Assembly (NCBI GenBank): GCA_034422455.1
Contig: DAOUJQ010000004.1
Span: 45,737 to 109,736 of the forward strand
From: Dehalococcoidia bacterium
GTDB lineage: Bacteria; Chloroflexota; Dehalococcoidia; Lucifugimonadales; UBA1127
Direction: 5' to 3'
Length of the DNA stretch: 64,000 nt
The first letter of the stretch is position 1; the number at the start of each line of letters is the position of its first letter. A model generated the notes under the pieces. The model had not been told where the DNA came from. It searched no databases and saw only the letters and a list, made by a program, of their open reading frames with translations. The position numbers and the translations under genes are program-made. This document shows positions 1-64,000 of this stretch, one piece after another.

Positions 1-236
1 TAGAAAAGCGACGCGCCGCGGTGGGGGCAGGAGTTCTGGATGATGCCCACATCGCCGTTGGTGGCCCGGAACGCGATGAGCTCTTCCCCCAGCAGCTTGA
101 GGCGGACCGGTTCGCAGTCCGGGGCGGCCAGCTCCTCCGACATCAAGGCGGGCATCCAGTACTCGCGCATCAGGTCGCCCATGGGGGTGCCGGGGCCGAC
201 CCTGGTCAACAGTTCGTTCTCTTCCTTGCTCAGCAT
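1..236 (-). CDS. Rieske [2Fe-2S] oxygenase alpha subunit, N-terminal part (continues beyond window start)
   Basis: Reverse translation from ATG at 236-234 gives MLSKEENELLTRVGPGTPMGDLMREYWMPAL...IQNSCPHRGASLF. It is colinear with the two paralogs just upstream on the same strand and is cut by the window edge. Confidence 0.75.
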   Translation of the reverse strand, partial: MLSKEENELLTRVGPGTPMGDLMREYWMPALMSEELAAPDCEPVRLKLLGEELIAFRATNGDVGIIQNSCPHRGASLF

Positions 237-279
237 GGCCCAACCCTCCTCAGTTGCCCCTGGCCTCCTGCCGCAGCGC

Positions 280-1530
280 CTACACTCCTACCGGCACCCG
301 CTCCGTGGTCTCGTCGAAGGTGACGCTCTTGTCCAGCACCTCCGCAACCGACCTGACCCGGAAGGTGGCGCCGTCCCTGGGCACGACGGGCTCCTCGCCC
401 TCCATGATGTCCCGGCACGCCTTCAGGAAGATGCGCCGCATGGCGATGATCGGCGCGTCCGACGTGCCGAGGTGCTCCTTCGTGCGGTCGCAGATGGCGC
501 CCATGCTTTCCTGGATACTGGCGTCCTGCACGGAGATGTCCTTGATGCCGGTGAAGGTCTGCGTGCGCTGGACCTCCCGGTCAATGCCGTAGTCGTTGTC
601 CTTGTTCACGACGGATCGCATGGTGCGCGGCTCCAGTTCCAGGAAGCTCGCGCTGTGGCCCTCGTCCTCCCGCAGCGGCCTGCTGGCGTTCCAGCTGTAT
701 GTGAACATCCAGCAGTTGTCGTCGTCCATCGGGACCCAGCCGTGGCCGCTGTAGGTGCGCTCGTCCGGGCTGCCCGTGCCGCCGGGGATGATGGTGAAAA
801 AGGGCAGCATGAACGGTGTCAGCCGCCAGTAGTACTTGTCGTCTTCCGCCTCACGGTTCGCGCCGTAGACGAAGCCGTAGTCCGTGGTCTTGACGGTGAA
901 GTGCGGAGCGCCGTCCCGGTTGGAGAGGCTCTGGTTTGCCGGATCGTCCCGCTTGGTGGGCGTCAGCCCGAAGTGGAGGTAGGAGATGTGGCTGGAGTCG
1001 ATGCCGCCCTCGATGCCCTGCACGAAGTTGCTCTCCTGCACGCGGCGGGACACCCGTCGGTGGCTCTCCGGCACAGCGGCGTACCCGACCTCCGGCAGTT
1101 CCGGCATCAGCTCCGCGGGGCCCATGTAGGCCCAGATGAAGCCGCCCCAGTCGCGGGCGGGGTAGGCCTTGATCTTCACCTTTTCCTTGAAGTTGCTCTC
1201 CGCGGGCTCGGAGGGCATGTCGACGCAGTCGCCGTTGATGTCGAACTTCCAGCCATGGTACACGCACCGGATGCCGCACTCCTCGTTTCGGCCGAAGAAG
1301 AGGCTGGCGCGGCGGTGCGGGCAGTAGTTGTCGACGAGGCCCACGTCGCCGTTGGTGTCCCGGAAGGCGACCAGCTCCTCCGACATGATCTTCACGCGCA
1401 CCGGCGGGCAGTCGGGTTCCGGCAACTCCCGCGTGAGCAGCGCGGGGATCCAGAACCGGCGCAGGTATTCGCCCATGGGTGTGCCCGGGGCTGTGCGGGT
1501 AATAAGCTCATTGTCCTGCTGGCTCAGCAT
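280..1530 (-). CDS. Rieske non-heme iron oxygenase alpha subunit (phthalate-dioxygenase-like family)
   Basis: 416-aa ORF. Rieske motif CPHRRASL...CVYHGWKF. Mononuclear iron motif in EGGIDSSHISYLH (E-x3-D-x2-H-x4-H). SD-like AGAGGAG upstream of the ATG. Confidence 0.9.
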   Translation of the reverse strand: MLSQQDNELITRTAPGTPMGEYLRRFWIPALLTRELPEPDCPPVRVKIMSEELVAFRDTNGDVGLVDNYCPHRRASLFFGRNEECGIRCVYHGWKFDINGDCVDMPSEPAESNFKEKVKIKAYPARDWGGFIWAYMGPAELMPELPEVGYAAVPESHRRVSRRVQESNFVQGIEGGIDSSHISYLHFGLTPTKRDDPANQSLSNRDGAPHFTVKTTDYGFVYGANREAEDDKYYWRLTPFMLPFFTIIPGGTGSPDERTYSGHGWVPMDDDNCWMFTYSWNASRPLREDEGHSASFLELEPRTMRSVVNKDNDYGIDREVQRTQTFTGIKDISVQDASIQESMGAICDRTKEHLGTSDAPIIAMRRIFLKACRDIMEGEEPVVPRDGATFRVRSVAEVLDKSVTFDETTERVPVGV

Positions 1531-1554
1531 GGAACGACTCCTCTTGTCAAGAAA

Positions 1555-2844
1555 TTACCCGGCCGTGGGCACGTCCTCCGGGTACATCTCCGGCAGCAGC
1601 ACCTCGCGCCAGGGAATGTTGCGGTCAAAGACCTTCTCGATCGCGCGAGCGGTGTGGTAGGTCGTCGAGTGCGCGCCGCGAGGGTCATCGCCCTCAGCCA
1701 CGGTGCGGGCCGCTTCCATGACCAGCTTGCGCATCGCGATGACGGCGGAGTCGGCCGGGCCGAGGTGCTCGCGGGAGCGGTCGACGATGACGCCCATGCT
1801 CTCCTGCACTGCCCGGTCCTGCGCGTTGATGCCCGTGATGCCGGTGAAGGTCTCCGTCCTCTGGACTTCACGGTTGATGAGCCAGTCGTTGCGGATGTTG
1901 CCCACGGCCCGGAAGGTGACCTGGTCCACGTTGGGCCAGCCGTTGGCGGTGCCCTCCATGGTCCGTTCCTTCTCCGACATCTCGCCGGCGCCGAAGCTGT
2001 AGTGGAAGTTCCACACCATCACGTTGTGGTCGTCGATGGGCACCCAGTGGTGACCGGCGACCATCTCTTTGTCGGGAGCGCCGGCGCGGCCGATCTGCTG
2101 CGGCCGGAGCTGCGTGAACGGCATGATGAAGTGGTATCCCCGGACGTACTGCTCGGCTTCGCCCAGCGGCCGGATCCCGGTGTAGCGGTAGCCATAGTCG
2201 GTCACGTCCACCTCGAGGGTGGGCGCGCCGCCGCGGACAAACGGCGTCGACGGCTGAATTCCCTCCGAGCCGACGTTCTCCTTCAGTTGCCGGTGCAGGA
2301 TGGGCGCGTGCGACGAGTCGATGCCGCCCTCCAGGGCCTGCAGCCAGTTGCACTCCTGGATGACCTTGGTCACGCCGCGGTGGGACTCGGGCACGCGCGT
2401 GTACTCGAAGTTCGGAAGCGGGGGTTTCTTGTCGGCCGGGCCCATGTAGACCCAGATGACGTCGCCCATCTCCACGGCCGCGTAGGACTTGACCTTGATC
2501 TTCTCCTTGAAGTTCACCGGCTCGTTCATCTGCTCGACGCAGTTCCCGTGCACGTCGAACTTCCAGCCGTGGTAGACGCAGCGCAAGCCCGCCTCCTCGT
2601 TGCGGCCGAGCCACAGGGACGCCAGCCGGTGCGGGCACTGCTCGTCCAGGACGCCGATGTCACCGTTGGTGTCGCGGAAGGCGACCAAGTCCTCGCCGAG
2701 CATGCGCAGCCGGACGGGCGTGCAATCGGGTTCAGGCAACTCGCGCCTGAGAAGGGCGGGGAGCCAGTAGCGCCGCAGGGCCTCGCCCATCGGCGATCCG
2801 GGGCCTACCCTCGTTACCTGCTCGTTCTCTTCCCTCGTCAGCAT
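1555..2844 (-). CDS. Rieske non-heme iron oxygenase alpha subunit (paralog)
   Basis: 429-aa ORF. CPHRLASL...CVYHGWKF and EGGIDSSHAPILH motifs. GGAGAAGG SD upstream of the ATG. Confidence 0.9.
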   Translation of the reverse strand: MLTREENEQVTRVGPGSPMGEALRRYWLPALLRRELPEPDCTPVRLRMLGEDLVAFRDTNGDIGVLDEQCPHRLASLWLGRNEEAGLRCVYHGWKFDVHGNCVEQMNEPVNFKEKIKVKSYAAVEMGDVIWVYMGPADKKPPLPNFEYTRVPESHRGVTKVIQECNWLQALEGGIDSSHAPILHRQLKENVGSEGIQPSTPFVRGGAPTLEVDVTDYGYRYTGIRPLGEAEQYVRGYHFIMPFTQLRPQQIGRAGAPDKEMVAGHHWVPIDDHNVMVWNFHYSFGAGEMSEKERTMEGTANGWPNVDQVTFRAVGNIRNDWLINREVQRTETFTGITGINAQDRAVQESMGVIVDRSREHLGPADSAVIAMRKLVMEAARTVAEGDDPRGAHSTTYHTARAIEKVFDRNIPWREVLLPEMYPEDVPTAG

Positions 2845-3088
2845 TGCCTTCTCCTCTTGGGTTTCGTGTCTTCCCCGTCAGCCGTTTCGGCCGTCGCACG
2901 ATATTGCACTAATGGCGTACTTCTACAGCATGAACCATGCGCCAATAGCAGCTTAATGTCAATAAGAATGATGGCGAATCCGGACGGCGCTGCAATACGA
3001 AGTGGGCGCCATAGTTGTCATAGATGGTGACCGTTCCAAAAACAGAGTCGCCGCCGGCGCTGTGCCAGCGGCGATGTGGTTGCTGTGT

Positions 3089-3165
3089 TGGTCGGGGCGA
3101 TTGGATTTGAACCAACGACCCCCTGCACCCCATGCAGGTGCGCTACCGGTCTGCGCCACGCCCCG
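3089..3165 (-). tRNA. tRNA-Pro (anticodon GGG), CCA encoded
   Basis: The reverse complement folds by hand as a cloverleaf: CGGGGCG acceptor, anticodon stem CCTGC/GCAGG with loop ATGGGGT, TTCAAAT T-loop, 3' CGCCCCG-A-CCA. Confidence 0.9.
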
Positions 3166-3217
3166 ACGGTTTCACCAGTATAGCAGCGCCGGGGGTCCTC
3201 TTCAACGAACCCGGCGT

Positions 3218-4555
3218 CTACCTGCGCATCATCTGCTGCAGCTGCGCCATGCCCCGGTTCTTGCCGCCGGAGAACTGCTTCATCATGCGCTGCATCTGGC
3301 GGAACTGGTTCAGCAGCTGGTTCACTTCCTGCACGCTGGTGCCGCTGCCCAGCGCGATGCGCCGACGTCGGGACGCGTTGAGCACGTTGGGGTCCCGCCG
3401 CTCGCGGGGCGTCATGGACAGCACGATGGCCTCGACGCTCTTCAGGTGCCCGTCGTCGACCTCGTCGGCGTTCAGCCGGCCCTTCATGCCGGGGATCATC
3501 TCCAGCACCTGGCCCAGCGGCCCCATCTTCTGCACGGCGCGGAGTTGCTCCAGGAAGTCCTGCAGGTCGAATGTGGCCTTGCGGAGCTTGCGCTCCATCT
3601 CCTCGGCCTGCTGGATGTCGACGGCGTCCTGCGCCCGCTCGATGAGGGTGAGCATGTCGCCCATACCCAGGATGCGCGATGCCAGCCGGTCCGGGTAGAA
3701 GGGCTCAAGTGCGTCCGTCTTCTCGCCGACGCCCATGAACTTCACGGGCACGCCGGTCACCGCGCTGATGGAGAGCGCGGCGCCGCCCCGGGCATCGCCG
3801 TCCATCTTGGTCAGCACCAGGCCGGTGAGGCCCACGCGCTCGTGGAAGGTTGCCGCGGCGTTCACGGCTTCCTGGCCGGTCATCGCGTCCACGACGAGTA
3901 CGACCTCCTCCGGGTTGACGGCCTTCTTGATATCGGCCAGCTCCTCCATCAGCTCGTCGTCGATCTGCAGACGGCCGCCGGTGTCGATGATGGCCCACGG
4001 GCTTCCCTGTCGGGCCGCCTCTACGGCGCCGTTCTTCGCGACGCGCACCGCCGTCGACGATGCCGGCGGCTCCTGGTAGACGGGCATGTCGAGCTGTCGG
4101 CCGAGGGAGGCAATCTGCTCGATGGCCGCGGGCCGGCGCAGGTCCGCCGCCACGAGCATGGGCTTGCCGCGGCTGCCCGCCGCTAGGTGCGTTGCGAGCT
4201 TGGCTGCGGTGGTCGTCTTGCCGGAGCCCTGCAGGCCCACCAGCATAAGTACGGCGGTCGCGTTCGTGCCGTGGTGAAGGCGGTGGTCGCCGGCGCTGAG
4301 GATGGCGGTGAGCTCCTCGTCCACCACCTTGACCACCTGCTGCCCGGGGTTGAGGCCCTGAAGCAGGTCGGCGTCGAGGCACCGCGACTTGACCTTGCTC
4401 ACAAAGTCGCGGGCGACGCGGAAGTTGACGTCCGCCTCAAGCAGCGCGACCCGCACCTCCTTCAGCGCCTCGTCGATGTCCTTCTCCGTCAATCGGCCCC
4501 GGCTCCCCAGCCGCTGAAACACGGCCGAGAGCTTCGCGCCCAATGCGTCAAACAT
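3218..4555 (-). CDS. ffh: Signal recognition particle protein Ffh
   Basis: 445-aa ORF. N/G domain with P-loop GLQGSGKTTTAAKLA, DTGGR and TKMDGDARGG motifs, and a Met-rich C-terminal M domain. Confidence 0.97.
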   Translation of the reverse strand: MFDALGAKLSAVFQRLGSRGRLTEKDIDEALKEVRVALLEADVNFRVARDFVSKVKSRCLDADLLQGLNPGQQVVKVVDEELTAILSAGDHRLHHGTNATAVLMLVGLQGSGKTTTAAKLATHLAAGSRGKPMLVAADLRRPAAIEQIASLGRQLDMPVYQEPPASSTAVRVAKNGAVEAARQGSPWAIIDTGGRLQIDDELMEELADIKKAVNPEEVVLVVDAMTGQEAVNAAATFHERVGLTGLVLTKMDGDARGGAALSISAVTGVPVKFMGVGEKTDALEPFYPDRLASRILGMGDMLTLIERAQDAVDIQQAEEMERKLRKATFDLQDFLEQLRAVQKMGPLGQVLEMIPGMKGRLNADEVDDGHLKSVEAIVLSMTPRERRDPNVLNASRRRRIALGSGTSVQEVNQLLNQFRQMQRMMKQFSGGKNRGMAQLQQMMRR

Positions 4556-4686
4556 GCATGGCCTCCACGGCCATTGTAGGGTGCGCCGATGAGGGGGGCA
4601 AACGACGGGGAGACAGCCGTTTTGCCCCTCTTTCTTGGGCCAAGCCTGTGCTAGGATTCCTGTACCCCACTCGGAGGCCCCGGGCC

Positions 4687-7278
4687 ATGGTCCCGCTGCA
4701 CCTGCGTCTCTACAACTTCCTGAGCTATCAGGGTGAAACGGAACTCGATCTGCGCGGCATCCACGTCGGCTGCCTGTCCGGCGACAACGGCAACGGCAAG
4801 TCGGCCTTGCTCGACGCCGTCACTTGGGCGCTGTGGGGCTGGGCTCGCGGCCGGCGCTACGGCGCAGGCGGCACATCGCCGGACGAGCTCGTGTACCAGG
4901 GCCAGACCGACATGGAGGTGGCCCTAACCTTTGCCGCCGGTGAGGCCGTGTACCGGATGGTGCGCAAGCACTCCAGGGGTGGCGCGCGGCGGAGCGCAGC
5001 CCGCATGGTCGACCTGCAGGCCGGCACCGGCGACGGCTTCCGCTCGCTTACCGAGGGCTCCGTGAGGGACACGGAGGTCGAGGTCGAGCGCCTCCTGCGT
5101 ATGAGCTACGAAACCTTTGTGAACAGCGCCTTCCTGCTGCAGGGCGAGGCTGACCGCTTCAGCACCAGCAGGCCCGCGCAGCGCAAGGAGATCCTGGCCG
5201 ACGTCCTGGGCCTCTCTCTGTACGAGCGGCTGCAGGAGCGGGCACGGGAGCGCGTCCGCGAGTTTGACGCGGACCTGCTGCGCAACCGGATGGCGCAAGA
5301 CTCCGCCGATGCCGACCTCGCGATGCGCCCCGCTACGGAGGAGGCGCTCTCGGAAGCGGAGCGGGCCCTTGCCGACGTCGCTCCTCGATTGCAAACGGCC
5401 CGCGCGGAGGAGGGTGCCCTTGAACTGCAGGTCGCGGAGCTGGACCGCGCACAGGAGCAGGCCGAACGGCTGCGGGCGAGCAGGACACAGCGCTTGGATG
5501 AAGCGGAGAGGCTCGGTGTCCAGGCGGAGCAGTCGCGTGAGCGGGCATCCCGCTTCTCCGATGTACTGTCTCGCGGCGCCGAGATCGTCGACGGCGCGGC
5601 GAGATTGAAAGAAGTCCAGGCCCTTCTGGAGTCCCTCGACGAGACTCAGCGGCAGGATGCGGCCCTTGAGCGGAAGGCGCTGGGGCTCCAGCACACGATC
5701 GCCCAGGCGGAGGGGCAGCTGAGGGCAGAGGCAGACCGCCTTCGCGACCGCATCGACCGCGATCTGCAGCCGCGGGTCGAGCGCGGCAAAGAGGCGCGCG
5801 CTTCCCTGGCGGGTCTGGCGGCGGAGGAAGAGGGCATTACGAGGCAGCGCGGAGTCGTTCAGGAGCGCCGGGACGCGCTGAATGCCGCCGTGCGCACCAT
5901 CGAACGCCTGGAGACCGACAACCGCCGTCTCCACACGGAGATCGAGGAGATGCGCGGCGGTTACCGGATGCTGAGGGAAGGTGAGACGCACTGCCCGCTG
6001 TGTGGCACGGCGTTGGGTGAGGATGGGATCGCGCATCTGCTCCAGGAGCGTGAGCGCCAGGGCCGCGAGCGACGTGCGCAATACGACGCCAATGCCGCTG
6101 AACTGGCCTCTCTGGGACCCAGACGCAAGCGCCTGGAGTCGGAAGTCGTAAGGGCGGACGCGGTGCTGGAGCAGGCCCAGCGGAACCACACCGCGAGTGT
6201 AGCCGCACTGGACCGGGAGGTTGCGGAAGGAGAGCAGGCGGAATCCCTGCTCGGCTCGCTTTCGACAGAGCTCGACGCACTCCTGCGCCGCTTGGAGTCG
6301 GACGACTTCGCCCAGGACGAGCAGGCAGCCCTCGCGGAGGCGCTGCTGGAGCGAGAGGTGCTCACGTACGACGGCGATGAGCACGAGCAGGCGCGTGATT
6401 CGCTCCGTGAGCTTCAGCCATATGAGAATCTGGCCCGGGATCTCCGGGACGCTGAAGAGCGGTTGCCCCAGGAGCAGGCTGCGCTGGCGGAGTTCGAGCA
6501 GCTCGCGCTCGCCCGCCGCAACGAGGCCGCTGACCTGGAGCAACAGCTGGCTGAGATTGGCGGACGGCTGGAAAGCGCCCCCGCGCTCCGCGAACAGTTG
6601 GGCGGCAAGGCGCAAGAGCGGCGGCGGCTGGAAAGCCGAGCGTCAGAGCTCCAGGCAGAGGTGCAGGTCCACAAGCTGCGCCTTGAAGCGTTGCAGGCAA
6701 GGGAGAAGGAACTGAAGGGGCTCCTGCAGGAGCGAGATGACCTCCTCGCGGCCAAATCGTCATTTGGCGTGCTCGTTGAGGCCTTCGGGCGGGCGGGCAT
6801 CCAGGCCCTGCTCATCGAAGCTGCGCTTCCGGAGTTGGAGGGGCAGGCCAACGACCTGTTGGCTCGGCTCACGGACCACCGTATGACGTTGTCGCTGGAG
6901 ACGCAGCGGCAGAGCCGGCAGGGCAACGTCTCCGAGACGCTGGAGATCCGCATCGCCGACGAGTTGGGCACCCGCAGCTATGAGCTCTTCAGCGGCGGCG
7001 AGGCCTTCCGCATTGACTTCGCGCTCCGCGTGGCGCTCGCCAGGCTGCTGGCTTCGCGGGCTGGCGCCCCCCTGCGTACGCTCTTCCTAGACGAGGGTTT
7101 CGGCACGCAGGACCCCGGCGGGCGCGAGCGGCTGGTCAGCGCCATCCAGACCATCCAGGACGAGTTCGACCTGATCCTCGTCGTCACCCACATCGAGGAG
7201 ATGAAAGAGGCCTTTCCCGTGCGCATCGACGTCACCAAGGACGACACCGGTTCGTCGCTCGAGGTCGTGTGGGCGTGA
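4687..7278 (+). CDS. sbcC: SbcC/Rad50-family SMC-like ATPase (exonuclease subunit C)
   Basis: Start taken at ATG 4687 (MVPLHLRLYNFLSY...). Walker A GDNGNGKSALLDA, long coiled coil with central CPLCG zinc-hook motif, C-terminal signature LSGGE and Walker B LFLDEGFG. The ORF-track start at 4543 is probably too early. Confidence 0.9.
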   Translation: MVPLHLRLYNFLSYQGETELDLRGIHVGCLSGDNGNGKSALLDAVTWALWGWARGRRYGAGGTSPDELVYQGQTDMEVALTFAAGEAVYRMVRKHSRGGARRSAARMVDLQAGTGDGFRSLTEGSVRDTEVEVERLLRMSYETFVNSAFLLQGEADRFSTSRPAQRKEILADVLGLSLYERLQERARERVREFDADLLRNRMAQDSADADLAMRPATEEALSEAERALADVAPRLQTARAEEGALELQVAELDRAQEQAERLRASRTQRLDEAERLGVQAEQSRERASRFSDVLSRGAEIVDGAARLKEVQALLESLDETQRQDAALERKALGLQHTIAQAEGQLRAEADRLRDRIDRDLQPRVERGKEARASLAGLAAEEEGITRQRGVVQERRDALNAAVRTIERLETDNRRLHTEIEEMRGGYRMLREGETHCPLCGTALGEDGIAHLLQERERQGRERRAQYDANAAELASLGPRRKRLESEVVRADAVLEQAQRNHTASVAALDREVAEGEQAESLLGSLSTELDALLRRLESDDFAQDEQAALAEALLEREVLTYDGDEHEQARDSLRELQPYENLARDLRDAEERLPQEQAALAEFEQLALARRNEAADLEQQLAEIGGRLESAPALREQLGGKAQERRRLESRASELQAEVQVHKLRLEALQAREKELKGLLQERDDLLAAKSSFGVLVEAFGRAGIQALLIEAALPELEGQANDLLARLTDHRMTLSLETQRQSRQGNVSETLEIRIADELGTRSYELFSGGEAFRIDFALRVALARLLASRAGAPLRTLFLDEGFGTQDPGGRERLVSAIQTIQDEFDLILVVTHIEEMKEAFPVRIDVTKDDTGSSLEVVWA

Positions 7279-7862
7279 CGGAGGGCTCGTATTTCGAGGG
7301 CCGCCGCATCGCCGTTTACGGGCCCACTGGGAGCGGCAAGACGGGCTTGGGGTCGGAGGTCGCCCGGCGGCTGGCCCTGCCTCACATTGATTTGGACCAG
7401 GTGCACTGGCGGCCGGGATGGCGGGGCAAGCCGCGCGACCAGTTCCGCGCCGAGCTCACGTCATGGTTGGACGCCCGCCCCGGAGGTTGGGTCTGCACCG
7501 GCAATTACGCCAGCGTCGTAGGCGACCTCGTCATGTCCGGCGCCGACACCATCCTCTGGCTGCGGCTGCCGTTCCGGGTCGTGTTCTGGCGCCTCCTCCA
7601 GCGAACGCTCCACCGCTCTTTCACGTGGGAGCTGCAGTGGGGCACCAACCGCGAGACCCTTCGCAAGGCCTTCCTGAGCCGGGACTCCATCCTGCTGTGG
7701 TGCGTCACCCACTGGCGGGCCCACCACCGCCACGTCAGTGCGGCGCTCGCCGGGCACGCGGGCGATGCGGAGGTGATTGTGCTGCGGTCGCCGCGACAGG
7801 TGCGGGGTTGGTTGGAACGTGTGCCGCGCCTTGACCCTCTTCAGCGCGCGGCGATACACTGA
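7269..7862 (+). CDS. P-loop NTPase, adenylate-kinase-like (topology-modulation FlaR-like family)
   Basis: 197-aa ORF with GPTGSGKTG Walker A near the N-terminus. GTG start (7269 or 7275) overlaps the sbcC stop, so the two are likely translationally coupled. Confidence 0.65.
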   Translation: MGVTEGSYFEGRRIAVYGPTGSGKTGLGSEVARRLALPHIDLDQVHWRPGWRGKPRDQFRAELTSWLDARPGGWVCTGNYASVVGDLVMSGADTILWLRLPFRVVFWRLLQRTLHRSFTWELQWGTNRETLRKAFLSRDSILLWCVTHWRAHHRHVSAALAGHAGDAEVIVLRSPRQVRGWLERVPRLDPLQRAAIH

Positions 7863-7873
7863 AAACACCCCAA

Positions 7874-7947
7874 TGCCGAGTGGTGCAGCGGTAGCACGCG
7901 TGGCTCTGGACCACGAAACCTTGGTTCGAATCCAGGCTCGGCAGCCA
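7874..7947 (+). tRNA. tRNA-Gln (anticodon CTG), CCA encoded
   Basis: Hand fold: acceptor TGCCGAG/CTCGGCA, D stem GTGC/GCAC, anticodon stem CGTGG/CCACG with loop CTCTGGA, T arm CTTGG-TTCGAAT-CCAGG, then G-CCA. Confidence 0.9.
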
Positions 7948-8010
7948 CACCATTCTCCCCGTTGACTGCCCTTGCCCGCGTATGTCTGGGGGTCGAAATG
8001 ACGACGACGC

Positions 8011-9054
8011 TCAGTCGGCCGCCGTGGGAGCGGGATAGAACTGCGCGCAAAAGGCACGAAAGGGCATGATCTCGCCGTCTGAACGACACAGACGAGGCCG
8101 GGAACGGTAGCGCTTGCGGCTCCATATTGTCCGGTCCTGCCTGACGTCCTGGTTCTGTTGGATGACCATGAACCGATTGATGATGGGGGCGCGGAGCCGT
8201 CTCGGAAGAAAACCCAGGCCGGCAATCAACCGCTTCGGATTGCGGACCTCGTGCACTTGAGAGACCAGCGTCATGTCGATGAGCCTGCCGTCGACCGGCG
8301 TCGCCAGCACCCACAAGCGCATGTCCATGCCGATGCTGTGCTCCCGTATCTCCACGAAGGAATAGCCCAGCCCAACGACGTGGGTGAGCGCAGAGACTTC
8401 AATGGTAAGCTTGGCTAACCTTGCCACCTTCCGCACGCTCACAAAGTCGATCTGGCCTTCCAGCCGGGGCCCGTCCACCGTAATCGTCCCCGCGCGGCCC
8501 ACGCTGTCGTACCCATGCACGTACCGAAAGTGCGCCAGGTCCACGGAGTTCTCGGTGGTCTCTTGGGGATGACCGGGGAAGCGAAGCGTCCTTACCTTGT
8601 AATCGCACCAGCCGTCTTGCGCCGGGTCTTCCTCCGGCAGATGCCACTGCGGCTCCCTGTCGTTGATCCCCCACCACGCAAAGATCAGCCCGCAGACGTC
8701 CCGTGACGGAAAGACCCGCAGTTTCGCAGTCCTGGGCGCTTCGGCATACGGAGTGGCCACACACTGGCCGGTCGTATCGTACACATATCCGTGGAAGGGA
8801 CAGACGAGCCGTCCGTCCTGGATGCGGCCCCCCGCGGCGGGGCCGAGATAGGAGCCCAGGTGCGGGCAGTAGGCCTCCGCGACACAGACCTGCCCGTTAT
8901 TGTCACACCAGACGACGATGTCTTCGCCCATCCATGTCTTCTGGATGAGCCCGGCTTTCTGGATTTCCTTGCGGCTCGTGACAAAGTACCAGCCCTCGGG
9001 GAATGGGGAAGGGGCCTGTGCGGTGGCAGTTTCCCTGCCGGCCTGTTGCATCAT
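8011..9054 (-). CDS. Rieske non-heme iron oxygenase (distinct, shorter family than the four phthalate-type paralogs)
   Basis: 347-aa ORF. Rieske CPHLGSYL...CPFHGYVY. Catalytic iron motif ENSVDLAHFRYVHG (E-x3-D-x2-H-x4-H). Divergent from the P450 fusion gene. Confidence 0.85.
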   Translation of the reverse strand: MMQQAGRETATAQAPSPFPEGWYFVTSRKEIQKAGLIQKTWMGEDIVVWCDNNGQVCVAEAYCPHLGSYLGPAAGGRIQDGRLVCPFHGYVYDTTGQCVATPYAEAPRTAKLRVFPSRDVCGLIFAWWGINDREPQWHLPEEDPAQDGWCDYKVRTLRFPGHPQETTENSVDLAHFRYVHGYDSVGRAGTITVDGPRLEGQIDFVSVRKVARLAKLTIEVSALTHVVGLGYSFVEIREHSIGMDMRLWVLATPVDGRLIDMTLVSQVHEVRNPKRLIAGLGFLPRRLRAPIINRFMVIQQNQDVRQDRTIWSRKRYRSRPRLCRSDGEIMPFRAFCAQFYPAPTAAD

Positions 9055-9190
9055 GCCTCATCCTCGCCCATGGCTCTGAGTGACGGTCTCCTTGCCCCGA
9101 CTTCCACCGTAAGCTACACTTCATTGAAAATGCGTCGCTATGGTCGGCAATGTTAGAGGGTAGCATGGTGGTTGATGGGGAGCAAGGCGA

Positions 9191-11218
9191 ATGACCCTGA
9201 CCACAGATAGCGTAACAACCCAACCACTGGGATTGCCGGAAGAGCTCATCCTCATGCTCCTCAATGAGGAGAACGGCTACTTCCACCAGGTGCCGGGCTG
9301 GAACTTGAATTGCGCCATTATTGGCGCCGTCCTGGCGGAACTCTCTCTCCAGTCTCGCATTGACACGGACGTCAATTCCCTCTTCCTTCTGGACGCAAAA
9401 GAGACGGGCGATCCCGTCCTCGACTCCGTCCTGAAGGAGATTGCGTCGGATCCGGTCCAGCGAAACGCCCAGTACTGGATAGAACGGCTTGCGCACCTTG
9501 CGGATGAGGCCGTAGACCAGACCTTGGACCGTTTGGTCCATATGGGGATCCTGGAGTACCACGAGGGCGAATTCTGGACGCTCTCCCGCACGGTTTGGCA
9601 GACGGAGCTCTACACCGGCAGTCAGGAAGGAACGGCGGTAGAGTTCGTCAAGACTCGCATCGGCAAGGTGATCCTGGCGGGCGAGATTCCCGATCCCAGA
9701 GATGCGATCATCATTGCCCTGATCAACACGTGTGATGTCTTCCGCTTCATCTTCCCGCTGGACGAGGAGGCGGAAGCGCGCATCGATCTCATCAGCAAGC
9801 TGGACGTGATCGGCCGGTCCATTGCTGAGGCGGTCTCCCACAACCTGGCCGGCCCGTTGCTTCGACGAGCCGCGTTCTCCAAGGCCATTCCAACCGTCTC
9901 GCTGCGCAAGCTGCTGTTCAGCCCTCACATCCGCACCGGCAACATTCCCGCGCTCTTTGCCGGCTTTGCGGAAGAATACGGCCCGGTGTTTCAAATCCGC
10001 CCCCCGTTTCGGAAGCCCATGTACTTCCTGGCTGGGGTTGAGGTAAACCGGTGGGTGCACCGGCATGGCCGCATGTACCTGCGGGCAAGGGAATACTTCA
10101 GCGACATGGAAAAGGCCTACGGCGCGGCCGGGCTGATACCCTCCTTGGATGGCGCCGACCATTTTCGGCTGCGGAAGGCGATGCACCCGGGGTATGCCCG
10201 CGGGAGGCTGGAAGAGAACCTGGACCGGCTCTACCAACACGCGCGACAGCACATGACCGGGTGGACGGTGGGCGCTTCCTATACGGCAGTTACCATGTGT
10301 CGGCGGCTTGCCAATGCGCAGGTCTCGCAGCTCACCCTGAGCATCGACTCGCAGGACATCAGCGACGATCTGATAGAATTCAAGGAACGGGCCTTGGTCT
10401 CCCTGGTGGCGAAGATCATGCCGAAGTTCATGATGAACACCCCGGGCATGAAACGTCGGAGCAAGACCGTCGCTGAGGTGCTGCGCCGGGTCCAGAGCAC
10501 TCACACGTCCGCCCAGCGGGCCTACGCTCCCCGGGACTTTGCGGACGAGATGCTGAGCCTGCATGCGAGCGACCCGCAGTTCCTCCCCGAGTCCAACCTG
10601 AGCTTCATGCTTTCAGCGCCGCTGCTTGCCAGCATGTACGTCGGCGACATGCTGGGCTTCGCGCTCTACATGATGGCGTCCCAACCGGATCTCTACAGCA
10701 GGATTCGCGGTGAAGCCGATGCCCTGTTCGACAACGGCGACCCGGACAGCGAGGACTTCAGCCTCTCCGCCATCGACGTCACCCACCGCTTTCTCATGGA
10801 ATGCCTGCGCATGTATCCCACCATCACAATGTCCATTCGAAACGTCATGAACACCTTTGTGATCCAGGGCTACGAGATGCCCATCGGAGCGCGGGTCCAC
10901 ATCGCCACCACGGCCCCGCATTACATGAAGGACGTCTTTCCTGACCCCCACAGGTTTGACATTGACCGCTATCTGCCTCCGCGCAATGAGCACATCAGCC
11001 CCGGGTATTCCCCGTTTGGGCTGGGTACGCATACGTGTCTCGGCTCCCGGTGGGTGGAATTGCAGCTTGCCATCAACGTGTTGATGATCGCGCACTACTT
11101 CACCATTGAGGTGTCCCCTGCGAATTACAAGCTCCGGCTCAGTCCCTTTCCGTCCATGTCCGTCAGCAAGAAGCTGAAGTTCCGCATCGCAGAGCGGAGG
11201 CGTGAGCTAAACGTCTAA
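9191..11218 (+). CDS. Fusion protein: N-terminal GPP34/GOLPH3-like domain plus C-terminal cytochrome P450
   Basis: 675-aa ORF. The N-terminal ~215 aa (LPEELILMLLNEENGYF...IIGAVLAELSLQSRI) match the GPP34-family pattern. The C-terminal ~445 aa carry ExxR (ECLRMYP) and the heme-thiolate loop FGLGTHTCLGSRW. Confidence 0.85.
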   Translation: MTLTTDSVTTQPLGLPEELILMLLNEENGYFHQVPGWNLNCAIIGAVLAELSLQSRIDTDVNSLFLLDAKETGDPVLDSVLKEIASDPVQRNAQYWIERLAHLADEAVDQTLDRLVHMGILEYHEGEFWTLSRTVWQTELYTGSQEGTAVEFVKTRIGKVILAGEIPDPRDAIIIALINTCDVFRFIFPLDEEAEARIDLISKLDVIGRSIAEAVSHNLAGPLLRRAAFSKAIPTVSLRKLLFSPHIRTGNIPALFAGFAEEYGPVFQIRPPFRKPMYFLAGVEVNRWVHRHGRMYLRAREYFSDMEKAYGAAGLIPSLDGADHFRLRKAMHPGYARGRLEENLDRLYQHARQHMTGWTVGASYTAVTMCRRLANAQVSQLTLSIDSQDISDDLIEFKERALVSLVAKIMPKFMMNTPGMKRRSKTVAEVLRRVQSTHTSAQRAYAPRDFADEMLSLHASDPQFLPESNLSFMLSAPLLASMYVGDMLGFALYMMASQPDLYSRIRGEADALFDNGDPDSEDFSLSAIDVTHRFLMECLRMYPTITMSIRNVMNTFVIQGYEMPIGARVHIATTAPHYMKDVFPDPHRFDIDRYLPPRNEHISPGYSPFGLGTHTCLGSRWVELQLAINVLMIAHYFTIEVSPANYKLRLSPFPSMSVSKKLKFRIAERRRELNV

Positions 11219-11257
11219 TGCGCATGGGATAGTCCGAGCGGCAGAGACGGAGAGGGC

Positions 11258-12298
11258 CTACAAGGGCTTGCGCGCCAGAAAACAATACAACGGCGTGAAG
11301 ATCCCTGCCCTGCCTCCTGCGACATAGGCGTGGGCGGTACGGTCCAGCAGCCCGGCGACGTCCGTGGATCCCTTAGGGAACATCCCCAGCGCCTCAACCA
11401 GCCTGGATAGCCCAATGATCGCTTTGCGGCCTAGCGGAATCCTGCGCAGCCCCGTTGCCGAGCCCCTTGTCCCCCCGGTCTCCATGGGGCGATACCACGG
11501 CTTGGTCGAACCGTTCTCCCTTAAGGCCCGGTCCAGCCCCTCGATAACCTCAAACCCCGTTGCTTCAAGCGTCCGGTCCACCTCGCCGGTTGTCGCAATA
11601 TCATGCAGCGCGATGCCCTGCATGAGGTCCCGCTTGATGGCGCGGTGTCGACTGTCATCAGCATCGAATTTGTCCGTCATGCACATTTCCTGGCCCCAGA
11701 AGAGGGCTCCGGGTTTCAGCACGCGGTAGATCTCCGCGAACGCACCAGCCTTGTCCGGCGCATGGCACGTCGATTCGATCGCGTACCCCCGGTCGAAGGT
11801 GTTGTCCGCGATGGCGCCCATGTCCATGAAGCTGCACGCATGGTAGTCGACCATGTGATCGATCCCCGCCTCAACGTTCAGCTGTTTCGCCTTCTCCAAC
11901 TGGACTTCACTGCTATTGACCCCGGCGACCCTGACACCGGCCTCCCGGACCACGCGGCGCATTGGGCCGCCGATCCCGCAACCGACATCGATCACCGACA
12001 TGCCCTCACGCAGCTCCAACTTGGAGATCATCAGCCGCTGGTGCCGGATCTTGGAGTCTTCCAGGCTCTCCTGGGGCGATAGCGGCGCGAAGTGAAGGGA
12101 TTCGCCCCAACCGAACACCATGAACTCGCTGCAAAGGTCGTAATATTCCTTGACGGTTTCGGCGTGGTCATACCCCGTGGCGCCGGAATCCTGCGGGGAC
12201 GCCCTGTCGAGCCAGCCGGAGAAGCGTTGCACGCGATGGCGGACATCCGAGCCGCGGTAAGCGGTCTTCAACCCGGCGGACAGCTTGCGGAGTTGCAT
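11258..12298 (-). CDS. Sterol 24-C-methyltransferase (ERG6/SMT) family SAM-dependent methyltransferase
   Basis: 346-aa ORF that is colinear by eye with yeast Erg6. Matching blocks (this protein vs Erg6): YYDLCSEFMVFGWGESLHFAP vs YYNLVTDFYEYGWGSSFHF; VIDVGCGIGGP SAM motif; YAIESTCHAPD vs YAIEATCHAP; EIYRVLKPG; C-terminal AGGRAGIFTPLYCFLARKP vs AGGKSKLFTPMMLFVARKP. Confidence 0.85.
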   Translation of the reverse strand: MQLRKLSAGLKTAYRGSDVRHRVQRFSGWLDRASPQDSGATGYDHAETVKEYYDLCSEFMVFGWGESLHFAPLSPQESLEDSKIRHQRLMISKLELREGMSVIDVGCGIGGPMRRVVREAGVRVAGVNSSEVQLEKAKQLNVEAGIDHMVDYHACSFMDMGAIADNTFDRGYAIESTCHAPDKAGAFAEIYRVLKPGALFWGQEMCMTDKFDADDSRHRAIKRDLMQGIALHDIATTGEVDRTLEATGFEVIEGLDRALRENGSTKPWYRPMETGGTRGSATGLRRIPLGRKAIIGLSRLVEALGMFPKGSTDVAGLLDRTAHAYVAGGRAGIFTPLYCFLARKPL

Positions 12299-12315
12299 GA
12301 GCCCCCTTCCCGGGA

Positions 12316-14787
12316 CTAGCCCGGTTCCCCCTCGTGGCGCCGGTGCACGGCGTCGATGGCCGTGTCCAGCTCGTCGGCCCAGCGCAGCAGGTTGGAGCGC
12401 AGCCGCATGTTCTGGTAGGCGCCCCAGACCGTCATGGCCGGCGGCACCACCAGGACGGAGACGATCAGCGCGTAGGCGATGGTGATGGCCGCCGTTATGC
12501 CGAACTGCGCGGACGCCGCCAGCGGCGAGAACACCAGCACGCCGAGTCCGAGGGCCGTTGTCATTGCGGACCCCAGGAGCGCCGAGCCGGTAATCCTGAG
12601 GGTCCGGACCGCGGCCCTTTCCGGGTCGCGCACCTGCGCGTACTCTTCCCTGTAGCGATGGATGATGTGGATGGTGTAGTCCACCCCGATTCCTATCGAC
12701 AGCGCCGTGATGATCGACGTGATCATGGTGTAGGGGATGTCCAGCAGCGCCATGGTGCCCAGGACGCAGATGAGGACCAGGACGATGGGCCCCACCGCGA
12801 TGATCGCCAGCGCGGGCTGACGCACGGTCACCCAGAAGAAGAGGGCGAGGACGGTCAGGGCGGCGGCGACCGTCGTGGTGAAGGCCTCGGTCTGGTTCTC
12901 GGTGATGGCGTCGGTCACGTTGACGGAGATGACGGTGTTGGATGTCACCGTAATGGCGTCGTCGTCACCCTGCCAGAGGGCCTCGACCTCCCCTTGGAGC
13001 GCCTTGGTCTTGGCGGGGGAAGTTACGAACACGGGGAACTGGAACAGCATTGTGTCGATGCCGTTGGGGTCGTTGATGAGGAGGTGCCCGAAGGCCGGGT
13101 CCCGGTCATTGAGCTTGTCGAGGAAATCCTGCATCAGCGACGGGTCCAGCTGGACCCCGGCGTGGGCCTCCCGAAAGAGCGCGGCAAGCTCCGCGTCGTA
13201 CTTGTCGCCGGGCGCCCCGCTGTCGTTGGTCCAGTCATCGATGAGCAGCTGGTACGACGTTACTATGGGCCCGGCGGCCGCGGCCGGGCGCAAGCGCTCG
13301 ACCTCGAAGGCCGCGGTCAGGTCCTGCAGGTTCAGGAGGGTGCGGGTTTCCGTCGCCTCCGCCTTCAGGAGCACGCTGGCCAACTCCGTTGAGCCGCCGA
13401 CGGCCGCATCCAGCGAGGCCATGTCCTGGAATACGGTCCCGTTCCTGGGCAGAATGTCGCGGATATGGAACTCGGACTCAAGCCCTCTCGCTGAGAACCC
13501 AAGGGCAACGGTCACCGCCAGGACAACGATGATGTAGGGCGCGGGCCGGCGGGTGACGCTCCTGCCCAACATCTCCGCCAACCGATCGACGCCGGGCAGC
13601 GCGGTGGAGATTGGGCGGGAAGGCCGGAGCGTCCCGCGACGTTCCCGGCGGCGGTCGATGATCGTCCGGGCGGCCGGCACAAGCGTCAGCATGACGATCA
13701 GGCTCATGGTCACGCCAAGGCCGCCGATGATGCCGAAGTCCTTAGCGATGTCGATAGGCGAGAAGCGGTTCGCTAGGAGGCTGACCGTCGTGGTGACGGC
13801 GGCCAGCAGGAGGGGGACGGCGACGATCCTCAGTCCCGCCCGAACGGCCGTCAGCACCTGCGCCCCCGTGTTCCGCTGCTCCCGGTAGTGCGAGACGATC
13901 TGGATGGCGTAGTCCACGGTGAGGCCAATGATGATGATCGGCACCAGCGTCGTAAGCTGGTTCGGCGGGCCGACGAGGCCCAGGGCGTTCGGGCCGAGCC
14001 ATCCCTCCGCTCCGACAATCCAGATGATCGCCATGAGCAGTCCGGCGAGGGTGAGTAGCAAGTCGCTGATGGTGCGCATGAACAGCAGGATCAGGGCGGT
14101 AATCAGCAGGAACGCCAGTCCGATCAAGGGCGCCATGCCCTCCTCGGTGGCCTTCAGGTACTCGTCTTCAACGATGATGAAGGAGATGGTGCTTGCCTGC
14201 AGGGGACCCTCGCTGGCAAGGGCAAGCTCGTGGATCTTCCGCTCGACATCGTTGATCCGCTCGTCGCCGGTCTCGCGCAGCCGGATGGTGCCGACGGCGA
14301 CCGGCGTGCCGTCGGCATCGTCGCCGGTCAGGGCGTCGAGGGCCAGCTGGAGCTCCGGCGGAACGGAGGCCGAATCGATGGCCGCCTGCGTGACCGAACC
14401 GAAATCTTCCACTTGCAGCAGGGCCTTGTACAGGAACGAGGGCGCGATGAGCGGATCGTTAGCGGTGAGGAGCTCGCCCACGCCCGGTTCCGCGAGGACG
14501 CGGTTGAACAGAGTGTCCATCTGCGAGAGGCCGGCCGGAGTTATCCCCTCTCCGCGGAAGAGGACTGTCGTTACGCGGGCCTCGCCCGAGTCCGAGAAGA
14601 GCCTGTCAATCTCCTTGAGGGCCTGGGCGACGGCGTTGCCTTGGGGGAGGATTTCCGCCGTCTCCCGCGGCTGCGCTCTGTGCACGGCGCCATAGCCCAA
14701 TGCCACGGTGATGATGAGCAACACAAGCAGCGTCACCCACGGACGGGCCGTCACCAGCCTGCTCAACACATCGAGTAGTCGGCTCAT
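12316..14787 (-). CDS. MMPL/RND-superfamily membrane transporter (HpnN-like lipid exporter type)
   Basis: 823-aa ORF with two hydrophobic 6-TM blocks, each preceded by a soluble loop domain, which is the usual MMPL/RND layout. It ends 17 nt upstream of the SMT start, so the two are likely co-transcribed. Confidence 0.85.
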   Translation of the reverse strand: MSRLLDVLSRLVTARPWVTLLVLLIITVALGYGAVHRAQPRETAEILPQGNAVAQALKEIDRLFSDSGEARVTTVLFRGEGITPAGLSQMDTLFNRVLAEPGVGELLTANDPLIAPSFLYKALLQVEDFGSVTQAAIDSASVPPELQLALDALTGDDADGTPVAVGTIRLRETGDERINDVERKIHELALASEGPLQASTISFIIVEDEYLKATEEGMAPLIGLAFLLITALILLFMRTISDLLLTLAGLLMAIIWIVGAEGWLGPNALGLVGPPNQLTTLVPIIIIGLTVDYAIQIVSHYREQRNTGAQVLTAVRAGLRIVAVPLLLAAVTTTVSLLANRFSPIDIAKDFGIIGGLGVTMSLIVMLTLVPAARTIIDRRRERRGTLRPSRPISTALPGVDRLAEMLGRSVTRRPAPYIIVVLAVTVALGFSARGLESEFHIRDILPRNGTVFQDMASLDAAVGGSTELASVLLKAEATETRTLLNLQDLTAAFEVERLRPAAAAGPIVTSYQLLIDDWTNDSGAPGDKYDAELAALFREAHAGVQLDPSLMQDFLDKLNDRDPAFGHLLINDPNGIDTMLFQFPVFVTSPAKTKALQGEVEALWQGDDDAITVTSNTVISVNVTDAITENQTEAFTTTVAAALTVLALFFWVTVRQPALAIIAVGPIVLVLICVLGTMALLDIPYTMITSIITALSIGIGVDYTIHIIHRYREEYAQVRDPERAAVRTLRITGSALLGSAMTTALGLGVLVFSPLAASAQFGITAAITIAYALIVSVLVVPPAMTVWGAYQNMRLRSNLLRWADELDTAIDAVHRRHEGEPG

Positions 14788-15000
14788 TCGTCGTCATTCC
14801 TTCTGAGGAGTCCGGAGAAACCGCATCCTTCGCGGCTGAATCTGCCGGCATCAGACCGCCACACCTGCAACCGCACCCGTAACGGCGCTACGGTAGCATG
14901 GGGAGCAAAGGCGGACAAGACTCGGGAAAGCGCCAGCCGGCAATGGACACGCCGGCCCCCTGGCGCCCTTCACCGGGCGCCCTGCTCTTTCATGAGCGGA

Positions 15001-16038
15001 CTATGCTTCCACCCAGCACGCCGCCGCGTGACCGGGCGAGCGCTCCTCCAGCACGGGCGTCTCCGCGCGGCAGCGGTCGATGGCGTAGGCGCAGCGAGGG
15101 TGGAAGGCGCAACCCGCCGGCAATGCCGACAGGTCCGGCGGCGTGCCCTCGATGGTGGACAGCTTTACCCCCCTGTCCTGCTTGAGTTGCGGCACCGACT
15201 GCAGCAGTCCCTTGGTGTAGGGATGCTGCGGGTTCTGGAACAGGTCCACCGCCGTGCCGCTCTCCACGATCTTGCCCGCGTACATCACGTTGATCCGGCT
15301 CGCGTACCTCGCGATGACGCCCAGGTTGTGCGTGATGATGAGCACCGCCGTTCCCATCTCCGCCGAGAGCCGTTGCAGCATCTCCAGGATCTGCGCCTGG
15401 ATGGTCACGTCCAGCGCCGTCGTGGGCTCGTCCGCGATGAGCAGCCTGGGGTTGCAGCTCAGCGCCATGGCGATCATCACCCGCTGGCGCATCCCGCCGC
15501 TGAACTGGTGCGGGTAGCTCTTGAGCCGCTCCCTGGCGTCCGGTATGCCGACCGTGTGCAGCAGCTCGGCGGCGCGGGACGTGGCCTCGCGCTTGCCCAG
15601 TTGCAGGTGCACCTCCAGCGCCTCCGTGAGCTGCCGTTCGATGGTCAGCACCGGGTTCAGCGATGACATCGGCTCCTGGAACACCATCGCAATGCGGTTG
15701 CCCCGGACCTGCCGCATCTCGTCGACGCTCAGCGACAACAGGTCCTGCCCCTCGAACTCGACCGAGCCGCCGACGATGCGCCCCGGCGGGTCTTGCACCA
15801 GCCGCAGCAGCGAGAGGGCGCTGACGCTCTTACCGCACCCGCTCTCGCCCACCAGTCCGACGGTCTCGCCCTCCTGGATGTCGTAGCTGATCCCGTCGAC
15901 GGCCTTCACCACGCCCTCCCGGGTGGTGAAGTGCGTCCGCAGGTCCTTCACGGCGAGCAATGTGGCCAAGAGACTACCTCCGGTTTCGGTGGCGCTGCTG
16001 TCAGCATACGCATGGCCCACGACGCGCGCCAATCTCAT
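15001..16038 (-). CDS. ABC transporter ATP-binding protein, oligopeptide/dipeptide (OppD/DppD) type
   Basis: Walker A GESGCGKS, signature FSGGMRQR, Walker [13 protein letters not shown], and a C-terminal oligo_HPY-type tail with [10 protein letters not shown] at 16038. An alternative TTG start at 15969 is preceded by GGAGG. The 842-aa track ORF is an artefactual 5' extension. Confidence 0.85.
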
Positions 16039-16140
16039 GCATTGACTTTGGTGACATCGCGCGCGCCTTGCGGTATCATACCGCAACCGTGCGAGGAGCC
16101 ACGGGGCGTCTCGCTTTGTTGGTACAAGGAGAGTGTTGCC

Positions 16141-17430
16141 ATGTTGAGCGACGTCGACAACGAATTCATGTGTCGAATTGGGTCCGGCACGCCCATGGGC
16201 GAGTACCTGCGCCGGTTCTGGCTGCCCTTCCTCCTGCCGGAGGAGCTGCCGGAGCCCGACTGCCCGCCCGTCCGCACTACGCTTCTGGGCGAGGAGTTGG
16301 TGGCGTTCAAGGACACCAACGGCGAGGTCGGTCTGGTGGACAACTACTGCCCCCACCGGCGCGCCAGCCTCTTCTTCGGTCGGAACGAGGAGTGCGGCAT
16401 TCGCTGCGTCTACCACGGCTGGAAGTTCGACGTGAACGGCGACTGCGTCGACATGCCCTCGGAGCCCGCCGAGTCCAACTTCAAGGACAAGGTCAAGATC
16501 AAGGCCTACCCCGCCCGTGAGTACGGCGGCCTCATCTGGGCCTACATGGGCCCTGCGGAGCACATGCCGGCGCTGCCCAACATCGACTGGGCCACGCTGC
16601 CCGACAGCCACCGCGTCATCTCCAAGCGCATCCAGGAGAGCAACTGGGTCCAGTCCGTCGAGGGCGGCATCGACTCCAGCCACATCTCCTTCCTCCACAG
16701 CGGCGTCACGCCCTTCCTGCGCGACAACCCGGACAAGCGCCCGCCTGCACGCGTCGGAAGCCAGGCGGTGAACTTCACCACCACTGACACCTCGCCGAAG
16801 TTCGTCGTCGACGAAACGGACTACGGCCTTCTGATCTCCGCCCGCCGTGATGCCGACCAGGACCGCTACTACTTCCGCATCACCCAGATGCTCCTGCCCT
16901 TCTACACCATGATCCCCGGCTCCATCGATCCCGGGAAGCAGATCGGCGGCCACGCCTGGGTGCCCATCGATGACTACCACTGCTGGAACTTCAGCATCTC
17001 CTGGAACCCCTACCGACCCTTCACCCAGGAGGAGGTCAACGAGCACTGGAGCGGCACGGGCATCCACGCGCTCACGGACCACAAGTACGTCCCCCTCAGC
17101 AACAGCAGGAACGACTATATGATCGACCGGCAGGAGCAGAAGTACCGCACCTTCACCGGCATCCGCGGCATCGGCGAGCAGGACATGGGGACGCAGGAGT
17201 CCATGGGCGCCCTCACCTGGCGCGCCGGCGAGCACCTCGGCTCCAGCGACACCGCCATCATCGCCTACCGCCGCCGGCTGCTGAAGGAGGCCCGCAACCT
17301 GCAGGAGGGCATCGAGTCCTACGCGGCAACCCACCCCGACTGCTACAAGGTGCGCTCGGCGTCGGTCCTCATCAAGCGTAGCGAGGACTACCGCGTGGCG
17401 GCCGCAGACCGACTGGCAGCCCGCATCTAG
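16141..17430 (+). CDS. Rieske non-heme iron oxygenase alpha subunit (paralog, N-terminal domain nearly identical to 280..1530)
   Basis: Start ATG 16141 (MLSDVDNEFMCRIGSGTPMGEYLRRFW...) with AGGAGA SD. CPHRRASL...CVYHGWKF and EGGIDSSHISFLH motifs. Confidence 0.9.
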   Translation: MLSDVDNEFMCRIGSGTPMGEYLRRFWLPFLLPEELPEPDCPPVRTTLLGEELVAFKDTNGEVGLVDNYCPHRRASLFFGRNEECGIRCVYHGWKFDVNGDCVDMPSEPAESNFKDKVKIKAYPAREYGGLIWAYMGPAEHMPALPNIDWATLPDSHRVISKRIQESNWVQSVEGGIDSSHISFLHSGVTPFLRDNPDKRPPARVGSQAVNFTTTDTSPKFVVDETDYGLLISARRDADQDRYYFRITQMLLPFYTMIPGSIDPGKQIGGHAWVPIDDYHCWNFSISWNPYRPFTQEEVNEHWSGTGIHALTDHKYVPLSNSRNDYMIDRQEQKYRTFTGIRGIGEQDMGTQESMGALTWRAGEHLGSSDTAIIAYRRRLLKEARNLQEGIESYAATHPDCYKVRSASVLIKRSEDYRVAAADRLAARI

Positions 17431-17444
17431 CGTACTGGATGACT

Positions 17445-17596
17445 CCTTCCCCCTTGATGGGGGAAGGTTGGGATGGGGGTGTTCCCGTTCGCCCTGGCGC
17501 CGTCCTGAGGGGGCTTGTCGAAGGGTCAAATGAACGGGCTGGCGCGCATCTAGCCCGCTCCGTCATTCCCGCGAAAGCGGGAATCCAGAGAGGCGG
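17445..17596. repeat. Cluster of GC-rich palindromic intergenic repeats (RepA, RepB-like, RepC)
   Basis: RepA at 17445-17479: CCTTCCCCC-TTGAT-GGGGGAAGG followed by TTGGGATGGGGG. A degenerate RepB at 17484-17525. RepC at 17560-17596: hairpin TTCCCGC-GAAA-GCGGGAA followed by TCCAGAGAGG. The same motifs recur elsewhere in the window. Confidence 0.8.
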
Positions 17597-17641
17597 CCGA
17601 ACAGGCCGGTACGCATCTAAACCGGAGAACGGAGGGACGTC

Positions 17642-18751
17642 ATGGCAGAGAAATCAGCGGCGGCAGTCATAGTTGCCCCTAGGGAGTTTGAGATCCGGGA
17701 GTTTGACCTGCCGGACATCCCGCCCGACGGTGGGCTGCTGCGCATCGAGCGATGCGGCATCTGCGGCAGCGACGTCCACGGCTACGACCGCATGGGCGAG
17801 GGCGTCCGCATCATGGGCCACGAGAACCTCGGCTGGATCGCCAAGATCGGCAGCGAGGCCTCCAAGCGCTGGGGCGTGAAGGAAGGCGACCGGGTCGCCG
17901 TTGAGGAGTACGTGCCTTGCGGCTCCTGCGAGTTGTGCCGCACCGGGTACCCGCGATTCTGCCCCCAGACCAGCTCCTTCGGCCACACCGGCGAAAACCC
18001 TCGCCTCTGGTACGGTTCCACGCCCATCAACGTGGAACCCGCGCTGTGGGGCGGCTACAGCCAGTACATGTACATGCACCCGGGCGCCATGGTGCACAAG
18101 GTCCCTGACCACGTGGACGCCTCGGAGGCGGCCTTCTTCTTGCCGTTCAGCAACGGCTACGAGTGGGCCGTCGAGTACGGCGGCGCCTCCATCGGCAAGA
18201 CCGTCGTCGTGCAGGGCCCCGGCCAGCAGGGCCTCGCCGCCGTCATCGCGGCGAGGGAGGCCGGCGCGTCCATGATCATCGTCAGCGGTATGGGCCGTGA
18301 CGAGCACCGCCTGGAGATCGCCCGCCGCATGGGCGCCGACTACACCGTCGACGTCGAGGCGGAAGACCTGGTCGAGCGGGTGATGCACTACACCGGCGGC
18401 CACGGCGCGGACGTGGTCGTCAACGTCACCGGCGGCGGCCGCGAGACGGTCAAGGAAGGCATCGACATGGCCGCTTTCAACGCGACCGTCTGCCTGCCCG
18501 CCGCCGGCAACGAGACCATCAACGTGGGCGGCACCGGCCGCAAGAACCTCACCATGAAGTGGTGCCACGGCCACTCCTACCGCTCGGTGGAGCGAGCGAT
18601 TAGCACCATCGCATCGGGCCGCTACCCCATCCATGAGATCGTCACCCACCACTTCGGCCTGAAGGATCTCAAGTACGCTATCGACTCCGTCGGCGGCATC
18701 GGGGCAGCGGGCGCCATCCACGTCAGCATAGACCCCTGGATGGACCTCTAA
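17642..18751 (+). CDS. Zinc-dependent alcohol dehydrogenase (MDR family)
   Basis: 369-aa ORF. Catalytic zinc motif CGICGSDVH...GHE, structural zinc CGSCELC, and Rossmann motif VQGPGQQG. Confidence 0.9.
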   Translation: MAEKSAAAVIVAPREFEIREFDLPDIPPDGGLLRIERCGICGSDVHGYDRMGEGVRIMGHENLGWIAKIGSEASKRWGVKEGDRVAVEEYVPCGSCELCRTGYPRFCPQTSSFGHTGENPRLWYGSTPINVEPALWGGYSQYMYMHPGAMVHKVPDHVDASEAAFFLPFSNGYEWAVEYGGASIGKTVVVQGPGQQGLAAVIAAREAGASMIIVSGMGRDEHRLEIARRMGADYTVDVEAEDLVERVMHYTGGHGADVVVNVTGGGRETVKEGIDMAAFNATVCLPAAGNETINVGGTGRKNLTMKWCHGHSYRSVERAISTIASGRYPIHEIVTHHFGLKDLKYAIDSVGGIGAAGAIHVSIDPWMDL

Positions 18752-18774
18752 GCCCACACCCCTCGGACGCCAGA

Positions 18775-18810
18775 GGGCCCCGCTCGTACTGAGCGGGGCC
18801 CTTGCCTTTC
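18775..18810 (+). terminator. Intrinsic terminator-like hairpin downstream of the alcohol dehydrogenase gene
   Basis: Perfect 11-bp stem GGGCCCCGCTC / GAGCGGGGCCC with loop GTACT, followed by TTGCCTTTC. Confidence 0.6.
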
Positions 18811-18883
18811 AATGCATCGCCAAACCGGCGGATGCCCTCCTCCGTACTGCGATACGGGGCCAGTATCCAGGGGAGTGGGGCAG

Positions 18884-19207
18884 CCCCGTAGGGGCGACCC
18901 TTGTGGTCGCCCGCCCCCTGTTCGTCCTGAGCCTGTCCTGAGAATAGTGGAAGGGCGCCCCACGGACAGTGGGCCCTCTCACTCGTCGTTCCTGCGAAGG
19001 CAGGAACCCAGAGGGGCAGGGGCGGGCGGGGCAACCGCCGCCACGCTCGCCCCCCAACCCCTCACCCCGTTCGCCCTGAGTCTGTCGAAGGGGTCGCTGC
19101 AAGGTCCTCGATGGGCCTTGCGGCGACGGCCTCCCACACAGCAGGGAAACCTTGGCAGACGCACCTCCCTCCCCTCATACCGGCGCATGCCGGTATCCAG
19201 AAACCCC
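18884..19207. repeat. Cluster of GC-rich palindromic repeats (RepD, RepB x2, RepC x2)
   Basis: RepD 18884-18916 (GTAGGGGCGACC-CTTGT-GGTCGCCC). RepB 18916-18955 and 19065-19093 (CCGTTCGYCCTGAG..TGTCGAAGGG). RepC 18982-19021 (TTCCTGC-GAAG-GCAGGAA + CCCAGAGGGG). RepC variant 19176-19207 (ATACCGGC-GCAT-GCCGGTAT + CCAGAAACCCC). Confidence 0.8.
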
Positions 19208-19220
19208 GCGCCCAACAACA

Positions 19221-19520
19221 CCCTGCCACCGCCCCCTTGCCCCCGACATTCCCCCGTCGCTACCATCCCCACATGCCAAACCCAACCACCCACAGAAACC
19301 GGAATCACCCAACCGAGGACTGTACACGCGCACGACGGGAATTGTTCCTCACGGGTGGCATTTTTCGAACGTGTAGGTGAAACGCGCCAATTTCCCTACA
19401 AAACGAAGACGACGCAAAACGTCGGCCAGCTACGAAAAATGACGAAACAATGCGGGCGATCGCACCGTTACGCCACGCCCCGGTGGACCGCGATCGTCCC
19501 CAGCATCAGCCCTCGGCAGC
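19221..19520 (-). repeat. Inverted copy of the segment found at 44740..45210 (segmental duplication, includes a RepH-beta element)
   Basis: The reverse complement aligns block by block with 44740-45210: GGCTGATGCTGGGGACGATCGC, GGGGCGTGGCGTAAC, ATTGTTTCGTC, TTTTCGTAGCTGG, GGGAAATTGGCGCGTTT, GAACAATTCC-GTCGTGCGCG, GGGGGCAAGGGGG-GGTGGCAGGG. It lacks the 54-bp tandem insert. Confidence 0.8.
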
Positions 19521-19521
19521 C
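19468..19521 (-). pseudogene. Orphan 3'-terminal fragment of a UbiE-like methyltransferase gene
   Basis: The reverse strand reads GCRGLMLGTIAVHRGVA-stop, matching the last 17 codons of the gene at 44103..44792 (GYRRLMLGTIAVHWGVA-stop). There is no upstream reading frame. Confidence 0.55.
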
Positions 19522-19627
19522 ATTCTCCGGAGGAAAACTCGGCAACACGAAAGGAGGGAAGACCGGGGGAATGACGCGGACGCGTGAAGTGTCCCCTGCA
19601 CCTGTGAAGGGGCGTGTTGGCGTGGCC

Positions 19628-20566
19628 CTACCCCCGCGTTGGCGCCTCCGCGGGCGGGCTCCGGCGCAGCAGCCACCCGCGCTGCTCCCACATCAGCAAC
19701 AGCTGGCTCGCGATGCCGATGGAGCTGTACGTCCCCACGATCACCCCGATGAGCAGCGTGTACAGCAGGCTCTCGATGGTGCCGCCCCCCATCAGCATCA
19801 GCGCGATGATCACCGTCAGTGTCGTCAGGCTGGTCGTCAGCGACCTCCCCAGCGTTTCCATGATGCTGACGTTGATCGTCGTGCCCATGTCGCGGGAGAT
19901 GCGCCGCGCCGTGTTCTCCCGGATGCGGTCGAACACCACGATGGTGTCGTGCACGCTGTAGCCCACCACCGTCAGGATGCCGGTGATGAACATGGCGTTC
20001 ACCTCGAGGTCGATGACCTTACCGAGAATGGAGAAGAGCCCCAGCGTGACCAGCACGTCGTGGATGCCCGCGACGATGGCCGCCGCTCCCAGCCGCAGCG
20101 AGTTCGGCATGAGCCGGAATGCGAACGAGATGTAGAGCATGATGAAGATGGACGCCACGCCCACGGCGATGCCCGCGTTCCGGATGGTCTCCTTGGCAAC
20201 CACCTCGGACACGGCGGACAGCTCCGAGCTCTCGATGGCGCCAAACTCCTGCTCCAGCCGCTCCTCGATGGTCTCGCGCTCGGAGGCGTCGCCCTCGAAC
20301 ATGGGGCTCTGCAGCGTGCGCGTGCGGATGAGCACGCCCGTGTCGCCCACGCCCTGCACAACGGCCTGCGGATGGTCCAGCTCCGCCATGACCTCGCGCA
20401 CCTGCGCCTCGTCGACGGCCTCGGCGAAGGTCAGCGACAGCGCGGAGCCGCCCTCGAATTCGATGCCCACCTGGAACCGCGGCGGGATCGACATGCTGAT
20501 GATGCCGACCACGATGACGATGGCGGAAACCATGAAGAACCATTTGCGCTTGCCCACAAAGTCCAT
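19628..20566 (-). CDS. secF: Protein translocase subunit SecF
   Basis: 312-aa ORF. MDFVGKRKWFF... N-terminus, periplasmic loop, then 5 C-terminal TM segments. Lies directly downstream of secD. Confidence 0.93.
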   Translation of the reverse strand: MDFVGKRKWFFMVSAIVIVVGIISMSIPPRFQVGIEFEGGSALSLTFAEAVDEAQVREVMAELDHPQAVVQGVGDTGVLIRTRTLQSPMFEGDASERETIEERLEQEFGAIESSELSAVSEVVAKETIRNAGIAVGVASIFIMLYISFAFRLMPNSLRLGAAAIVAGIHDVLVTLGLFSILGKVIDLEVNAMFITGILTVVGYSVHDTIVVFDRIRENTARRISRDMGTTINVSIMETLGRSLTTSLTTLTVIIALMLMGGGTIESLLYTLLIGVIVGTYSSIGIASQLLLMWEQRGWLLRRSPPAEAPTRG

Positions 20567-20569
20567 GGC

Positions 20570-21937
20570 CTAGCCCCTCCCTGCTTGGGCCTGGGACCGT
20601 CGGCCAGGGCCCGTAGTGGTTGTGCGGCCGGGCACCGGCGTGAACATGTTGGTGAATCGGGCCAGCGGTGTTGCCGCCAGGAGGCGCAGCAGCGTTTGGC
20701 TGATGATTACGGCGGTGAACATGCTCGTCGCAACGCCGATGAAGAGCGTGACGGCAAAGCCGGTGACGGCGGACGCGCCGAACCGCGAGCCGAACCAGAA
20801 CAGGATGGCGCAGGTGATCATCGTAGCCACGTTGCTGTTGAGGATCGCCGGCCACGCGCGGCTGAACCCGGCGCCGATGGCCCCGAGCAGCGCGCGGCCC
20901 GTGCGCAGCTCTTCTTTTGTGCGTTCCGAGATGAGGATGTTGGCGTCCACAGCCACGCCGATGGACAGGATGAAGCCCGCTATTCCCGCCAGCGTCAGCG
21001 TCACGGGCACCAGCTTCACGATGAAGATGACCAGGATGATGTAGCAGATAAGCGCAAGGCTGGCCATGAGCCCCGGAAGGCGGTAGTAGAGCATCATGAA
21101 CAGCACCACCAGCCCGAACCCGATAAAGCCCGCCACGAGGCTCCTGTTCAGCGACTCTTCGCCCAGTGTTGCGTCCACGTTCTGCTCGGACACGACGGCG
21201 ATGGGCGTGTCCAGCCGGCCTTCCTCCAGCTGAATGGAGATGGTCCGCACCCGCTCGAAGGTGAAGTCCGGGCCCTCGATGAACGCCTGCCCGCCGAGAA
21301 TGGCCTGCCGTGCCACCGGCGCGACGATCTCCTCGTCGTCGAGGAAGATCGGCGTGCGGTCGTTGGTGCCGGCGATCCGCGACGTCACCTCCGCGAAGAT
21401 CCGCGCGCCTTCGGCGTTGAACTCCAGGTTGACGATCGGGTTGCCGGTTGTGGGGTGCGTTCCCGCGTACGCCCGGGCCAGCAGCTCGCCCGTCAGGCCC
21501 AGGTCAATGTCGGAATACTCTGTGCAGGCCGCGTTGTCGCAAACGCGCTCCTTGAACTCCAGCTGGCCCGTCTGGCCGATGAGCCGCTTGGCCTCCTCCA
21601 CGTCGTCCACGCCGGGGAGCTGGATGAGGACGCGGTTTTCGCCGAGGAGCTGGATCGTCGGCTCCGTCACGCCGAAGGCGTTGGTCCGCCGCTCGATCTT
21701 GTCCTGCACGCCCGCCATCTGAGACGGTGTGACGCCCTCCTCCACGGCCTCGTAGATGAGCTGCACGCCGCCCTGCAGGTCCAACCCCAGGGTCAGGCCC
21801 AGGGGGCCGTCGTCGTCGCCGCGGGCGAAGCTGAACCCAAAGATGTCGATGGAGTAGGTCTGGACGGCCAGTCCCCACACTGACAGCGCAACGAGGAGAG
21901 TGATGAGGACCAGCCTGCGAACGTCTCTACCGACCAT
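20570..21937 (-). CDS. secD: Protein translocase subunit SecD
   Basis: 455-aa ORF with LGLDLQGGVQL and ERRTNAFGVTEP motifs and a C-terminal 5-TM block. Confidence 0.93.
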   Translation of the reverse strand: MVGRDVRRLVLITLLVALSVWGLAVQTYSIDIFGFSFARGDDDGPLGLTLGLDLQGGVQLIYEAVEEGVTPSQMAGVQDKIERRTNAFGVTEPTIQLLGENRVLIQLPGVDDVEEAKRLIGQTGQLEFKERVCDNAACTEYSDIDLGLTGELLARAYAGTHPTTGNPIVNLEFNAEGARIFAEVTSRIAGTNDRTPIFLDDEEIVAPVARQAILGGQAFIEGPDFTFERVRTISIQLEEGRLDTPIAVVSEQNVDATLGEESLNRSLVAGFIGFGLVVLFMMLYYRLPGLMASLALICYIILVIFIVKLVPVTLTLAGIAGFILSIGVAVDANILISERTKEELRTGRALLGAIGAGFSRAWPAILNSNVATMITCAILFWFGSRFGASAVTGFAVTLFIGVATSMFTAVIISQTLLRLLAATPLARFTNMFTPVPGRTTTTGPGRRSQAQAGRG

Positions 21938-23441
21938 GCCGCGCCTCCGCGTGGGCGGGCTCGCGTCCCAATGCTTGACTTACCAAGGTCACCGCCTCTT
22001 CTCGAGTCTTTATCTCGCCCGCCGCTCCCGACTCCTCCACCAGCCTCAGCAGAGGGCGCAGTTCCGGGCCGGCGGGCAGGTCGAACAGTGTCATCAGATC
22101 ATCGCCCGTCAGCAGCCGCTCCTGGCGCTGCGGCGACTGCTGGGTGCGGCCCTCCTCGAGGGTGAATCGCATGCGCTCGCAGTGCTGGGCCCAGTCCTCC
22201 ATGTCCAGGTCCGGCCCGCGGGCGGCCAGGTAGTCGGCCATGCAAAGGTACAACGTGTCCACCGCCACGTCCTTCAAATCGCGGAAGTACCGGTACACGG
22301 CGCGCGCCGTCGGCATTTCGCCGCGCTGCGCCAGCTGGCTTGGCCGCAGGTGCTGCTCCACCATGACCGCCACGGCCTCGCGCGCCTTCCTGCTCGATCG
22401 CAGCCGTTGCAGTACGCGCCGGGAGGTCGTCGCGCCCTTTACCGGGTGGCTCAGGAATCGCACGCGGCCGTTGGGCTGCACCGACTTCGTCTCTGGTTTG
22501 GCGACGTCGTGGAGAAGGCAGGCAAGCTTCAGGTACGTGGCTCGGGTGTGGCCGTCGGCGTACACCTCGTCGAAGTAGTCCTGCGCCCATTCCGGCCACG
22601 GCACGTGCTGTCCCGCCGGGTCCGATGCCCGGAATTCCTTGTCCAGCACGCGCTCCGCGAACTCCACGCAGTGCAACGTGTGGTGGAAGACGTCCCAGTG
22701 GTGTTCCACGGGCTGTGTCACGCCCCGGGCCGGCGACAGCTCCGGCAGCACGACGTCCAACAGCCCCAGCGTGTCCAGCAGTTCCAACGACGTTCCCACA
22801 CCCGGCAGCGAGAGGACCGTCAGCAGCTCCTCGCGCACCCGCTCGGCGGAAACGCCCGCCAGCAGCCCGGCATGCGTCCGCACGGCCCGCTCTGTCTCCG
22901 CGTCGATGGCAAAGCCCGTCTGCGCTGCGATGCGGACCGTGCGGAGCAGGCGCAAGGGGTCGTCCACGAGGGCATCATCGGAAACCTGCCTGATGACGCC
23001 CTCGCGCAGGTCTTGCAGCCCACCCGTGGGGTCGCACAGCGGCCACTGCTCCACCGGCGCGTCCGTTGCCGAAAGCGGCACGGCGATGGCGTCCACGGTG
23101 AAGTCGCGGCAGCGCAGGTCGTTCTCCACGTCTCCCTGCAGGGTGGAGACGTCGACCCGCCAGGGCACGCCGTCGGAGACGATGCCGACCACACGGTGGA
23201 TGCCGCGTTCCGGGTCCAGGAGGACCGATGCTCCGCCGAGGCTGCGGGCGATGCCCTGCGCTGTCTCGGCGGCATCGTGCGGGACGGCAATGTCGATGTC
23301 CTGGGTCTTGCGTCCCAGGAGAGCGTCACGAACGTAGCCGCCGACCAGATACGCCTGTATCCCGGCGGCGGCGCAGTGCGCGCGAAGACGCGAGAGAAGC
23401 TCCAATGATGTCCTTTCCTGACCGGACTGCAGGCTATTCAT
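21927..23441 (-). CDS. cca: CCA-adding tRNA nucleotidyltransferase / poly(A) polymerase family with HD domain
   Basis: LVGGYVRDALLGRKTQDIDIAV nucleotidyltransferase head and a C-terminal HD motif (LLHDVAKP). Start chosen at ATG 23441, which overlaps the def stop (ATGAATAG). The track ORF extends further into def. Confidence 0.85.
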   Translation of the reverse strand: MNSLQSGQERTSLELLSRLRAHCAAAGIQAYLVGGYVRDALLGRKTQDIDIAVPHDAAETAQGIARSLGGASVLLDPERGIHRVVGIVSDGVPWRVDVSTLQGDVENDLRCRDFTVDAIAVPLSATDAPVEQWPLCDPTGGLQDLREGVIRQVSDDALVDDPLRLLRTVRIAAQTGFAIDAETERAVRTHAGLLAGVSAERVREELLTVLSLPGVGTSLELLDTLGLLDVVLPELSPARGVTQPVEHHWDVFHHTLHCVEFAERVLDKEFRASDPAGQHVPWPEWAQDYFDEVYADGHTRATYLKLACLLHDVAKPETKSVQPNGRVRFLSHPVKGATTSRRVLQRLRSSRKAREAVAVMVEQHLRPSQLAQRGEMPTARAVYRYFRDLKDVAVDTLYLCMADYLAARGPDLDMEDWAQHCERMRFTLEEGRTQQSPQRQERLLTGDDLMTLFDLPAGPELRPLLRLVEESGAAGEIKTREEAVTLVSQALGREPAHAEARHGR

Positions 23442-24000
23442 CTGACTCTGCACCGGCGTCCTCATCGTCTTCCGGCGCATCGTCGCTGCCCCGTGCGTAT
23501 TCGGCTGGCGGCCCGTCGGACAGCCTCCAGATTGCGTCTTTGGCGACAAGGTGCTCAACGTAAAGGTGGCCGTTCAGGTGGCCGATTTCGTGCTCCAGGG
23601 CCTGCGCCAGCAGGTTGTCCCTGGCGGTCAGCCGGTGCTTGCGGCCCTGCAGGTCCTGATAGCGCACCTTTACCCGGTTGGAGCGAAGCACCATGCCCTG
23701 ATAGCCGCTGACGCTGAGACAGCCCTCGTAGAGCCGGCGTTCGCCCTCCTGCGAGACGAGCTCCGGGTTGACGAAGACGCGCACGTCCTCTTCCTCCGGG
23801 ATCTCGATAACGCAGAGCATGAGCGGGACGCCTATCTGGTTGGCGGCAAGACCCACGCCGTTGGCTTGCCGCATTGCCTCGATCATCTCCTCCACCAGCG
23901 GCGGCAGAGAGGCATCGAAGCTGGTCACCTTGAGGGTCTTTCGGGTCAGCACCGGCTCCGGGAACTGGCAGATGGGTCGAACGTCCAAGTGGGCCCTCAC
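23434..24000 (-). CDS. def: Peptide deformylase
   Basis: Motifs GVGLAANQIG, EGCLSV and HEIGHLNG. GTG start at 24000. An alternative TTG at 23988 is preceded by GAGGG. Confidence 0.92.
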   Translation of the reverse strand: MRAHLDVRPICQFPEPVLTRKTLKVTSFDASLPPLVEEMIEAMRQANGVGLAANQIGVPLMLCVIEIPEEEDVRVFVNPELVSQEGERRLYEGCLSVSGYQGMVLRSNRVKVRYQDLQGRKHRLTARDNLLAQALEHEIGHLNGHLYVEHLVAKDAIWRLSDGPPAEYARGSDDAPEDDEDAGAESDE

Positions 24001-24027
24001 TCACAGTATGCTGCAAGCAACTAACCT

Positions 24028-24056
24028 ATTATAGGGACGCCCCTGGTTTCAGTAAA
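24028..24056 (-). promoter_or_regulatory. Putative sigma-70-type promoter of the def-cca-secDF operon
   Basis: On the minus strand, TTTACT - 17 nt - TATAAT, about 25 nt upstream of the def start. Confidence 0.45.
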
Positions 24057-24203
24057 GGAGCGCGGGGGCTTGCGACCACACGAGGGCGGCTACCCTCTCC
24101 CCTTCGGCACAGCCTTGACTTTGCCATAGGCTGCTGCAACACTGAGCCGTCGATTCAAGTATATGTCAGCTAGGCACCCCAGTCGCAGAGGTGACAGCGC
24201 TCG

Positions 24204-25193
24204 ATGCCCCCCTTGCTCGAAGTTCGTGACCTCCATACGCACTTCGTCACCCGCATGGGTACGGTGAAGGCCGTCAACGGCGTGAGCTTCACCCTTGAGG
24301 AGGGGCAGGTCCTGGGCCTCGTCGGCGAGAGCGGCTCCGGCAAGAGCACCCTGGCTCTCTCGCTGGTGCGCCTTGCGCCCTTCCCCGGGGAGGTCGTCGG
24401 CGGCGAGGTGTTGCTGAACGGCCGCGATCTCATGCAGATGTCGGAGTTGGAGCTGCAGGACATCCGCGGCAAGGAGATCGGCATTGTGCTGCAGGACGCC
24501 AGCGCCGCGTTGAACCCCACCCTGCGCATCGACAACCAGATGGTGGAGGCGCTGGAGGGTCACTTTCAACTGGGGCGCAAGCAGTCCGAACGTTTGGCGG
24601 TGGACCTGCTTCGTGACATGGGCCTGCCGGACGCGCCGGAGATGATGAAACGCTACCCGTACCAGGTCAGCGGCGGTCAGGCGCAGCGCATAATGCTGGC
24701 CATGGCGCTGGCCCTCAGCCCGAAGATCATCGTCGCCGACGAGCCCACGGCCAACCTCGACGTCACGATACAGGCCGAGATCCTCGCGCGGCTGCGGCGG
24801 CTGCAGCGGCAGAATGGCGCCGCCATCCTTTACATCACCCACGACTTGGGCGTCGTGAGCCGCGTGGCCGACGACGTGGCGGTCATATACGCCGGCTCGA
24901 TCATGGAGCAGGCGACGGCCCGCGATCTCTTCGACCGGCCGACGAACCCGTACACCCACGGCTTGCTGCAGAGCCTGCCGCGCATCGACGTCAAGCAGCA
25001 GGTGCTGACGTCCATTCCGGGCCAGCCGCCCGACATGATGGACCTGCCGGACGAGTGTCCCTTCCTGCCCCGGTGCCACAAGGCCCTCGCCACCTGCCGG
25101 GTGAACCCCAAGCCGGCGCTGGAGGAGATGTTCGAGCGGCACTACGTAGCCTGCTTCAACCCCATGGACCCGGAAGGGCTCCTGGGCCGGTAG
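24204..25193 (+). CDS. ABC transporter ATP-binding protein, oligopeptide/dipeptide (OppD/F) type
   Basis: 329-aa ORF. Walker A GESGSGKST, signature VSGGQAQR, Walker B IIVADEPTANLD, and a C-terminal CPFLPRC tail. Confidence 0.88.
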   Translation: MPPLLEVRDLHTHFVTRMGTVKAVNGVSFTLEEGQVLGLVGESGSGKSTLALSLVRLAPFPGEVVGGEVLLNGRDLMQMSELELQDIRGKEIGIVLQDASAALNPTLRIDNQMVEALEGHFQLGRKQSERLAVDLLRDMGLPDAPEMMKRYPYQVSGGQAQRIMLAMALALSPKIIVADEPTANLDVTIQAEILARLRRLQRQNGAAILYITHDLGVVSRVADDVAVIYAGSIMEQATARDLFDRPTNPYTHGLLQSLPRIDVKQQVLTSIPGQPPDMMDLPDECPFLPRCHKALATCRVNPKPALEEMFERHYVACFNPMDPEGLLGR

Positions 25194-25207
25194 TCCAGTA
25201 AAAGGAA

Positions 25208-25237
25208 ACGGGGCCCCTGAGGGCCCCGTCTTCATTT
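25208..25237. terminator. Bidirectional intrinsic terminator between convergent ABC ATPase and hsp20 genes
   Basis: 9-bp stem ACGGGGCCC / GGGCCCCGT with loop CTGA. It is flanked by an A-rich run (AAAAGGAAA) on the left and a T-rich run (CTTCATTTC) on the right. Confidence 0.6.
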
Positions 25238-25256
25238 CGGGACTGCCCGATTCGGC

Positions 25257-25682
25257 TTAGCTGCCGTTGGAGCCGACCGTGAGCTTACGGGCCTTGCGCT
25301 CCTCCGCCTTGGGCAGGGTGACGGTCAGGACGCCGTGCTCGTAGTGGGTGGCCGCCTCGTCGGCGTTCACGAACTCCGGCAGCCGGATGGAGCGACGGAA
25401 TGAGCCCGCGCGGCGCTCACGGATGACAAAGCGCTCGTCCGTGGTCTCCTCCGCGGACTCCGTCTTGCCGTCGATGGTCAGGACGTTGTCCTCGATGGTG
25501 ACGTCCAGGTCCTCAGGCTTGATGCCCGGGACCGACGCCGTGACCGTCACGCCGTCCTCGCGCTCCACCACGTCGAGGGGGAGCGTCCAGCGGTCCGCCC
25601 CGGCCAGCGACCGGAAGCCGCGATTCCTGTGCCCGTGGAACCTCCGCAACTCTCGGAACGGGTCGTAGTGCAACATGTACAT
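25257..25682 (-). CDS. Small heat-shock protein (Hsp20/alpha-crystallin family)
   Basis: Start ATG 25682 is preceded by AAGGAGG. The alpha-crystallin domain runs LDVVEREDGVTVTASVPGIKPEDLDVTIEDNVLTI...GVLTVTLPK. Confidence 0.9.
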   Translation of the reverse strand: MYMLHYDPFRELRRFHGHRNRGFRSLAGADRWTLPLDVVEREDGVTVTASVPGIKPEDLDVTIEDNVLTIDGKTESAEETTDERFVIRERRAGSFRRSIRLPEFVNADEAATHYEHGVLTVTLPKAEERKARKLTVGSNGS

Positions 25683-25777
25683 GCCGTGCCTCCTTGTGCC
25701 TGCGCTCTTGCGCACTGTCTTGCTGACGCCGGACAACCGGATAGGAAACAGCTTTGTCCGGCGTTGGCTCAAGGCAT

Positions 25778-25864
25778 AGCTTACCATCGACTCTACACTT
25801 AGTCAAGAACTTTCTTTAATCTTTATTCAATAAACTTGACACAATCTGTATCATAGTTCATGCT
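25778..25864. promoter_or_regulatory. AT-rich divergent promoter region for hsp20 (minus) and dnaJ-hspR-clpB (plus)
   Basis: Minus strand: TTGACT (25806-25801) - 17 nt - TAAGCT (25783-25778). Plus strand: TTGACA (25836-25841) - 17 nt - CATGCT (25859-25864). This is the only strongly AT-rich stretch in this part of the window. Confidence 0.45.
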
Positions 25865-25883
25865 GATGATATAAGAGGAACAC

Positions 25884-26882
25884 ATGGCAGCTGACTACTA
25901 CAACGTGCTGGGCATCGACCGGAACGCGGGTGAGAAGGAGGTCCGCGCGGCCTACCGCAGGTTGGCGCGCAAGTACCACCCGGACGTTAACCACGGCGAG
26001 CCGGACGCCACGGAGCGCTTCAAGGAGATCAACGAAGCGCACGAGGTCCTCTCAAACCCGGAGTCGCGTCGGCTCTACGACCGCTACGGAGAGAACTGGC
26101 GCAACGTCCAGCGTGGCGGAGACCCGTTCCAGGGCGGCTCCCCCTTCCGGGGCGGCGGCCGCTGGCAGACCCAGACCATCGACCCCGAGACCTTCCATGA
26201 CCTCTTCGGAGGCGGCGGCTTCGGGGGCATGTTCGACTCCTTCTTCGGCGGTGGCCGAGGAGGAAGCGGCGGACGACGGAGGGGCCCGCAGCGCCCCGGC
26301 GTGCTGGAGCAGCCCGTCGAGCTGACGCTGGAGGAGGCGTTCCACGGCACGACGCGTGCCCTGCAGGTCACCGGGCAGACGCCGTGCGCAACCTGCAACG
26401 GCGTCGGCACGGTCAACAACCGCGCATGCCAGACCTGCCTGGGCCAGGGCTTTTCCTTCCAGCCTGTCCGCGGTGAAGTCTCGATTCCGGCGGGCGTCGA
26501 CAACGGTTCCCGCGTGCGGGTGTCCCCCGGGGGACAGCAAGTGGTCCTCGTTGTCACGGTGCTGCCGCACGCACGCTTCCAGCGCAATGGCAACGACCTG
26601 TCCACAGAGGTCACGGTGCCCCTCTACGACGCCGTCCTGGGGGCCGAGGTCGTAGTGCCGACCATGACCGGTCAGGTCGCGCTGAAGCTGCCCCCGGAGT
26701 CCCAGAACGGCCGTGTGTTTCGCTTGGGCCGGCAGGGTATGCCGAAGCTGGGCACGCCCGCGGAGCGCGGCAACCTTTTCGTCACCGTAAGGGTGGAACT
26801 GCCAACGGAGCTGTCCGACGACGAGCGTCGGCTCTTTACGCAACTCAAGGACCTCCGAACAGCGAATGGAGGCAGTCAATGA
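25884..26882 (+). CDS. dnaJ: DnaJ-family co-chaperone (J domain, G/F region, reduced zinc-finger, C-terminal domains)
   Basis: J domain DYYNVLGI...YHPD. Gly/Phe-rich linker. Only two CxxCxG motifs (CATCNG, CQTCLG) where there are usually four. Confidence 0.88.
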   Translation: MAADYYNVLGIDRNAGEKEVRAAYRRLARKYHPDVNHGEPDATERFKEINEAHEVLSNPESRRLYDRYGENWRNVQRGGDPFQGGSPFRGGGRWQTQTIDPETFHDLFGGGGFGGMFDSFFGGGRGGSGGRRRGPQRPGVLEQPVELTLEEAFHGTTRALQVTGQTPCATCNGVGTVNNRACQTCLGQGFSFQPVRGEVSIPAGVDNGSRVRVSPGGQQVVLVVTVLPHARFQRNGNDLSTEVTVPLYDAVLGAEVVVPTMTGQVALKLPPESQNGRVFRLGRQGMPKLGTPAERGNLFVTVRVELPTELSDDERRLFTQLKDLRTANGGSQ

Positions 26883-27253
26883 CGACAAGAGAACAGCCCG
26901 GCTGGGACGAGCCCTGCTTCGTCATCAGCGTCGTGTCTCGCATGGTGGGCGTCAACGCGCAGACCCTCCGCTACTTTGAGCGCATCGAGCTCGTCGAGCC
27001 GTCCCGCTCCGGCGGCAACATCAGGCTCTACTCGCCGCGGGACATCGAGCGGCTGCGGCGCATCAAGACGCTGGTGTACGACATGGGCGTCAACGCGGCG
27101 GGTGCGGAGGTCATCCTTCGGTTGACGGACAGGATCCAACAACTCGAAGGGCAGGTGGAGTTGCTGCGAAACGAACTCGACCGCCTGCAGGAGGAGGAGG
27201 CGGTCGAGGAAGTGGAAGCGGAGATTGTGGACGGCGTCGTGGAAGAGCGTTAG
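26879..27253 (+). CDS. hspR: MerR-family heat-shock regulator (HspR-like)
   Basis: 124-aa [31 protein letters not shown] followed by a coiled-coil tail. The ATG overlaps the dnaJ stop (ATGA). Confidence 0.8.
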
Positions 27254-27309
27254 CGCTTGGTGGGCCGCCCTTCTGGGAGCAGACTCCCCATCGTTCAGGA
27301 GGTGTCAAC

Positions 27310-29781
27310 ATGGTGATGAGACCGGAAGACTTCACCGAATCCGCGAGGGAGGCCATCTCCCGCTCGCAGGACCTGGTGCGGCACTACCGCCACGGCCAGT
27401 GGGACGTGGAGCACGTGCTCCTCGCTCTGCTGGAGCAGCAGGACGGAGTGCCCTCCCAGACCCTGCGGGAGATGGACGCAGACCCCGCGGTCCTCCGTTC
27501 CGACGTAGAAGCGGCCCTTGAGCGCGCACCCAAGCTCCAGTATGAGCCGAATCAGATCTTCGCCACGCCACGGGTGCAGCGCGTGCTCGAGGACGCCAAG
27601 ACCGAGGCGGAGCGCCTGAAGGACGAGTTCATCGGCACGGAGCACATCTTCATCGCCATCAGCGAAGAGCGCACCGGCGACTCCGCAGAGCTACTACGCG
27701 CCCGGCAAATTGATACGGAGAAGATCTATCAGTCCCTGAGCAAAGTTCGGGGAGCGCAGCGCGTCACGGACTCCCGCGCCGACAGCCGGTACCGCTCTTT
27801 GGAGAAGTTTAGCCGCGACCTGACGCAGCTCGCCCGCCAGGGACGGCTGGACCCCGTCGTCGCGCGGGACGGCGTCGTGCAGCAGTCCATCCAGACGCTG
27901 TCGCGCCGTACGAAGAACAACCCCGTCCTGCTGGGCGAGGCCGGCGTCGGCAAGACCGCCGTCGTCGAGGGGTTGGCGCAGGCCATCGTCGCCGGCGGCG
28001 TGCCCGACGCCATCAGGGACAAGCGCGTGCTGTGGCTCGACATGCCGGGGCTCGTGGCCGGCTCCAAGTTCCGCGGCGAGTTCGAGGAGCGGCTCAAGGC
28101 CGTCATGAACGAGGTCATGGCCGCTAAGGGTGAGGTCATCCTGTTCATCGACGAGATTCACACAGTCGTCGGCGCGGGCGGCGCAGAGGGCGCCATCGAC
28201 GCCTCCAACATGATGAAGCCGGCCCTCGCCCGCGGCGAGCTGCAGGTCATTGGCGCAACAACGCCCGACGAGTACCGTAGGTACATCGAGAAGGACTCGG
28301 CGTTGGAGCGCCGCTTTCACCCTGTGTGGGTCGAAGAGCCATCGGAGGAGGACGCCGTCCTGATGGTGATGGCCCTGCGTCCGCGCTATGAGACCCACCA
28401 CGGCGTCACCATCGACGACAGCGCCGTGAACGCCGCCGTGCGCCTTAGCAAGCGGTACGTCACCGACCGCCGCCTGCCGGACAAGGCCGTCGACCTCATC
28501 GACGAGGCCGCCGCCAAGCTCCGGCTCCAGGTGTCCAGCATGCCGGACGAGATCAAAGAGCTGCAGCGTCGAGCAGCCGAGTTGGAGGACCAGGAGGAGG
28601 CCGCCGCTCAGCGCGCCGACTACCAGCGCGCATCGGAGTTGCGGGCTGAGCGGATTCAGGTGGAGCACCAGGTCGCCACCCAGCGCGACGCATGGCTCGC
28701 AAACGAAAAGTTGGACATGGTCGTCAGTGAAGACGACATCGCCGCCCTGATTGCCGTGTGGACCGGCGTGCCGGTGAGCCGCCTGCTCCAGTCGGAGGCG
28801 AAGCGGCTCCTCCACATGGAGGACGCCCTGCACGCCCGCGTCATCGGTCAGGACGAGGCGGTCTCCGTCGTGTCGGAGGCAATCCGGCGGGCGCGGGCCG
28901 GCCTGAAGGACCTCAAGCGGCCCATCGGCGCCTTCATGTTCCTGGGCCCTACGGGCGTGGGCAAGACGGAGTTGGCGCGCGCCCTGGCGCAGTTCCTCTT
29001 CGACGACGAGGAAGCGCTCATACGCATCGACATGTCCGAGTACATGGAGCACCACACCATCTCCCGGCTGGTGGGCGCGCCGCCCGGCTACATTGGCTAC
29101 GACGAGGGTGGCCAGCTCACGGAGTTGGTGCGCCGCCGCCCGTTCCGCGTCGTGCTCTTCGACGAGATCGAGAAGGCGCACCCACAGGTGTTCAACCTGC
29201 TGCTGCAACTCCTCGAGGACGGCCGCCTGACAGACGGCCACGGCAACGCGGTCGATTTCCGCAACACCGTCATCATCATGACCAGCAACCTCGGAACCAG
29301 CGACTTCGGCCGCAACACGACCCTCGGCTTCCGCCGTGAAGACGCGGGCTTCGCGGCCCAGCGTGACCGCATCCGCTCGACGGTGGAGGATGCGCTGAAG
29401 CGCACATTCCGGCCGGAGTTCCTGAACCGCCTGGACGAGACGGTCACGTTCGACCCGCTTACCCGCGATGACCTCCACCGCATCGTCGATCTGATGGCGA
29501 ACGCGGTGCAGGAACGAATGGGCGAGCAGGAGATCACACTGGTCGTCTCAGAGGAGGCCAAGGACTGGCTGGTGAAAGAGGGCTACGACCCCGTGTTCGG
29601 CGCGCGCCCGCTGCGGAGAGCCGTGCAGCGCCACGTCGAGAACCCGCTGGCAAGCCGCATCCTGTCCGCCGAGTTCTCCCACGGCGACAAGGTCCACGTC
29701 GACGTGGACCCCAATGGCGGAGCGCTCACGTTTGCTGTGTCAGCTGCGCCCGCCACGCCTGCTGAGGCGGTCGCGGGGTAA
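27310..29781 (+). CDS. clpB: Class I AAA+ Clp/Hsp100 chaperone (ClpB-like N-terminus, short ClpC-like middle region)
   Basis: 823-aa ORF with two Walker A sites ([18 protein letters not shown]). The N-domain is ClpB-like ([12 protein letters not shown]). The middle region is short and has a UVR-like motif ([16 protein letters not shown]). Confidence 0.85.
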
Positions 29782-29809
29782 CGGATCCTACAGCCATTGA
29801 CTGAATCGA

Positions 29810-29852
29810 GCCAGGGCGGGGAGGGGCCGCAAGCCCCTCCCCGCCCTGGCTT
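29810..29852 (+). terminator. Strong hairpin downstream of clpB
   Basis: Perfect 18-bp stem GCCAGGGCGGGGAGGGGC / GCCCCTCCCCGCCCTGGC with loop CGCAA, followed by TT. Confidence 0.6.
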
Positions 29853-29942
29853 GCCCCAAGCGCCGTCCCACGGGTATGCTTGCCCCTGCCGAATCGCGCG
29901 CGAAGCGGCTGGGCCATGCCGGCGAGTGAGTGGGGTGCAGTC

Positions 29943-30893
29943 ATGCCAGACCTGCCGACCCAGGAAGAAGTCCTAGCCTACTTCACCTCCCTGAGCAACT
30001 GGGGCCGCTGGGGCGACGATGACCAGCTCGGCGCTATGAACCACATCACGCCGGAGACCCGCCTGGGTGCCCTGTCCCTCGTGCGGGAGGGCGTCACGGT
30101 GTCCTGCTCGCGGACGCTGAGCAACGCGCCGGGGCCGGACGTGGTGGCGCAGCCCGTGCACTACATGATCGAGTCCGGTGAGGGGTATGCCCACGACGAG
30201 AAGGCCGGCCCGCCCCGGCCCGCGCAGACGTCGTCGGACTTCATCGGCGTCGCCTTCCACGGCCACACCGTCACCCACGTCGACAGCCTCGCCCACTTCT
30301 TCTTCGACGGGAAGATGTACAACGGCAAGCCCGCGAGCCTTGTGTCGACGCGCTACGGCGCCACGTGGGAGTCCATCGAGGTGCTGCAGGGCGGCATCCT
30401 AGCGCGGGGCGTGCTGCTTGACATCCCCCGCCTGCGCGGCATCCCGTGGTTCAACCCTGGCGAGGGCATCCTTCGCGAGGACCTGGAGGCGGCGGAGGAA
30501 GCCCAGGGCGTGCGCGTTGGACCCGGCGACGTCCTGCTGGTGCGCACGGGTCAGCTCCGCCGCCGCGCGGAGCTCGGTCCCTGGAACATCGCCAGCGAGG
30601 GCGGCACCGGCACCCACGCCAACTGCCTCCCCTTCTTCCACGAGCGCTCCATCGCCATGCTGGGCTCCGATACCGGCAACAGCCTGCAGCACCCGGGGTT
30701 CGACCGGCTCGCCAACCCGACGCACCAGGTCGGCATCGTCGCCATGGGCCTGTGGATCCTGGACAACGCCGACCTCGAGGCGCTGGCGGAGGCGTGCGCC
30801 GAGCGTGGCCGCTGGGAGTTTCTCATCACCATTAACCCCCTCCGCATCGAGGGCGGGACGGGCTCACCCGCGAATCCGGTCGCGGTGTTCTAG
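29943..30893 (+). CDS. Cyclase-family protein (kynurenine-formamidase-like fold)
   Basis: Start ATG 29943 (MPDLPTQEEV...). Typical LSNWGRWGDDDQLGAMN N-terminus and HVDSLAHFF metal motif. Confidence 0.75.
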   Translation: MPDLPTQEEVLAYFTSLSNWGRWGDDDQLGAMNHITPETRLGALSLVREGVTVSCSRTLSNAPGPDVVAQPVHYMIESGEGYAHDEKAGPPRPAQTSSDFIGVAFHGHTVTHVDSLAHFFFDGKMYNGKPASLVSTRYGATWESIEVLQGGILARGVLLDIPRLRGIPWFNPGEGILREDLEAAEEAQGVRVGPGDVLLVRTGQLRRRAELGPWNIASEGGTGTHANCLPFFHERSIAMLGSDTGNSLQHPGFDRLANPTHQVGIVAMGLWILDNADLEALAEACAERGRWEFLITINPLRIEGGTGSPANPVAVF

Positions 30894-30912
30894 CCAACTT
30901 TAGGGAGTCGCG

Positions 30913-32592
30913 ATGGCGCAACTGTCACCGGGCCAGGCAGTGGTGGAAGCCCTCCGTGCCGAGGGTGTTTCCTACGTCTTCGGCATCGTCGGCGGGACGT
31001 TCTTGGAGATCTTGGACGCCCTCTACGACGCCGAGGACATCAAGTTCGTGAGCACGCGCCATGAGCAGGGTGCGGCCTTCATGGCCGATGGGTTTGCACG
31101 CGCAACGGGCAAGCCGGCGGTCTGCATCGCGACCAACGGCCCGGGCGCCACGAACCTCGTCTCCGGCGTCTACGCCGCGTACACGGGCCACTCGCCGGTC
31201 ATCGCCATGTCCGGCGCACCCGCCCGCGAGGTGGTCTACCGTGACGCCTTCCAGGAGGCCGACCATGTCTCCCTCTTCCGGCCCGTCACCAAGCAGGCGC
31301 TAACGATAAACGTCGCCAGCCGCATCCCGGAGCTCTTCCGCCACGCCTTCCGAACTGCCATGACCGGGAAGAAGGGCCCCGTCTTCATAGACATCCCTCG
31401 GGACCTGCTGGACGGCGGCGCCATCGAGCACACCCTCGCGCCGCCGGAGTCGTACCGCGTGCACCAGCGCCTCCCCGCCGACCCTGCGCTGGTGCGGCGC
31501 GCGACGGAGCTGCTGGCGACGGCGGAGCGGCCCATCGTCATTGCGGGCGGCGGCGTCAACCATAGCGGCGCGGCTGACGCTGCAGTCGAAGTTGCGGAGT
31601 TGCTCGGAGCGCCCGTCGTCACCAGCTACGGACGCAACGACGCTTTCCCCAACGGTCACCCGCTCTACGTTGGACCATTGGGCCGCGCCGGCGCCCCGGA
31701 GGCGGGGCTGATCTGCTCCCGCGCCGACGTCATCCTCGCCGCCGGCACGCGCCTCTCCAACTTCACGTCGTTCTACGACAACCGATACATCAGTGCGGAC
31801 GCAAGGATCGTCCAGATCGAGATCGACGAGCGCGAGCTGGGGCGCAACTACCCCGTCGCCGTGGGTATCCAGGCCGACGCTGGCGCCGCTCTGGAGAGCA
31901 TCGTGACAGCCCTGCGCTCGCACGGCAAGCAGCCTGACCGGAGCGCTTGGTCCGCCGAGGGCATGGGCCTTCGCGCTCAGCGACGGTCTCGCTTGGACGA
32001 CGAGGCGACGTGGACCGAGACACCCCTCAAACCGCAGCGAGTCTACGGCGAGCTGCGCAAGGCGCTCCCTCCGGAAGCCATCATGGTGCTCGACGCAGGC
32101 GCGTGTCCCGCCTTCGGTTACGACCGGTTGGACTTCCACTTGCCCGGCACGCTCATCACGCCTCTGGACTTCGGCGGCCTTGGATTCGCCTTCCCGGTCG
32201 CCTTGGGGGCGAAGCTGGGGAGGCCGCAGAGCCCTGTCGTGGCCATCCACGGTGATGGCGGATTCCTCTTCAACGTGCAGGAGCTGGAGACCGCCGTCCG
32301 TGAGGGCATCGGTGCCGTGACCATCGTCATGAACAACAACCTCTGGGGGTCGGAGGCCGCTTACCAGCAGGCGCTCTACCCTGGACGGGAAATCGGGGCG
32401 CACGTCACGAACCCGCGTTTCGACAAGCTGGCGGAGCTCTTCGGTGCAAGGGGTTACTACGTGGAGCGCGCCGAGGACGTCGGCGACGCCGTAATCGAGG
32501 CAATCGAGTCCGGCCAGCCGTCCGTTATCGAGATCCCCGTGGACCCCGAGGAGTTGCCTCGTCCCGCGCGCCTGGTGGAGTCGGGACGATAA
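30913..32592 (+). CDS. Thiamine-diphosphate-dependent enzyme (acetolactate synthase large-subunit-like)
   Basis: 559-aa ORF with an N-terminal Pyr domain (GVSYVFGIVGG...HEQGAAFMADGFAR...NGPGATNL) and a C-terminal PP domain (GDGGF...NN). Confidence 0.85.
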   Translation: MAQLSPGQAVVEALRAEGVSYVFGIVGGTFLEILDALYDAEDIKFVSTRHEQGAAFMADGFARATGKPAVCIATNGPGATNLVSGVYAAYTGHSPVIAMSGAPAREVVYRDAFQEADHVSLFRPVTKQALTINVASRIPELFRHAFRTAMTGKKGPVFIDIPRDLLDGGAIEHTLAPPESYRVHQRLPADPALVRRATELLATAERPIVIAGGGVNHSGAADAAVEVAELLGAPVVTSYGRNDAFPNGHPLYVGPLGRAGAPEAGLICSRADVILAAGTRLSNFTSFYDNRYISADARIVQIEIDERELGRNYPVAVGIQADAGAALESIVTALRSHGKQPDRSAWSAEGMGLRAQRRSRLDDEATWTETPLKPQRVYGELRKALPPEAIMVLDAGACPAFGYDRLDFHLPGTLITPLDFGGLGFAFPVALGAKLGRPQSPVVAIHGDGGFLFNVQELETAVREGIGAVTIVMNNNLWGSEAAYQQALYPGREIGAHVTNPRFDKLAELFGARGYYVERAEDVGDAVIEAIESGQPSVIEIPVDPEELPRPARLVESGR

Positions 32593-32594
32593 GC

Positions 32595-33317
32595 ATGTGT
32601 GGGTTTGCCCGGCGCGGGTCGGCGCGAGCCGAGTTGATACGCGCGTCTGTTACCGTCGCACTCGTGACGGTCATGGTCGTCGCATTGGTGGCGTGTGGCG
32701 ATGCCGACGTGGTCGAAGAGAGTGCTACTGCTGCCGTAGCTGCCCCAACGGCAGCCCCGACCGCCGTGCCGCCCTCGCCTACGGTCGCGCCTCCAATGCC
32801 GTCGCCCACTGAACCGCCAGCGGCCACACCGGCGCCGCCAGTCGAGCAACAGCCGGAGGCGGGTCCGACCCTGATTCAGCTTGTTGACCCCCTCGACGAG
32901 CCGGAGTTTTACTGCGTGGACGTGCCCGGTTTCGGCGCTAGCCTGAACCTCCAGGCGCCGCTTATGGCGCATACGTGCAAGCCCGGCGCAGATGATGAGC
33001 TCTTCCTCATCAACCATCCAAGGCCCGGCAACCTTTTCATGCCCGCGTACGACCTGTGCATAGAGGCCGACTCCACAGATGCCCTGGGGCAATTGCACCT
33101 GAAGGAATGTACGGATGCGGCCACGCAGCGCTTTGAGATCGACGACGAGGGAGCCCTCCGCGTGACGGGCGCCGCGCTGTGCGTCTCCACCTCGCCCGAG
33201 GGCGGTGAACCCACCGGAGGGCCGAGCCACCTCCGCCGGGACCTGCTCCTGGTGGACTGCGGCGCTGCCGAACCCGCGCTTGCCCAATGGAAGACGCCGG
33301 GGCGGTCCCCAAACTGA
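32595..33317 (+). CDS. Secreted lipoprotein, Pro/Ala-rich linker plus Cys-containing beta-trefoil-like C-terminal domain
   Basis: Signal peptide with lipobox LVAC, a PT/PA-rich linker, and four Cys in the C-terminal domain. Function unknown. Confidence 0.6.
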   Translation: MCGFARRGSARAELIRASVTVALVTVMVVALVACGDADVVEESATAAVAAPTAAPTAVPPSPTVAPPMPSPTEPPAATPAPPVEQQPEAGPTLIQLVDPLDEPEFYCVDVPGFGASLNLQAPLMAHTCKPGADDELFLINHPRPGNLFMPAYDLCIEADSTDALGQLHLKECTDAATQRFEIDDEGALRVTGAALCVSTSPEGGEPTGGPSHLRRDLLLVDCGAAEPALAQWKTPGRSPN

Positions 33318-33586
33318 CGTCTGCAAACGGCAATCGAGCGGGTTGTTGGAGTACAGGCCGCGTGTTCCAATTCCGAATGCCTATCCGGCGGTAGCGGTGG
33401 AGCTTAATGTCAGCACGGCACAGGCGCGAGTTTCGGTCGCTTCCCGGATCGCTGACCCGGCGGGCGATGGCTTTCACCAATGGGTCATCTGGAAGCGTGC
33501 ATCCTCGTCACAGCCTTCACTCAGACCCTACAATGCCCCCCGCAAGCCATGACAAACGACGAATCTCCTAGTTGCTGCTGGTACAG

Positions 33587-33663
<77 letters not shown>

Positions 33664-33905
33664 TACCGGCCCGGAGAGCCGTTGATTGCCGGACACGCCG
33701 GCAGTCAAGGTGGTGATGTGTATCTGCAAGTATAGCTGTCGGCATGCCCCTGCGTCAATTTGAGGTGGGCCCCGGCCAAGTGCATCGGGGTGGTGGGCGG
33801 ACCGGTGAAGGGTCGCTGCTCCGAGCTGCTCCCGCTTTACTTGCACGCTGTTGCTGGCCAGAATATGCACAGGGATGTCGCAGTTGCTTTCGAGGTATAT
33901 CGCAC

Positions 33906-34964
33906 GTGCCTGCTTCACCAACCGGCTCGGCCCCGCCTCCTTCGCCGGACTTCCTGGGAAAGTACCAGGAGCCCGTGCAAGCCGCCCTCCGTGACCGGCT
34001 CGCCGGATTCCCCCCACCCATTGGCACGATGCTCCGGTACCACATGGGATGGGAGTCGCCGTCGGGCGTTCCGGAAGAGTACGCTTCCGGCAAGCGGCTC
34101 CGTCCCGCCCTTTGCCTCTTCACCTGCGAGGCCTATGGTGGCGACATAGCTGACGCGCTGCCCGCTGCCGTGGCCCTGGAGCTGATCCATAACTTCTCCC
34201 TCATCCACGACGACATCCAGGACCAGGACCTGGAACGGCACGGGCGGGGCACCGTCTGGTCGATCTGGGGCAAGCCCAGCGGCGTGGTGGCCGGCAACGC
34301 CCTCCGTACCGTCGCCGACGCCACTGTCTACGATCTCCGTCAAGCCGGGGCGTCCTCGCAGGCCGTGCTGGAGACCACTCAAACCCTCACCGGCCGGTGT
34401 CTGGAACTGGTGGAGGGTCAGCGCATGGACCTCAGCTTTGAGGACCGTCTCAACGTCACGCCTGACGAGTACCTGGACATGGTCGCCCGCAAGACCGGCG
34501 CCCTGGTGGAGGCGGCGATGCGCATGGGTGCGCTCCTCGGCGGCGCTTCGATGGAGCAGGCAGACCGGGCCGCTCGCTGCGGCAGGCTGCTGGGGCTCAC
34601 CTTCCAGGCCCGTGACGACGTTCTGGGCATCTGGGGCGACCCCGTGCTTATGGGCAAGGCCACCGGCGCCGACATTCGCAGACGCAAGAAGTCGTTGCCC
34701 GTGGTCTTCGGGTTCACGCAGTCAACCGGTGAGGCAAAAGAACGCCTGGAACGCATCTACGGCGCCGACGAGGCGATGGGTGAGGCCGAGGTTTCCGAGG
34801 TGATGGGCATCCTCGATCGTCTCGACGCCCTGGAATACGCGCAGTCGGTGGCGGAGGAGAAGAGTGCCCTCGCCATGGGGGTCGCTCGGGAAGCGGGGCT
34901 CTCCGGCGAAGCCCTGGAGGAGCTACAGGACCTTGCGCATTTCTTTGCTCACCGGGACCACTAG
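33906..34964 (+). CDS. Polyprenyl diphosphate synthase (FPP/GGPP synthase family)
   Basis: First Asp-rich motif LIHDDIQD and second motif FQARDDVLGIWGD. The start is uncertain: GTG 33906 is chosen, and the track ORF begins at 33744. Confidence 0.8.
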   Translation: MPASPTGSAPPPSPDFLGKYQEPVQAALRDRLAGFPPPIGTMLRYHMGWESPSGVPEEYASGKRLRPALCLFTCEAYGGDIADALPAAVALELIHNFSLIHDDIQDQDLERHGRGTVWSIWGKPSGVVAGNALRTVADATVYDLRQAGASSQAVLETTQTLTGRCLELVEGQRMDLSFEDRLNVTPDEYLDMVARKTGALVEAAMRMGALLGGASMEQADRAARCGRLLGLTFQARDDVLGIWGDPVLMGKATGADIRRRKKSLPVVFGFTQSTGEAKERLERIYGADEAMGEAEVSEVMGILDRLDALEYAQSVAEEKSALAMGVAREAGLSGEALEELQDLAHFFAHRDH

Positions 34965-35768
34965 ATGACTTTGGACCTGCGCCCGGGCGTCAACATCGCC
35001 ATCCTGGTGGCCATTCCGCAGGAGGCTCAAGGGGTCCTCAGAGCCGGACAATGGCGGCCCGTCCAGTTGCCGGGTACCGTGGCGGCCTATGTTGGCGAGG
35101 GTGCGGAGGCGGGCGCCTTCCTGGCCGTGAGCGGCGTAGGCCCGGCGATGGCAACTGATGCCACGAAGGCGGTACTGGACGCTTACAGCCCCCACGCCGT
35201 GTTGTCGATGGGCTACGCGGGAGGGCTTGCCACCGGCCAGCGCCCCGGCGATCTCGTTGTCGCGGAGTCGCACGCTCCTATGCCAGGCGGTGAGCCCCAA
35301 CCGCCGTCTCTTCCGGCGATCGTGACAACTGACCCCGGCATGCTGGAAACCGCACTGCGCGTGGCGGCCCGGCTCGGGCTGCGCCACAACGTGGGGCCGA
35401 TGCTGGCGTCAAACAGGGTGCTGGCCGGCTCAGAGGAAAAGCTGCGGATGGGAGCGGAAACCGGTGCGGTGGCTGTGGATATGGAGAGCTATTGGATGGG
35501 GGTGGTTTGCCAGGAGAGTGGAGTGCCGTTTGTCACAGCCCGGGTGGTGGTGGACACGGCTGAACATACCATTCCTGTCTCTGTAGCGCGGAGGGTGATG
35601 GGCGCCGGCCTCCGCAGTCCCTGGCCGCTTGCGCTGAGAGTGGCGTTGGCGCCGTGGGGGGCCCCGGGACTGGTGCGGTTAAGCCGGGCGGCAGCGAAAG
35701 CCCGCGCCACGCTGACAGCCTTTGGGTTGGCGTGGCTGGGCGGCATGAAAAAGGCCCCGGGCGAATGA
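34965..35768 (+). CDS. hpnG: Nucleoside phosphorylase-family protein (hopanoid-associated HpnG-like)
   Basis: 267-aa PNP/UDP-family fold (AILVAIPQEA..., AVDMESY). The ATG directly abuts the upstream stop. The HpnG assignment rests on its position next to hpnCDE. Confidence 0.6.
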   Translation: MTLDLRPGVNIAILVAIPQEAQGVLRAGQWRPVQLPGTVAAYVGEGAEAGAFLAVSGVGPAMATDATKAVLDAYSPHAVLSMGYAGGLATGQRPGDLVVAESHAPMPGGEPQPPSLPAIVTTDPGMLETALRVAARLGLRHNVGPMLASNRVLAGSEEKLRMGAETGAVAVDMESYWMGVVCQESGVPFVTARVVVDTAEHTIPVSVARRVMGAGLRSPWPLALRVALAPWGAPGLVRLSRAAAKARATLTAFGLAWLGGMKKAPGE

Positions 35769-35846
35769 ATGCGCCATCGCAGTCTGCGCGGGTGATGGTC
35801 CGGCATCGTTGTTGCGTGGAAGTAGCCGTTGCGCGACACTGAGGCT

Positions 35847-36737
35847 ATGGTCAAAGCATCAACCGCTGCGCTGGAAATCCCCGCGGCGCTGGAGTCGGCA
35901 TACCGCGATTGCGTGGATCTGGCGAAGTCGCACTACGAGAACTTCACCGTCGCGCTGAGGTTCCTCCCCAAGCCGCTGCTGCCGCACGTGTCGGCCATCT
36001 ACGCCTACTGCCGGGGCGTCGACGACCTGGGTGACGAGGCCGACGGCGACCGTCTCGCGCTGCTGGACGCCTGGGAAGCAGACCTCGACCTGTGCTATTC
36101 GGGAACGCCGGCGGCGCCCCACCTGCAGGCGCTGCAGCACACCATTCGTGCGTTCTCCATCCCCCCGGAGCCCTTCCACAAGCTGATCACCGCCAACCGC
36201 ATGGACCAAACGCAGCGCCGATACGCCACCTACGCTGACGTGCTGCACTACTGCGAGCACTCCGCAAACCCCGTCGGCTTCCTCTACCTCCTGCTGTTCG
36301 GCTACGACGACGAGGAGCGCCGGCGGCTCTCCGACTACACCTGCACCGCGCTGCAACTGGCGAACTTCTGGCAGGACGTGCGCCGAGACTGGGGCAAGGG
36401 CCGAATCTATCTGCCGCAGGAGGACATGGAGCGGTTTGGCTTCTCGGAGGAGGCGTTGGCGCGGGGGGTCTGCAACCGGCCCTTCCGGGACCTAATGGTC
36501 TTCCAGGTTGAGCGCACCCAGGCGCTGTTCGAGCAGGGGCTTCCGCTCGTGGAGATGGTCGACGGCGTGTCGCGGCTGCACATCAAGCTGTTCAGTCTGG
36601 GCGGGATGCGCGTGTTGGACGCCATACGGTCGCAGGGCTACGATGTGCTCTCCAAGCGGCCGGTGGTCACCAAGCGCCGCAAGGCGTGGCTGCTGCTCAA
36701 GACCTACCTCGGCATGAAACTGACCCGCCAGATCTAG
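35847..36737 (+). CDS. hpnC: Hydroxysqualene synthase HpnC (squalene/phytoene synthase family)
   Basis: Start ATG 35847. The SHYENFTVALRFLP...IYAYCRGVDDLGDE pattern is typical of HpnC. Confidence 0.8.
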   Translation: MVKASTAALEIPAALESAYRDCVDLAKSHYENFTVALRFLPKPLLPHVSAIYAYCRGVDDLGDEADGDRLALLDAWEADLDLCYSGTPAAPHLQALQHTIRAFSIPPEPFHKLITANRMDQTQRRYATYADVLHYCEHSANPVGFLYLLLFGYDDEERRRLSDYTCTALQLANFWQDVRRDWGKGRIYLPQEDMERFGFSEEALARGVCNRPFRDLMVFQVERTQALFEQGLPLVEMVDGVSRLHIKLFSLGGMRVLDAIRSQGYDVLSKRPVVTKRRKAWLLLKTYLGMKLTRQI

Positions 36738-36752
36738 GGTGGGGAGCACGAC

Positions 36753-37652
36753 GTGGAGCGGGGCATGGCAGAAGGGACAGTCCTGGAGGAGGCCTACGCC
36801 CACTGCCAACGCGTGACAAAGGCAGAGGCGAAGAACTTCTACTATGCCTTTGTCACGCTGCCAAAGGCCAAGCGGCGAGCAATCTACGCCGCCTACGCCT
36901 TCTGCCGGCTCTGCGACGACATCGCCGACGAGCCGCTCCCACTCGACGAGAAACAACGCAAGCTGCGCGAGGTCGACGCGGCCCTCGAACGGGCGAGGGA
37001 CGGCGAGCCGGACGGCCCCGTGTACAGCGCGCTGGCACACGCCGTACACGAGTACGGCATCCCGTGGGAAGACCTTGCAGAGGTGGCCCGCGGCGTCGAA
37101 ATGGACCTCACCCTCGACCGGTATGAGACTTTCGATGACCTGGCGTCGTACTGCTACCGGGTCGCGTCCGTCGTGGGCATCATCTGCATTCACATCTTCG
37201 GGTTCTCGGACCCTGCGGCGAGGGGGTACGCCATCGACCTGGGCCTCGGCATGCAGCTCACCAATATCCTGCGGGACCTCCGCGAAGACGCGGAGATGGG
37301 GCGGGTCTACCTGCCGCAGCAAGAGTTGCGCAGATTCGGGTATCCTGAGGAAGCGCTCATGGCGGGCGAGGTCAACGACGAGTTCATCAGCCTGATGCGT
37401 TTTCAGGTCGCCCGGGCTCGCGGCTATTTCGACAGCGGCAAGCTGCTGCTCCCCCTGCTGCCGGTGCGCACGCGGGCGTGCCCGGCGGTGTTGGGCGGGC
37501 TGTACAACCGAGTACTGGACCGCATTGAAGATAACGGGTACAACGTCTTCGAGCGCCGAATCGCCCTTTCGACGAGAACAAAGCTGTTGCTGGCGGTACG
37601 CCTTTGGTTGCAGAGTTACGCCCCCCTGAAGCAGATCGCCGCTGCGTGGTGA
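36753..37652 (+). CDS. hpnD: Presqualene diphosphate synthase HpnD (squalene/phytoene synthase family)
   Basis: The KNFYYAFVTLP...AYAFCRLCDDIADE pattern is typical of HpnD. GTG start 36753, or ATG 36765. Confidence 0.8.
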   Translation: MERGMAEGTVLEEAYAHCQRVTKAEAKNFYYAFVTLPKAKRRAIYAAYAFCRLCDDIADEPLPLDEKQRKLREVDAALERARDGEPDGPVYSALAHAVHEYGIPWEDLAEVARGVEMDLTLDRYETFDDLASYCYRVASVVGIICIHIFGFSDPAARGYAIDLGLGMQLTNILRDLREDAEMGRVYLPQQELRRFGYPEEALMAGEVNDEFISLMRFQVARARGYFDSGKLLLPLLPVRTRACPAVLGGLYNRVLDRIEDNGYNVFERRIALSTRTKLLLAVRLWLQSYAPLKQIAAAW

Positions 37653-39004
37653 TCGGCGGCGGGCTTGCCGGCCTCGCCGCCGCCTGCGAGTTGGCGGACC
37701 GAGGCGTCACTGTCACCCTGATCGAAAGGCGGCCATACCTCGGCGGCCGGGCCTTCTCCTTCCGTGACCCTGAAACCGGCGAGCACGTCGACAACGGGCA
37801 GCACGTCTACCTGGGTTGTTGCACGGCCTACATCAATTTCCTGCGACGTCTAGGCATATTCGAGCGCACCACGCTGCAGCGCCGGATGCGGGCGGTCATC
37901 GTTGACCGCAACGGCAGGCGGGGCACGCTGAGCGCCGCGCCCCTGCTTCCCTCGCCGCTGCACCTCCTGCCGTCCTTCCTGACCTACCCGCACCTGGGCT
38001 TGATCGAGAAGCTCCGCGCGGCTTCCGCCATGCTCGCCGTCATGCGCACGGACCGCGACAAGCACCGGGAGGCGCTGGAAGCCGAGAGCTTCCACTCCTG
38101 GCTGGTACGGCACGGACAGTCGCCCCGGGCCATTGCCGCCCTCTGGGACCTGCTGACATTGCCTGTATTCAACGACACCGTGGAGGCCGTCAGCGCCTAC
38201 ATGGGATTGATGTTCTTCCAGGACGGCATGCTCGCCGGCCGGCACAGCGCAGACATCGGCTACTCGCGTGTCGGGCTCACCGAGCTGGTGGGCGACGCCG
38301 CCGTGAGCTATGTCGAGGAGCGAGGCGGGCAGGTGCGCACTGGCACGTCGGTGACGGGCATCGCCGTCGAGGAGGGCGCGGTTACCGGCGTGGTCGTTGG
38401 TGACGAGACCATTGCGGCCGACGCCGTGGTGCCTGCCGTTCCATGGGACGCGTTGCCAAACCTCTTCTCACCTGACGTCGCGGCCGGCGCGTCGATTGCG
38501 ATGGCGGCCGGCCTGGAGTGGGCGCCCATTCTGAACGTGCACGTGTGGTACGACCGCCCCGTTATAGACGAGGCGTTCCTCGCCGTGTTGGACAGCCCGC
38601 TGCAGTGGGTGTTCAACCGGAGCCGCATCCAGGGAAACCCCGGTCCGCAGCAGCACCTGTGCGTCTCCGTGAGCGGCACATGGGAGCATGTGCGCATGAA
38701 CAGGACAGATCTGCGCGATCTATTCTTGGGCGAGATGGCGAGAGTCTTCCCGGCTGCCCGGGACGCCATCGTGGAAGGATTCACCGTGGTCAGGCAGCCC
38801 TCCGCGACCTTCCGGTGCACTCCGGGCGCCCAGCGGCTGCGCCCGCCGCAGCGGACGTCCATCAGAGGCTTGGTCCTCGCCGGCGATTGGACGCAGACCG
38901 GATGGCCTGCCACCATGGAGTCGGCCGTACGCAGCGGCATGCTGGCCGCGGCAGAAGCGTCGCTCCAGCTAGACCGCAAGGAACGGCGCTGGATTTCACC
39001 TTGA
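37646..39004 (+). CDS. hpnE: FAD-dependent hydroxysqualene dehydroxylase HpnE (amine-oxidase family)
   Basis: Dinucleotide-binding VVIGGGLAGLAAA...ERRPYLGGRA. GTG at 37646/37649 overlaps the hpnD stop (GTGGTGA). The track ORF start 37604 is also possible. Confidence 0.8.
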   Translation: MVIGGGLAGLAAACELADRGVTVTLIERRPYLGGRAFSFRDPETGEHVDNGQHVYLGCCTAYINFLRRLGIFERTTLQRRMRAVIVDRNGRRGTLSAAPLLPSPLHLLPSFLTYPHLGLIEKLRAASAMLAVMRTDRDKHREALEAESFHSWLVRHGQSPRAIAALWDLLTLPVFNDTVEAVSAYMGLMFFQDGMLAGRHSADIGYSRVGLTELVGDAAVSYVEERGGQVRTGTSVTGIAVEEGAVTGVVVGDETIAADAVVPAVPWDALPNLFSPDVAAGASIAMAAGLEWAPILNVHVWYDRPVIDEAFLAVLDSPLQWVFNRSRIQGNPGPQQHLCVSVSGTWEHVRMNRTDLRDLFLGEMARVFPAARDAIVEGFTVVRQPSATFRCTPGAQRLRPPQRTSIRGLVLAGDWTQTGWPATMESAVRSGMLAAAEASLQLDRKERRWISP

Positions 39005-39062
39005 CACGGCCAAAACCCGCATGACACGCTGGCCCTGTCCCGGAACCCCTCCCGGAGCGGTC

Positions 39063-39551
39063 ATGACGTTGGAGCGACACTTCACGGCGACCGGGTTTGT
39101 CGTGCAGGACGATGCGACGCTGCTGCACTGGCACGCCAAGCTGCAGTGCTGGTTGCCGCCCGGCGGGCATATCGAGCCCAACGAGGACCCGGTCCAGGCT
39201 GTCCTGCGTGAGGTCGCCGAGGAGACAGGCGTCGAGGCCGAGGTCGTCCCCACCGGCGGCGTCGGGTCACACCTGGCGTACCCCGAGGAGGTCACGCCGC
39301 CGCTCACCATCATGGTTGAAGACATCAACGACCCCGTCCAGGGTTTCCATCAACACATCGACTTCATTTACGTCTGCCGGCCCAAGGCGCCTGTCGGCGG
39401 CGCGCCGACCGGGTGGCGCTGGGTGACGCGCGACGAGCTGGCCTCCGGCGTCGTGCTGCACCTCGACGGGCTGGAAGGCGCATCGCCGCCCGACGACGTG
39501 CGATTGCTGGCAGGCAAAGCGTTCGAGGCCGTCCGGGCCCACTCCGCCTGA
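39063..39551 (+). CDS. NUDIX hydrolase
   Basis: Nudix box GGHIEPNEDPVQAVLREVAEETGV. ATG 39063 follows GGAG. Confidence 0.85.
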   Translation: MTLERHFTATGFVVQDDATLLHWHAKLQCWLPPGGHIEPNEDPVQAVLREVAEETGVEAEVVPTGGVGSHLAYPEEVTPPLTIMVEDINDPVQGFHQHIDFIYVCRPKAPVGGAPTGWRWVTRDELASGVVLHLDGLEGASPPDDVRLLAGKAFEAVRAHSA

Positions 39552-39566
39552 GGTGACCAAGCTGCA

Positions 39567-40550
39567 TTGAAGGCCCTCATACTTGCCCCCTTTGCCCCGG
39601 AATCCCTGGACAGCCTGCGCCGCCGGTTGTCCGTTAGCTACGAGCCGTGGACGGAGAGCCTGAAGATCTGGGACCCTGCCGATCTGGCATCCCGTATAGC
39701 CGAGGAGCAGATAGAAGCAGTCGTCGCCGAGATCGACTATTTCTTCGAGGAGGTCTTTGAAGACCCCTCGCCGCTGCGGTTCATCGGAATGTGCCGGTAC
39801 AGCACTCACCATATCGACCTGGAGGCGGCCGGGCGCCGTGGCGTGACCGTCGTGAACACGCCGGGCCGCAACGCCAACGCCGTGGCCGAGCTGGTCGTCG
39901 GCATGGCGCTCTCCCTGGTGCGGCGCATCCCAACTGCGCACAACTTCGTGCGTGAAGGGGGTTGGCAGCACCCGCTCAGCGGCTACATGGAGATGCGCGG
40001 CACGGAGCTCGCGGGGAAGACGATGGGGCTGGTGGGCGTCGGCGCCGTCGGCCGCAGGGTGGCCAGGCTCGGCCGGGCGCTCGGCATGCGGGTGCTGGCC
40101 CACGATCCGTACGCCGCGGGTCCACGGTACGTGACCATGACCTCGCTGGAGCACGTCCTGGCGGCAAGCAACATTGTTTCCCTGCACGCCATCGAGACCG
40201 AGGAGACTACCGGAATGCTGGACCGGCAGCGCCTCGCGCTCATGCCTGCGGGAAGCTACCTGATCAACACGGCGTCGGCCGCGCTGGTGGATGAGGCCGC
40301 ACTGGTGGATGCACTGCGCGCCGGCCACCTTGCGGGAGCGGGCCTGGACGTATTTGAGACGCACCCCGTCATGCCCAACAGCCCGCTCCTCGCGCTGGAC
40401 AATGTGGTCCTCAGCCCGCACGTCGGCGGCGCCACCGCGGAGACAATTGACCGCTACTCGCGCACTATCGCGAGGGCGCTGCTTCGGTTCGAACGCGAGT
40501 CCTCCAGGCAGGCGCGCCGCGAGCGCTCCAGGGGAGGCCGCCGTGGCTAG
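39567..40550 (+). CDS. D-isomer-specific 2-hydroxyacid dehydrogenase (phosphoglycerate-dehydrogenase-like)
   Basis: 327-aa ORF. NAD motif GLVGVGAVGRRVA, and catalytic R/E/H context (NTASAALVDE...SPHVGG). TTG start preceded by GAGGTGA. Confidence 0.82.
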   Translation: MKALILAPFAPESLDSLRRRLSVSYEPWTESLKIWDPADLASRIAEEQIEAVVAEIDYFFEEVFEDPSPLRFIGMCRYSTHHIDLEAAGRRGVTVVNTPGRNANAVAELVVGMALSLVRRIPTAHNFVREGGWQHPLSGYMEMRGTELAGKTMGLVGVGAVGRRVARLGRALGMRVLAHDPYAAGPRYVTMTSLEHVLAASNIVSLHAIETEETTGMLDRQRLALMPAGSYLINTASAALVDEAALVDALRAGHLAGAGLDVFETHPVMPNSPLLALDNVVLSPHVGGATAETIDRYSRTIARALLRFERESSRQARRERSRGGRRG

Positions 40551-42042
40551 GTCGACCGTCCTGGCAATCGACGTCGGCACGAGCACGCTGAAAGCGGCCG
40601 TGGCAGCCGAGGGTGACAAACTCCTCTCGACCGCCATGGCGTCGGTCCCATACGTCCCCACTGACGCCGACGCCCCTATGACACGCGCCTTTGATGTCGC
40701 GGCCCTCTGGTCCGCCGTGGTGGACACCGTCGGCCGGGCCCTGAAGGCGGCCAGAGTCGACAGGGACGCTGTCGCCGCGGTCGCCGTGACGAGCCAGCGG
40801 CAGGGGATAGCCGCCCTGGACGCGGCGGGCGCGGAGGTCTACTTCGCGCCCAACCAGGACCTGCGCGCCCTGTTCGAGGGTATGGCCATCGATGGCGACC
40901 AGCCCGATCTGATGTATCCAGTGACGGGGCACCTGCCCTCTTTCCTGCTGGCGCCCGCCAAGCTTCGCTGGCACCAACTGCACGACCCGGAGGCCTACGA
41001 GCGCATCGCTGCCGTGGTCACGGTCGGTGACTGGATTGGCTACAGGCTCACCGGCGAGCTTGCGCTGCAGGAGACGCTGGCGGCGGAGGCGGGCCTGTTG
41101 GATGTCACGACAGGCAAACCGGCAACCTCGGTGTTCGAGTCACTTGGCCTCAGCACGGACTGCCTTCCCCAGGTCCGCCCGCCGGGCTCCTCGCTGGGCC
41201 GGCTCAAGAAGGCCGTCGCTGGCGAGTTCGGCATCCCTGCCGGGTTGCCCGTAATCGTCGCGGGTCCAGACACGCAGTGCGGTCTCCTGGGCATGGGAGT
41301 GGTCTCCCCCGGAGAAGCCGGCGTCGTGGCCGGCTGGAGCGTGACGTCACAGCAGCTAACGGAGGCGCCCAAGCTGGACTCCAGGCGGCGGACGTGGGTG
41401 GGACGGCACCTGGCGCCCGGCCGATGGATCTCCGAAGCCAACGCGGGCGACGGCGGCAACGCGTACGCCTGGTTCGTGGAGCTGCTTCACGGGGCGCAGG
41501 ACGGTTTCCGGCGCATGGAGGAGCTGGCCGCGCAGGCCCCGCCGGGTTCGGAGAGCACGTTGGCCCTCATCGGCCCCGCTCCCCTGGACCTGTCGCGCCC
41601 GGGCATGCGGCCCGGCGGCCTCCTCTTTTCCGTGCCCGTGACCTTTGGCGGGCTTGATCGCGCACGGCTGTCGCGGGCCGCGCTTGAGAACGTCGCCTAC
41701 GCTGTGCGCGGCTCGTGTGATCTCCTGGCGGAAGTGACGGGAGAGTCGCCGTATACCCTCGCGGTTGGCGGCGGCATGACCAAGTCTGCCCTCTTCCAGC
41801 AGGTCCTCACGGACGTCATCGGACGGCCCCTGTCGGTCTCGACCGTACCGGACGTGAGCCTGCTTGGCGCCGCCCTGGCTGCCGAGGCTGCTCTGGAGGG
41901 CGGCGGCGCCCTGATGCAGAAGGCGGAGGAGGCTCGCAACCGCCTGTGCACGGTGGAGCCGGATGGCGTGGACTCCCACGATTACCAGGAGCACTACGCC
42001 CGTTGGATGGAAGCGCAGGCCCGGTTGGAAGGGTTCCTGTAG
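40543..42042 (+). CDS. FGGY-family carbohydrate kinase
   Basis: GTG 40543 overlaps the upstream stop. N-terminal LAIDVGTSTLKA ATPase motif and C-terminal GGGMTKS motif. Confidence 0.82.
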   Translation: MARSTVLAIDVGTSTLKAAVAAEGDKLLSTAMASVPYVPTDADAPMTRAFDVAALWSAVVDTVGRALKAARVDRDAVAAVAVTSQRQGIAALDAAGAEVYFAPNQDLRALFEGMAIDGDQPDLMYPVTGHLPSFLLAPAKLRWHQLHDPEAYERIAAVVTVGDWIGYRLTGELALQETLAAEAGLLDVTTGKPATSVFESLGLSTDCLPQVRPPGSSLGRLKKAVAGEFGIPAGLPVIVAGPDTQCGLLGMGVVSPGEAGVVAGWSVTSQQLTEAPKLDSRRRTWVGRHLAPGRWISEANAGDGGNAYAWFVELLHGAQDGFRRMEELAAQAPPGSESTLALIGPAPLDLSRPGMRPGGLLFSVPVTFGGLDRARLSRAALENVAYAVRGSCDLLAEVTGESPYTLAVGGGMTKSALFQQVLTDVIGRPLSVSTVPDVSLLGAALAAEAALEGGGALMQKAEEARNRLCTVEPDGVDSHDYQEHYARWMEAQARLEGFL

Positions 42043-42104
42043 AGCCTGCATCGCGCCTCCAGCGGATGCGGTACAATGGGCGGCAGTTTGCCGAGGTGAC
42101 CGCC

Positions 42105-42773
42105 ATGTCTGCCGAGCTTTGGAGCGCTGAACGCGCAGCCGTTGTCGAAACTGCCCGGGAACTGGACCGTCTCGGACTGGTGGCGGGCGCCAGCGGCAAC
42201 GTCAGCATGCTCATTCCCGGTGAGCCGCCGCTGGTGGCGATTACGCCCAGCCGGAAGAACTACCGCTCGATGGCCGCGGAAGACGTGCCCGTCATCGACT
42301 TCGAGTACGAGCCGGCGTACGGCGACCTGCCGCCCTCGTCGGAAGCGGCGCTCCACCTCGCCGTGTACCGGGCGCGACGCGACGCCCGCGCCGTAGTGCA
42401 CACCCACTCCGTGTACGCCACCGTCTGCGCCGTCGCCGGCATCGAGGTGCCGGCGGTCATCGACGAGGTCGCCGTGACCGTGGGCGGCGCCGTTCGCGTG
42501 GCTCCCTACGCCCCACCCGGCACGGAGGAGCTGGCGGACAAGGCCGTTGAGGCCCTGGAGGGACGGAGCGCGGCGCTCATCAGCAACCACGGCCTGGTCG
42601 CGCTGGGCAAGGACCTGGAGACCGCCATGGACATCGCCGTCCTTGTCGAGCGGGCCGCCCACATCTGCATCGTCACGCGGCTGCTGGGGATGCAGCGTCC
42701 CCTGCCGCCGGAGGTGCTGGCGGTGGAGGAGGAGCTCTTTCGGATGCGCCTCTCGGTGGAGGCGGGTCAGTAG
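42105..42773 (+). CDS. Class II aldolase/adducin-family protein (fuculose-phosphate-aldolase-like)
   Basis: Start ATG 42105 follows GAGGTGA. Motifs GASGNVS, PSSEAALHLAVY, VVHTHS and SNHGLVALG. Confidence 0.85.
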   Translation: MSAELWSAERAAVVETARELDRLGLVAGASGNVSMLIPGEPPLVAITPSRKNYRSMAAEDVPVIDFEYEPAYGDLPPSSEAALHLAVYRARRDARAVVHTHSVYATVCAVAGIEVPAVIDEVAVTVGGAVRVAPYAPPGTEELADKAVEALEGRSAALISNHGLVALGKDLETAMDIAVLVERAAHICIVTRLLGMQRPLPPEVLAVEEELFRMRLSVEAGQ

Positions 42774-42791
42774 TCTCCCTCAGGAGGGACC

Positions 42792-43163
42792 ATGGTCTCT
42801 GTTCCCGGCTTTTTGCTCCGCAGGCTGTACGTGAAGGGCAGCCTGCGCGCTACGGAGGACGGGTTGGCGTTTGACCTGAAGAACTCGCTGGGCTCCGGTT
42901 TTGCCCGGGCGATGCTGCCCCTCACCGTCGACGGCGAGGAGGTGCCCATGGAGAGCGCCACCTTCTCTTCCAACGGCGCCACCGTCGCCTTCTCCGAGGT
43001 CTCCCCGGAGGTGCCCTTCACGCTCGCCATGAACCGCACGACCACCATCGAGGCGTCCGGCGTGACGCTGGAGCCGGGCGCGCACACCATCGGCATGGCC
43101 TTCGAGGTGCAGGGCCTCGGCGTCCTGCGCTTCGACTTCACCGACAGGGTAGGCGATGGCTAG
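42792..43163 (+). CDS. Hypothetical protein (123 aa)
   Basis: The ORF is tightly packed between the aldolase and epimerase genes, and its end overlaps the epimerase start. I recognise no motif. Confidence 0.55.
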   Translation: MVSVPGFLLRRLYVKGSLRATEDGLAFDLKNSLGSGFARAMLPLTVDGEEVPMESATFSSNGATVAFSEVSPEVPFTLAMNRTTTIEASGVTLEPGAHTIGMAFEVQGLGVLRFDFTDRVGDG

Positions 43164-44106
43164 CGGCCTGCGCGTCGCCGTCACCGGCGCGGCCGGGTCC
43201 ATCGGATCGAAGTTCGTGGAGCGGCTGGCGGCGTCCGACGACGTGGACGGCATCGTCGCCTTCGACGCGCTCCCGGTCGGGGCCGCGCACCCCAAGGTCG
43301 CGGCGTTCCAGCAGGACATCCGGCAGCCCATCGCGGACATTCTTCGCGAGTACGGCGTCGACGCCGTCGTGCATCTCGCCTTCCTGCTGCGCCCCGGCCG
43401 CAACCGCGAGGCGGTGCGCCGTGTGAACGTCGGCGGCACGGCGCAGGTCGTGCGCGGCTGCCAGGCCGCCGGCGTGCGACGGCTCCTCTACCTCAGCAGC
43501 ACCACCGTCTACGGCCCCCACCCCGGCGACCCGCAGCCCTACACGGAGGCCTCGCCGGTCCGGCCCGTGCGCGGCTTCCAGTACGCCGAGGACAAGGCCG
43601 CAACCGAGCTGATGCTGGAGGCCTTCGCGGCGGACAACCCGGCCACGTGCGTGACCGTGCTGCGCGGCTGCCCGGTGATGGGCCCGCGGTCGGAGAACTT
43701 CGTCACGGAGGCGTTCAGCAAGGTGGTGCTGGTCAGCATCCTGGGCTCTGACCCGCCGATGCAGTTCATCCACGAGGACGACCTGCAGGAGGCGCTGGAG
43801 CTGTGCCTGCTGGAGCCCGTGCCCGGCGTGTTCAACGTGACCGGCGAGGGCGCCGTCGCGTTCAGCGAGATTGCGCGCGTGGCCGGCCGGCGCTCCATCG
43901 CGGTGCCGGCGCCCGTGCTGGCGGCGCTGACGCAGGCGACGTGGACGCTGCGGCTGCAGAGCGACTCTCCCGCCAGCGGCCTCGCGATGGCGCGGTGGCC
44001 GTGGGTCGCGAGCAACGACAAGCTGACGCGGGAGACGGGCTTCCGGCCGCGCTACACCTCGCGGGAGGCGCTGATGAGCTCCGCGCTGGCACGGGGCGCA
44101 TCGTGA
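43156..44106 (+). CDS. NAD-dependent epimerase/dehydratase (extended SDR)
   Basis: N-terminal VTGAAGSIGS Rossmann motif and a YAEDK catalytic YxxxK. Confidence 0.85.
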   Translation: MASGLRVAVTGAAGSIGSKFVERLAASDDVDGIVAFDALPVGAAHPKVAAFQQDIRQPIADILREYGVDAVVHLAFLLRPGRNREAVRRVNVGGTAQVVRGCQAAGVRRLLYLSSTTVYGPHPGDPQPYTEASPVRPVRGFQYAEDKAATELMLEAFAADNPATCVTVLRGCPVMGPRSENFVTEAFSKVVLVSILGSDPPMQFIHEDDLQEALELCLLEPVPGVFNVTGEGAVAFSEIARVAGRRSIAVPAPVLAALTQATWTLRLQSDSPASGLAMARWPWVASNDKLTRETGFRPRYTSREALMSSALARGAS

Positions 44107-44792
44107 GCGACCCCCGGCGCGTGCAGCGCATGTTCGACGGGATTGCGCGGCGGTACGACGCCTTCAACACCGTGGCGTCGCTGGGGCGCGATGAGTCGTG
44201 GCGGCGGCTGACGGCCAGCATCGCGGCGCCGGAGCCGGTGGAGCGCGGGCTCGACGCGGCGGCGGGCACCGGCAAGCTCTCGGCGGCGCTGGCGGCGAGG
44301 GCGTCGCGGGTGACGGCGCTCGACTTCTCGGCGCCGATGCTGGCGCGCGGCGGGCCGGAGCTGGCCGGGCGCGGGCTGCTGCAGCGCATCGAGCGGGTGC
44401 AGGGCGACGTCCTCGCCATGCCCTTCGCGGACGGGGCGTTTGACTGCGCGACGATCGGGTTCGGGCTGCGGAACCTGGCCGACATCCCCCTCGGGCTGCG
44501 GGAGTTCCGGCGGGTGCTGCGGCCCGGCGGGCGGCTGGCGGTCCTCGACATCGTGCGGCCGCGGGGGGCGCTCGGCCGGGCGGCCTACGGCATCGGGTTC
44601 CGGCGGCTGATGCCCCTCGTCGGGTGGGCGCTGTCGGGCGACCGGGGCGCGTACCGGTACCTGCCGGAGTCCGTCGAGCGGTACCTGGACCCGGACGCGC
44701 TGGCCTCAGCGATGGCGGAGGCGGGGTTCACCGGCGTCGGCTACCGGCGGCTGATGCTGGGGACGATCGCCGTCCACTGGGGCGTGGCGTAA
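44103..44792 (+). CDS. UbiE/MenG-family SAM-dependent methyltransferase
   Basis: GTG 44103 overlaps the epimerase stop (GTGA). VQRMFDGIARRYD N-terminus, LDAAAGTGK SAM motif and FGLRN motif. The last codons lie inside the first unit of the 54-bp tandem repeat. Confidence 0.82.
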   Translation: MSDPRRVQRMFDGIARRYDAFNTVASLGRDESWRRLTASIAAPEPVERGLDAAAGTGKLSAALAARASRVTALDFSAPMLARGGPELAGRGLLQRIERVQGDVLAMPFADGAFDCATIGFGLRNLADIPLGLREFRRVLRPGGRLAVLDIVRPRGALGRAAYGIGFRRLMPLVGWALSGDRGAYRYLPESVERYLDPDALASAMAEAGFTGVGYRRLMLGTIAVHWGVA

Positions 44793-44958
44793 CAGGAGGG
44801 CCCTTCGACGGGCTCAGGGCGAACGGGCTCTTGGGGCGTGGCGTAACAGGGGGGCCCTTCGACGGGCTCAGGGCGAACGGGCTCTTGGGGCGTGGCGTAA
44901 CAGGGGGCGCCCTTCGACGGGCTCAGGGCGAACGGGGTCTTGGGGCGTGGCGTAACAG
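44779..44958 (+). repeat. Tandem repeat, 54-55 bp x 3 plus a partial fourth unit
   Basis: Units start at 44779, 44833, 44887 and 44942, with consensus GGGGCGTGGCGTAACAGGGGGGCCCTTCGACGGGCTCAGGGCGAACGGGCTCTT. Each unit contains a RepB element in reverse orientation. Confidence 0.9.
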
Positions 44959-44968
44959 TCCGACTGTT

Positions 44969-45084
44969 GGGAATTGTTTCGTCGCTTTTCGTAGCTGGGC
45001 GGAGATTCGTGCGGTCTTCGATTTGGAGGGGAATTGGCGCGTTTCCGCTGCGAAACGAATTTTTCATCTACGGGAAACAATTCC
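44969..45084 (-). repeat. RepH-beta hairpin element with terminal inverted repeats (MITE-like)
   Basis: GGGAATTGTTTC at 44969-44980 and GAAACAATTCC at 45074-45084 are inverted repeats. The internal conserved block is GGGGAATTGGCGCGTTTC. It is homologous to 19337-19452. Confidence 0.65.
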
Positions 45085-45215
45085 TGTCGTGCGCGGGGGC
45101 GAGTCCCGGTTTTGGGGTTTCGGGGAACGATTTTGTTGTTGGTGGTGTCGTGTGCCATGGGGGGAGGGTAGCGGCGGGGGAGGGTGGGGGGCAAGGGGGT
45201 GGTGGCAGGGGGGAA

Positions 45216-45390
45216 CCCCCATCCTAACCTTCCCCCATAAAGGGGGAAGGGACTCCCCGCCCGGCCCCCGCCCGTTCATCCTTCGATTTCCCTCAGGACG
45301 AACGGGCTCTTGGGGCGTCGAGCGTGGTCCGTCGCGGGGGCGGGGGTCCCGCCTGGCGGCGGGACGGGCGACCACGAGGGTCGCCCCTAC
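45216..45390. repeat. Cluster of GC-rich palindromic repeats (RepA, RepB variant, RepD, all reverse orientation)
   Basis: RepA 45216-45250 (CCCCCATCCTAACCTTCCCCCATAAAGGGGGAAGG). RepB variant 45271-45306 (CCTTCGATTTCCCTCAGGACGAACGGG, also present at 50994-51031). RepD 45366-45390 (GGGCGACCACGAGGGTCGCCCCTAC). Confidence 0.8.
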
Positions 45391-45410
45391 GAGGCGGGGA
45401 AGGGATAAGC

Positions 45411-46559
45411 CTAGTACGCCTGGAACAGCTGGCCCCACGGCGTTTTGAGCGCCTCGCGGATGCGGGGTTTGCCTTTGAGCGTGCGCCAGTAGCCGTTGTG
45501 GTAGACGTTCGAGGCGAGGTAGGCGAGGGGGACTAGGGGCGATCGGAGCCAGAGGCGTTCGAGGAACTTGAGGGGGCCCCAGTAGATGAGCTTCTGGCCT
45601 CGGCTGGCGAGGGTGTTTTCGACCGATTGGAAGCCGTAGTTGACCTCCGCGATGTCCTCGCCCACGACCTCGATCTCGCGCGGGTCGCCGCAGCCAAGGC
45701 CGCGCTCGTGGGCGATGCGGATGAAGTCGATCGCCATCGGGTCGAAGCCCATCATCTTCGCCGCGATGGCGTCGATCGCCACCTGGTCGGCCGACGCCAG
45801 CATGACGCCCGGCGTGTGCCAGCGCATGGCGCGCGGGCCGGGGCCGTCCCCCGCGAACGTCCCGTCCATGACCGCGAACAGCCCCGAGTGCAGCTCCTGC
45901 TGGATGGTCAGCAGGTCCACCAGCGTCTCATGGATGACGGCGTGGGTCCAGTGGCGCTTGCGGTTCAGCAGCCCGCCGAAGGCGTTCTTCATGGCCCCCG
46001 TCATGGTGGTGAAGACGTGGGTCTTCATGGTGGGGAGCTGGACGATGCTCTTGCCCGCAAAGCTGGCGGGCACGGTGATGCCCTCCGGGAAGATCTTGTC
46101 CAGCACCAGCATCTCACCCCGCGGCTCGTAGCGCACCCATTCGTTCGGCGGCACGTCGAGGTGGACCGTCGGCACGCCCAGCCGGTCCGTCACCGGCTTG
46201 TGCTTGTTCGCGACCTCGCCCTCGTACGAGTCGACGACGACGGTGCCGTTGTGCGCGCCGATGAGCTCCCCGTACCCGTCCTCCCGCAGCGTCCGGATGA
46301 CGCCCTCCAGCTGCCACGGCGACGTGGAGCAGGCGGGGTACCAGTGCTGCCACGAGATGTTGATCTTGAGCAGCACCGGGTCGGCGGCGGGCAGCGCGTC
46401 CCGGTACCCCGCCATGCGCATCGCCGCGCCCGTGTCGTCCAGCACCGTCTCCGGCGTCGTCCGCACGACGGCGACGACGGAGCGCCGGGCGCGTCCTTCG
46501 ACCGTGCTCAGGACAGGCTCAGGACTTGCGGCGTCGGACGGGGTGGGCTGCGTCGTCAT
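45411..46559 (-). CDS. DUF362-domain protein
   Basis: Start ATG 46559. The body (VVAVVRTTPETVLDD...LLKINISWQ...) fits the DUF362 pattern. The N-terminal codons EPVLSTVEG are encoded by a RepB-like element, so the true start may lie further downstream. Confidence 0.75.
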   Translation of the reverse strand: MTTQPTPSDAASPEPVLSTVEGRARRSVVAVVRTTPETVLDDTGAAMRMAGYRDALPAADPVLLKINISWQHWYPACSTSPWQLEGVIRTLREDGYGELIGAHNGTVVVDSYEGEVANKHKPVTDRLGVPTVHLDVPPNEWVRYEPRGEMLVLDKIFPEGITVPASFAGKSIVQLPTMKTHVFTTMTGAMKNAFGGLLNRKRHWTHAVIHETLVDLLTIQQELHSGLFAVMDGTFAGDGPGPRAMRWHTPGVMLASADQVAIDAIAAKMMGFDPMAIDFIRIAHERGLGCGDPREIEVVGEDIAEVNYGFQSVENTLASRGQKLIYWGPLKFLERLWLRSPLVPLAYLASNVYHNGYWRTLKGKPRIREALKTPWGQLFQAY

Positions 46560-46644
46560 GGGGACAGTGTACCGCAGGGGGCGGGCCCTTCGACAGGCTT
46601 CCTTCGACAGGCTCAGGACGAACGGGTGCGCGCCCTCCGACACG

Positions 46645-46683
46645 GAAAGAGGCCTCCCCCGCGAGCAGTTGGGGGAGGCCTCT
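46645..46683 (-). terminator. Hairpin immediately downstream of the large surface-protein gene
   Basis: Perfect 13-bp stem AGAGGCCTCCCCC / GGGGGAGGCCTCT with a 10-nt loop, 22 nt after the stop codon. The T tract on the minus strand is short. Confidence 0.55.
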
Positions 46684-46705
46684 TTGTCGAGGGAGGGCTA
46701 GGAGG

Positions 46706-49700
46706 TTACGGGATGATCACCCCGTCCACCGTGGAGTAGAGCCAGTAGCCCTTGCCCACGGTCACAGCCTTCTTGAGGGTGACCGAGTCTCCGTCATTAA
46801 AGACGGCGTCCTTAGGATCGGACTTGTCGATGAAGGCAAGGGCTTGGCACGGCTCGGCGTTGCCCTCAACCTTGTCGTTGGCACTCTTGTCAGCATCCGT
46901 GCCTACTGCCCTGCCCGTGCAGGGGTTCGTGCCACCATGGTTGACTACCTCAGTCGCGCCCGGCGTCACGGATATCCACGTGCGATTCAGGGTGTTAAAG
47001 GTCAGCGCCTTCAACCACCCTGAGCCGCTGCCGGACTTCAGTGTGCCGAAGTAGTCATCCGCCGCAATGCCTGCAGGCGTTGGAATATCGTTGCTGACGA
47101 TCGGCACCAAGTTCCAGCCCTTCACCACCGTGATGGCAGGCGGGGGCGGCGGCGCCGCGGCTGCGGTGGCCAGTGCGGGCCGCAGCAGCGCCAACGGTAG
47201 GAATTTCTCTGTCTGGATGAAGTAGGCCGTGTTGGCCGTCAGCACTGTGATGTCCCCCGTGAACAGGCCGGTCTCAGCGTCGCGACGCGAAACCATCCAG
47301 ACCTGGCTGAGGTTGTCGTACGTCATCACGATGCGCGCCGGGTGGTTGGCCGGGATCACGCTGTTGATGGCCGGGTTGGCCGGCTGGAAGGGCAGGGAGA
47401 TGAGGTTCCAGCCAGGGGACAGAGGGATGTTCACCGGCTTGGGAGCCACGACCTTCCACTTGGACGTCAGGCTCTGAGCCGTGCCGGACCCGTCCTTGCG
47501 GTTGTTCCCCGCTTCGTCCATGGCTTTCACCGTCAATTCGTAGCTGCCCACCTTGGGGTTCAGTAGCGGAATAGTGAACTGGATGTTATCCGGGCTGCTG
47601 ACGTCCGTGGTCAGATCGAGGGCGTTAGTTGTGGATGTCCCGTCGGCGAAGCTCACCTTCAGACTGGCAGAAGTCAGCGTGACCGTCCGGTAACTGTCTC
47701 GCGTGTACTCCCCCGTCTCGTCCTTGAAGTCCACAGTGACAATCATGGGGTCTACAGATTCAACCTCAGGCTGGGTTGCCGAGCCGTACACCGCCTTCTT
47801 GTCAGACACGGAGACCACAGGGTCATCACCGCCGTTGAGCTGGTCGTCCAACTCAAAAGTGAAGGAACTGGCCGTGTTGGCTGCGCTGGAGTTGCCGGCG
47901 GCGCCCTTGTTGTTTTGGTTCTGGGTGTCACTGCCTTCGGCGTAGACGTTGTACTCGCCTCTGCCGAGGTTCCCAACGTCGGCCGTGTAGCTGTAGGACA
48001 ATGCCGTCACCGGGCTGGCTGACACATTGGGTTCAGTGTCCCGCTCAGCCGCGCCCGCGTTGGTCGTCACCTTGGTCACCCACAGTTGGGGCGCCGCGCC
48101 CAGTTGCTCGTCGCTGCTGATGGTGATCTTTACCTTTTCATTGCTGAGGGCCTTGTCCTTGTCCAGGCTCAGGTTGGGTCCCAGACGGTCGACGGCCCTG
48201 ATCGTGTCGCCGCCGTAGGCGTTGCCCGCCCGGTCCCTGATGACGCCGCTGGCAATGGTAATAGCCGGCTTCGCGCTAGATCCCAGGTCCGTCCCCAGGG
48301 TCAAGAAAACCAGGAAGCTGTTGGCTGCCTTGGTTTCTGTGGCGGCCAGGCTCTTGCCCGCGGTGTCGACTACCAGCACCGATTCCACCGTGTTGCCCGA
48401 TACCTGGAAGGCCGAGGCGGTGACGGTGGCCGTGTCCAGACCGCCCGCGTCAATGAAGGTGATCTGGATGGAGTCCTTCTTGGCTTTGGTCCCCGTCAGG
48501 TGCTTGGCTGGGGAGCCGCCCCAAGCGTGGCCCGTCACGGCGTTGGGCGTCCCTAGGGCGGGCGGCGTCCCGTCCACGGTGATGAGGCGCGTGTTCAAGA
48601 TCTCGAAAGACGCGCCTTTGGGGATCGCGATCGCCACCTTCTTGGTGAACGTATACGCGCGTGGGGTGTCGTTGCCGGCGGTGCCACCGTGGTTGCCGGT
48701 AGCGGGATCGTTGTCCAAGTCGCCCGAAATCATGCCAAGTAACGACAGATCGGCCATGAAGGCGTCCCCAGCAGCCAACGTGAACGTTCCATCGCTATTG
48801 GAGAAGTCGTCAATCGCCTTGGTATGGGTGACGGTCCCCACGGACCACTTGGCACCCGTGTTGGGCGTGAATGTGACGTTGGTAGTGGCCGTTCCGTCGG
48901 TGTCGGTGGCAGAGTCGTGGTTAACGTCTGCGGGGGCATCATAAATGCCACCGGTCGTCGTCACATCCGCAGAGGTGGCCGTAGTGGTAATCTTGATCCG
49001 ACGGCCGTTAAAGACATCGTCTTGGTACCCCGCGTTGGCGAAGTCTTCGGAGACCACTGTCGTGCCGGCCGCGAGGCCAGCAGTACTGGCCTTGCCGGTG
49101 ATGCTGCCGGCGCTCTCCTTGACGTTGCCCGCCAAGTCCTCCGCCACAAAGTACCACGGCACCTTCTGGCCCAAGCCCTCAACGTCCGAGGATGACAGGG
49201 ACTTGGTGACCCTCCACCCATCGGTGATGGACGAAAGGTTGCTTTCCGCCAGGCTCACGGGCGTCTGGCCAAGGTAGAGTTCAATGCGTCCCTTGGCGCT
49301 GCTGACAGCGGTCTGCCGCTCTTGGTTGTTGCTGGCCAACACATCCGCGGCCTTGCTCTTGAACCCGGCGTTACTGTCCGTCACATTCGCACTGAAGGCG
49401 ATATTGACGGCCCGCTTCACTACCAGGTCCGCATCCGGCGAGTTCACCAGCACGGAGGGGTCCTGGTTGTCCACCGTCAGGATCCGGGAGATGCCCAATT
49501 GCCCTGACTGCTTTAGCGTCACCTGGATCCGGTTCCCGTGGAAGGCCTTCACTTCAATGACGTGGGCGGTGTTGTCCGCGCTATCGTCAGGGCTGCCTAC
49601 CTGATTGCGGCCCGTGCGAACGTCCCGATCGTCCTTCAGACCGGAGCTCTTGTGGACTGCCCGCACGGAGACTGCCGAGGCAAAGGCTGAAGCAAGATAG

Positions 49701-50065
49701 ACCTTGGGGTTGGCGTCAGAGCCGTCGATGTCAGTGGGGTCAGCAGTTTCGACTGCAGCGCCAGCACTAGTAATCTTGTCCCTGACGCTCTCTGAGTCCA
49801 GGTTGCGGATTTCCACCGTCGCATCCGAGTCAGTGGAAGAGGCAAGGATCGTAAACATGGCGTCCGTTGCCGTGCAGCCTCGAGAGCAAACGCTGGTGGA
49901 GGAAACGGCGGCAGCTTCACCTGTTACTGCTGCCAGGTTTGAGCTCGCGGTGAGCGTCAATGTGCCGCTCGTCTGCGCCTGCACGCTGCCCTGCGTGTTG
50001 AGGCCCATGACCACGAGCAGGGCCAGGACCGCGAGGATTGAACCGAACTTCCAAAACTGTCTCAT
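46706..50065 (-). CDS. Large secreted cell-surface protein (S-layer-like), 1119 aa
   Basis: Start ATG 50065 is preceded by AAGGAG. Signal peptide MRQFWKFGSILAVLALLVVMGLN. The body is Thr/Ser/Ala/Asp/Val-rich and looks beta-rich. The C-terminal module is duplicated (PGWNLISLPF...AYFIQ and KGWNLVPIV...GYWLY). GC is lower than in the surroundings. Confidence 0.85.
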   Translation of the reverse strand: MRQFWKFGSILAVLALLVVMGLNTQGSVQAQTSGTLTLTASSNLAAVTGEAAAVSSTSVCSRGCTATDAMFTILASSTDSDATVEIRNLDSESVRDKITSAGAAVETADPTDIDGSDANPKVYLASAFASAVSVRAVHKSSGLKDDRDVRTGRNQVGSPDDSADNTAHVIEVKAFHGNRIQVTLKQSGQLGISRILTVDNQDPSVLVNSPDADLVVKRAVNIAFSANVTDSNAGFKSKAADVLASNNQERQTAVSSAKGRIELYLGQTPVSLAESNLSSITDGWRVTKSLSSSDVEGLGQKVPWYFVAEDLAGNVKESAGSITGKASTAGLAAGTTVVSEDFANAGYQDDVFNGRRIKITTTATSADVTTTGGIYDAPADVNHDSATDTDGTATTNVTFTPNTGAKWSVGTVTHTKAIDDFSNSDGTFTLAAGDAFMADLSLLGMISGDLDNDPATGNHGGTAGNDTPRAYTFTKKVAIAIPKGASFEILNTRLITVDGTPPALGTPNAVTGHAWGGSPAKHLTGTKAKKDSIQITFIDAGGLDTATVTASAFQVSGNTVESVLVVDTAGKSLAATETKAANSFLVFLTLGTDLGSSAKPAITIASGVIRDRAGNAYGGDTIRAVDRLGPNLSLDKDKALSNEKVKITISSDEQLGAAPQLWVTKVTTNAGAAERDTEPNVSASPVTALSYSYTADVGNLGRGEYNVYAEGSDTQNQNNKGAAGNSSAANTASSFTFELDDQLNGGDDPVVSVSDKKAVYGSATQPEVESVDPMIVTVDFKDETGEYTRDSYRTVTLTSASLKVSFADGTSTTNALDLTTDVSSPDNIQFTIPLLNPKVGSYELTVKAMDEAGNNRKDGSGTAQSLTSKWKVVAPKPVNIPLSPGWNLISLPFQPANPAINSVIPANHPARIVMTYDNLSQVWMVSRRDAETGLFTGDITVLTANTAYFIQTEKFLPLALLRPALATAAAAPPPPPAITVVKGWNLVPIVSNDIPTPAGIAADDYFGTLKSGSGSGWLKALTFNTLNRTWISVTPGATEVVNHGGTNPCTGRAVGTDADKSANDKVEGNAEPCQALAFIDKSDPKDAVFNDGDSVTLKKAVTVGKGYWLYSTVDGVIIP

Positions 50066-50159
50066 CGTTGGGTACTCCTTCATTTGATTGAAATGCCGCG
50101 TTAACACCTGGTGAGAGCCTCGATTGTTCGCTCCGGCATCCCCCTTTCGCATAAGGTGC

Positions 50160-50200
50160 ATGGCGTGCATTGTAACAGCAACAATGATGTTGCTGCTACC
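50160..50200 (-). promoter_or_regulatory. Putative extended -10 promoter with overlapping palindromic operator upstream of the surface-protein gene
   Basis: The minus strand reads CAGCAACA-TCAT-TGTTGCTG (plus coordinates 50176-50195, perfect 8-bp arms). It runs directly into TGTTACAAT (50177-50169), which is a TGn-TACAAT extended -10. The implied 5' UTR is about 95 nt. Confidence 0.5.
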
Positions 50201-50457
50201 CAACACAAGCATACAACGAGGCAGGGCGCGGGGAAGTTCCATGCGTGGGGGGGCCTTTTCCGTCGTTCCCGCGCAGGCGGGAACCCAGAGGGGCGGGGCC
50301 GGGTGGGGGGATCCCTGCCACCAGCCCCTCGCGCGGGCGCGGTCGATGGCGCTACCCTCGCGGCATGCATCGCCGACACGAGAGCACAGCGCCGACGCGA
50401 CCGCTCACCCTGAGCCTGTCGAAGGGTCCTGCGCAGGCGGGAACCCAGAGGGGCGGC

Positions 50458-50541
50458 CGGATTCGCTTCCCCCTCGGTAAAATTCGTGTTGTATCTGCAA
50501 CGTGCCAAACCAGCTTCAACACGAATCGCAACACGAATCCC
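50458..50541 (+). repeat. RepH-alpha hairpin element, copy 1
   Basis: Outer inverted repeat GGATTCG...CGAATCC and inner stem TTCGTGTTG...CAACACGAA. The 41-nt core at 50484-50524 is identical to copies 2 and 3. Confidence 0.85.
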
Positions 50542-50637
50542 CGCAGCCCCTCCGATCACCCTGAGCCTGTCGAAGGGCCCCGCGCAGGCAGAGCCTGTCC
50601 CCGCGCAGGCGGGGAAACCCAGAGGGGCGGGGGTGGG

Positions 50638-50729
50638 CGGGGGAATTGTTCCCCCCTGATGAAAAATTTTTCGTGTTGTATCTGCAACGTGCCAAACCAG
50701 CTTCAACACGAAAAACAAAACAATTCCCC
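50638..50729 (+). repeat. RepH-alpha hairpin element, copy 2
   Basis: Outer inverted repeat GGGGGAATTGTT...AACAATTCCCCC. Its sequence differs from copies 1 and 3 but it is still self-complementary. Identical 41-nt core at 50671-50711. Confidence 0.85.
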
Positions 50730-50798
50730 CGCAGCTACGCCCCGCCCCCTTCCGTCGTTCCTGCGCAGGCAGGAACCCAGAGGGGAGAGGGCGCGGGG

Positions 50799-50886
50799 CG
50801 GGGGATTCGCTTCCCCCCCGGTGAATATCCGTGTTGTATCTGCAACGTGCCAAACCAGCTTCAACACGAATCGCAAGACGAATCCC
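50799..50886 (+). repeat. RepH-alpha hairpin element, copy 3
   Basis: Outer inverted repeat GGGGGATTCG...CGAATCCCC. Identical 41-nt core at 50829-50869. Confidence 0.85.
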
Positions 50887-51046
50887 CGGCGGGCCCTTCG
50901 ACAAGCTCAGGGCGAACGGAGGGAGGGGAGCGCAGCCGCCCGTTCGTCCTGAGCCCGTCGAAGGATGGCCGGGCGGCGGCGGGGGCGGGGCGCACCCCGT
51001 TCGTCCTGAGGGAAATCGAAGGATGGACGGGGTGCGGGGGCGGGGG

Positions 51047-51292
51047 TTATTGGTCGCGGGGGGTGGCCGGGATCTCCGTCGTCCACCAGGCGGCGATGTC
51101 CCGGTCCAGCTGGGCGATCTGGCGGCCGTTGAGGTGGAAGAAGGTCACGTGGGGCGTGCGCTTCTCCATGCGGTCGGCGACGAGGCGGATGATCGGCGGC
51201 CAGTCGCTGATGACGCGGGTGCCGTCGTCGGAGTTGACGACGATGGGGGCCAGGAGGAGGTTGTAGACCTGGGGGCGGCGCTCGGTGGCCAT
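51047..51292 (-). CDS. Hypothetical protein (81 aa), co-transcribed with the CI-like repressor
   Basis: The ATG is preceded by AGGAGAAGGA, 12 nt after the stop of the upstream gene. No recognisable motif. Confidence 0.6.
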   Translation of the reverse strand: MATERRPQVYNLLLAPIVVNSDDGTRVISDWPPIIRLVADRMEKRTPHVTFFHLNGRQIAQLDRDIAAWWTTEIPATPRDQ

Positions 51293-51304
51293 GCGTCCTT
51301 CTCC

Positions 51305-52000
51305 TTACAGCCCGTAGCCGGCGCCGTCGTAGAGGCAGTGGGCCACCCAGCGGACCTCGCCCCAGACCTCGTCATCGCCGGTGTGCTCCATGCGGGCGCC
51401 GAGGGGGTGGTCGCTGCACCAGTACCAGCCGCCGGCGGGGTACTGGCGGGCGCGGCGGACGTGGATGTCGCCGGCGTGCTCGAAGACGTAGAGGCGGTTC
51501 TCGACGGGGACGGCGCGGGAGCAATCGACGAGGATGGTGCTGCCGTGGGGGAGCGTCGGCATCATGGCGTCGCCGACGACGTGGAAGACCCGGGAGTGCT
51601 TGGGGTCGACACCGAGGGTGTCGAGGAGCTCGCGGCGGCGGAAGGGGTAGCTGCCCTCGGCGGGGAAGACGGTCGAGTCGCCGGAGAGGCCGGCGAGGGC
51701 GGGCTGGGCGCAGGTCTCGACGAAGGCGACGTCGACGGCGTCGTACGCGGCGGCCGGGTGCGGGTTGTCCGTCAGCTCCAGGAGGTAGTCGAGGGAGGTG
51801 TTGAGGTACATGGCCATCTGGATGAGCTTCTCCAGGGAGGGTTGCGCGCGGCCGGAGAGGATTTTGGAGACGGTGGGCTGCGCCGAGTCCAGGCTGTAGC
51901 CGATGTGGTCGCCAAGACTCTGCTGCGTGACGCCTTGGCGCGCCATCGCGGCGATCAGTCGCTCTCTGCTAAGTGCGGGCTGTCTGTCCTTGCGTCCCAT
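51305..52000 (-). CDS. CI/LexA-like repressor: XRE-type HTH plus S24 peptidase-like domain with substituted catalytic residues
   Basis: HTH VTQQSLGDHIGYSLDSAQPTVSKILSG. The S24 domain reads VVGDAMMPTL, where GDSM is expected, and IHVRRAR, where a Lys is expected. Start chosen at ATG 52000 (GGGAGGA upstream, promoter at 52029-52057). The ORF remains open up to 52072. Confidence 0.8.
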   Translation of the reverse strand: MGRKDRQPALSRERLIAAMARQGVTQQSLGDHIGYSLDSAQPTVSKILSGRAQPSLEKLIQMAMYLNTSLDYLLELTDNPHPAAAYDAVDVAFVETCAQPALAGLSGDSTVFPAEGSYPFRRRELLDTLGVDPKHSRVFHVVGDAMMPTLPHGSTILVDCSRAVPVENRLYVFEHAGDIHVRRARQYPAGGWYWCSDHPLGARMEHTGDDEVWGEVRWVAHCLYDGAGYGL

Positions 52001-52028
52001 CCACGTGCTCCATTCCTCCCTCGCGCCC

Positions 52029-52102
52029 ATTATTGCTAGCAACAACTCTCTTGACAAATGTATGTCATGCATCTACCTTACGGGCATGAACATGCATGAC
52101 AT
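52029..52102. promoter_or_regulatory. Back-to-back divergent promoters and inverted-repeat operator of the CI/Cro-like pair
   Basis: Plus strand: TTGACA (52051-52056) - 17 nt - TACCTT (52074-52079), which puts the transcription start at about the ATG 52086 (leaderless). Minus strand: TTGTCA (52057-52052) - 17 nt - AATAAT (52034-52029). A perfect 11-bp inverted repeat, ATGTCATGCAT (52062-52072) / ATGCATGACAT (52092-52102), brackets the plus-strand -10 and start codon. Confidence 0.6.
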
Positions 52103-52331
52103 GCATCTTCAAAAGCGAGTGGCCCGGTCCGGCGTGACCCAGGAACGGCTCGCGCTGACGCTGGGGATCGACCCCACGCAGTTTAGCCGGTATATCCGCG
52201 GGCTGCGCCGCGCGCCCGAGGGCTTCGAGGAGCAGGTCAGCGCGATGCTCGACCGGCTGGAGGCCGCGGAGCAGGCGGCGGAGCAGGCCGCGCAAGAGGC
52301 GCGAGAGCGCATCCTGGCGAACGAGGAGTGA
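52086..52331 (+). CDS. Cro-like small HTH protein (81 aa)
   Basis: MNMHDMHLQKRVARSGVTQERLALTLGIDPTQFSRYIRG is an HTH, followed by an acidic helical tail. Divergent from the CI-like gene. Confidence 0.7.
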   Translation: MNMHDMHLQKRVARSGVTQERLALTLGIDPTQFSRYIRGLRRAPEGFEEQVSAMLDRLEAAEQAAEQAAQEARERILANEE

Positions 52332-52346
52332 GGGCGAGGGCGGCGG

Positions 52347-52601
52347 TCAGCCGCTGCTGAAGACCGAGTCGAGGGCGCGGTGGCAGCGGCCCTCGACGGC
52401 AGCGTCGCCGGGGTCGCCGCCGAGCCCCGCGAGGAGCGCGCCGCAGCGGTCCAGGAACGCGTCGAGGTCGCCGTCCGCGCGGTAGTCGTAGAGTGCCTCG
52501 CGGAACGCGTCGACGGCGCCATCGGCCGCAACCGCGTCCACGCGCGCGATGCATCCGTCAATCGCGCGTGCAAGGGTGAAGGCGTCGAGCATGTCCGCCA
52601 T
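52347..52601 (-). CDS. Hypothetical protein (84 aa)
   Basis: ATG 52601 (MADMLDAF...). The track ORF extends upstream across the tRNA-Leu gene, which I do not accept. No motif recognised. Confidence 0.4.
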   Translation of the reverse strand: MADMLDAFTLARAIDGCIARVDAVAADGAVDAFREALYDYRADGDLDAFLDRCGALLAGLGGDPGDAAVEGRCHRALDSVFSSG

Positions 52602-52626
52602 GGCGCGTCTCGCGTGGATGCAAGAG

Positions 52627-52712
52627 TGGTGCCGAAGGAGGGAGTCGAACCCACACGCCCTCGCGGGCAGCGGATTTTGAGTCCGCCGCGTCTTCCATTC
52701 CGCCACTTCGGC
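52627..52712 (-). tRNA. tRNA-Leu (anticodon CAA), long variable arm, CCA encoded
   Basis: The reverse complement is GCCGAAGTGGCGGAATGGAAGACGCGGCGGACTCAAAATCCGCTGCCCGCGAGGGCGTGTGGGTTCGACTCCCTCCTTCGGCACCA. Confidence 0.9.
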
Positions 52713-52843
52713 CTGGGTGCACCATCGATTGTACGGGAACCGTCGCCGCCCCTCAACCGAGCGGCGGGCGGCAGCGCGGTGCTGACACGGCGTCGGCGGG
52801 TGCGCTATACTGGATGAGTCGCACCGCATTGGCCGTATCGCGT

Positions 52844-52920
52844 GGCGCATTCGTCTAGCGGCCAAGGACACCGCCCTCTCAAGGCGGAGACCACGGGTTC
52901 GAATCCCGTATGCGCCACCA
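52844..52920 (+). tRNA. tRNA-Glu (anticodon CTC), CCA encoded
   Basis: GGCGCAT acceptor, GTCTAGCGGCCAAGGAC D arm, anticodon stem CCGCC/GGCGG with loop CTCTCAA, T arm ACGGG-TTCGAAT-CCCGT, then ATGCGCC-A-CCA. Confidence 0.9.
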
Positions 52921-52934
52921 CCTTCCGAGGGCCG

Positions 52935-54341
52935 TCAGCGCCGCCTGCGCGCCTTCGCCTTCGCCTTCTTAAAAGCCCAGCCGTACATGATGCTCCCGTA
53001 GTAGTTGAACGTCCGCCTCGCCTGCGCGTCCTCGAAGGGGTAGTCGGCCCCCAGCTGCCGCGCCGTGGCCAGCCCGCTGACAAAGCAGGTCTCCTGGCTG
53101 TTGACCAGCGTGTGGGCGCCGCAGTGCCACGTCCGCCGCCTGCCCTGGATGAAGCGGAAGAGCTGGATGACCCACGCCACGTGGCGGACGTCGTGCACGA
53201 TGTGCTGGAACCACCACCGCTTGATCACCTTGTCGTCATCTATCCTGCTGACCGGGTTGTAGGTCACCAGGCACGGCTTGTCCGACCGTTTGGCCCACGG
53301 CTGCTGGTTGTGCATGATGTAGGTGATCTCGTAGTTGTCGGGCCGCGCGCCGTACTGCTCGACGTGGTTGCTGCGCGTCTCCAGCGCCCGCACCTCATCG
53401 TCGGGCAGCACGGAGGCGTCCGAGTGCACGACCGTGTGGTTGTGGAGCTCGCTCTCATAGCGGATCGACGAGAGGATGTACCGCTCCATGAACGAGGGCT
53501 TGTCGAGCGCCATCAGCGTCTGGTTGGCGTTGCACGCGAAAATCACCTCGTCAAACGCCTCCTCGACCCCGTCCTCGTCCTCCACCACGACATGCGTCCG
53601 ATGGCGGTGCACCTTCCTGACGGGCCGGTTGACGTAGATCTTGTCCCGAAAGCCCGCGGACAGGTTCTCGTAGATCCGCCGGGTCCCCTGGTCCCACGTC
53701 CGCATGGGCGTAGCCACCTCGATGTCGAAGAACTCCAGGTACCGGGAAAACAGCGACGCCGGCATGTCGAACACGTTGGTCGCCATGAGGAAGTTGACGA
53801 ACATGGGCTTGAGGACCTTGTACCTGAAGTCCGGGGACAGGCCCGCCACGTTGAGGACGGCGCCCATGCTGATGTAGTTGAAGGGGTTGAGGGCGTTCAC
53901 CAGCCTCGACTGGGAGCGGGTCAGCCGCCCGAACCAGTGCAAGCGCTTCAGGACCCGCTGGAACTTCGCGATGTCGTCCCGGAGCTGGCGCCTGATGTCG
54001 GAGTCGAAATCGTGGGCGTATATCTGGCCGCGGTACCTGACGCTGTAGTTGAACCTGGTCTCCAGCAGCTCGATGCCGAACTGCTCCATCAACAGCAGGA
54101 TGTGCTGGTACACCGACGGAATGAGGGCGGTGACGGAGATGTCGAAGGGGACCGAGCTGCCGTCATCCTGCGGCATGTCGGCGGTGATCGCGTTGCCGCC
54201 AATCCGGTCTTGCGCCTCGAACAGCCGGAAGTCAAACCGGTCCGGGTGTTGGCCCAACGCCCACGCGGCCCCAAGGCCCGAAACGCCTCCGCCGACGATG
54301 GCTATCCGCCTCGGCCCCGCTGCAGTCCCCGTTTTCGCCAT
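52935..54341 (-). CDS. NAD(P)/FAD-dependent oxidoreductase (amine-oxidase-like fold)
   Basis: 468-aa ORF with an N-terminal IAIVGGGVSGLGAAWAL...FEAQDRIGGNA dinucleotide-binding motif. Confidence 0.8.
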   Translation of the reverse strand: MAKTGTAAGPRRIAIVGGGVSGLGAAWALGQHPDRFDFRLFEAQDRIGGNAITADMPQDDGSSVPFDISVTALIPSVYQHILLLMEQFGIELLETRFNYSVRYRGQIYAHDFDSDIRRQLRDDIAKFQRVLKRLHWFGRLTRSQSRLVNALNPFNYISMGAVLNVAGLSPDFRYKVLKPMFVNFLMATNVFDMPASLFSRYLEFFDIEVATPMRTWDQGTRRIYENLSAGFRDKIYVNRPVRKVHRHRTHVVVEDEDGVEEAFDEVIFACNANQTLMALDKPSFMERYILSSIRYESELHNHTVVHSDASVLPDDEVRALETRSNHVEQYGARPDNYEITYIMHNQQPWAKRSDKPCLVTYNPVSRIDDDKVIKRWWFQHIVHDVRHVAWVIQLFRFIQGRRRTWHCGAHTLVNSQETCFVSGLATARQLGADYPFEDAQARRTFNYYGSIMYGWAFKKAKAKARRRR

Positions 54342-54572
54342 AACCTCGCAATCCTACTAGCATCGATTGCCGGTGGCTAGTGGAATGCCGACCACGCCGC
54401 CCTGGGCAGGGCCCCGATACGGCGAAGAACAACGCATGGCTGTTGTTGCTATAGCGCCAACGGTTGCTTAGAGTGTGTCATGTGCCGGCAGGCCGATGGC
54501 GAGCACGGCGCCAAGCCGCGACACCGTCAGCGGCCGGTGCGGCACGAACACAGCCGGACTGGGAAATGGCAG

Positions 54573-55319
54573 GTGAACGTGTTCAAATCGCTGGGACTTG
54601 GGCTGAAGGCAATCCTGGTGGCGGCAATTCTCCTCGCATACGCAGCCGCGTGCGGCTCGGACCCCGTCGAACCTACCCCCACGCCTGAACCCGAACTGTC
54701 CATGGAAGACCTGCTCGCCAGCGCCGGCGAGAAACTCGCCGCCATCACGACGGCCAAGTTCCGGATGAGCGACGAAACGCAGTCCGGCACAAAGTTCTTT
54801 GGCGCAACCCTCAAGACGGTCGAGGGGGACATCAGGTCCCCGGAGGCCGCCAGGATGGTGGTGGACGTTGAAGCGCCCGCGATGGGGTTTGTACAGATCG
54901 AAATAGTGGCAGTCGGCGAACAGGCCTTCATGAAGTTCTCGCGGGACGCGCCGTGGCTCCCCATCCCGCTGGACCAGGTGCCGTTCAACTTCGGAGGAAT
55001 AGGCGTCATCCTGAGCGAAATCCTCCCGGTCATGCAGGACCCCGCCATAACCGGCCGGGAGTCCATTGGCGACTTCCAGACAATCCGCATCGAGGGGAAC
55101 GTGCTGTCTGAAGACATGAGCGGCCTCATCTCATCGGTGGACCCCGGTCACCCAATCATCCTGACCTACTGGTTTGACGACGTGGAGCACACCATACGCC
55201 AGCTCAGAATCGACGGGCAGCTCTTCGACGACGACGCTCCTGAAACAACCCGCCTGGTGAACATGGAGATCAACGTCCCCGTAGACATCCAGCTCCCAGA
55301 GGTAGCCCCCGGGCCGTGA
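54573..55319 (+). CDS. LppX/LprAFG-family lipoprotein (LprG-like lipid-binding protein)
   Basis: GTG start at 54573 or 54579. Signal peptide with lipobox AAAC. The body fits the LprG-family pattern (KFRMSDETQ..., VEGDI...). Its stop overlaps the start of the MFS gene. Confidence 0.7.
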   Translation: MNVFKSLGLGLKAILVAAILLAYAAACGSDPVEPTPTPEPELSMEDLLASAGEKLAAITTAKFRMSDETQSGTKFFGATLKTVEGDIRSPEAARMVVDVEAPAMGFVQIEIVAVGEQAFMKFSRDAPWLPIPLDQVPFNFGGIGVILSEILPVMQDPAITGRESIGDFQTIRIEGNVLSEDMSGLISSVDPGHPIILTYWFDDVEHTIRQLRIDGQLFDDDAPETTRLVNMEINVPVDIQLPEVAPGP

Positions 55320-56788
55320 ACACAGCCAGGTCTCTCCTCACTTCTCTGCGGACTTCCGAGTCGGTTGTCCTAGGGATAATCTGCCTTGGAGTGTTCTCGA
55401 CTGCCCTCGACCAGACGGTCGTGGTCGCCGCGCTGCCCAGCGTCATGGTCGACCTGGAGATCCCACTCACGGACCTGGACCGGGCTTCCTGGATCGTCAC
55501 CGCGTACCTGATCAGCTACACCGTCGCGATGCCGCTGGCGGGCCGCCTGTCCGACGTCTACGGTCGCGTGAAGATGTTCCACGCGGCGCTGCTCCTCTTC
55601 GCCATCGGGTCGGCGCTGGTGGCGCTGGCGCCCAACTTCGAGTGGGTGGTGTCCGCCCGCATTCTGCAGGCCTTCGGGGGCGGCGCGACGGTACCCATCG
55701 GGCTGGCGATGGCGGTGGGCGTGGTGGCGCCGGAGAGGAGGGGCATTGCGCTCGGGCTCGTGGCCGCATCGGCGGAGGCCGGGTCTGTGCTGGGCCCCCT
55801 CTACGGGGGCGCGATAATCGAACTGCTTGGCTGGCGGTGGATCTTCTGGCTGGACGTGCCCCAGAGTTTCATCCTTATTGGCCTGCTGGCCGTTCTGCCC
55901 AACCGGGCCAACCCCGAGTCGAGAATGGACTACTTTGGGGCAGTGATCCTCGGGGCAGCCCTCACCCTGTTGTCCATAGGACTGGCGCAACGGAGCATCT
56001 TCTCCGGGGAGGCGATCTTCCCGTATTTCCTGATCGGCGGCGGCGTCCTCCTGGTCCTCCTGTTGATCGTGATGGAGAAGCGCGCCGAGCAGCCGTTGCT
56101 GGCGTCCTTCCTCTACACGTCCCGGGCGTTCCTGTCCTCCAACATCGCCCAGTTCTTCGTGGGTGTGGCCCTGATCATTTCCCTGGTCGCTGTGCCCCTG
56201 ATGGCGGCGACGGTCATGGAACGCGGGGCGTGGGAGAGCGCCCTCCACCTGTTCCGGTTGACGGTCGCCATACCGGTCGGCGCCGTTGTCGGAGGCTACA
56301 TCCTGCGCCTCACCGGCGTGCGGGCGGTGTGCATAACCGGCCTCGCGTTTGTGGGAGCGGGGCTGCTGGTCATGAGCGGCTGGGAGACCGAGGTGGACCA
56401 GTTCCGGTTGACGGCGCCCCTGGTCACGACAGGCCTCGGGTTCGGGCTGGTCATTCCGGCGATAACGGTCAGCGCACTGAGCGCCGCTCCCAGCGACTAC
56501 TGGGGCGCCGCGGCCTCACTGGTCACCGCGGCGCGGATGGTCGGCATGGCGCTGGGGCTCGCCGCGTTGTCGGCGTGGGGCATCGAGCGATTCTACACCC
56601 TGACCGCCCACGTGACGGTCGGTGCGACGTATGAAGAGACCGAAGCCCCACTGATCGAGGCCGGCGTAACGGTGTTCCAGAACCTGTTCATGATATCCGG
56701 ATTTCTGGCGCTCATCGCCATTCTTCCGGCCCTGATGATGCGGGTGGAGGACTCGGGCGAGGCAGAGGGCTCCAGGCCCTTCATCTAG
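55316..56788 (+). CDS. MFS transporter, 14-TM DHA2/EmrB-like
   Basis: 490-aa hydrophobic ORF with MFS motif A-like GRLSDVYGR. GTGA start/stop overlap with the lipoprotein gene. Confidence 0.85.
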   Translation: MNTARSLLTSLRTSESVVLGIICLGVFSTALDQTVVVAALPSVMVDLEIPLTDLDRASWIVTAYLISYTVAMPLAGRLSDVYGRVKMFHAALLLFAIGSALVALAPNFEWVVSARILQAFGGGATVPIGLAMAVGVVAPERRGIALGLVAASAEAGSVLGPLYGGAIIELLGWRWIFWLDVPQSFILIGLLAVLPNRANPESRMDYFGAVILGAALTLLSIGLAQRSIFSGEAIFPYFLIGGGVLLVLLLIVMEKRAEQPLLASFLYTSRAFLSSNIAQFFVGVALIISLVAVPLMAATVMERGAWESALHLFRLTVAIPVGAVVGGYILRLTGVRAVCITGLAFVGAGLLVMSGWETEVDQFRLTAPLVTTGLGFGLVIPAITVSALSAAPSDYWGAAASLVTAARMVGMALGLAALSAWGIERFYTLTAHVTVGATYEETEAPLIEAGVTVFQNLFMISGFLALIAILPALMMRVEDSGEAEGSRPFI

Positions 56789-56806
56789 TCCGCCGGGAGA
56801 GCATGG

Positions 56807-57955
56807 TTGGAGTTTGAGTCCGTGCGCCTTGACCGCGTCGAGTTCGCCGCCGTCGACGTGACGCCGAGGACGACGTGGACGTTCGCGCGGATGTGGGACG
56901 CCGCCGGCGCTCCCGCCGAGGTGGAGATCACCTGCGCGGAGCTGACCCCCCGCGTGGCCGAGCTAGTCTCCGCTGCCGCCGCACATCTCCGCAGCAGCCC
57001 CATCGCGACGGAAGCGGACGTCCCACGCCTGCTGGATTGGGACGAGCGCGAGCTGCGCCGGGACCTGGCAAGGGCAACGGCGGTCAGCGCGTTGCGCACG
57101 GGCGCGTCCATCCTCCAGGCGGTCCGGAGCGGGGTCAGCCTCACAGAGGCGCTCGGCGGCGGGCTGCCCCAGAGCGTTCAACTCTACGCGAACATCAACC
57201 GGGGTCTCTTTGCGTCGCAGCGAACGCCGCATGAGTTTGGCACGGCTGCGGCGCGGGCCGTCGCGGAGGGGTTCGGCGCGGTGAAGTGCGCCCCGTTCGA
57301 CGAGGTTGCGCCCGGCACCCCCACCGACGACGCAATCCGGCTGGCCCGCTCCGGCATCGAACGCGTCTCCGCGATACGGGACGCCATCGGACTCGACGTG
57401 GCCCTCATGGTCGACTGCCACAGCCGGTTCGACGTGGAGTCCGCCGTGGCGGTGGCCGGGGAGCTGGCCGCGCTCGGCGTCTCCTGGTTCGAGGAGCCGG
57501 TCGATCCCGCGACCGAGCTGGAGGGCACGGCGCGCATCGCCGCCCGCGTGCCGATGCTCGTCGCGGGCGGGGAGCACGGGTACGGCGAGGAGTGGTACGC
57601 GAAGCTTGCAGCCGACGCCGGAGTGCGCGTGATCATGCCGGACGTGAAGTTCTGCGGAGGCGCCGCCGAGGCAGTCCGCGCCGGCAAGGCCGCAGCGGCC
57701 TCGGGCGGCGGCACGTCGCTGCACTGCCCGTCGGGGCCGGTTTCGCTGCTCACGAGCGCCCACGTCACAGCGGCCATCCCCGGGGCGCTCCGGCTGGAGT
57801 ACGCGGTGTACGAGGCGGACTGGCGGGCTGAGCTAATGCTGCCGAGGGAGAACGTCGTGGACGGGCGGCTGCGCCTGACCGACGGCGCCGGGCTTGGGGC
57901 AGGACTCGACTGGGACTTGCTGCGCCGCATCGGGCGGGTGTGGAGCGGTGACTGA
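56807..57955 (+). CDS. Enolase-superfamily enzyme (mandelate racemase / muconate lactonizing enzyme family)
   Basis: 382-aa ORF with metal-ligand contexts VDCHSRF, WFEEP and AGGE, plus PDVKFCGG. TTG start follows GGGAGAG. Confidence 0.8.
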   Translation: MEFESVRLDRVEFAAVDVTPRTTWTFARMWDAAGAPAEVEITCAELTPRVAELVSAAAAHLRSSPIATEADVPRLLDWDERELRRDLARATAVSALRTGASILQAVRSGVSLTEALGGGLPQSVQLYANINRGLFASQRTPHEFGTAAARAVAEGFGAVKCAPFDEVAPGTPTDDAIRLARSGIERVSAIRDAIGLDVALMVDCHSRFDVESAVAVAGELAALGVSWFEEPVDPATELEGTARIAARVPMLVAGGEHGYGEEWYAKLAADAGVRVIMPDVKFCGGAAEAVRAGKAAAASGGGTSLHCPSGPVSLLTSAHVTAAIPGALRLEYAVYEADWRAELMLPRENVVDGRLRLTDGAGLGAGLDWDLLRRIGRVWSGD

Positions 57956-57988
57956 GGCGCGTGGCGGGGTGAGCGGCCCCTCCCCACG

Positions 57989-58094
57989 CCGCCCCTCTAG
58001 GTTCCCCTGCCTTCGCAGGGGCAGGCTCTGCCTCCGCAGGAACGACGGAAGAGGGGGATCAGGGCGACCCTTCGACAGGGCTCAGGGCGAACGG
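57989..58094. repeat. RepC (double) and RepB copies in reverse orientation between convergent genes
   Basis: 57989-58048 (CCGCCCCTCTAGGTTCCCCTGCCTTCGCAGGGGCAGGCTCTGCCTCCGCAGGAACGACGG) resembles the reverse complement of 50577-50632. 58063-58094 (GGGCGACCCTTCGACAGGGCTCAGGGCGAACGG) is a RepB copy. Confidence 0.75.
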
Positions 58095-58100
58095 ATTCGC

Positions 58101-60545
58101 TCACTGAACCGTGTCGACCCACAGGCGCTCGCCGTCCGTCGTGAAGGTCACCGCGCCGTCTTCCGCCGTGACGTAGACGTTGTCCTCGCCTGCCAGGGCG
58201 TTGAGCCGCTCCATGACCTCGTCCGCCGGGTGGCCGAACTTGTTGTCGATGCCCGCGCTGACGACCACGGCCTCGGGGTCGACGGCGTCGAGGAACGCCT
58301 GCGACGAGGACGTGGCGGAGCCATGATGCGCCGCCTTCAAGACGGTCGCCCGCAGGGGGGCGTCGCTCGCGAGCAGCGTCGCCTCGGCGTAGGCGTGAAT
58401 GTCGGCAGGGAGCAGGAAGGACACCTCGCCGTATGCGATGCGGAGCGTGACACCGCTGTTGTTGCGGAGGTCGGGCGTCCACGACGGCAGACCGGGCGGC
58501 GGGTTCAGCACGCTCATGACGACGCCGTCGCCGGTCCGCCAATCCTGCCCCGCGAACGCTTCAAGCGCCTCGACGTCCGGCTCGCCCGCGACCAGCCGAC
58601 GCCACGAGGCGTACTGCCCGGACGTCGAGGCGACGCCGGTCTCGGCGACCCGCGCGACATCGTAGCGCTCGAGCACGGAGACGAGGCCGTTGAGGTGGTC
58701 GGCGTCCGGGTGGGTCAGCACCACGAGGTCCAGCGTGCGATCCCAGAAGGGCATCACACGGCCGAGCTCACGCTGCATCGCCTCCGGGTCCGGACCGCCG
58801 TCCACGAGCATCTGCACACCGGAGGGCGTCTGGATGAAGATGGCGTCGCCCTGTCCGACGTCCAAGAAGGCGACGGTGAGACGGCCATCGGGCGTGGTTG
58901 CGGCGGCGGTCCAGACGACGGCGCAGGCGAGCAGCAGCGCGACGGCCGCCAACCGCAGGCGTCCGCGGCCAGAAGTTGCGCGAGCGGCCGTCGAAGGTGA
59001 CGGTGCATCGTCGCCGTCCTCCCACCGGCGGAGGCCGTAGGCGAGGCCGGCCAGCAGCGCGTAGTAGCCCCAGACCATGGCAGGGGTGACGCCGCCAAGC
59101 TCCAGCAGGCCGCCGGGCAGTCGAGCGACGCCGCCGACCACGGCAAGCACGTACGACAGGGGCACCCAGGCCACCCATCCCGCCGCGACGCCCAGGGGCG
59201 TCCAGAGCAGTCCCGCCACTGCGGCAACACCCGACGCCGCCAGCGCAAGCGGCAGCGCGGGCAGGGCGAGCAGCGTCGCGGGGATGCCGACGTAGGAGAC
59301 GCGCTCGAAGGCGAGGGCGACGAGGGGCAGCGTGCCCAGCGTCGCGGCGATGCCCGCGGCTGTTGCGCCGGACGCGGCACGGCCCAGCGACACGGGTGGG
59401 CCGTCGTCGCCGGTGATGCGGGCTGCCGCACGGGACAGCCGCGCCTCCAGAGGCGAGGCCAGCAGGAGCAACCCGGCGACGGCGGTGAAGCTGAGCTGGA
59501 AAGAAATGCTCGTCAGCACGCGCGGGTTGAGGGCGGTCATGACGGCGGCCGCGGCGGCGAGCGCGGGCAGGCTCGCGCCTTCGCGACCCAACGCGCGGCC
59601 GAACAGGAAGACGCTGCCCATGATCGCCGCCCGGGTGACGGAGGGCGACATCCCGCTGACGAGGGCGTAGGCCCATATCGCAAGGAGCGCCAGCAGCAAG
59701 GGCCATCGCGCGCCGCCGAACGCGAGCCGCCCGAGCGCCAGGGCCGCGCCGAGGGCGATGGCCACGTGCAGGCCGGAGATGGCGAGGAGGTGGCTCGTGC
59801 CCGTCTCGATGAAGTCCTGCCGCACCTCGTCGGGCAGGCCGCGGCGCTGCCCCAGCAGCAGCGAACTCGCCAGCGCCGACGCGGGCTCCGGCAGGCTGCG
59901 CTGGAGGCTTGCCGAGAGATGGGATCGGACCGCGTAGACGCCTTCCAGCAGCCTGTTGCCTCGCCCCTCGTCCACGAGGGCGAGCGTTGGGAAGCGGGAG
60001 ACCGCGCCGACGCCCTGGCGGGCGAGGTACTCGCGGTAATCGAAGTCGTCAAAGACGGGCGGCGGCTCGACGGCGCCGGTGAGGGCGAGACGGTCGCCGT
60101 AGCGGACGTGCGGGGCCTCGCGACCGGCGGCCAAGTCCGCGCCGGGGCGGGCCGTCACCTGCACGCGGCCATCGATTGGCTGCCAGCCGTCGCCGGTCTC
60201 CCACAGCAGGTCACGGAGCTGGAAGCGGTAGGAGACGCCGTCGCGCTCCGGGTCCGTCGCGACCGTGCCCTCGAACGTGACCGCATCCTCCACGAACAGC
60301 GGCGCAAGGCCGGCGTCGACATCCTGATGAAAGGCGCGCCCGCCCCACCAGGCGCCGGTCGCGAGGAGGATGGCCGCAGCGCAGCCCGCGATAATCAGGC
60401 CGCGCCGTCTTGCGTACAGGGCCGCCGCCGACCATAGCGCCGCGCCAGCGACGCCCCAGAGCGCCAGCACCGCGGGCGGCAGGTTGACCTGCTGGCCGAG
60501 CAGGAGACCGCACACCCACGCGGCGGCCAGCGCCGTCAGCGTCAT
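58101..60545 (-). CDS. comEC: DNA internalization competence protein ComEC/Rec2 (with C-terminal metallo-beta-lactamase domain)
   Basis: 814-aa ORF. Polytopic N-terminal competence domain with SHLLAISGLH, and a C-terminal MBL domain (VLTHPDADH). Confidence 0.88.
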   Translation of the reverse strand: MTLTALAAAWVCGLLLGQQVNLPPAVLALWGVAGAALWSAAALYARRRGLIIAGCAAAILLATGAWWGGRAFHQDVDAGLAPLFVEDAVTFEGTVATDPERDGVSYRFQLRDLLWETGDGWQPIDGRVQVTARPGADLAAGREAPHVRYGDRLALTGAVEPPPVFDDFDYREYLARQGVGAVSRFPTLALVDEGRGNRLLEGVYAVRSHLSASLQRSLPEPASALASSLLLGQRRGLPDEVRQDFIETGTSHLLAISGLHVAIALGAALALGRLAFGGARWPLLLALLAIWAYALVSGMSPSVTRAAIMGSVFLFGRALGREGASLPALAAAAAVMTALNPRVLTSISFQLSFTAVAGLLLLASPLEARLSRAAARITGDDGPPVSLGRAASGATAAGIAATLGTLPLVALAFERVSYVGIPATLLALPALPLALAASGVAAVAGLLWTPLGVAAGWVAWVPLSYVLAVVGGVARLPGGLLELGGVTPAMVWGYYALLAGLAYGLRRWEDGDDAPSPSTAARATSGRGRLRLAAVALLLACAVVWTAAATTPDGRLTVAFLDVGQGDAIFIQTPSGVQMLVDGGPDPEAMQRELGRVMPFWDRTLDLVVLTHPDADHLNGLVSVLERYDVARVAETGVASTSGQYASWRRLVAGEPDVEALEAFAGQDWRTGDGVVMSVLNPPPGLPSWTPDLRNNSGVTLRIAYGEVSFLLPADIHAYAEATLLASDAPLRATVLKAAHHGSATSSSQAFLDAVDPEAVVVSAGIDNKFGHPADEVMERLNALAGEDNVYVTAEDGAVTFTTDGERLWVDTVQ

Positions 60546-60554
60546 GCCAGGCGG

Positions 60555-61310
60555 CTACCGGACCACGTGAGTGGAGCGCACGGGCTGCGGGGATATGGTG
60601 ACGGCGATCTCGCCGCTACGGTGGCCGAGGTACTGGTAGACCGTGAAGTCGCGCGCGCCGGTCAGGTACTCGATGGTCCCGTCGTCGTGCAGGCGGAAGG
60701 GGCGGTCGTGGCCGGGGTAGAAGATGGTGGCGTTGTCGATGAGTTTGCGGACGCTCTGGGCCGCCGTCTCCTCGTCCCAGAAGACGAGGAATGGCACCCC
60801 AGTCTCGACGCAGTCGGCGGCGGTGAGGGCGTCGCCGGTGATGGCGACGTTGCCGGCAGGGGTCTCGGCGACGACGGAGACGTGGCCGCGGGAGTGGCCC
60901 GGCGTGCCGAGGATGCGTACGCCGGGGGCCAACTCCTGGCCGTCGGCGACGGCGAGCACGTCGCGGCGGCTGAGCATGTCGAGGAAATAGCCAGACGTGG
61001 CCCAGTCCGTTGGGTGCGGGTCCCTGGCGTACTCAAGCTCGTCGGCGCCGACGGCCACCTGCGCGTTCTTGAAGATGTCCACGTTCTGGACGTGATCCCA
61101 GTGGGCGTGGGTGAGGACAACCAAGTCAACGTCATTGGGCGAGACGCCGCGCTCGGCGAGGGCGCTCATCAGCAGCATCCGCCGGCCGTGGTGGGCGGTG
61201 TCGACGACGATCGTCCTGTCGCCGCGGATGAGGCCCACGGTGCAGAACCCCAAGCGGCCCTGGTCCGTGTGTGACGTGAACCCCGTCAGTATGAGCTCAA
61301 CCTCCGGCAT
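60555..61310 (-). CDS. Metallo-beta-lactamase-fold hydrolase
   Basis: 251-aa ORF with an HxHxDH motif (LTHAHWDHV). It sits between comEA and comEC on the same strand. Confidence 0.85.
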   Translation of the reverse strand: MPEVELILTGFTSHTDQGRLGFCTVGLIRGDRTIVVDTAHHGRRMLLMSALAERGVSPNDVDLVVLTHAHWDHVQNVDIFKNAQVAVGADELEYARDPHPTDWATSGYFLDMLSRRDVLAVADGQELAPGVRILGTPGHSRGHVSVVAETPAGNVAITGDALTAADCVETGVPFLVFWDEETAAQSVRKLIDNATIFYPGHDRPFRLHDDGTIEYLTGARDFTVYQYLGHRSGEIAVTISPQPVRSTHVVR

Positions 61311-61331
61311 GTCATCCCCCTTGCTGCTTTG

Positions 61332-61946
61332 CTATCGCACCGTGACGTGATCCCTGATCCCTTCGAGGGTAGCCGGGCCGATCCCCGGCACCTGCAGCAG
61401 TTCTTCGACACTGGAGTACCGGCCCAGTGTCTCCCTGTACTCGACGATGGCCTCCGCCTTGACCTTGCCGACGCCCGGAAGCGACTCGAGTTCATGGGCC
61501 GTGGCGGCGTTCAGGTCAAGAAGGCCGGTCTGCCCCGCCGCGCCGGACTGTGACGTCACGGGCGGCGTCTCACCTACGGCCGGGACGTAGAAGTGGCCTT
61601 CGTCACGAAGCCGGAGCGCCAAGTTCAGGCCGGAGACATCGGCGTCACCGGCGGGGCCGCCGGCCATGCGCAGGAGGTCGTCAAGGCGGTCGCCGTCGTC
61701 AAACGTGTAGACGCCGGGTCGGTTGACCGCTCCGGCGATGTACGCCCGCAGGGCCGGCGTCGGCGTGGCCTCCGGCAGCGTCACCTCCACGCCGCTCCCC
61801 GCTTCCCGCTGCACCAGCAACGCAACCCCGCCCGCAAGGGCCAGCATGAAGAGGAGGACCAGGACGAGGGGCATCCACCGGTCAACGCCCCGGCCGCTCC
61901 CCGGCTTCTCCTGTGCCAAACGCGCGCTCCCAGGTTGCGCGGGCAT
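61332..61946 (-). CDS. comEA: ComEA-family DNA-binding protein (TM anchor, SLBB-like region, helix-hairpin-helix)
   Basis: C-terminal LNAATAHELESLPGVGKVKAEAIVEYR...LLQVPGIGPATLEGI tandem HhH motifs, plus an N-terminal TM segment. Confidence 0.85.
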   Translation of the reverse strand: MPAQPGSARLAQEKPGSGRGVDRWMPLVLVLLFMLALAGGVALLVQREAGSGVEVTLPEATPTPALRAYIAGAVNRPGVYTFDDGDRLDDLLRMAGGPAGDADVSGLNLALRLRDEGHFYVPAVGETPPVTSQSGAAGQTGLLDLNAATAHELESLPGVGKVKAEAIVEYRETLGRYSSVEELLQVPGIGPATLEGIRDHVTVR

Positions 61947-62026
61947 TGTACCACCGCGGGGCGTCCCCAGGTGCTTGAAAACACGTCGTGGGCTACACTA
62001 GGGCCATCCAACTGGCTGGAGGGACC

Positions 62027-62626
62027 ATGACGACCGATGCAACCCCGCCGATGGAGGACCGGGGCAAGCTGCTGACACAAGCGATCGACGCGATGCGCGC
62101 CGTCGCCGCCAACGTGAGCGGCGACCAGTGGGACGCGCAATCGCCCTGCACGGAGTGGACGGCCCGGGGCGTGGTCAACCACGTCGTGGGTGGCGCGTCC
62201 ATGCTCGCGGCGCTGTTCGAGGGGAAGACGTGGGAAGAGGCCTCGGGCGGCAGCCGGGGCATACCGGAGGGCGGCGACCCACTGGCCGCGCTCGACGAGG
62301 CGGCCGGGGCTGCCAAGGAAGCGGTATCGCAGCCCGGCGCGATGGAGCAGACCCTGAACTTCGCGCGCGGGCCGATGCCCGGCTCTGGGTTTGCGACGCT
62401 GATGTTCACGGACATCCTCATCCACGCCTGGGACCTGGCGAAGGCCACCGGACAGGACGCGACGCTCCCGGCGGACCTGGTCGAGGCGTCCTACGCCATC
62501 GTGCTGCCGCGAAAGGGGCAGATGCCGCAGCCGGCGTTCGCACCCGAGGTGGACGTGGCGGAGGACGCGGACACGCAGACCAAGCTGCTGGGCATGCTGG
62601 GGCGCGACGCGAACTGGACGGCGTAG
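62027..62626 (+). CDS. DinB-like / mycothiol-maleylpyruvate-isomerase N-terminal-domain family protein
   Basis: Start ATG 62027 follows GGAGGGA. SPCTEWTARGVVNHVVGG... and ILIHAWDLAKATG are typical of the TIGR03086-type family. Confidence 0.7.
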   Translation: MTTDATPPMEDRGKLLTQAIDAMRAVAANVSGDQWDAQSPCTEWTARGVVNHVVGGASMLAALFEGKTWEEASGGSRGIPEGGDPLAALDEAAGAAKEAVSQPGAMEQTLNFARGPMPGSGFATLMFTDILIHAWDLAKATGQDATLPADLVEASYAIVLPRKGQMPQPAFAPEVDVAEDADTQTKLLGMLGRDANWTA

Positions 62627-62705
62627 GGCGGGGGCGCGCCGCCCCCTGCCTACCAGCTCTCGACGCCATCCCGATGCACCGCAGAGCCGTCGCTTCTTGC
62701 GGCTC

Positions 62706-62795
62706 GGCGCATTCGATTCGGCATTCGCTTTGTAGCTGTTGTGGCACATTTCAGCTACAAAGCGAATTTCACCCGGGGGAAGACAAATCCCGGCC
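62706..62795 (-). repeat. RepH-alpha hairpin element, isolated copy with a perfect 16-bp stem
   Basis: ATTCGCTTTGTAGCTG (62723-62738) pairs with CAGCTACAAAGCGAAT (62752-62767) around a 13-nt loop. The reverse complement aligns along its whole length with 50451-50545. Confidence 0.8.
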
Positions 62796-63014
62796 GTCAC
62801 TTGCGGCACCGCAACCAGTTTTGATGAGCGCCACGCGGCCGCGGGCTGGGCGACAGCGGCGTAGAGGAAGCCGCACTTCTCTTGCTCGATCCCCTTCATT
62901 TTCCCTCTCATGCAGAGAGGGTATCCGGGGGGCTAGCGGGGGCACTACGGGGTGATGGCAGGGGGATCCGGTCAAGCCAAGCGAACGTGGAATGCTAGGC
63001 ACCCGGCCTTCAAT

Positions 63015-63860
63015 TCAGAGCGCAGCCTCCGCAGGCTGCAGAGGCTTGGCCGCAATAACCCGCAGCCGAACGTAATCGGCCACCCACTGGCCATCGCGGT
63101 ACAACCGGGGCCGCAACTCTTCCACGATCGCATCCGCTATCCTGGGGCGTGCCCGAACCGGGACCTTTGCAAAGAAGGCCCCGGCAAACATGTCCAACCA
63201 ACGGGCCAACCCTTCCGAACCTCCGCTCAACGGAGTGGGCCGCGCGAACAACACAGCCATCGAGGCATTGAGTCCATACCGCTTCAACAAGCCTGTATAC
63301 GAAGGGATATCAGGGAAGTACCAAGGGCTTCGCGGACCTGGGTCACCGTACCCGGCATCGGCAATGCACCTGCGGACGGCAGCTACGATTGACTGAACGT
63401 TGCCCTTCCCGCCAAGCTCGGCAACGAGCCTGCCCCCCGGCTTCAACGCCCGGCTGATGCCCGAAACCACGCGCGCAGGAGGGCGCATCCAGTGCAGGGA
63501 CGCGTTGGCAAACACAGCGTCGAACTCGTTGTCGAACGTCATTTCCCGGGCATCCATAACCGCAAAATGGACACCGGGGAAGTTCTGCCGAGCAAGGGCG
63601 ATCATGCCTGCATCGTTGTCGATTCCCGTTACTGCGCCGCCCGCTTCCGCAATGGCCGACGTCAACTGGCCCGTGCCGCAACCGATGTCCAGGACCCTCT
63701 CACCCTGGGCCGGGGCGAGCACCGCCAACAGGTCTGTGACGAACTCCCAGACGAAGGAAAAGTTGGTGTTGTAGCCCTCGGCATCCCAGGCACCACCACC
63801 CGACGCTTGGGGGCGGCCGTCCTTCATGCCCGATCCCGTGCCGATGCGCTCTTCAGTCAA
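63015..63860 (-). CDS. Class I SAM-dependent methyltransferase (trans-aconitate-methyltransferase-like)
   Basis: 281-aa ORF with SAM motif VLDIGCGTGQLT plus FDAVFANASLHWM and LKPGGRLV. Confidence 0.85.
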   Translation of the reverse strand: MTEERIGTGSGMKDGRPQASGGGAWDAEGYNTNFSFVWEFVTDLLAVLAPAQGERVLDIGCGTGQLTSAIAEAGGAVTGIDNDAGMIALARQNFPGVHFAVMDAREMTFDNEFDAVFANASLHWMRPPARVVSGISRALKPGGRLVAELGGKGNVQSIVAAVRRCIADAGYGDPGPRSPWYFPDIPSYTGLLKRYGLNASMAVLFARPTPLSGGSEGLARWLDMFAGAFFAKVPVRARPRIADAIVEELRPRLYRDGQWVADYVRLRVIAAKPLQPAEAAL

Positions 63861-63928
63861 GACGGGGACCCCACCTTTGCTCGATGTAGTTTGACGCGAT
63901 CAGGGAACGGGGTGATGCGCCGGGCAGG

Positions 63929-64000
63929 TCAGGCTGCGCACTGGTTGCAGGGGCAGACCTCGCGCATAGCGTCGAAGGGGTAGATGCCGGTGTAGTGGGC
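63929..64000 (-). CDS. C-terminal end of an unidentified gene running off the window
   Basis: The reverse frame reads ...AHYTGIYPFDAMREVCPCNQCAA-stop. Only 23 codons are visible. Confidence 0.3.
   Translation of the reverse strand, partial: AHYTGIYPFDAMREVCPCNQCAA

Follow-up and report, generated by a model that had tools for sequence, protein, structure and literature searches.

An Erg6-type methyltransferase, a GPP34-P450 fusion, a Rieske oxygenase and an RND pump as a recurring gene set of bacterial sponge symbionts

The 64 kb of DNA analysed here (the window) stems from a sponge-symbiont Chloroflexota (Dehalococcoidia) MAG. It contains an Erg6-type sterol methyltransferase (SMT) gene together with genes for a GPP34-P450 fusion, a Rieske oxygenase and an RND pump. 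These four genes recur jointly across phyla, which appears to be new. Each of the proteins carries the domains of its family with intact catalytic motifs, and in each collection scanned the module was seen solely in sponge-associated sources. The set recurs in sponge symbionts belonging to several phyla, and this suggests that sterol-like lipids are modified and exported by such bacteria. The parts themselves are not new because sponge-symbiont SMTs (Brown 2023) and the GPP34-P450 fusion (Microbiome 2025) have been published. Apparently new, besides the co-occurrence of the four genes across phyla, are a divergent SMT clade with an altered Region I, squalene genes at a distance of 21 kb, and three further module genes in Dehalococcoidia which in the window lie 38 kb off. 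The features are:

8011..9054, minus strand: KshA-type Rieske non-haem-iron oxygenase (Pfam, PDB match)
9191..11218, plus strand: fusion of a GPP34 (GOLPH3-like) domain and a cytochrome P450, 'GPP34_L' (Pfam)
11258..12298, minus strand: Erg6-type SAM-dependent sterol (side-chain) C-methyltransferase of a divergent 'SLHF' clade (Pfam, BLASTP, clade bootstrap)
12316..14787, minus strand: MMPL/HAE3-type RND transporter with a sterol-sensing-like domain (Pfam, NCBIfam)
33744..39004, plus strand: polyprenyl-diphosphate synthase, HpnG-like phosphorylase, HpnC, HpnD and HpnE (NCBIfam for HpnC/D/E)
52935..54341, minus strand: FAD amine-oxidase-family enzyme, LkcE-like (Amino_oxidase 61.8 bits; PDB LkcE 103 bits)
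54480..55319, plus strand: LppX/LprG-family lipoprotein, a lipid carrier (LppX_LprAFG 33.5 bits)
55316..56788, plus strand: MFS transporter (MFS_1 146 bits)

Conservation of the gene set

An earlier note on this DNA had proposed a compact module, with an MMPL/RND gene 17 nt upstream of the SMT, a convergent P450 fusion and a Rieske oxygenase as neighbours. All three neighbours were found. The Rieske gene is divergent from the fusion with 136 nt between them, and the fusion converges on the SMT across a 39-nt spacer. The RND gene is directly upstream of the SMT; the gap of exactly 17 nt holds a GGAAGGGGG ribosome-binding site, and the two genes are probably co-transcribed. The four genes are a real unit: their synteny is kept in about 60 of 80 genomes at species level (fusion 64/80, RND pump 63/80, Rieske oxygenase 58/80 loci), whereas conservation does not extend to the flanking genes; the SMT stands alone in about 14 of the 80.

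The module is, however, larger than the earlier note had it. In the window and 126 loci of the Dehalococcoidia type, exactly seven protein families recur: SMT (112), P450 fusion (81), MMPL (68), Rieske (61), FAD oxidase (41), MFS (26) and LppX (17), the next commonest family being present in at most eight loci. The last three are module members in Dehalococcoidia and are displaced by 38 kb in the window. Copies of the FAD oxidase gene, 71-83% identical, adjoin the module in 41-42 other loci. The lipoprotein, with a signal peptide and a lipobox (…LAYAAAC) in its translation, does so in 25 loci by tblastn and in 17 plus the window by ORF clustering. The MFS gene overlaps the lipoprotein gene by 4 nt, and copies 76-86% identical adjoin the module in 25 loci.

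Nine loci came from other genomes, which differ in base composition (GC 44-66%, computed for six). The GPP34-P450 gene was within 10 kb of the SMT in six of the nine. An AcrB-type RND gene was present in five, directly upstream of the SMT in four, a Rieske gene in three, and MFP and OMF genes at some. Identities of orthologues to the window proteins were 42-65% (SMT), 40-49% (Rieske) and 44-46% (fusion, over about 650 residues in other phyla).

The SMT family was found in 348 stretches of species-representative genomes and on 43 of 43 recovered metagenome contigs, the prefixes of which denote sponge metagenomes, partly by our own attribution. Together with the published functional sponge-symbiont SMTs (PMC10070321) these numbers do not support the earlier note's view that bacterial homologues are rare. 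NCBI labels proteins of this family only as 'class I SAM-dependent methyltransferase'.

The methyltransferase and its Region I

The ORF at 11258..12298 starts with ATG and encodes 346 residues. A class I SAM methyltransferase domain (Methyltransf_11, 63.4 bits) is followed by Sterol_MT_C (60.6 bits, cut-off 21.7), in which residues 282-345 cover profile positions 2-65 of 66. Against yeast Erg6 (NP_013706.1, checked by exact look-up) BLASTP gave 37% identity over 308 residues (E 4e-70), colinear with Erg6 residues 65-368. The protein thus passes the screen of Brown 2023 (E ≤ 1e-50, ≥ 30% identity to Erg6). The earlier note had assigned the gene to the ERG6 type by eye and had named a Sterol_MT_C search and a phylogeny as checks. 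The quoted blocks, i.e. Region I, the SAM motif, YAIESTCHAP and AGGRAGIFTPLYCFLARKP, are all present, and the profile score bears the assignment out. In the phylogeny the protein belongs to a large, well separated clade apart from Erg6 and plant SMT1 (bootstrap 200/200).

The window SMT retains the SAM-binding Region II (DxGxGxxGP), Region III (YAIEATCHAP in the reference) and the C-terminal GG..FTP. Among 108 family members D125, G127, G129, P133 and E195 were each found in all, G132 in 107, and G352 and F357 of the C-terminal motif each in 107; Region III reads YAIESTCHA. This near-invariance shows purifying selection.

Region I is different. In the window it is FMVFGWGESLHF, with F-M-V-F-G-W-G-E-S-L-H-F in place of the aromatic-rich consensus F-Y-E-[YFW]-G-W-G-x-S-F-H-F. 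About 100 other SMT clusters keep YE[YFW]GWGxSFHF. Throughout the family the changes are systematic: Y81M in 104, E82V in 87 and F89L in 105 of 108 members, so that the clade has M81, a non-acidic residue 82 (V/Q), L89 and S, G or N at 78. [quoted passage not shown] F89 and T78 are conserved in every SMT shown to be functional (Brown & Welander 2025 preprint, 10.64898/2025.12.19.695621). By these published residue rules the clade appears to correspond to no SMT of demonstrated activity, and it appears to be new. Sponge-symbiont SMTs methylate desmosterol in vitro (PMC10070321); given L89, S/G/N78, M81 and the non-acidic residue 82, the present clade may lack activity towards desmosterol, or its substrate may be a different one. 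Together, the changes in Region I (Y81M, E82V/Q, F89L) and I249 predict a substrate or a regiochemistry unlike that of characterised C-24 SMTs.

A propylating enzyme was considered as well. Bacterial SMTs which form 24-isopropyl side chains need Gly249 plus Phe81 and/or Phe83 in Erg6 numbering (10.64898/2025.12.19.695621). Phe83 is present here, position 81 is Met and position 249 is Ile (102/108), not the required Gly. Should sterols be the substrate, the prediction would be the addition of a single methyl group at most, without propylation.

Oxygenases, pump and squalene genes

The fusion comprises 675 residues in one ORF, with GPP34 at residues 15-216 (113.2 bits) and p450 at residues 247-654 (115.7 bits), and comes from a sponge symbiont, as in GPP34_L. 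Of the P450 motifs, FGLGTHTCLG with the Cys ligand and ExxR are both conserved. The I-helix reads A-S-x-Y-L-G, without the acid-alcohol pair and without the canonical Thr. In the GPP34 part, an alignment with GOLPH3 (3KN1), weak at E 0.04, kept the Trp, placed Ile at R90 and left the C-terminal part unaligned. W81, R90, R171 and R174 make up the PI4P pocket of human GOLPH3.

The Rieske oxygenase has Rieske (66.6 bits) and KshA_C (79.2 bits) domains, and CPH..CPFHG and ENSVDLAHFRYVHG are conserved. Its top PDB match is KshA (E 1.4e-25), with pairwise similarity confined to the N-terminal 180 residues or so. A ferredoxin or reductase partner was absent from the module. The RND pump matches MMPL (143 bits) and Sterol-sensing (44.8 bits); the generic HAE3 model scored 224.5, below the cut-off of 351.9.

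Analogies of these proteins to CYP51, SdmA and RND sterol transporters had been drawn in the earlier note. They hold at the level of the superfamily, but not at that of the equivalog. The P450 matched CYP51 weakly, in its C-terminal half only (76.5-77.2 bits, E 1.5e-20), and is devoid of the I-helix AGxHTS signature. The Rieske protein reached 38.6 bits in the SdmA model (NF052579, cut-off 600). The pump scored 115.6 against 751.85 and 72.1 against 1100 for HpnN, and 35 bits against 1400 for BstA.

The earlier note had overlooked hpnCDE. These genes for the three-step synthesis of squalene are complete and in operon order at 35829-39004, 21 kb from the module (HpnC 318.7, cut-off 250.45; HpnD 291.4, cut-off 278.6; HpnE 435.3, cut-off 283.05). 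In other genomes hpnCDE was seen beside the SMT once and in part (locus L025); linkage to the module is not conserved. The genes at 33744..39004 are a possible precursor supply. As had been stated before, oxidosqualene cyclase and squalene epoxidase were absent from the window (about 45 ORFs scanned), and so was SHC; none of the three was among the families recurring in the 126 flanks. A de novo sterol cluster would comprise OSC, SQMO, CYP51, ERG24 and SdmAB; cyclase and demethylase genes were neither in the window nor among the families recurring in the 126 flanks. The substrate could be a host or community sterol or, because hpnCDE is in the window, it could be made de novo from squalene.

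A proposed function and its relation to known systems

For each of the three enzymes the closest characterised homologue acts on sterols or steroids: Erg6 (4e-70), KshA (1.4e-25) and CYP51 (1.5e-20). We propose, at about an even chance, that the module serves to modify a sterol or a sterol-like triterpenoid and to export it, and that it is specific to bacterial sponge symbionts. From the data above we infer substrate class, order of steps, direction of transport and biological purpose as follows. The SMT would carry out SAM-dependent C-methylation of an isolated side-chain double bond in a membrane-resident sterol-like lipid. Oxygenation would be the task of the GPP34-P450 and the KshA-type oxygenase, with the GPP34 domain as the most likely anchor of the P450 at a membrane or lipid. 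The RND pump would take the product out of the cytoplasmic membrane and deliver it to the surface of the cell or into the sponge. In Dehalococcoidia the LprG-like lipoprotein, the MFS transporter and the FAD oxidase may be helpers. The earlier note had left export and import side by side. In diderms the MMPL protein of Chloroflexota is exchanged for tripartite AcrB/MFP/OMF efflux pumps, which favours transport outward, not inward. The OSC-CYP51-ERG24 clusters reported from sponge Dehalococcoidia (PMC9531527) speak for the proposal as well. Against it stand the deviating residues at 78, 81, 82 and 89, the absence of OSC, SHC and squalene epoxidase from window and flanks, the missing redox partner, the I-helix without Thr, the unspecific NCBI names and the loci that have the SMT alone.

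Such pumps are classic efflux systems, and a P450, an oxygenase, a methyltransferase and a pump resemble phases I, II and III of detoxification. Possibly the module, instead of making a useful lipid, neutralises by oxidation and methylation those host sterols or terpenoids that enter the membrane of the symbiont, and they are then expelled through the RND pump. The confinement to sponge symbionts fits this. Most carriers probably do not have a cyclase: OSC-containing clusters occur in about 21% of Ircinia MAGs (PMC9531527), against 80-93% of sponge Dehalococcoidia MAGs with the two GPP34 forms (PMC11706023). However, the RND and SMT genes keep a tight operon order, which points to a dedicated pathway, and with hpnCDE in the window the cell makes its own triterpene precursor. 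To our knowledge, olefin C-methylation is not among the known detoxification reactions. We consider detoxification unlikely.

A linear or non-steroidal isoprenoid, e.g. the squalene from hpnCDE, might instead be methylated and then processed by oxygenases and pump. SMT-like triterpene methyltransferases of Botryococcus braunii methylate squalene. In the 64 kb hpnCDE is present and a cyclase absent, the site for the sterol side chain, Region I, is systematically unlike that of about 100 other SMT clusters, and the clade deviates from the residue set common to sterol-active SMTs. Yet Region III is fully conserved, as is the C-terminal sterol-MT domain, hpnCDE is unlinked to the module elsewhere, and the characterised members of the KshA_C type, to which the Rieske partner belongs, act on steroids. 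The probability of a non-sterol substrate is low in our view.

The genes might also share no pathway. The fusion would then be a secreted PI4P-binding effector which blocks phagosome maturation, and its adjacency to SMT and RND genes would reflect a horizontally transferred 'symbiosis island'. The effector hypothesis and expression data have been published (PMC11706023). GC3 of the module genes is 0.78-0.80, below the roughly 0.9 of their neighbours, and SMT copies adjoin DNA-methylase and HTH_17 genes, which suggests mobility. But the fusion has no signal peptide, a P450 requires haem and cytoplasmic redox partners, and R90 of GOLPH3 falls on Ile in the weak alignment. Further, the pairing of SMT and P450 persists down to 42% SMT identity and through rearranged gene orders. 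This makes unrelated neighbours rather improbable. Import of host sterol for degradation begun by the KshA-like oxygenase and the P450 is highly improbable: KshA is the top PDB match and sponges are reported to be a hot spot for bacterial genes of steroid catabolism (PMC5790920), but KstD, KshB, Hsa and Mce4 genes were absent from all flanks, a methyltransferase would have no role, and tripartite RND pumps are exporters.

The proposed sterol-tailoring module can be compared with several known systems. With yeast Erg6 and plant SMT1 (EC 2.1.1.41) the SMT shares a catalytic core colinear throughout (about 40% identity to the rice SMT1-like P0146). It differs in its bacterial host, the lack of the N-terminal extension, its separate clade and, relative to Erg6, in Y81M, E82V, Y83F and F89L. 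The SMTs of Brown 2023 (PMC10070321) and Brown & Welander 2025 likewise stem from demosponge microbiomes, including Aplysina, Petrosia and Sarcotragus, and their Methyltransf_11 and Sterol_MT_C domains, Regions II, III and IV and C-terminal motifs are retained in the window SMT. None of the contig ids tested there is among the SMT loci collected here. Region I of those enzymes is F-Y-E-Y/F-G-W-G-x-S-F-H-F, that of the window clade F-M-V/Q-F-G-W-x-E-S-L-H-F; their invariant T78 and F89 are replaced, and position 249 is Ile, not Gly. The window SMT is located beside the GPP34-P450, the KshA-like oxygenase and the RND pump, not in an OSC/CYP51/ERG24/sdmAB cluster.

GPP34_L, reported to occur in sponge symbionts only and to be expressed in A. 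aerophoba (PMC11706023), has the identical two-domain architecture, sponge-symbiont origin and a Dehalococcoidia host. Evasion of phagocytosis was proposed there, and the words sterol, methyltransferase, MMPL and lipid are nowhere in the text; in the present data SMT, Rieske and RND genes are the constant neighbours of the fusion. The Rieske protein resembles KshA (3-ketosteroid 9α-hydroxylase), SdmA (C-4 sterol demethylase) and Neverland-type enzymes in its two domains and in intact 2Fe-2S and mononuclear-iron ligand motifs; unlike in the KshA and SdmA systems, a KshB or SdmB partner was absent near the gene. As with HpnN (hopanoid) and BstA (sterol), the pump belongs to the RND superfamily, has an SSD-like region and is encoded beside triterpenoid-modifying genes. 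It is far below the equivalog cut-offs, BstB and BstC partners were not found with it, and AcrB-type pumps take its place in diderm relatives. Finally, mycobacterial LprG-Rv1410c is a lipoprotein and MFS pair for lipid export. In the window, too, the genes of an LppX_LprAFG lipoprotein and an MFS transporter overlap, the latter beginning within the former; the present pair, however, is from Chloroflexota and is linked to the SMT module in 17-26 genomes.

The methyltransferase and its source

The product of 11258-12298(-), 346 residues long, matched the Pfam models Methyltransf_11 (63.4 bits) and, over nearly its full length, Sterol_MT_C (60.6 bits, cut-off 21.7). A BLASTP alignment of 308 residues (E 4e-70) to yeast Erg6 (NP_013706.1, confirmed by exact look-up) showed 37% identity and runs colinear with Erg6 65-368. 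The earlier note had recognized an Erg6-type sterol methyltransferase (SMT) by eye and had proposed the Sterol_MT_C search; both results bear it out. The neighbours are likewise as it described them, an MMPL/HAE3 RND transporter 17 nt upstream, a convergent P450 and a Rieske oxygenase. A ribosome-binding site lies inside the 17-nt gap. The genes are:

8011-9054(-): Rieske oxygenase with a KshA_C catalytic domain
9191-11218(+): cytochrome P450, convergent with the SMT, fused to a GPP34/GOLPH3 domain
11258-12298(-): SMT
12316-14787(-): MMPL/HAE3 RND transporter

A search of the PDB with the SMT retrieved no solved SMT structure; the best matches were other small-molecule methyltransferases. Promoter and terminator counts in 7800-15100 were not above shuffled expectation. 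Because the window is GC-rich (about 66%), long spurious reading frames are common, and genuine genes were told apart by GC3. The frames 40-3030(+) and 8903-10564(-) overlap real genes on the opposite strand, and in 15001-17529(-) ORF calling has stretched to 842 residues what is an OppD-like ABC ATPase about 345 residues long. A 1178-residue frame at 46706-50242(-) has good coding statistics (GC3 0.79) and no Pfam or NCBIfam match. A eukaryotic contaminant was ruled out: the GC3 of the SMT gene, 0.80, is typical of high-GC bacterial codon usage, and the gene belongs to a bacterial operon carried by 2-4 Mb chromosomes.

The SMT family was present in 348 stretches of species-representative genomes, the closest relatives being 75-82% identical. 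The best 80 of these 348 came almost all from MAGs labelled Dehalococcoidia or Chloroflexota, many on closed chromosomes of 2-4 Mb. Many bear isolate names (SB06xx, COS3, APA, RHO1 and a SAR202 bin90 record) that are presumably series from sponge-microbiome studies. A scan of JGI/GenBank metagenomes with exact 8-mer peptides of the window SMT returned 43 loci with the prefixes LXNJ, LXNI, Ga0209xxx, JGIcombinedJ30088 and MKWU, the last of which we also take to be a sponge metagenome. LXNJ denotes Petrosia ficiformis, LXNI Sarcotragus foetidus, and Ga0209xxx and JGIcombinedJ30088 Aplysina aerophoba (PMC10070321, supplementary table). From these names and prefixes we conclude that the window derives from a sponge-symbiont Chloroflexota bacterium. 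With 348 relatives here and functional sponge-symbiont SMTs published (PMC10070321), the former statement that bacterial SMT homologues are rare is out of date.

The SLHF clade and its substrate-binding region

Conservation was measured on 108 family members aligned to Erg6 (yeast numbering). In the SAM motif D125, G127, G129 and P133 were present in all 108 and G132 in 107. Region III (YAIESTCHA) was essentially invariant, as were W286, G333, G352, F357 and P359. This near-invariance indicates purifying selection on the gene. Systematic changes affect Region I, the aromatic site for the sterol side chain: Y81M in 104, E82V in 87 and F89L in 105 of the 108, with S, G or N in place of T78. Ile occupies position 249 in 102. 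Brown and Welander (2025 preprint, 10.64898/2025.12.19.695621) listed 25 residues kept in every SMT found active, T78 and F89 included, and found Gly249 to be required for propylation. The window SMT keeps 23 of the 25. Because T78 and F89 deviate, the SLHF clade, named for a Region I ending in S-L-H-F, contains none of their active enzymes; because of Ile249, propylation would not be expected if sterols are the substrate. As cited in the same preprint, replacing Region I aromatics of soybean SMT1 by Leu abolishes the second methylation (Nes et al., 2006).

Searched exhaustively with HMMER, 1.84 billion representative proteins yielded only 250 clusters at E <= 1e-30. Nearly all of about 100 full-length cluster representatives keep YE[YFW]GWGxSFHF. 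Met or Thr at 81, a non-acidic residue at 82 and S-L-H-F occurred among them only in the window family and in clusters P0139, P0141 and P0142 (56, 51 and 43% identity). In a neighbour-joining tree on Kimura distances, not a maximum-likelihood tree, this clade was supported by 200/200 bootstraps; deeper nodes were unresolved. The 120 best relatives of P0142 carried the SLHF pattern without exception, most commonly as F-M-Q-F-G-W-N-E-S-L-H-F, and those with names were Gammaproteobacteria and Rhodospirillales MAGs. A search with a divergent clade member gave 1457 clusters at E <= 1e-30; the clade seems to be the most widespread SMT clade in sponge microbiomes. Clusters nearby but outside it, all about 40% identical, included ones from sponge Acidimicrobiia ('Ca. 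Poriferisocius') and Dadabacteria as well as rice SMT1-like proteins. In NCBI the SLHF proteins bear no more specific name than 'class I SAM-dependent methyltransferase'.

We also considered that the window family might be one of the SMTs tested by Brown et al. This was rejected, as none of their contig ids compared (Ga0209021_1000146, LXNJ01000389, LXNJ01004423, JGIcombinedJ30088_10000835/10003303/10020976 and LXNI01004480/01006544/01016685) was among the 43 metagenome loci of the 8-mer scan. A relative among their enzymes, if any, would fall with the inactive ones. Judged from sequence, the protein is a member of the SMT family by architecture but departs from it in two of the defining residue tests. 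It is chiefly the divergent Region I that calls for caution over sterol C-24 in particular.

A conserved module across phyla

The window proteins were compared with 80 genome loci by tblastn. The arrangement of MMPL and SMT on the same strand, a convergent GPP34-P450 and a Rieske gene on either side recurred in 58-64 of the 80, at 62-73% identity. SbcC, the topology modulator and the ABC ATPase beside the module were not conserved in these loci. Clustering all reading frames of 126 loci and the window gave exactly seven recurrent families; the next occurred in at most 8 loci.

Gene families recurring at SMT loci (126 loci plus the window clustered)
SMT: 112 loci
GPP34-P450: 81 loci
MMPL transporter: 68 loci
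Rieske oxygenase: 61 loci
FAD amine-oxidase family enzyme: 41 loci
MFS transporter: 26 loci
LppX/LprG-type lipoprotein: 17 loci (25 by tblastn)

Thus, the compact four-gene unit proposed before is indeed conserved but is larger than claimed, since the FAD enzyme, the MFS transporter and the lipoprotein also recur. The window encodes these three at 52935-56788, separated from the SMT by 38 kb; in locus L004 and many others they come immediately before the Rieske gene. A lipobox (…LAYAAAC) is present in the lipoprotein, and the end of its gene shares 4 nt with the start of the MFS gene, an arrangement resembling lprG-rv1410c, the mycobacterial lipid-export pair. The FAD enzyme is closest to LkcE (103 bits) and more distantly related to PDB 2B9W, deposited as 'putative aminooxidase', which we take to be the Propionibacterium acnes fatty-acid isomerase.

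The SMT stands alone in about 14 loci. One Dehalococcoidia chromosome (CBDEGP010000002.1, loci L003 and L006; see also L082/L083) carries two stand-alone copies 110 kb apart. One of the two lies between tRNA-synthetase genes and a block of HTH_17, DNA methylase and HATPase genes, a setting reminiscent of a mobile or defence island. In the window GC3 is 0.78-0.80 in the Rieske, P450 and SMT genes versus about 0.9 for the genes around them, and over 8-12 kb the GC content falls to 0.61. Stand-alone copies beside DNA methylase and HTH_17 genes and the lower GC3 both suggest mobility; the GC3 difference and the fall in GC are consistent with a horizontal acquisition of the core module (8011-12298). 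Two tandem Rieske plus LigXa_C oxygenases of the aryl-O-demethylase type are encoded at 280-1530(-) and 1555-2844(-); seven other loci have similar genes within a few kb of the module (L004, L009, L010, L023, L041, L064, L121).

Nine further SLHF-clade loci from other genomes were examined (GC 44-66% in the six computed), several of them diderm as judged by TonB-dependent receptors and Lpt genes. GPP34-P450 was within 10 kb of the SMT in 6 of the 9, its orthologues being 44-46% identical over about 650 residues spanning both domains. Five loci had an AcrB-type RND (PF00873), in four of them as the same-strand gene immediately 5' of the SMT; a membrane-fusion protein was present in two and an outer-membrane factor in one. 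A KshA-type Rieske gene occurred in three, and in two the SMT was alone. Gene orders included P450-RND-SMT (L129, L133) and Rieske-RND-SMT (L131). Identities to the window proteins were 42-65% (SMT) and 40-49% (Rieske). By gene content, then, the module core is SMT, GPP34-P450, a KshA-like Rieske oxygenase and an RND pump, the subfamily of which differs with the envelope: monoderm Chloroflexota have MMPL/HAE3, whereas diderms have tripartite AcrB/MFP/OMF. Since RND systems of the tripartite kind export, the swap favours export over import, the two directions left open by the earlier note.

Some of these loci have further features. In the diderm L133 giant eukaryote-like proteins (cadherin, fn3, sulfatase, SRCR; 10297-17299) follow immediately 3' of the P450-RND-SMT operon. 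L135, from the sponge gammaproteobacterial MAG GCA_009837675.1, has two divergent GPP34-P450 paralogues side by side (13612-17805), adjacent to Rieske and AcrB-type RND genes. In L131 (genome 7.4 Mb) a DUF1295/steroid-5α-reductase-like membrane protein (3131-4003, weak Steroid_dh match) and an acyltransferase are encoded just upstream of the Rieske-RND-SMT operon.

Precursors, possible substrates and known systems

The following operon had been overlooked previously:

33744-39004(+): polyprenyl-diphosphate synthase, HpnG-like phosphorylase, HpnC, HpnD, HpnE

HpnC, HpnD and HpnE each scored above the NCBIfam equivalog cut-off and make up a complete three-step squalene synthesis; the HpnG-like protein did not (122 bits, cut-off 187). 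On this evidence the bacterium can make squalene. The polyprenyl synthase (33744-34964(+), 406 residues, N-terminal extension of about 70-110) best matched 'family 2 encapsulin cargo protein polyprenyl transferase' (326 bits, cut-off 450). No cyclase gene, whether squalene-hopene or oxidosqualene, comes after HpnE in the operon. Domains of either cyclase (SHC, OSC) or of squalene epoxidase were absent from about 45 window ORFs and all conserved flanks, so the note's statement on OSC and epoxidase holds. A conserved hpnCDE-SMT linkage was rejected: among other genomes only L025 has an HpnD-like gene nearby. A CYP51-fragment search (query from the PDB alignment) aimed at module-bearing chromosomes matched mostly short fragments, and none of the contigs hit agreed in length with such a chromosome. 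In Ircinia ERG6/SMT1 is enriched in MAGs (Kelly et al., 2022, PMC9531527), and 115 of 537, about a fifth, carry ERG24-CYP51-LSS clusters, Dehalococcoidia among them (PMC9531527). Two GPP34 forms occur in 80-93% of sponge Dehalococcoidia MAGs (PMC11706023). On de novo precursor supply the published data point in both directions: OSC-CYP51-ERG24 clusters exist in some sponge Dehalococcoidia but in only about a fifth of Ircinia MAGs, against 80-93% of sponge Dehalococcoidia MAGs for the GPP34 forms.

The suggested likeness to known sterol-pathway parts held only at the level of superfamilies. The best PDB matches of the P450 were CYP51s, at 76.5-77.2 bits and over the C-terminal half only, and it is not a CYP51. 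The Rieske protein, with conserved 2Fe-2S ligands and ENSVDLAHFRYVHG iron motif, best matched KshA (E 1.4e-25) and scored 38.6 bits as SdmA (cut-off 600). The RND protein reached 115.6 bits as HpnN, 35 as BstA and 224.5 with the generic HAE3 model, all far below cut-offs. The module contains neither a ferredoxin nor a reductase gene. The GPP34-fused P450 conserves the Cys-ligand motif and ExxR. Its I-helix (residues ~478-486) reads A-S-x-Y-L-G in place of the usual A-G-x-[ED]-T-T, as seen against what we take to be the BM3 sequence; L127, L129, L131 and L132 share this feature, and the Tyr is present in 75 of 76 sequences across phyla. Lack of the acid-alcohol pair may point to unusual activation of oxygen or to chemistry other than monooxygenation. 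Pairwise alignment of the GPP34 domain to the PI4P pocket was weak.

The interpretation in the earlier note is supported in part. We give about an even chance to the best-supported reading, in which sponge symbionts use the module to tailor a sterol or sterol-like triterpenoid and to export it. Desmosterol is methylated in vitro by SMTs of sponge symbionts and of other uncultured bacteria; three of these enzymes form the 24-isopropyl side chain, and many are clustered with OSC, CYP51, ERG24 and sdmAB (Brown et al., 2023, PMC10070321). The efflux-type pumps and the probable lack of a cyclase in most carriers would also fit a system that detoxifies sterols or terpenoids of the host and expels them; the squalene operon fits it less well, and we consider it unlikely. 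Equally unlikely is a non-sterol isoprenoid substrate such as squalene, which would suit the hpnCDE operon and the altered Region I and less so the intact Region III; the analogy is with the SMT-like triterpene methyltransferases of Botryococcus. Somewhat less probable still is that the SLHF-clade SMT carries out a non-canonical side-chain alkylation (e.g. at C-26/C-27, or cyclopropanation) and GPP34-P450 is a membrane-tethered sterol oxygenase. If so, such alkylation would underlie the 'unconventional' sterols of high-microbial-abundance sponges, hence the 26-methyl sterane biomarkers; bacteria would account for part of the 'sponge' sterol fingerprint, and persistence of symbionts of many phyla inside sponges would depend on sterol remodelling and export. 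In a 2025 Microbiome paper GPP34_L, the GPP34-P450 fusion (656 proteins), was described as confined to sponge symbionts, of many phyla, and expressed in A. aerophoba; the role proposed was evasion of phagocytosis (PMC11706023). A symbiosis island of genes without shared chemistry, with GPP34-P450 as a secreted effector, would agree with that proposal and less with the fixed gene association; we regard it as improbable. Steroid catabolism, to which the KshA match might point and the exporter does not, is very improbable.

Side-chain-alkylated steranes (24-isopropylcholestane, 26-methylstigmastane) are the oldest chemical evidence used for animals, and whether sponge hosts or their bacteria made the precursors is disputed. 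The SLHF clade, widespread and altered in its substrate-binding region, falls outside the enzymes shown to be active; if it is inactive on sterols, metagenomic 'ERG6/SMT' counts in sponges overstate how far bacteria can alkylate sterols. Two oxygenases and an exporter in fixed association with the clade provide a concrete, testable pathway, and the module makes the questions who alkylates sponge sterols and what GPP34-P450 is for directly testable. This is not the first bacterial SMT; bacterial SMTs and GPP34-P450 have been described, separately. What appears to be new is a large uncharacterised SMT clade with an altered substrate site in a cross-phylum, sponge-specific module. We found no paper tying GPP34 to sterols or SMTs in a literature of incomplete coverage, and the text on GPP34_L does not mention sterol, methyltransferase, MMPL or lipid (PMC11706023). 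Through the module the SLHF clade is linked with GPP34-P450, the symbiosis marker, and with probable export of lipids, which would give this 'symbiosis' gene a chemical explanation, unlike the published one.

Follow-up and report, generated by a model that had tools for sequence, protein, structure and literature searches.

The 675-aa product of one open reading frame in the window (the whole 64,000-nucleotide stretch of DNA analysed here) is a genuine GPP34-cytochrome P450 fusion, and belongs to the 'GPP34_L' family by its ORF, its Pfam domains and the same architecture in its relatives. The neighbouring genes are the strongest functional clue and point to sterol metabolism; this genomic linkage suggests that a hallmark fusion of sponge symbiosis is part of that metabolism. 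On balance, we favour the reading that the protein is a membrane- or partner-docked sterol-tailoring P450 in a SAR202-like Chloroflexota bacterium, and the core of a horizontally spread sponge-symbiont sterol cassette. The fusion architecture itself is already known. What is added here is its linkage to sterol genes, the loss of the PI4P pocket and a clade-specific loss in the I-helix. At this gene two separate literatures join, one on GPP34 and GPP34-P450 proteins as a hallmark of sponge symbiosis and one on the sterol pathways of symbionts.

Architecture and authenticity of the fusion

The two-domain organization that had been read from the translation was borne out by Pfam (E=2e-32 and E=3e-33). 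The N-terminal region covers positions 1-199 of the 201 in the GPP34 profile, PF05719, and both this match and the C-terminal match to PF00067 lie far above the curated cut-offs (Table 1). The motifs quoted in the original prediction are also present, namely LPEELILMLL (aa 15-24), ExxR, a PERF-type motif that reads PHRF (P586-H-R-F589) and FGLGTHTCLG.

Table 1. Features of the fusion gene and its partners, with positions in the window
Feature	Positions	Strand	Basis
Rieske [2Fe-2S] oxygenase, KshA-type catalytic domain	8011..9054	-	PF00355 + PF19298 KshA_C, E=6e-22
GPP34-cytochrome P450 fusion gene	9191..11218	+	ATG start, 675 aa, one uninterrupted ORF
GPP34 domain (aa 15-216)	9233..9838	+	PF05719, E=2.1e-32
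Cytochrome P450 domain (aa 247-654)	9929..11152	+	PF00067, E=3.1e-33
Atypical I-helix A480-S-M-Y-V-G-D486, replaces A-G-x-D/E-T-T/S	10628..10648	+	Alignments
K-helix ExxR (E537-C-L-R540)	10799..10810	+	Motif, orthologue conservation
Haem-thiolate loop FGLGTHTCLG (aa 609-618, Cys616)	11015..11044	+	Motif, alignments
Sterol C-24 methyltransferase (SMT)	11258..12298	-	PF08498 Sterol_MT_C, E=1.6e-16, + SAM-methyltransferase domain
MMPL/HAE3-type RND transporter, sterol-sensing domain	12316..14787	-	PF03176, PF12349 Sterol-sensing, PF02460 Patched
FAD amine-oxidase-type oxidoreductase	52935..54341	-	80% identity to L001:8384-9772

Relatives carry GPP34 and P450 on a single polypeptide of 672-680 aa. 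Both Pfam domains occur in all 120 of the best clusters in a protein cluster search (67-72% identity to the window protein), a count that is a lower bound (>120 protein clusters), and the full-length fusion is encoded by 123 GTDB species representatives, some with records titled 'genome assembly, chromosome: 1'. The region that links the two domains (aa 216-247) is conserved in the orthologue alignment. Since identical architecture recurs across these independent clusters and species genomes, an assembly chimera or a frameshift that joined two separate genes is excluded, with a negligible probability. The claim that such a fusion had gone undescribed is not supported, as it was published in 2025 as 'GPP34_L', a monophyletic set of 656 proteins with GPP34 and P450 (Ferreira et al., 2025, Microbiome 13:4; PMC11706023). 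The architecture is therefore common and described, but not biochemically characterised.

Within the P450 domain, E537 and R540 are invariant among 49 orthologues, as are G610, L611, G612, T613, H614, C616, L617 and G618 of the haem-thiolate loop, which almost every complete sequence in the superfamily alignment retains. The I-helix is different. HMMER aligned A480-S-M-Y483-V484-G-D of the query with A-G-H-H-T-S-S of CYP51, and the superfamily alignment placed A-S-M-Y-V opposite the canonical A-G-L-D-T of the paralogues, most of which keep AGLDT. Glycine is replaced by serine, the acid by tyrosine and threonine by valine. S481, Y483, G485 and D486 are invariant among 49 orthogroup sequences, and the position of the conserved threonine is Val or Leu in this clade. 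The absence of the acid-alcohol pair, noticed in the original prediction, is thus confirmed in both alignments and is a derived trait of this one clade. The motif is typical of the P450 family, not obligatory. Ordinary monooxygenases and desaturases without the threonine exist, with Asn in the CYP7 clan and Ala in EryF and in CYP61/CYP710, so its loss is only a hint of possible non-canonical O2 activation.

The top solved relatives by sequence are CYP51 (E=3e-20) and CYP184A1 (E=7e-19). Foldseek gave its best TM-score (0.79, normalised to target length) with Methylococcus capsulatus CYP51; across the PDB it returned generic class-II P450s (CYP3A4, CYP184A1, CYP51 and BM3) and no specific family. 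The closest solved relatives are sterol and terpenoid P450s. The protein is not itself a CYP51, given a match over the C-terminal half only and 20-21% Foldseek identity, where a true CYP51 scores E=3e-104. A redox-partner fusion of the BM3, CYP116B or CYP51-ferredoxin type was also rejected, as the fused domain is GPP34 and a profile search of the fusion protein found no match to flavodoxin, FAD, ferredoxin or Rieske profiles. The AF2 model is of moderate quality only (mean pLDDT 70, pTM 0.63) and yielded nothing usable on domain-domain or membrane contacts.

The GPP34 domain matches GOLPH3 (3KN1) with a profile E=1e-4 and an hhalign probability of 78% over 167 columns. Four residues of GOLPH3, W81, R90, R171 and R174, are needed for PI4P binding, and their mutation abolishes it (PMC2806290). 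In hhalign, a sequence alignment rather than a structural superposition, R90 is opposite I44, R171 opposite D105 and R174 opposite V108; W81 is opposite W37 and is possibly kept. A set of 44 diverse fusions shows Ala at the R90 position in 34 members and an acidic residue (Asp or Glu) at the R171 position in 29; none of the set has Arg or Lys at either position. The R174 position is Arg in 21 of the 44, and this arginine is absent from the query clade. The GPP34 fold is thus retained and the canonical arginines of the PI4P pocket are lost. The domain may still bind some phosphoinositide or other anionic lipid, because about half of the wider fusion superfamily keeps Arg at R174 and W37 may correspond to W81. 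Overall, sterol tailoring is a likelier role for the fusion than the binding of host phosphoinositides. AF2 predicts a beta-hairpin at aa 121-131 (strands 121-124 and 128-131; moderate local confidence). Its F128 does not vary among 49 orthologues, and the N-domain alignment shows conservation of 90% or more at both F128 and W129.

Neighbouring genes and linkage to sterol synthesis

Three genes adjoin the fusion as cassette partners. The Rieske oxygenase gene is transcribed divergently from it. The top solved relative of its product is 3-ketosteroid 9alpha-hydroxylase (KshA; E=2e-25), and its translation shows CxH/CxxH and DxxHxxxxH motifs; a large-database search with this protein for Neverland-type relatives returned orthologues only. 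The SMT gene is convergent with the fusion gene. Upstream of SMT, on the same strand, is the gene for the MMPL transporter, which also matches HAE3, HpnN and BstA-like models. An FAD oxidoreductase, the orthologue of which lies directly upstream of the fusion in many genomes, is ~41 kb away and unlinked in the window. Also encoded in the window are HpnC, HpnD and HpnE, all above curated cut-offs, and the host is predicted to be able to make squalene. The host also carries several LigXa-type Rieske oxygenases.

The window Ffh is closest to those of SAR202/Dehalococcoidia MAGs. GC and GC3 of the Rieske, fusion and SMT genes (8011-12298) are below those of the flanking genes; those of the MMPL gene are not lowered. 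No att-like direct repeats were found to link tRNA-Gln (7874-7947) with the distal end of the cassette, and matches in a sigma-70 promoter and terminator scan of 7800-15800 were no more numerous than in shuffled sequence.

Linkage was evaluated by tblastn of the window neighbours against 80 species-representative fusion loci, within 10 kb. Homologues of the KshA-like Rieske protein were found in 58 of the 80, of SMT in 42 and of the MMPL transporter in 41, so that SMT is absent within this distance in about half; the housekeeping flanks Ffh and SbcC were found in none of the 80. De novo clustering of neighbours added the FAD oxidoreductase family (37/80), AcrB-type RND transporters (24/80), ERG4/ERG24 sterol reductases (PF01222, E=2e-72; 11/80) and MpaB/Lcp oxygenases (8/80), and recovered no conserved ferredoxin or reductase in the cassette. 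Where at least 5 kb is available on both flanks (62 loci), an RND transporter is present in 54, and every locus has at least one of seven partner families.

Median identity of the fusion is 68% between phyla and 71% within Chloroflexota, and for 12 of 75 fusion sequences the nearest neighbour is in another phylum. The cassette therefore appears to have spread horizontally. Among 241 million JGI metagenome records, a scan recovered 13 fusion loci only, and contig JGIcombinedJ30088_10000835, which might have tied the cassette to the propylating SMT, was not one of them. We take the MKWU and LXNJ accession prefixes of the JGI loci to denote sponge metagenomes; the MAG names of all close relatives are presumably those of sponge bins and two coral bins. 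One paralogous GPP34-P450 (P0142) is flanked by acyl-CoA synthetases and CoA-transferases. The surroundings of two stand-alone P450 relatives were uninformative as to a neighbouring GPP34 gene, since P0144 is on a contig of 1.5 kb and P0168 has no lipid context.

The tie to sterol synthesis is closest in Nitrospirales, where the fusion abuts a de novo sterol cluster in both fully annotated loci. In L007 the order is fusion, SMT, SMT, squalene epoxidase-OSC fusion, CYP51, ERG4/24, SdmA-like and SdmB, with a true CYP51 (E=3e-104) and an SdmA-like protein (E=4e-121). In L002 it is fusion, SMT, KshA-like Rieske, an unknown gene, FAD oxidoreductase, SMT, SdmB, SdmA and ERG4/24. The presence of separate CYP51 and SdmA genes in these loci implies that the fusion, like its Rieske partner, is an additional tailoring enzyme. 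Another three loci from Nitrospirales (L012, L021 and L034) have an SMT homologue followed by an ORF of ~1135-1280 aa with the same cyclase motifs, and L038 has a putative cyclase-type ORF and no SMT match; the cyclase-type ORFs of these four loci were assigned by motifs alone.

Proposed function and alternatives

We infer what class of substrate the fusion acts on, what its GPP34 domain does and that it is cytoplasmic, as follows. The window cassette comprises the KshA-like Rieske oxygenase, the GPP34-P450, the sterol C-24 methyltransferase and an RND transporter of MMPL type with a sterol-sensing domain. A cytoplasmic haem-thiolate P450 with a GPP34-fold N-terminus would oxidise a membrane-embedded sterol or close triterpenoid intermediate, either self-made or host-derived, together with the Rieske oxygenase and SMT, and the RND pump would transport either the substrate or the product through the envelope. 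The hairpin face of the GPP34 domain, rather than its canonical PI4P pocket, would dock the enzyme to the membrane or to a partner protein, for instance the transporter, which would make the domain a counterpart of the N-terminal membrane anchor of microsomal P450s. The earlier idea that the N-domain is a membrane or lipid tether rather than an electron supplier is thus supported as the probable role. In lineages that lack SMT a non-sterol hydrophobic substrate is possible, because the linkage spans several kinds of genes for oxygenases and pumps. The cassette has no conserved ferredoxin or reductase gene that would account for the electron supply.

A bolder extension, which we hold as a speculation of low probability, is that the cassette is the missing tailoring machinery of unusual sponge sterols. 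The window-type SMT beside the fusion would then be orthologous to the symbiont SMT already shown to build the 24-isopropyl side chain, the Thr-less P450 and the KshA-like Rieske enzyme would catalyse sterol oxidations without precedent, or peroxide rearrangements free of redox partners, and GPP34 would be an ancestral membrane adaptor of lipid enzymes. If so, symbionts would contribute directly to 'sponge' sterol biomarkers, and the origin of eukaryotic GOLPH3 would be recast.

The P450 and Rieske enzymes could instead form a catabolic or detoxifying module that attacks host sterols or toxic sponge terpenoids, either for carbon or in preparation for efflux by RND pumps. The catabolic role of KshA itself, the frequency of RND pumps beside the fusion, the acyl-CoA synthetases and CoA-transferases around paralogue P0142 and the LigXa-type oxygenases of the window host are all in keeping with this. 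The commonest specific partners are anabolic, however (SMT and ERG4/24, with the OSC/CYP51/SdmAB pathway in Nitrospirales), and among annotated recurrent neighbour families there is none for steroid-ring degradation or side-chain beta-oxidation, the KshA-like Rieske excepted. We therefore regard a catabolic module as rather unlikely.

Improbable, in our assessment, is the published proposal that the protein is a secreted effector, which would stop sponge phagosomes from maturing by binding their PI4P through the GPP34 domain, with the P450 in an accessory role (PMC11706023). The family was reported to be exclusive to sponge symbionts, and its genes are expressed in Aplysina aerophoba metatranscriptomes (PMC11706023). 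The GPP34 fold is genuine by Pfam, and the few JGI loci, with accession prefixes that we take to be from sponge metagenomes, fit such a role. However, substitutions affect three of the four residues of the PI4P pocket, with charge reversal at R171, and inspection of the fusion N-terminus revealed no visible Sec or Tat signal peptide. A haem P450 also normally requires cytoplasmic redox partners, and the gene neighbours encode RND pumps and sterol enzymes of the cytoplasm or inner membrane rather than secretion systems.

We give an equally small probability to a P450 that does not activate O2 and that needs no redox partners, but acts as thromboxane, prostacyclin and allene-oxide synthases do, either by rearrangement of a sterol hydroperoxide or endoperoxide or with peroxide as oxidant. 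The derived, clade-specific I-helix, with Val or Leu for Thr, an invariant Tyr for the acid and an invariant G485-D486, would suit such chemistry, as would the lack of a conserved ferredoxin or reductase gene. In thromboxane synthase the Thr position is occupied by Ile, and sponges are rich in sterol 5alpha,8alpha-endoperoxides. Set against this are the Thr-less P450s with ordinary activities mentioned above; the missing redox-partner genes say little, because the Rieske partner too needs a reductase from outside the cassette.

If the favoured sterol-tailoring role is correct, tests of this 'symbiosis gene' would shift to sterol turnover and membrane docking, beyond phagosome assays alone. The cassette would provide candidate enzymes for unexplained sponge sterol modifications, the fusion would be a natural bacterial P450 with a peripheral-membrane module instead of a transmembrane anchor, and the clade with the unusual Tyr/Val I-helix would be a subject for mechanistic study. 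Symbiont methyltransferases able to make 24-isopropyl side chains bear on the oldest claimed animal biomarker.

Comparison with known systems

The window MMPL protein resembles RND sterol/hopanoid transporters (BstA of Methylococcus, HpnN) and the sterol-sensing domain of NPC1/Patched in that it is matched by the Sterol-sensing, Patched SSD, HpnN and BstA models. Its scores are far below the HpnN and BstA equivalog cut-offs, and thus it belongs to a different subfamily (HAE3/MMPL).

GOLPH3 and Vps74 (PDB 3KN1, 2ZIH) share the GPP34 fold with the fusion, in which the hairpin is predicted at the equivalent place. They are eukaryotic Golgi PI4P adaptors, whereas the bacterial domain is fused to an enzyme, begins at residue 15 without a long N-terminal extension, and has I, D and V in place of R90, R171 and R174.

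CYP51 enzymes, including the CYP51-ferredoxin fusion of M. capsulatus (PDB 6MCW, 7SNM), have TM-scores of 0.78-0.79 to the fusion P450 and share its sterol context; in locus L007 the true CYP51 is only a few genes from the fusion. The acid position of the I-helix is non-acidic in both, but in the fusion the Thr is gone too, identity is only ~20% and the partner domain is not a redox protein.

The sterol clusters of Kelly et al. (2022; PMC9531527) and Brown et al. (2023; PMC10070321) match the fusion loci in taxa and habitat; in gene order, L002 parallels the 'Nitrospira MAG' cluster of Brown Supplementary Data 1 (PMC10070321). CYP51 is the cluster's listed P450 in Kelly et al., where 'P450' appears once (PMC9531527). 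The main text and accessible supplementary files of Brown et al. do not mention P450, GPP34 or Rieske proteins, and the window SMT peptide motifs and Chloroflexi/SAR202 had no match in the accessible supplements (PMC10070321). A 2025 preprint on SMT is silent on gene context. Unlike these clusters, the cassette stands apart from the core-pathway genes in most phyla other than Nitrospirales.

The nearest counterpart is GPP34_L itself, which has an identical domain architecture and length (~660-690 aa) and occurs in the same phyla as the window orthogroup; many of its proteins, among them NCBI entries derived from sponge MAGs, are 67-72% identical to the window protein. Ferreira et al. (2025) never mention sterols or methyltransferases (PMC11706023). 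Where they proposed a secreted PI4P-binding effector, the present orthogroup is found in a sterol cassette, is devoid of the PI4P arginines and has an I-helix that is atypical throughout its clade.

Architecture and distribution of the fusion

As predicted originally, GPP34 and cytochrome P450 sequences share one ORF: both domains are matched by Pfam and the P450 signatures are intact. No signal-peptide features were found in the N-terminus (MTLTTDSVTTQPLGLPEELILMLL...), where the hydrophobic stretch is the first GPP34 helix and aligns with GOLPH3 LTLMEEVLLLGL. The architecture, of which the original prediction knew no description, was already published as GPP34_L (Ferreira et al., 2025, PMC11706023). 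Thus, the window fusion is not a new architecture; it adds another member to a published one.

Coordinates of features in the window and at locus L007
Feature	Position	Strand	Remarks
LigXa-type Rieske oxygenases	280-1530; 1555-2844; 15793-17430	-; -; +	flank cassette
tRNA-Gln(CTG)	7874-7947	+	abuts low-GC cassette; Rieske stop codon at 8011-8013
Rieske oxygenase, KshA-type catalytic domain	8011-9054	-	divergent from fusion
GPP34-P450 fusion	9191..11218	+	single unbroken ORF, ATG start, 675 aa
GPP34 domain	aa 15-216		Pfam, E=2e-32, profile positions 1-199 of 201
P450 domain	aa 247-654		Pfam, E=3e-33
ExxR	E537-C-L-R540		P450 signature
PERF-type motif PHRF	aa 586-589		P450 signature
Haem-thiolate loop FGLGTHTCLG	aa 609-618		P450 signature
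Sterol C-24 methyltransferase (SMT)	11258-12298	-	convergent with fusion; Sterol_MT_C, E=1.6e-16
MMPL/HAE3 RND transporter	12316-14787	-	same strand as SMT, upstream of it
Polyprenyl diphosphate synthase, HpnG-like phosphorylase, HpnC, HpnD, HpnE	33744-39004	+	~25 kb from cassette
FAD amine-oxidase-type oxidoreductase	52935-54341	-	~41 kb from cassette, unlinked
L007 fusion	10001-12028	+
L007 squalene epoxidase-oxidosqualene cyclase (OSC) fusion	14460-18062	-	1200 aa; Pfam
L007 genuine CYP51	17879-19351	-	E=3e-104 to M. capsulatus CYP51

A search of public genomes, suggested alongside the original prediction, found that the architecture recurs. Full-length relatives are encoded by 123 GTDB species representatives (some records are titled as assembled chromosomes) of the Chloroflexota, Nitrospirota, Latescibacterota, Gemmatimonadota, Acidobacteriota, Bacteroidota, Gamma- and Alphaproteobacteria and Actinomycetota (Acidimicrobiia). 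Both Pfam domains are present in all of the best 120 clusters from a collection of 5.8 billion proteins (67-72% identity, 654-697 aa). An artefactual fusion is ruled out by these 120 clusters and 123 species with the same architecture.

From their names, we take the MAGs encoding the relatives to be sponge bins and two coral bins. The latter, loci L060 and L071 (isolates Plut_88890 and Plut_88899), are presumably from the coral Porites lutea, and given these bins the family may not be strictly sponge-limited. Only 13 loci were recovered from 241 million JGI metagenome records. Of these, the MKWU records belong to an Aplysina aerophoba metagenome and the LXNJ records to one from Petrosia ficiformis.

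When the P450 domain alone was searched against 1.84 billion cluster representatives, about 45 of the top 150 were full-length GPP34+P450 proteins (P450 identity down to 26%), interleaved with stand-alone P450s of ~450 aa. This search shows the fusion to be a deep, diversified superfamily. Second, divergent copies occur a few kb from the orthologue at L072:7003-8850 (29% identity) and L074:13450-15393 (43% identity), which fits the finding of Ferreira et al. that the genes can be multi-copy. Paralogous subfamilies were identified at L081, L083 and L085, each in another lipid context. The first is enclosed by acyl-CoA synthetases and CoA-transferases, with Tn5-type transposases on the flanks; another accompanies OEP-AcrB-MFP, MpaB/Lcp and an amine oxidase; and a further one adjoins a sulfotransferase, acyltransferase_3, an SDR and a PhyH protein.

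Gene neighbourhood and links to sterols

In the window, the cassette comprises the fusion and three neighbours, the KshA-like Rieske, SMT and MMPL genes. The best solved relative of the window KshA-like Rieske protein is 3-ketosteroid 9alpha-hydroxylase (E=2e-25); the three LigXa-type oxygenases belong to another family. The MMPL transporter matches sterol-sensing-domain and Patched profiles, and HpnN and BstA weakly. Outside the cassette the window genes are housekeeping genes (Ffh, SbcC, SecDF, CCA-adding enzyme). Ffh shares 76% identity with a SAR202 protein and 64-66% with other proteins labelled Dehalococcoidia or Chloroflexi, and therefore the host is a SAR202-like Chloroflexota bacterium. 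HpnC, HpnD and HpnE, which make up the three-step bacterial squalene pathway, each score above the NCBIfam curated cut-off. Thus, the host can make squalene. No squalene-hopene or oxidosqualene cyclase was identified in the window. The unlinked FAD oxidoreductase, beside tRNA genes at 52630-52712 (-) and 52844-52917 (+), is 80% identical to the gene adjoining the fusion at locus L001. Also present is a 1178-aa ORF (46706-50242, -) with an N-terminal hydrophobic anchor, a Ser/Thr/Ala/Asp-rich composition, GC below that of its neighbours and no Pfam or NCBIfam match. A surface protein, or one of S-layer type, is a possible identity.

Searching 80 loci with window proteins (tblastn, within 10 kb of the fusion) located the KshA-like Rieske at 58, SMT at 42, MMPL at 41 and the housekeeping flanks Ffh and SbcC at none. 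When every ORF of these loci was clustered de novo, further partners emerged: the FAD oxidoreductase (37/80, mostly as the gene immediately upstream of the fusion), an AcrB-type RND pump (24 loci, replacing MMPL in 23), ERG4/ERG24 sterol reductases (11 loci, frequently as tandem copies; PF01222, E=2e-72) and an MpaB/Lcp-type oxygenase (8 loci). Of the 62 loci that extend 5 kb or more to both sides of the fusion, 54 encode an RND transporter, 42 the Rieske protein, and 32 each SMT and the FAD oxidoreductase; every one of them has at least one of the seven partner families.

The tie of the fusion orthogroup to sterols is direct in Nitrospirales. Locus L007 (OZ241905.1, titled 'chromosome: 1') carries, in sequence, the fusion, SMT, SMT, squalene epoxidase-OSC, CYP51, ERG4/ERG24, SdmA-like protein (E=4e-121) and SdmB. 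The squalene epoxidase-OSC protein is like the single gene ID that matches both ERG1 and ERG7 in Supplementary Data 1 of Brown et al. (2023, PMC10070321). ORFs of ~1135-1280 aa with the L007 cyclase motifs (a motif match only, with no Pfam call) occur at L012, L021, L034 and L038. At L002 the order is fusion, SMT, KshA-like Rieske, a 304-aa ORF with no NCBIfam match (14286-15200, -), FAD oxidoreductase, SMT, SdmB, SdmA and ERG4/24. This reproduces the 'Nitrospira MAG' cluster of the same Supplementary Data 1: SMT gene 270, three unannotated genes, SMT 274, sdmB, sdmA, ERG24, CYP51 and SMO-OSC. We infer that the unannotated genes are probably cassette members and that gene 269 is probably the fusion. 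As CYP51 lies beside the fusion and SdmA beside the KshA-like Rieske, the cassette enzymes are tailoring enzymes additional to the canonical demethylases.

Fusion proteins from different phyla share a median identity of 68%, compared with 71% within Chloroflexota, and the nearest neighbour belongs to another phylum for 12 of 75 sequences. Cross-phylum pairs reach 80-96% identity (MAG pairs L030 and L059, 96%; L011 and L005, 90%; L001 and L002, 80%), which may reflect very recent transfer or, for short-read MAGs, binning error. In the window, the Rieske, fusion and SMT genes have a GC content of 0.61 (GC3 0.78-0.80) compared with ~0.66 (GC3 ~0.85-0.95) in flanking genes; GC3 of the MMPL gene (0.89) is no different from that of the flanks. 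Neither an integrase nor att-like repeats were found by tRNA-Gln(CTG) and the cassette. Overall, the GPP34-P450 orthogroup is probably central to a mobile cassette for tailoring and transporting sterols; confidence in the sterol pathway is moderate because about half of the loci lack SMT.

Predicted properties of the two domains

The best solved relatives of the P450 by sequence are CYP51 (E=3e-20), CYP184A1, CYP120A1, taxadiene hydroxylase, CYP3A, CYP46A1 and CYP11. Leading fold matches are CYP3A4, CYP184A1, M. capsulatus CYP51 (TM-score 0.79, normalised by target length) and BM3. The AF2 model of the fusion is moderate (mean pLDDT 70, pTM 0.63). The P450 is 'eukaryote-like', without a family-level match.

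The I-helix acid-alcohol pair, originally noted as missing, is indeed absent: HMMER places A480-S-M-Y-V-G-D opposite CYP51 A-G-H-H-T-S-S, and the superfamily alignment places A-S-M-Y-V opposite canonical A-G-L-D-T. Residues S481, Y483, G485 and D486 are invariant in 49 orthologues. Most superfamily members, fused or stand-alone, keep A-G-x-D/E-T, which is lost only in the clade nearest the query (query, ASMYV; P0121, ASVYG; P0124, ASIYI; P0125, AAIYL; P0134, KSIYV); P0127 and P0129 are CYP51-like intermediates (AGHYT). The Thr-less P0124 occurs with a tripartite RND pump, an MpaB/Lcp oxygenase and an FAD oxidoreductase. P0142 and P0151, which keep AGxDT, occur with acyl-CoA synthetases and CoA-transferases, and with a sulfotransferase and an acyltransferase, respectively. 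In this small sample of few contexts, the RND/Rieske/SMT cassette seems to accompany the atypical form of the I-helix. Unusual O2 activation, as hinted at originally, is conceivable. Tyr483 may stand in for the lost pair in proton delivery, or the enzyme may act on peroxides with no O2 activation.

GOLPH3 binds PI4P through W81, R90, R171 and R174, and the W81A/R90A and R171A/R174A double mutants no longer bind it (Wood et al., 2009, PMC2806290). In a profile-profile alignment of bacterial N-domains with GOLPH3, these residues correspond to W37, I44, D105 and V108 of the window protein. Across 44 diverse fusions, no basic residue occurs at the R90 or R171 positions, which hold Ala in 34 and Asp or Glu in 29, respectively. 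At the R174 position 21 fusions have Arg, but members of the query clade have Val, Ile or Leu. Thus, the canonical PI4P pocket is not conserved and charge is reversed at one key position. Residues 121-131 are predicted to form a hairpin, in which F128 and W129 are conserved; this is the element that Wood et al. proposed may insert into membranes. Ferreira et al. proposed that GPP34 proteins act as effectors that are secreted, bind PI4P and stop phagosomes from maturing. Judged from the sequence alignment, the domain more likely docks the enzyme on a bacterial membrane or partner than engages host PI4P. The membrane or lipid role first suggested for it is plausible.

Comparison with published sponge-symbiont systems

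Ferreira et al. (2025, Microbiome 13:4) described 656 GPP34_L proteins as monophyletic, limited to sponge symbionts and expressed in situ; neither 'sterol' nor 'methyltransferase' occurs in their text. Horizontally transferred sterol gene clusters are reported from sponge symbionts of ten phyla by Kelly et al. (2022, PMC9531527), who mention 'P450' once and give CYP51 as the cluster's P450. Brown et al. (2023) found sponge-symbiont SMTs to be active, and three SMTs of symbiotic bacteria to make 24-isopropyl side chains; an Aplysina aerophoba sponge metagenome was the source of two of these three, and a drinking-water Chlamydiae MAG that of the other. GPP34, P450 and Rieske are absent from their main text and the supplementary files searched, and a combined literature search for GPP34, sterol and symbiont found no paper linking all three. 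What is new over published work is the functional reinterpretation of the fusion as a putative sterol cassette core, with a GPP34 domain without the PI4P-binding arginines.

Follow-up and report, generated by a model that had tools for sequence, protein, structure and literature searches.

Much is known about small dispersed repeats in cultured Proteobacteria and Firmicutes. REPs are short (20-40 nt), G+C-rich, imperfect palindromes that carry a 5' GTAG and are tied to a RAYT transposase, and the CREE of Neisseria duplicate a TA target. In integrons, attC sites are made of 5' RYYYAAC ... GTTRRRY 3' core sites around an imperfect hairpin beside a cassette ORF, and small RNA genes also occur in tandem, as for Chloroflexi-1 (Rfam) and NsiR1 of cyanobacteria. 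General background on BIME/BOX-type repeats is available (PMC3184786), and one account of CREE reports mobilisation between close genomes (PMC2649163). For uncultured Chloroflexota, our literature search found nothing on small dispersed repeats.

The DNA studied here is a 64-kb stretch of 64,000 nucleotides from a Dehalococcoidia bacterium, hereafter the window, in which an initial annotation had described a dispersed hairpin element, RepH. RepH is confirmed as a genuine repeat family and, on balance, we lean towards its being a mosaic dispersed repeat, restricted to one clade, whose own promoter gives rise to a hairpin RNA. That it is transcribed, and what it does, we infer from the sequence, the promoter being recognised at the level of motifs.

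Results

Copies of RepH in the window

The window holds six copies of RepH (A to F) at four loci, about one locus per 16 kb, and these are the six that the initial annotation had placed, at the same coordinates and with the sequences that it had quoted. An nhmmer profile trained on just A, B and C retrieved D (E 1.3e-12), F (6.8e-7) and E (3e-4) from the 64 kb, and beyond the six copies there was no site at E <0.005. Moreover, a 49-nt profile made only from copies outside the window lineage ranked the same six at the top, and a degenerate pattern of the core gave 6 matches in the window against 0 expected. Plain BLAST joined A, B and C mutually, and also E with F; it did not join D to A-C. The end-to-end alignment proposed between the reverse complement of 62706-62795 and 50451-50545 was recovered, with 65 of 95 columns identical (shuffles: mean 31, maximum 44). 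As for E and F, which had been taken for beta-type relatives of about 115 nt, their places were right but not their extent, since the homology spans ~270 nt.

All six copies were also correctly described as intergenic, as judged by third-position GC and family matches. Unit E is flanked by ADH and SecF genes, unit F by a UbiE-type methyltransferase gene and a DUF362/Npun_F2552 gene, the A-B-C array by a 1119-aa orphan gene and an 85-aa ORF, and unit D by a TIGR03086 protein gene and a methyltransferase gene. The G+C content of the window is 66.6%, and that of the 49-nt RepH core 41-59%, mostly 41-51%. The features of the six copies are as follows.

19221-19452, + strand: unit E (beta type)
19221-19230, + strand: box CCCTGCCACC of unit E
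19237-19242 and 19261-19266, + strand: promoter-like -35 TTGCCC and -10 TACCAT of unit E
19273, + strand: ATG and putative transcription start of unit E
19337-19348, + strand: left inverted repeat GGGAATTGTTCC of unit E
19362-19410, + strand: hairpin core of unit E
19426-19433, + strand: short repeat CCAGCTAC of unit E
19444-19451, + strand: right repeat GAAACAAT of unit E, degenerate
44969-45210, - strand: unit F (beta type)
45201-45210, - strand: box of unit F, with -35 TTGCCC at 45189-45194 and -10 TACCCT at 45165-45170
45156-45158, - strand: ATG of unit F
45073-45085, - strand: left inverted repeat AGGAATTGTTTCC of unit F
45014-45062, - strand: hairpin core of unit F
44991-44998, - strand: short repeat CCAGCTAC of unit F
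44969-44980, - strand: right repeat GAAACAATTCCC of unit F
50313-50367, + strand: head of the A-B-C array, box and promoter-like module
50313-50322, + strand: box CCCTGCCACC of the array head, with -10 TACCCT at 50353-50358 and ATG at 50365-50367
50459-50542, + strand: copy A (alpha type)
50459-50466 and 50534-50542, + strand: outer repeat GGATTCGC / CGAATCCCC of copy A
50480-50528, + strand: hairpin core of copy A
50639-50738, + strand: copy B
50639-50650 and 50719-50730, + strand: perfect 12-bp outer repeat GGGGGAATTGTT / AACAATTCCCCC of copy B
50667-50715, + strand: hairpin core of copy B, with short repeat GCAGCTAC at 50731-50738
50803-50887, + strand: copy C (alpha type)
50803-50810 and 50879-50887, + strand: outer repeat GGATTCGC / CGAATCCCC of copy C
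50825-50873, + strand: hairpin core of copy C
62706-62963, - strand: unit D, which includes the copy first flagged
62954-62963, - strand: box CCCTGCCATC of unit D
62918-62923, - strand: -10 TACCCT of unit D, with a degenerate -35 and ATG at 62909-62911
62784-62791, - strand: left repeat GGGATTTG of unit D
62752-62767 and 62723-62738, - strand: perfect 16-bp stem of unit D
62742-62747, - strand: GTGCCA in the loop of unit D, with a second CGAAT block at 62711-62720

Covariation of the stem

The perfect 16-bp stem reported for unit D is present at 62723-62738 / 62752-62767. In A and B the stem reads ATTCGTGTTG/CAACACGAAT, C carries ATCCGTGTTG and with it one C-A mismatch, and in all three copies two mismatches break the helix in the apical stem. 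In copy A, the right arm CAACACGAA is duplicated (50517-50525 and 50529-50537). The double compensation TG to CT / CA to AG between A-C and D is correct as first described.

Covariation was assessed on the 26 distinct sequences among 28 hairpins gathered from the window and related metagenome contigs, in a gap-free, loop-anchored alignment of the 16-bp helix. Paired cells made up 79.1% of the stem, against 29-37% when the partners were slid by 1-3 columns and 70.3% in shuffles, and the covariation score was 0.258 against 0.132 for shuffles; none of 500 shuffles reached either value, although these statistics overstate independence because many copies are related by descent, an effect from which the slid controls are free. 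Double-sided changes were found at 10 of the 16 stem pairs. The basal helix exists in at least six different versions, each still complementary, and the parts conserved in sequence are the stem apex GTAGCTG/CAGCTAC and the loop AAYGYGNCA. The stem has been lost in some copies (L053). Covariation thus goes far beyond both the shuffled and the slid controls, which bears out the selection for a fold that had been proposed. Wobble pairs (18 G-T/T-G cells against 26 C-A/A-C cells) do not favour the promoter strand or the other, so the covariation fits a DNA hairpin as well as an RNA fold. RNAalifold returned no consensus structure for the full-unit alignment, which is too gappy.

A larger unit with a promoter-like module

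RepH hairpins form the core of a more extensive unit of 230-600 nt, a point that the initial annotation had missed. All four loci of the window open with a CCCTGCCAYC box and then a sigma-70-like promoter motif, both located 89-164 nt upstream of the first hairpin and on the same strand. The box occurs four times in the window (0.67 expected), one occurrence heading each RepH locus, and TACCNT-N6-ATG six times (0.36 expected), four of them upstream of RepH loci, D included. In order, the module comprises TTGCCC, 18 nt, gcTACCCT, 6 nt and ATG; its hexamers are conserved and its 18-nt spacer is variable. The -35 is poor in D, in A-C and in the L052 units. A same-strand module was found for 22 of the 28 hairpins, 89-166 nt upstream or further within arrays, and those without one either sit inside an array or lie at the end of a contig. 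It keeps a fixed side, strand and distance even in divergent copies. In the A-B-C array, the module at 50313-50367 is the only one upstream of the hairpins, a single promoter-like module thus preceding a tandem array of three.

The tRNA genes of the window have canonical promoters (TTGAnn, 17-18 nt, TAnAnT). A gcTACCnT -10 with a TTGnCn -35 also precedes MMPL, ABC ATPase, Rieske oxygenase and L052 hrcA genes, which indicates that this promoter type is in ordinary use in the lineage. The RepH unit looks like it carries its own promoter.

The next 60-150 nt after the promoter motif are rich in C/A and poor in G, and can be invaded by other REP-like repeats. Then come the left inverted repeat (GG(G)AATTGTTYC, or GGATTCG in alpha-type copies), an A/T-rich bulge, a stem of ~16 bp with a 13-nt loop, zero to three GCAGCTAC short repeats and the right inverted repeat. 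An alignment of 15 divergent units revealed additional conserved blocks, namely ATGGAA at the start, TTGT in the left repeat, the hairpin itself and a nearly invariant GCAGC ~25 nt past the hairpin. On the element strand no terminator-like sites were found, and between 50200 and 51100 there were none on either strand; inside unit E, two such sites occur on the opposite strand only.

RepH units appear to be non-coding. Indeed, ORFs starting from the module ATG range from 34 to >110 codons in differing frames, L007 and L008 differ by 14 substitutions, of which 8, 3 and 3 are at codon positions 1, 2 and 3, and the ATG is not invariant, being replaced by AAG in a copy from L056 and by ATA in a copy from L052. 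A small leaderless protein was ruled out on the basis of frame, length and codon-position pattern. Public ORF calls of 82 aa and 261 aa lie over three tandem RepH units in L054 (18609-18857 and 18957-19742) and are probably spurious. Since gene callers put spurious ORFs over units in this way, a covariance model of the unit would clear MAG annotations of them.

Distribution and turnover among relatives

Positions 16454-30566 of the window are identical to an ENA metagenome scaffold (L002), and contig L001 represents a strain ~95% identical to the window. Judged by SecF, which is 87-89% identical, the nearest genomes are without exception MAGs of uncultured Dehalococcoidia/Chloroflexota. Exact look-ups of three window proteins gave no record, and the strain comparisons therefore relied on homologs of the 1119-aa protein. 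Related loci, ~1 Mb of DNA in all, were gathered through homologs of SecF and of the 1119-aa protein, and profile and covariance-model searches identified further copies in L001, L004, L006-L008, L051-L056 and metagenome contig L050. Dehalococcoidia at a greater evolutionary distance, represented by 40 loci, yielded none. A strict core pattern had no match in a genome collection of 185,579 species or in the JGI metagenomes; a relaxed hairpin pattern yielded one real metagenome contig (L050) and one chance match (L049), and had no match in viral contigs. In the DNA sampled, RepH is confined to a single clade of uncultured Dehalococcoidia (Chloroflexota).

Within this clade, unit content shifts rapidly between ~95%-identical strains and between species. 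Where the window has the three hairpins of the A-B-C array, strain L051 has only two; the difference, 152 bp, comprises B and an adjoining repeat, with junctions in G-rich direct repeats, and other neighbouring repeat modules differ as well. L001 has an additional promoter-plus-hairpin unit, G, in a rearranged mosaic segment. Six sister genomes have a SecF-ADH spacer of ~100 bp, whereas that of the window is 876 bp long and that of L001, where unit E has an ortholog, 1072 bp. Conversely, L004 has a unit (L4) in a spacer that is closed in the window; E and L4 thus sit in spacers that are empty in the other lineage. Of the 49 core positions in the L051 ortholog of F, 42 agree with E but only 32 with F, a pattern suggestive of conversion from one copy to another. 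In five genomes (the window, L051, L053, L054 and L056), the same large gene has a divergently oriented unit upstream.

Neighbouring repeats and genes

Both the strain alignment and a self-BLAST of the window place RepH among repeats of at least three further families, with which it is interleaved. The second family, CACCCTGAGCCTGTCGAAGGG (reverse complement CCCTTCGACAGGCTCAGGG), often forms inverted pairs, and over 28-31 nt it shares 97-100% identity with intergenic sites of Sphingobium/Novosphingobium plasmids, which makes it a short repeat common to different phyla. The third, CCTGCGCAGGCRGGAACCCAGAGGGG, consists of a small palindrome with a G-rich tail behind it. Along the A-B-C array its copies alternate with those of RepH, and the window and L051 do not have the same number of them.

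50401-50425, 50560-50582, 50894-50928, 50938-50964, 19058-19092: second repeat family
44802-44938, 45292-45318, 46600-46626, 58060-58094: second repeat family, continued
18984-19044, 50261-50321, 50427-50460, 50597-50646, 50750-50806, 57959-58040: third repeat family

At 44778-44958, a 73-bp segment composed of GGGGCGTGGCGTAACAG and a CCCTTCGAC...GAACGG repeat recurs with a spacing of ~108 bp, two aligned copies being 96% identical; it begins in the last codons of the UbiE-type methyltransferase gene. The hairpin repeat CCCTTCCCCCTCGGGGGGAAGGTTAGGATGGGG forms a long tandem array adjoining a RepH unit in L052 (6960-7520) and is present as single copies beside F in the window (~45225-45260).

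Among the genes, the 1119-aa ORF (46706-50065, - strand) is matched by neither Pfam nor NCBIfam; identity between the window and L051 is only 61% for this ORF, as against 91-95% for the DNA on either side, and its homologs occur only in related MAGs (34-61% identity), so that it looks like a fast-evolving orphan protein. At 51305-52331, and especially at 52040-52100, a repressor gene of the XRE/S24 type (LexA- or cI-like) lies opposite a divergent arrangement of TTGACA, 17 nt, TACCTT, 6 nt and ATG, which looks like a leaderless start. Repeated CATGCAT palindromes occur in this region, and tRNA-Leu and tRNA-Glu genes are close by; it may be the switch region of an integrated element. Three paralogous gene segments (685-1485, 2315-2806 and 16184-17010) share 72-74% DNA identity, and at least the one at 16-17 kb belongs to a Rieske-type oxygenase gene. 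In L051-L054, genes for GIY-YIG nucleases (95-150 aa) lie within ~1 kb of RepH units; the one by the L051 ortholog of F is missing from the window, where ~580 bp are absent.

L051, 14100-14429: GIY-YIG gene
L052, 9046-9333: GIY-YIG gene
L053, 8214-8666: GIY-YIG gene
L054, 8774-9088: GIY-YIG gene

Discussion

RepH does not correspond to a known RNA family, as the initial annotation had suspected: Rfam scans at gathering scores gave only five tRNAs in the window, and at E-values up to 5-10 nothing credible over the A-C, E, D and L054 units. A BLAST search of RepH against plasmids and phages matched only the unrelated neighbouring 28-31-nt repeat. Several other identities were considered and discarded. 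An integron attC site does not fit, as the RepH repeats have GTT at 5' and AAC at 3', which is the reverse order, and the arrays contain no cassette ORFs; for a retron RNA or a CRISPR, the layout is wrong, no reverse transcriptase is nearby and the unit length is unfit; and a sigma-54 promoter in the loop (TGGCAC) would have the wrong spacing to the TTGC block, as seen by inspection.

In the reading towards which we lean, the unit's own promoter would produce an RNA in which selection acts on the hairpin, and a single promoter could serve a tandem array of hairpins, as in A-B-C. Units would multiply and decay via duplication, unequal crossing-over and conversion inside repeat-rich spacers. Such duplication and recombination behaviour points to a mosaic repeat of the kind of BIME, BOX or Correia elements and not to a cut-and-paste MITE.

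A classic MITE, a class that the initial annotation had offered as one possibility, is rather unlikely. A transposase encoded at another place would recognise its ends (GGGAATTGTT / AACAATTCCC) in trans, the hairpin would be a by-product of the palindrome, and the upstream promoter module would be a separate neighbouring repeat. Elements that are small, non-coding, dispersed and intergenic, and whose presence varies among strains and species, are what this reading predicts, and terminal inverted repeats of 10-14 bp, perfect or near-perfect, do exceed shuffles in B, F, F2 and L054a. An outer inverted repeat co-varying between copies had been reported initially; its presence, beyond what shuffles give, stands only for B, F and a few relatives, it is degenerate in D and E, and instead of free covariation there are two sequence types. 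Overall, the terminal repeats are weak, degenerate or missing in D, E, L4, L52, L6a/b and L50c. Against a MITE, inspection of B, F, F2, L50d, L54a and L6c revealed no shared direct repeat flanking them that could be a target-site duplication, and the indels between strains are not bounded by terminal repeats: they take in neighbouring repeats and end in G-rich direct repeats. Within the window and the nine closest loci that were listed, part of the ~1 Mb of related DNA covered, GGGAATTGTT with up to one mismatch was confined to RepH copies, and no partner was seen. A promoter module fixed in side, strand and distance across divergent copies also speaks against this reading.

Two candidate partners were examined and rejected. 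The DDE transposase of L055 adjoins a RepH copy, but its far flank has no repeat, and the same RepH copy is found in L052 without the transposase. The small GIY-YIG genes are near some units, yet they follow local synteny and none is in the window.

RepH might instead be a family of regulatory small RNA genes beneficial to the host, for instance a protein-sequestering or base-pairing RNA, in which the loop AAYGYGNCA and the repeated GCAGCUAC would be functional sites and the spread of units a gene-family expansion. We consider this doubtful. It would account for non-coding units with their own promoter (at motif level), a covarying stem and a conserved asymmetric loop, for the near-invariant GCAGC block after the hairpin in 15 divergent units, and for the presence of a unit upstream of the same large gene in five genomes. 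Nevertheless, a density of ~1 locus per 16 kb with gain and loss at ~95% identity is unusual for regulators under purifying selection, units are absent from the orthologous spacers of sister species, the stem is lost in some copies such as those of L053, and no terminator was found.

More speculatively, and with a low probability in our view, the units could be self-contained, copy-number-dynamic structured-RNA genes that work with a protein encoded elsewhere, and so a new class of mobile non-coding RNA gene in an uncultured lineage of phylum level. They might then be the orphan guide or bridge-type RNA of a recombinase or nuclease, or a multi-hairpin decoy titrating an RNA-binding protein, the conserved loop and the repeated GCAGCUAC serving as recognition sites.

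It is quite improbable that RepH acts at the DNA level or as a 3'-end element, that is, as a cruciform or protein-binding site, or as a REP-like hairpin that stabilises or terminates the converging transcripts of neighbours. Each of the four window units is directed at the 3' end of a gene that converges on it, the SecF stop codon, opposite unit E, has two terminator-like hairpins with T runs behind it, T runs follow the stem on the opposite strand of A, B and F, and wobble counts that favour neither strand would suit a DNA-level element. However, the stems are A/T-rich despite the 66.6% G+C of the window, most lack a T tract, and at A-C there is no terminator on either strand. On the element strand, no G+C-rich stem is followed by a T run, which gives no support to the terminator family that had been suggested. 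In relatives, units are also co-directional with and upstream of genes, as for rex (L052, L055) and a Rieske gene (L004), and the conserved promoter module would be left unexplained.

Finally, a mobile outward promoter on the opposite strand, with the reversed loop TTGGCA as -35 and the A/T-rich bulge 18 nt off as -10, is very improbable, since the matches that suggest it, TTGGCA, 18 nt, GATATT/AAAAAT inside B (50666-50695, - strand) and C (50824-50853, - strand; 0.0 expected in shuffles) and TTGGCA, 18 nt, AATATT in unit G, are set against the paralogy of B and C, which makes their two matches not independent, poor -10 hexamers in A, D, E and F, loops reading GTGTCG or GTGACG in relatives and a spacing that fails in L052.

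The mosaic, promoter-bearing repeat that we favour can be compared with several known systems. Like RepH, MITEs are small and intergenic, with presence/absence polymorphism and terminal inverted repeats (in RepH, in some copies); unlike them, RepH has a promoter and box outside the repeats and, in the loci covered, no target-site duplications, matching partner or repeat-bounded indels. REPs are G+C-rich palindromes of 20-40 nt, whereas RepH is A/T-rich, at least 49 nt long, and has an asymmetric conserved loop and its own promoter motif; moreover, its GTAG lies inside the stem (GTAGCTG) and not at its foot. REPs and BIMEs are associated with RAYT; among the Pfam-annotated genes called in L001, L002 and L051-L056, no RAYT (Y1 transposase) was seen. 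RepH resembles the tandem small RNA genes in its head-to-tail hairpin units, intergenic location, Chloroflexota genome and apparent transcription. It differs from Chloroflexi-1 and NsiR1 by the lack of an Rfam match (E up to 10), by one promoter for several hairpins and by the absence of terminators.

The BIMEs of enterobacteria and the BOX elements of pneumococci are, like RepH, modular mosaics of short repeats, intergenic, variable in copy number and arranged in tandem clusters. CREE share with RepH a small size, a dispersed, non-coding nature, terminal inverted repeats and a conserved core; they are also promoter-associated and form a hairpin when transcribed, transcription being for RepH what its promoter motif suggests. 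There is no sequence similarity between the two, the CREE target duplication has no counterpart seen in RepH, and CREE promoters are at the element ends, whereas the RepH promoter motif lies 89-166 nt upstream, outside the inverted repeats. If it is transcribed, RepH would provide an abundant, fast-evolving structured RNA as well as transcription converging on neighbouring genes. RepH is unusual in combining a covarying hairpin with a conserved promoter motif placed outside its inverted repeats, in arraying hairpins behind one promoter, and in the exchange of whole modules among ~95%-identical strains.
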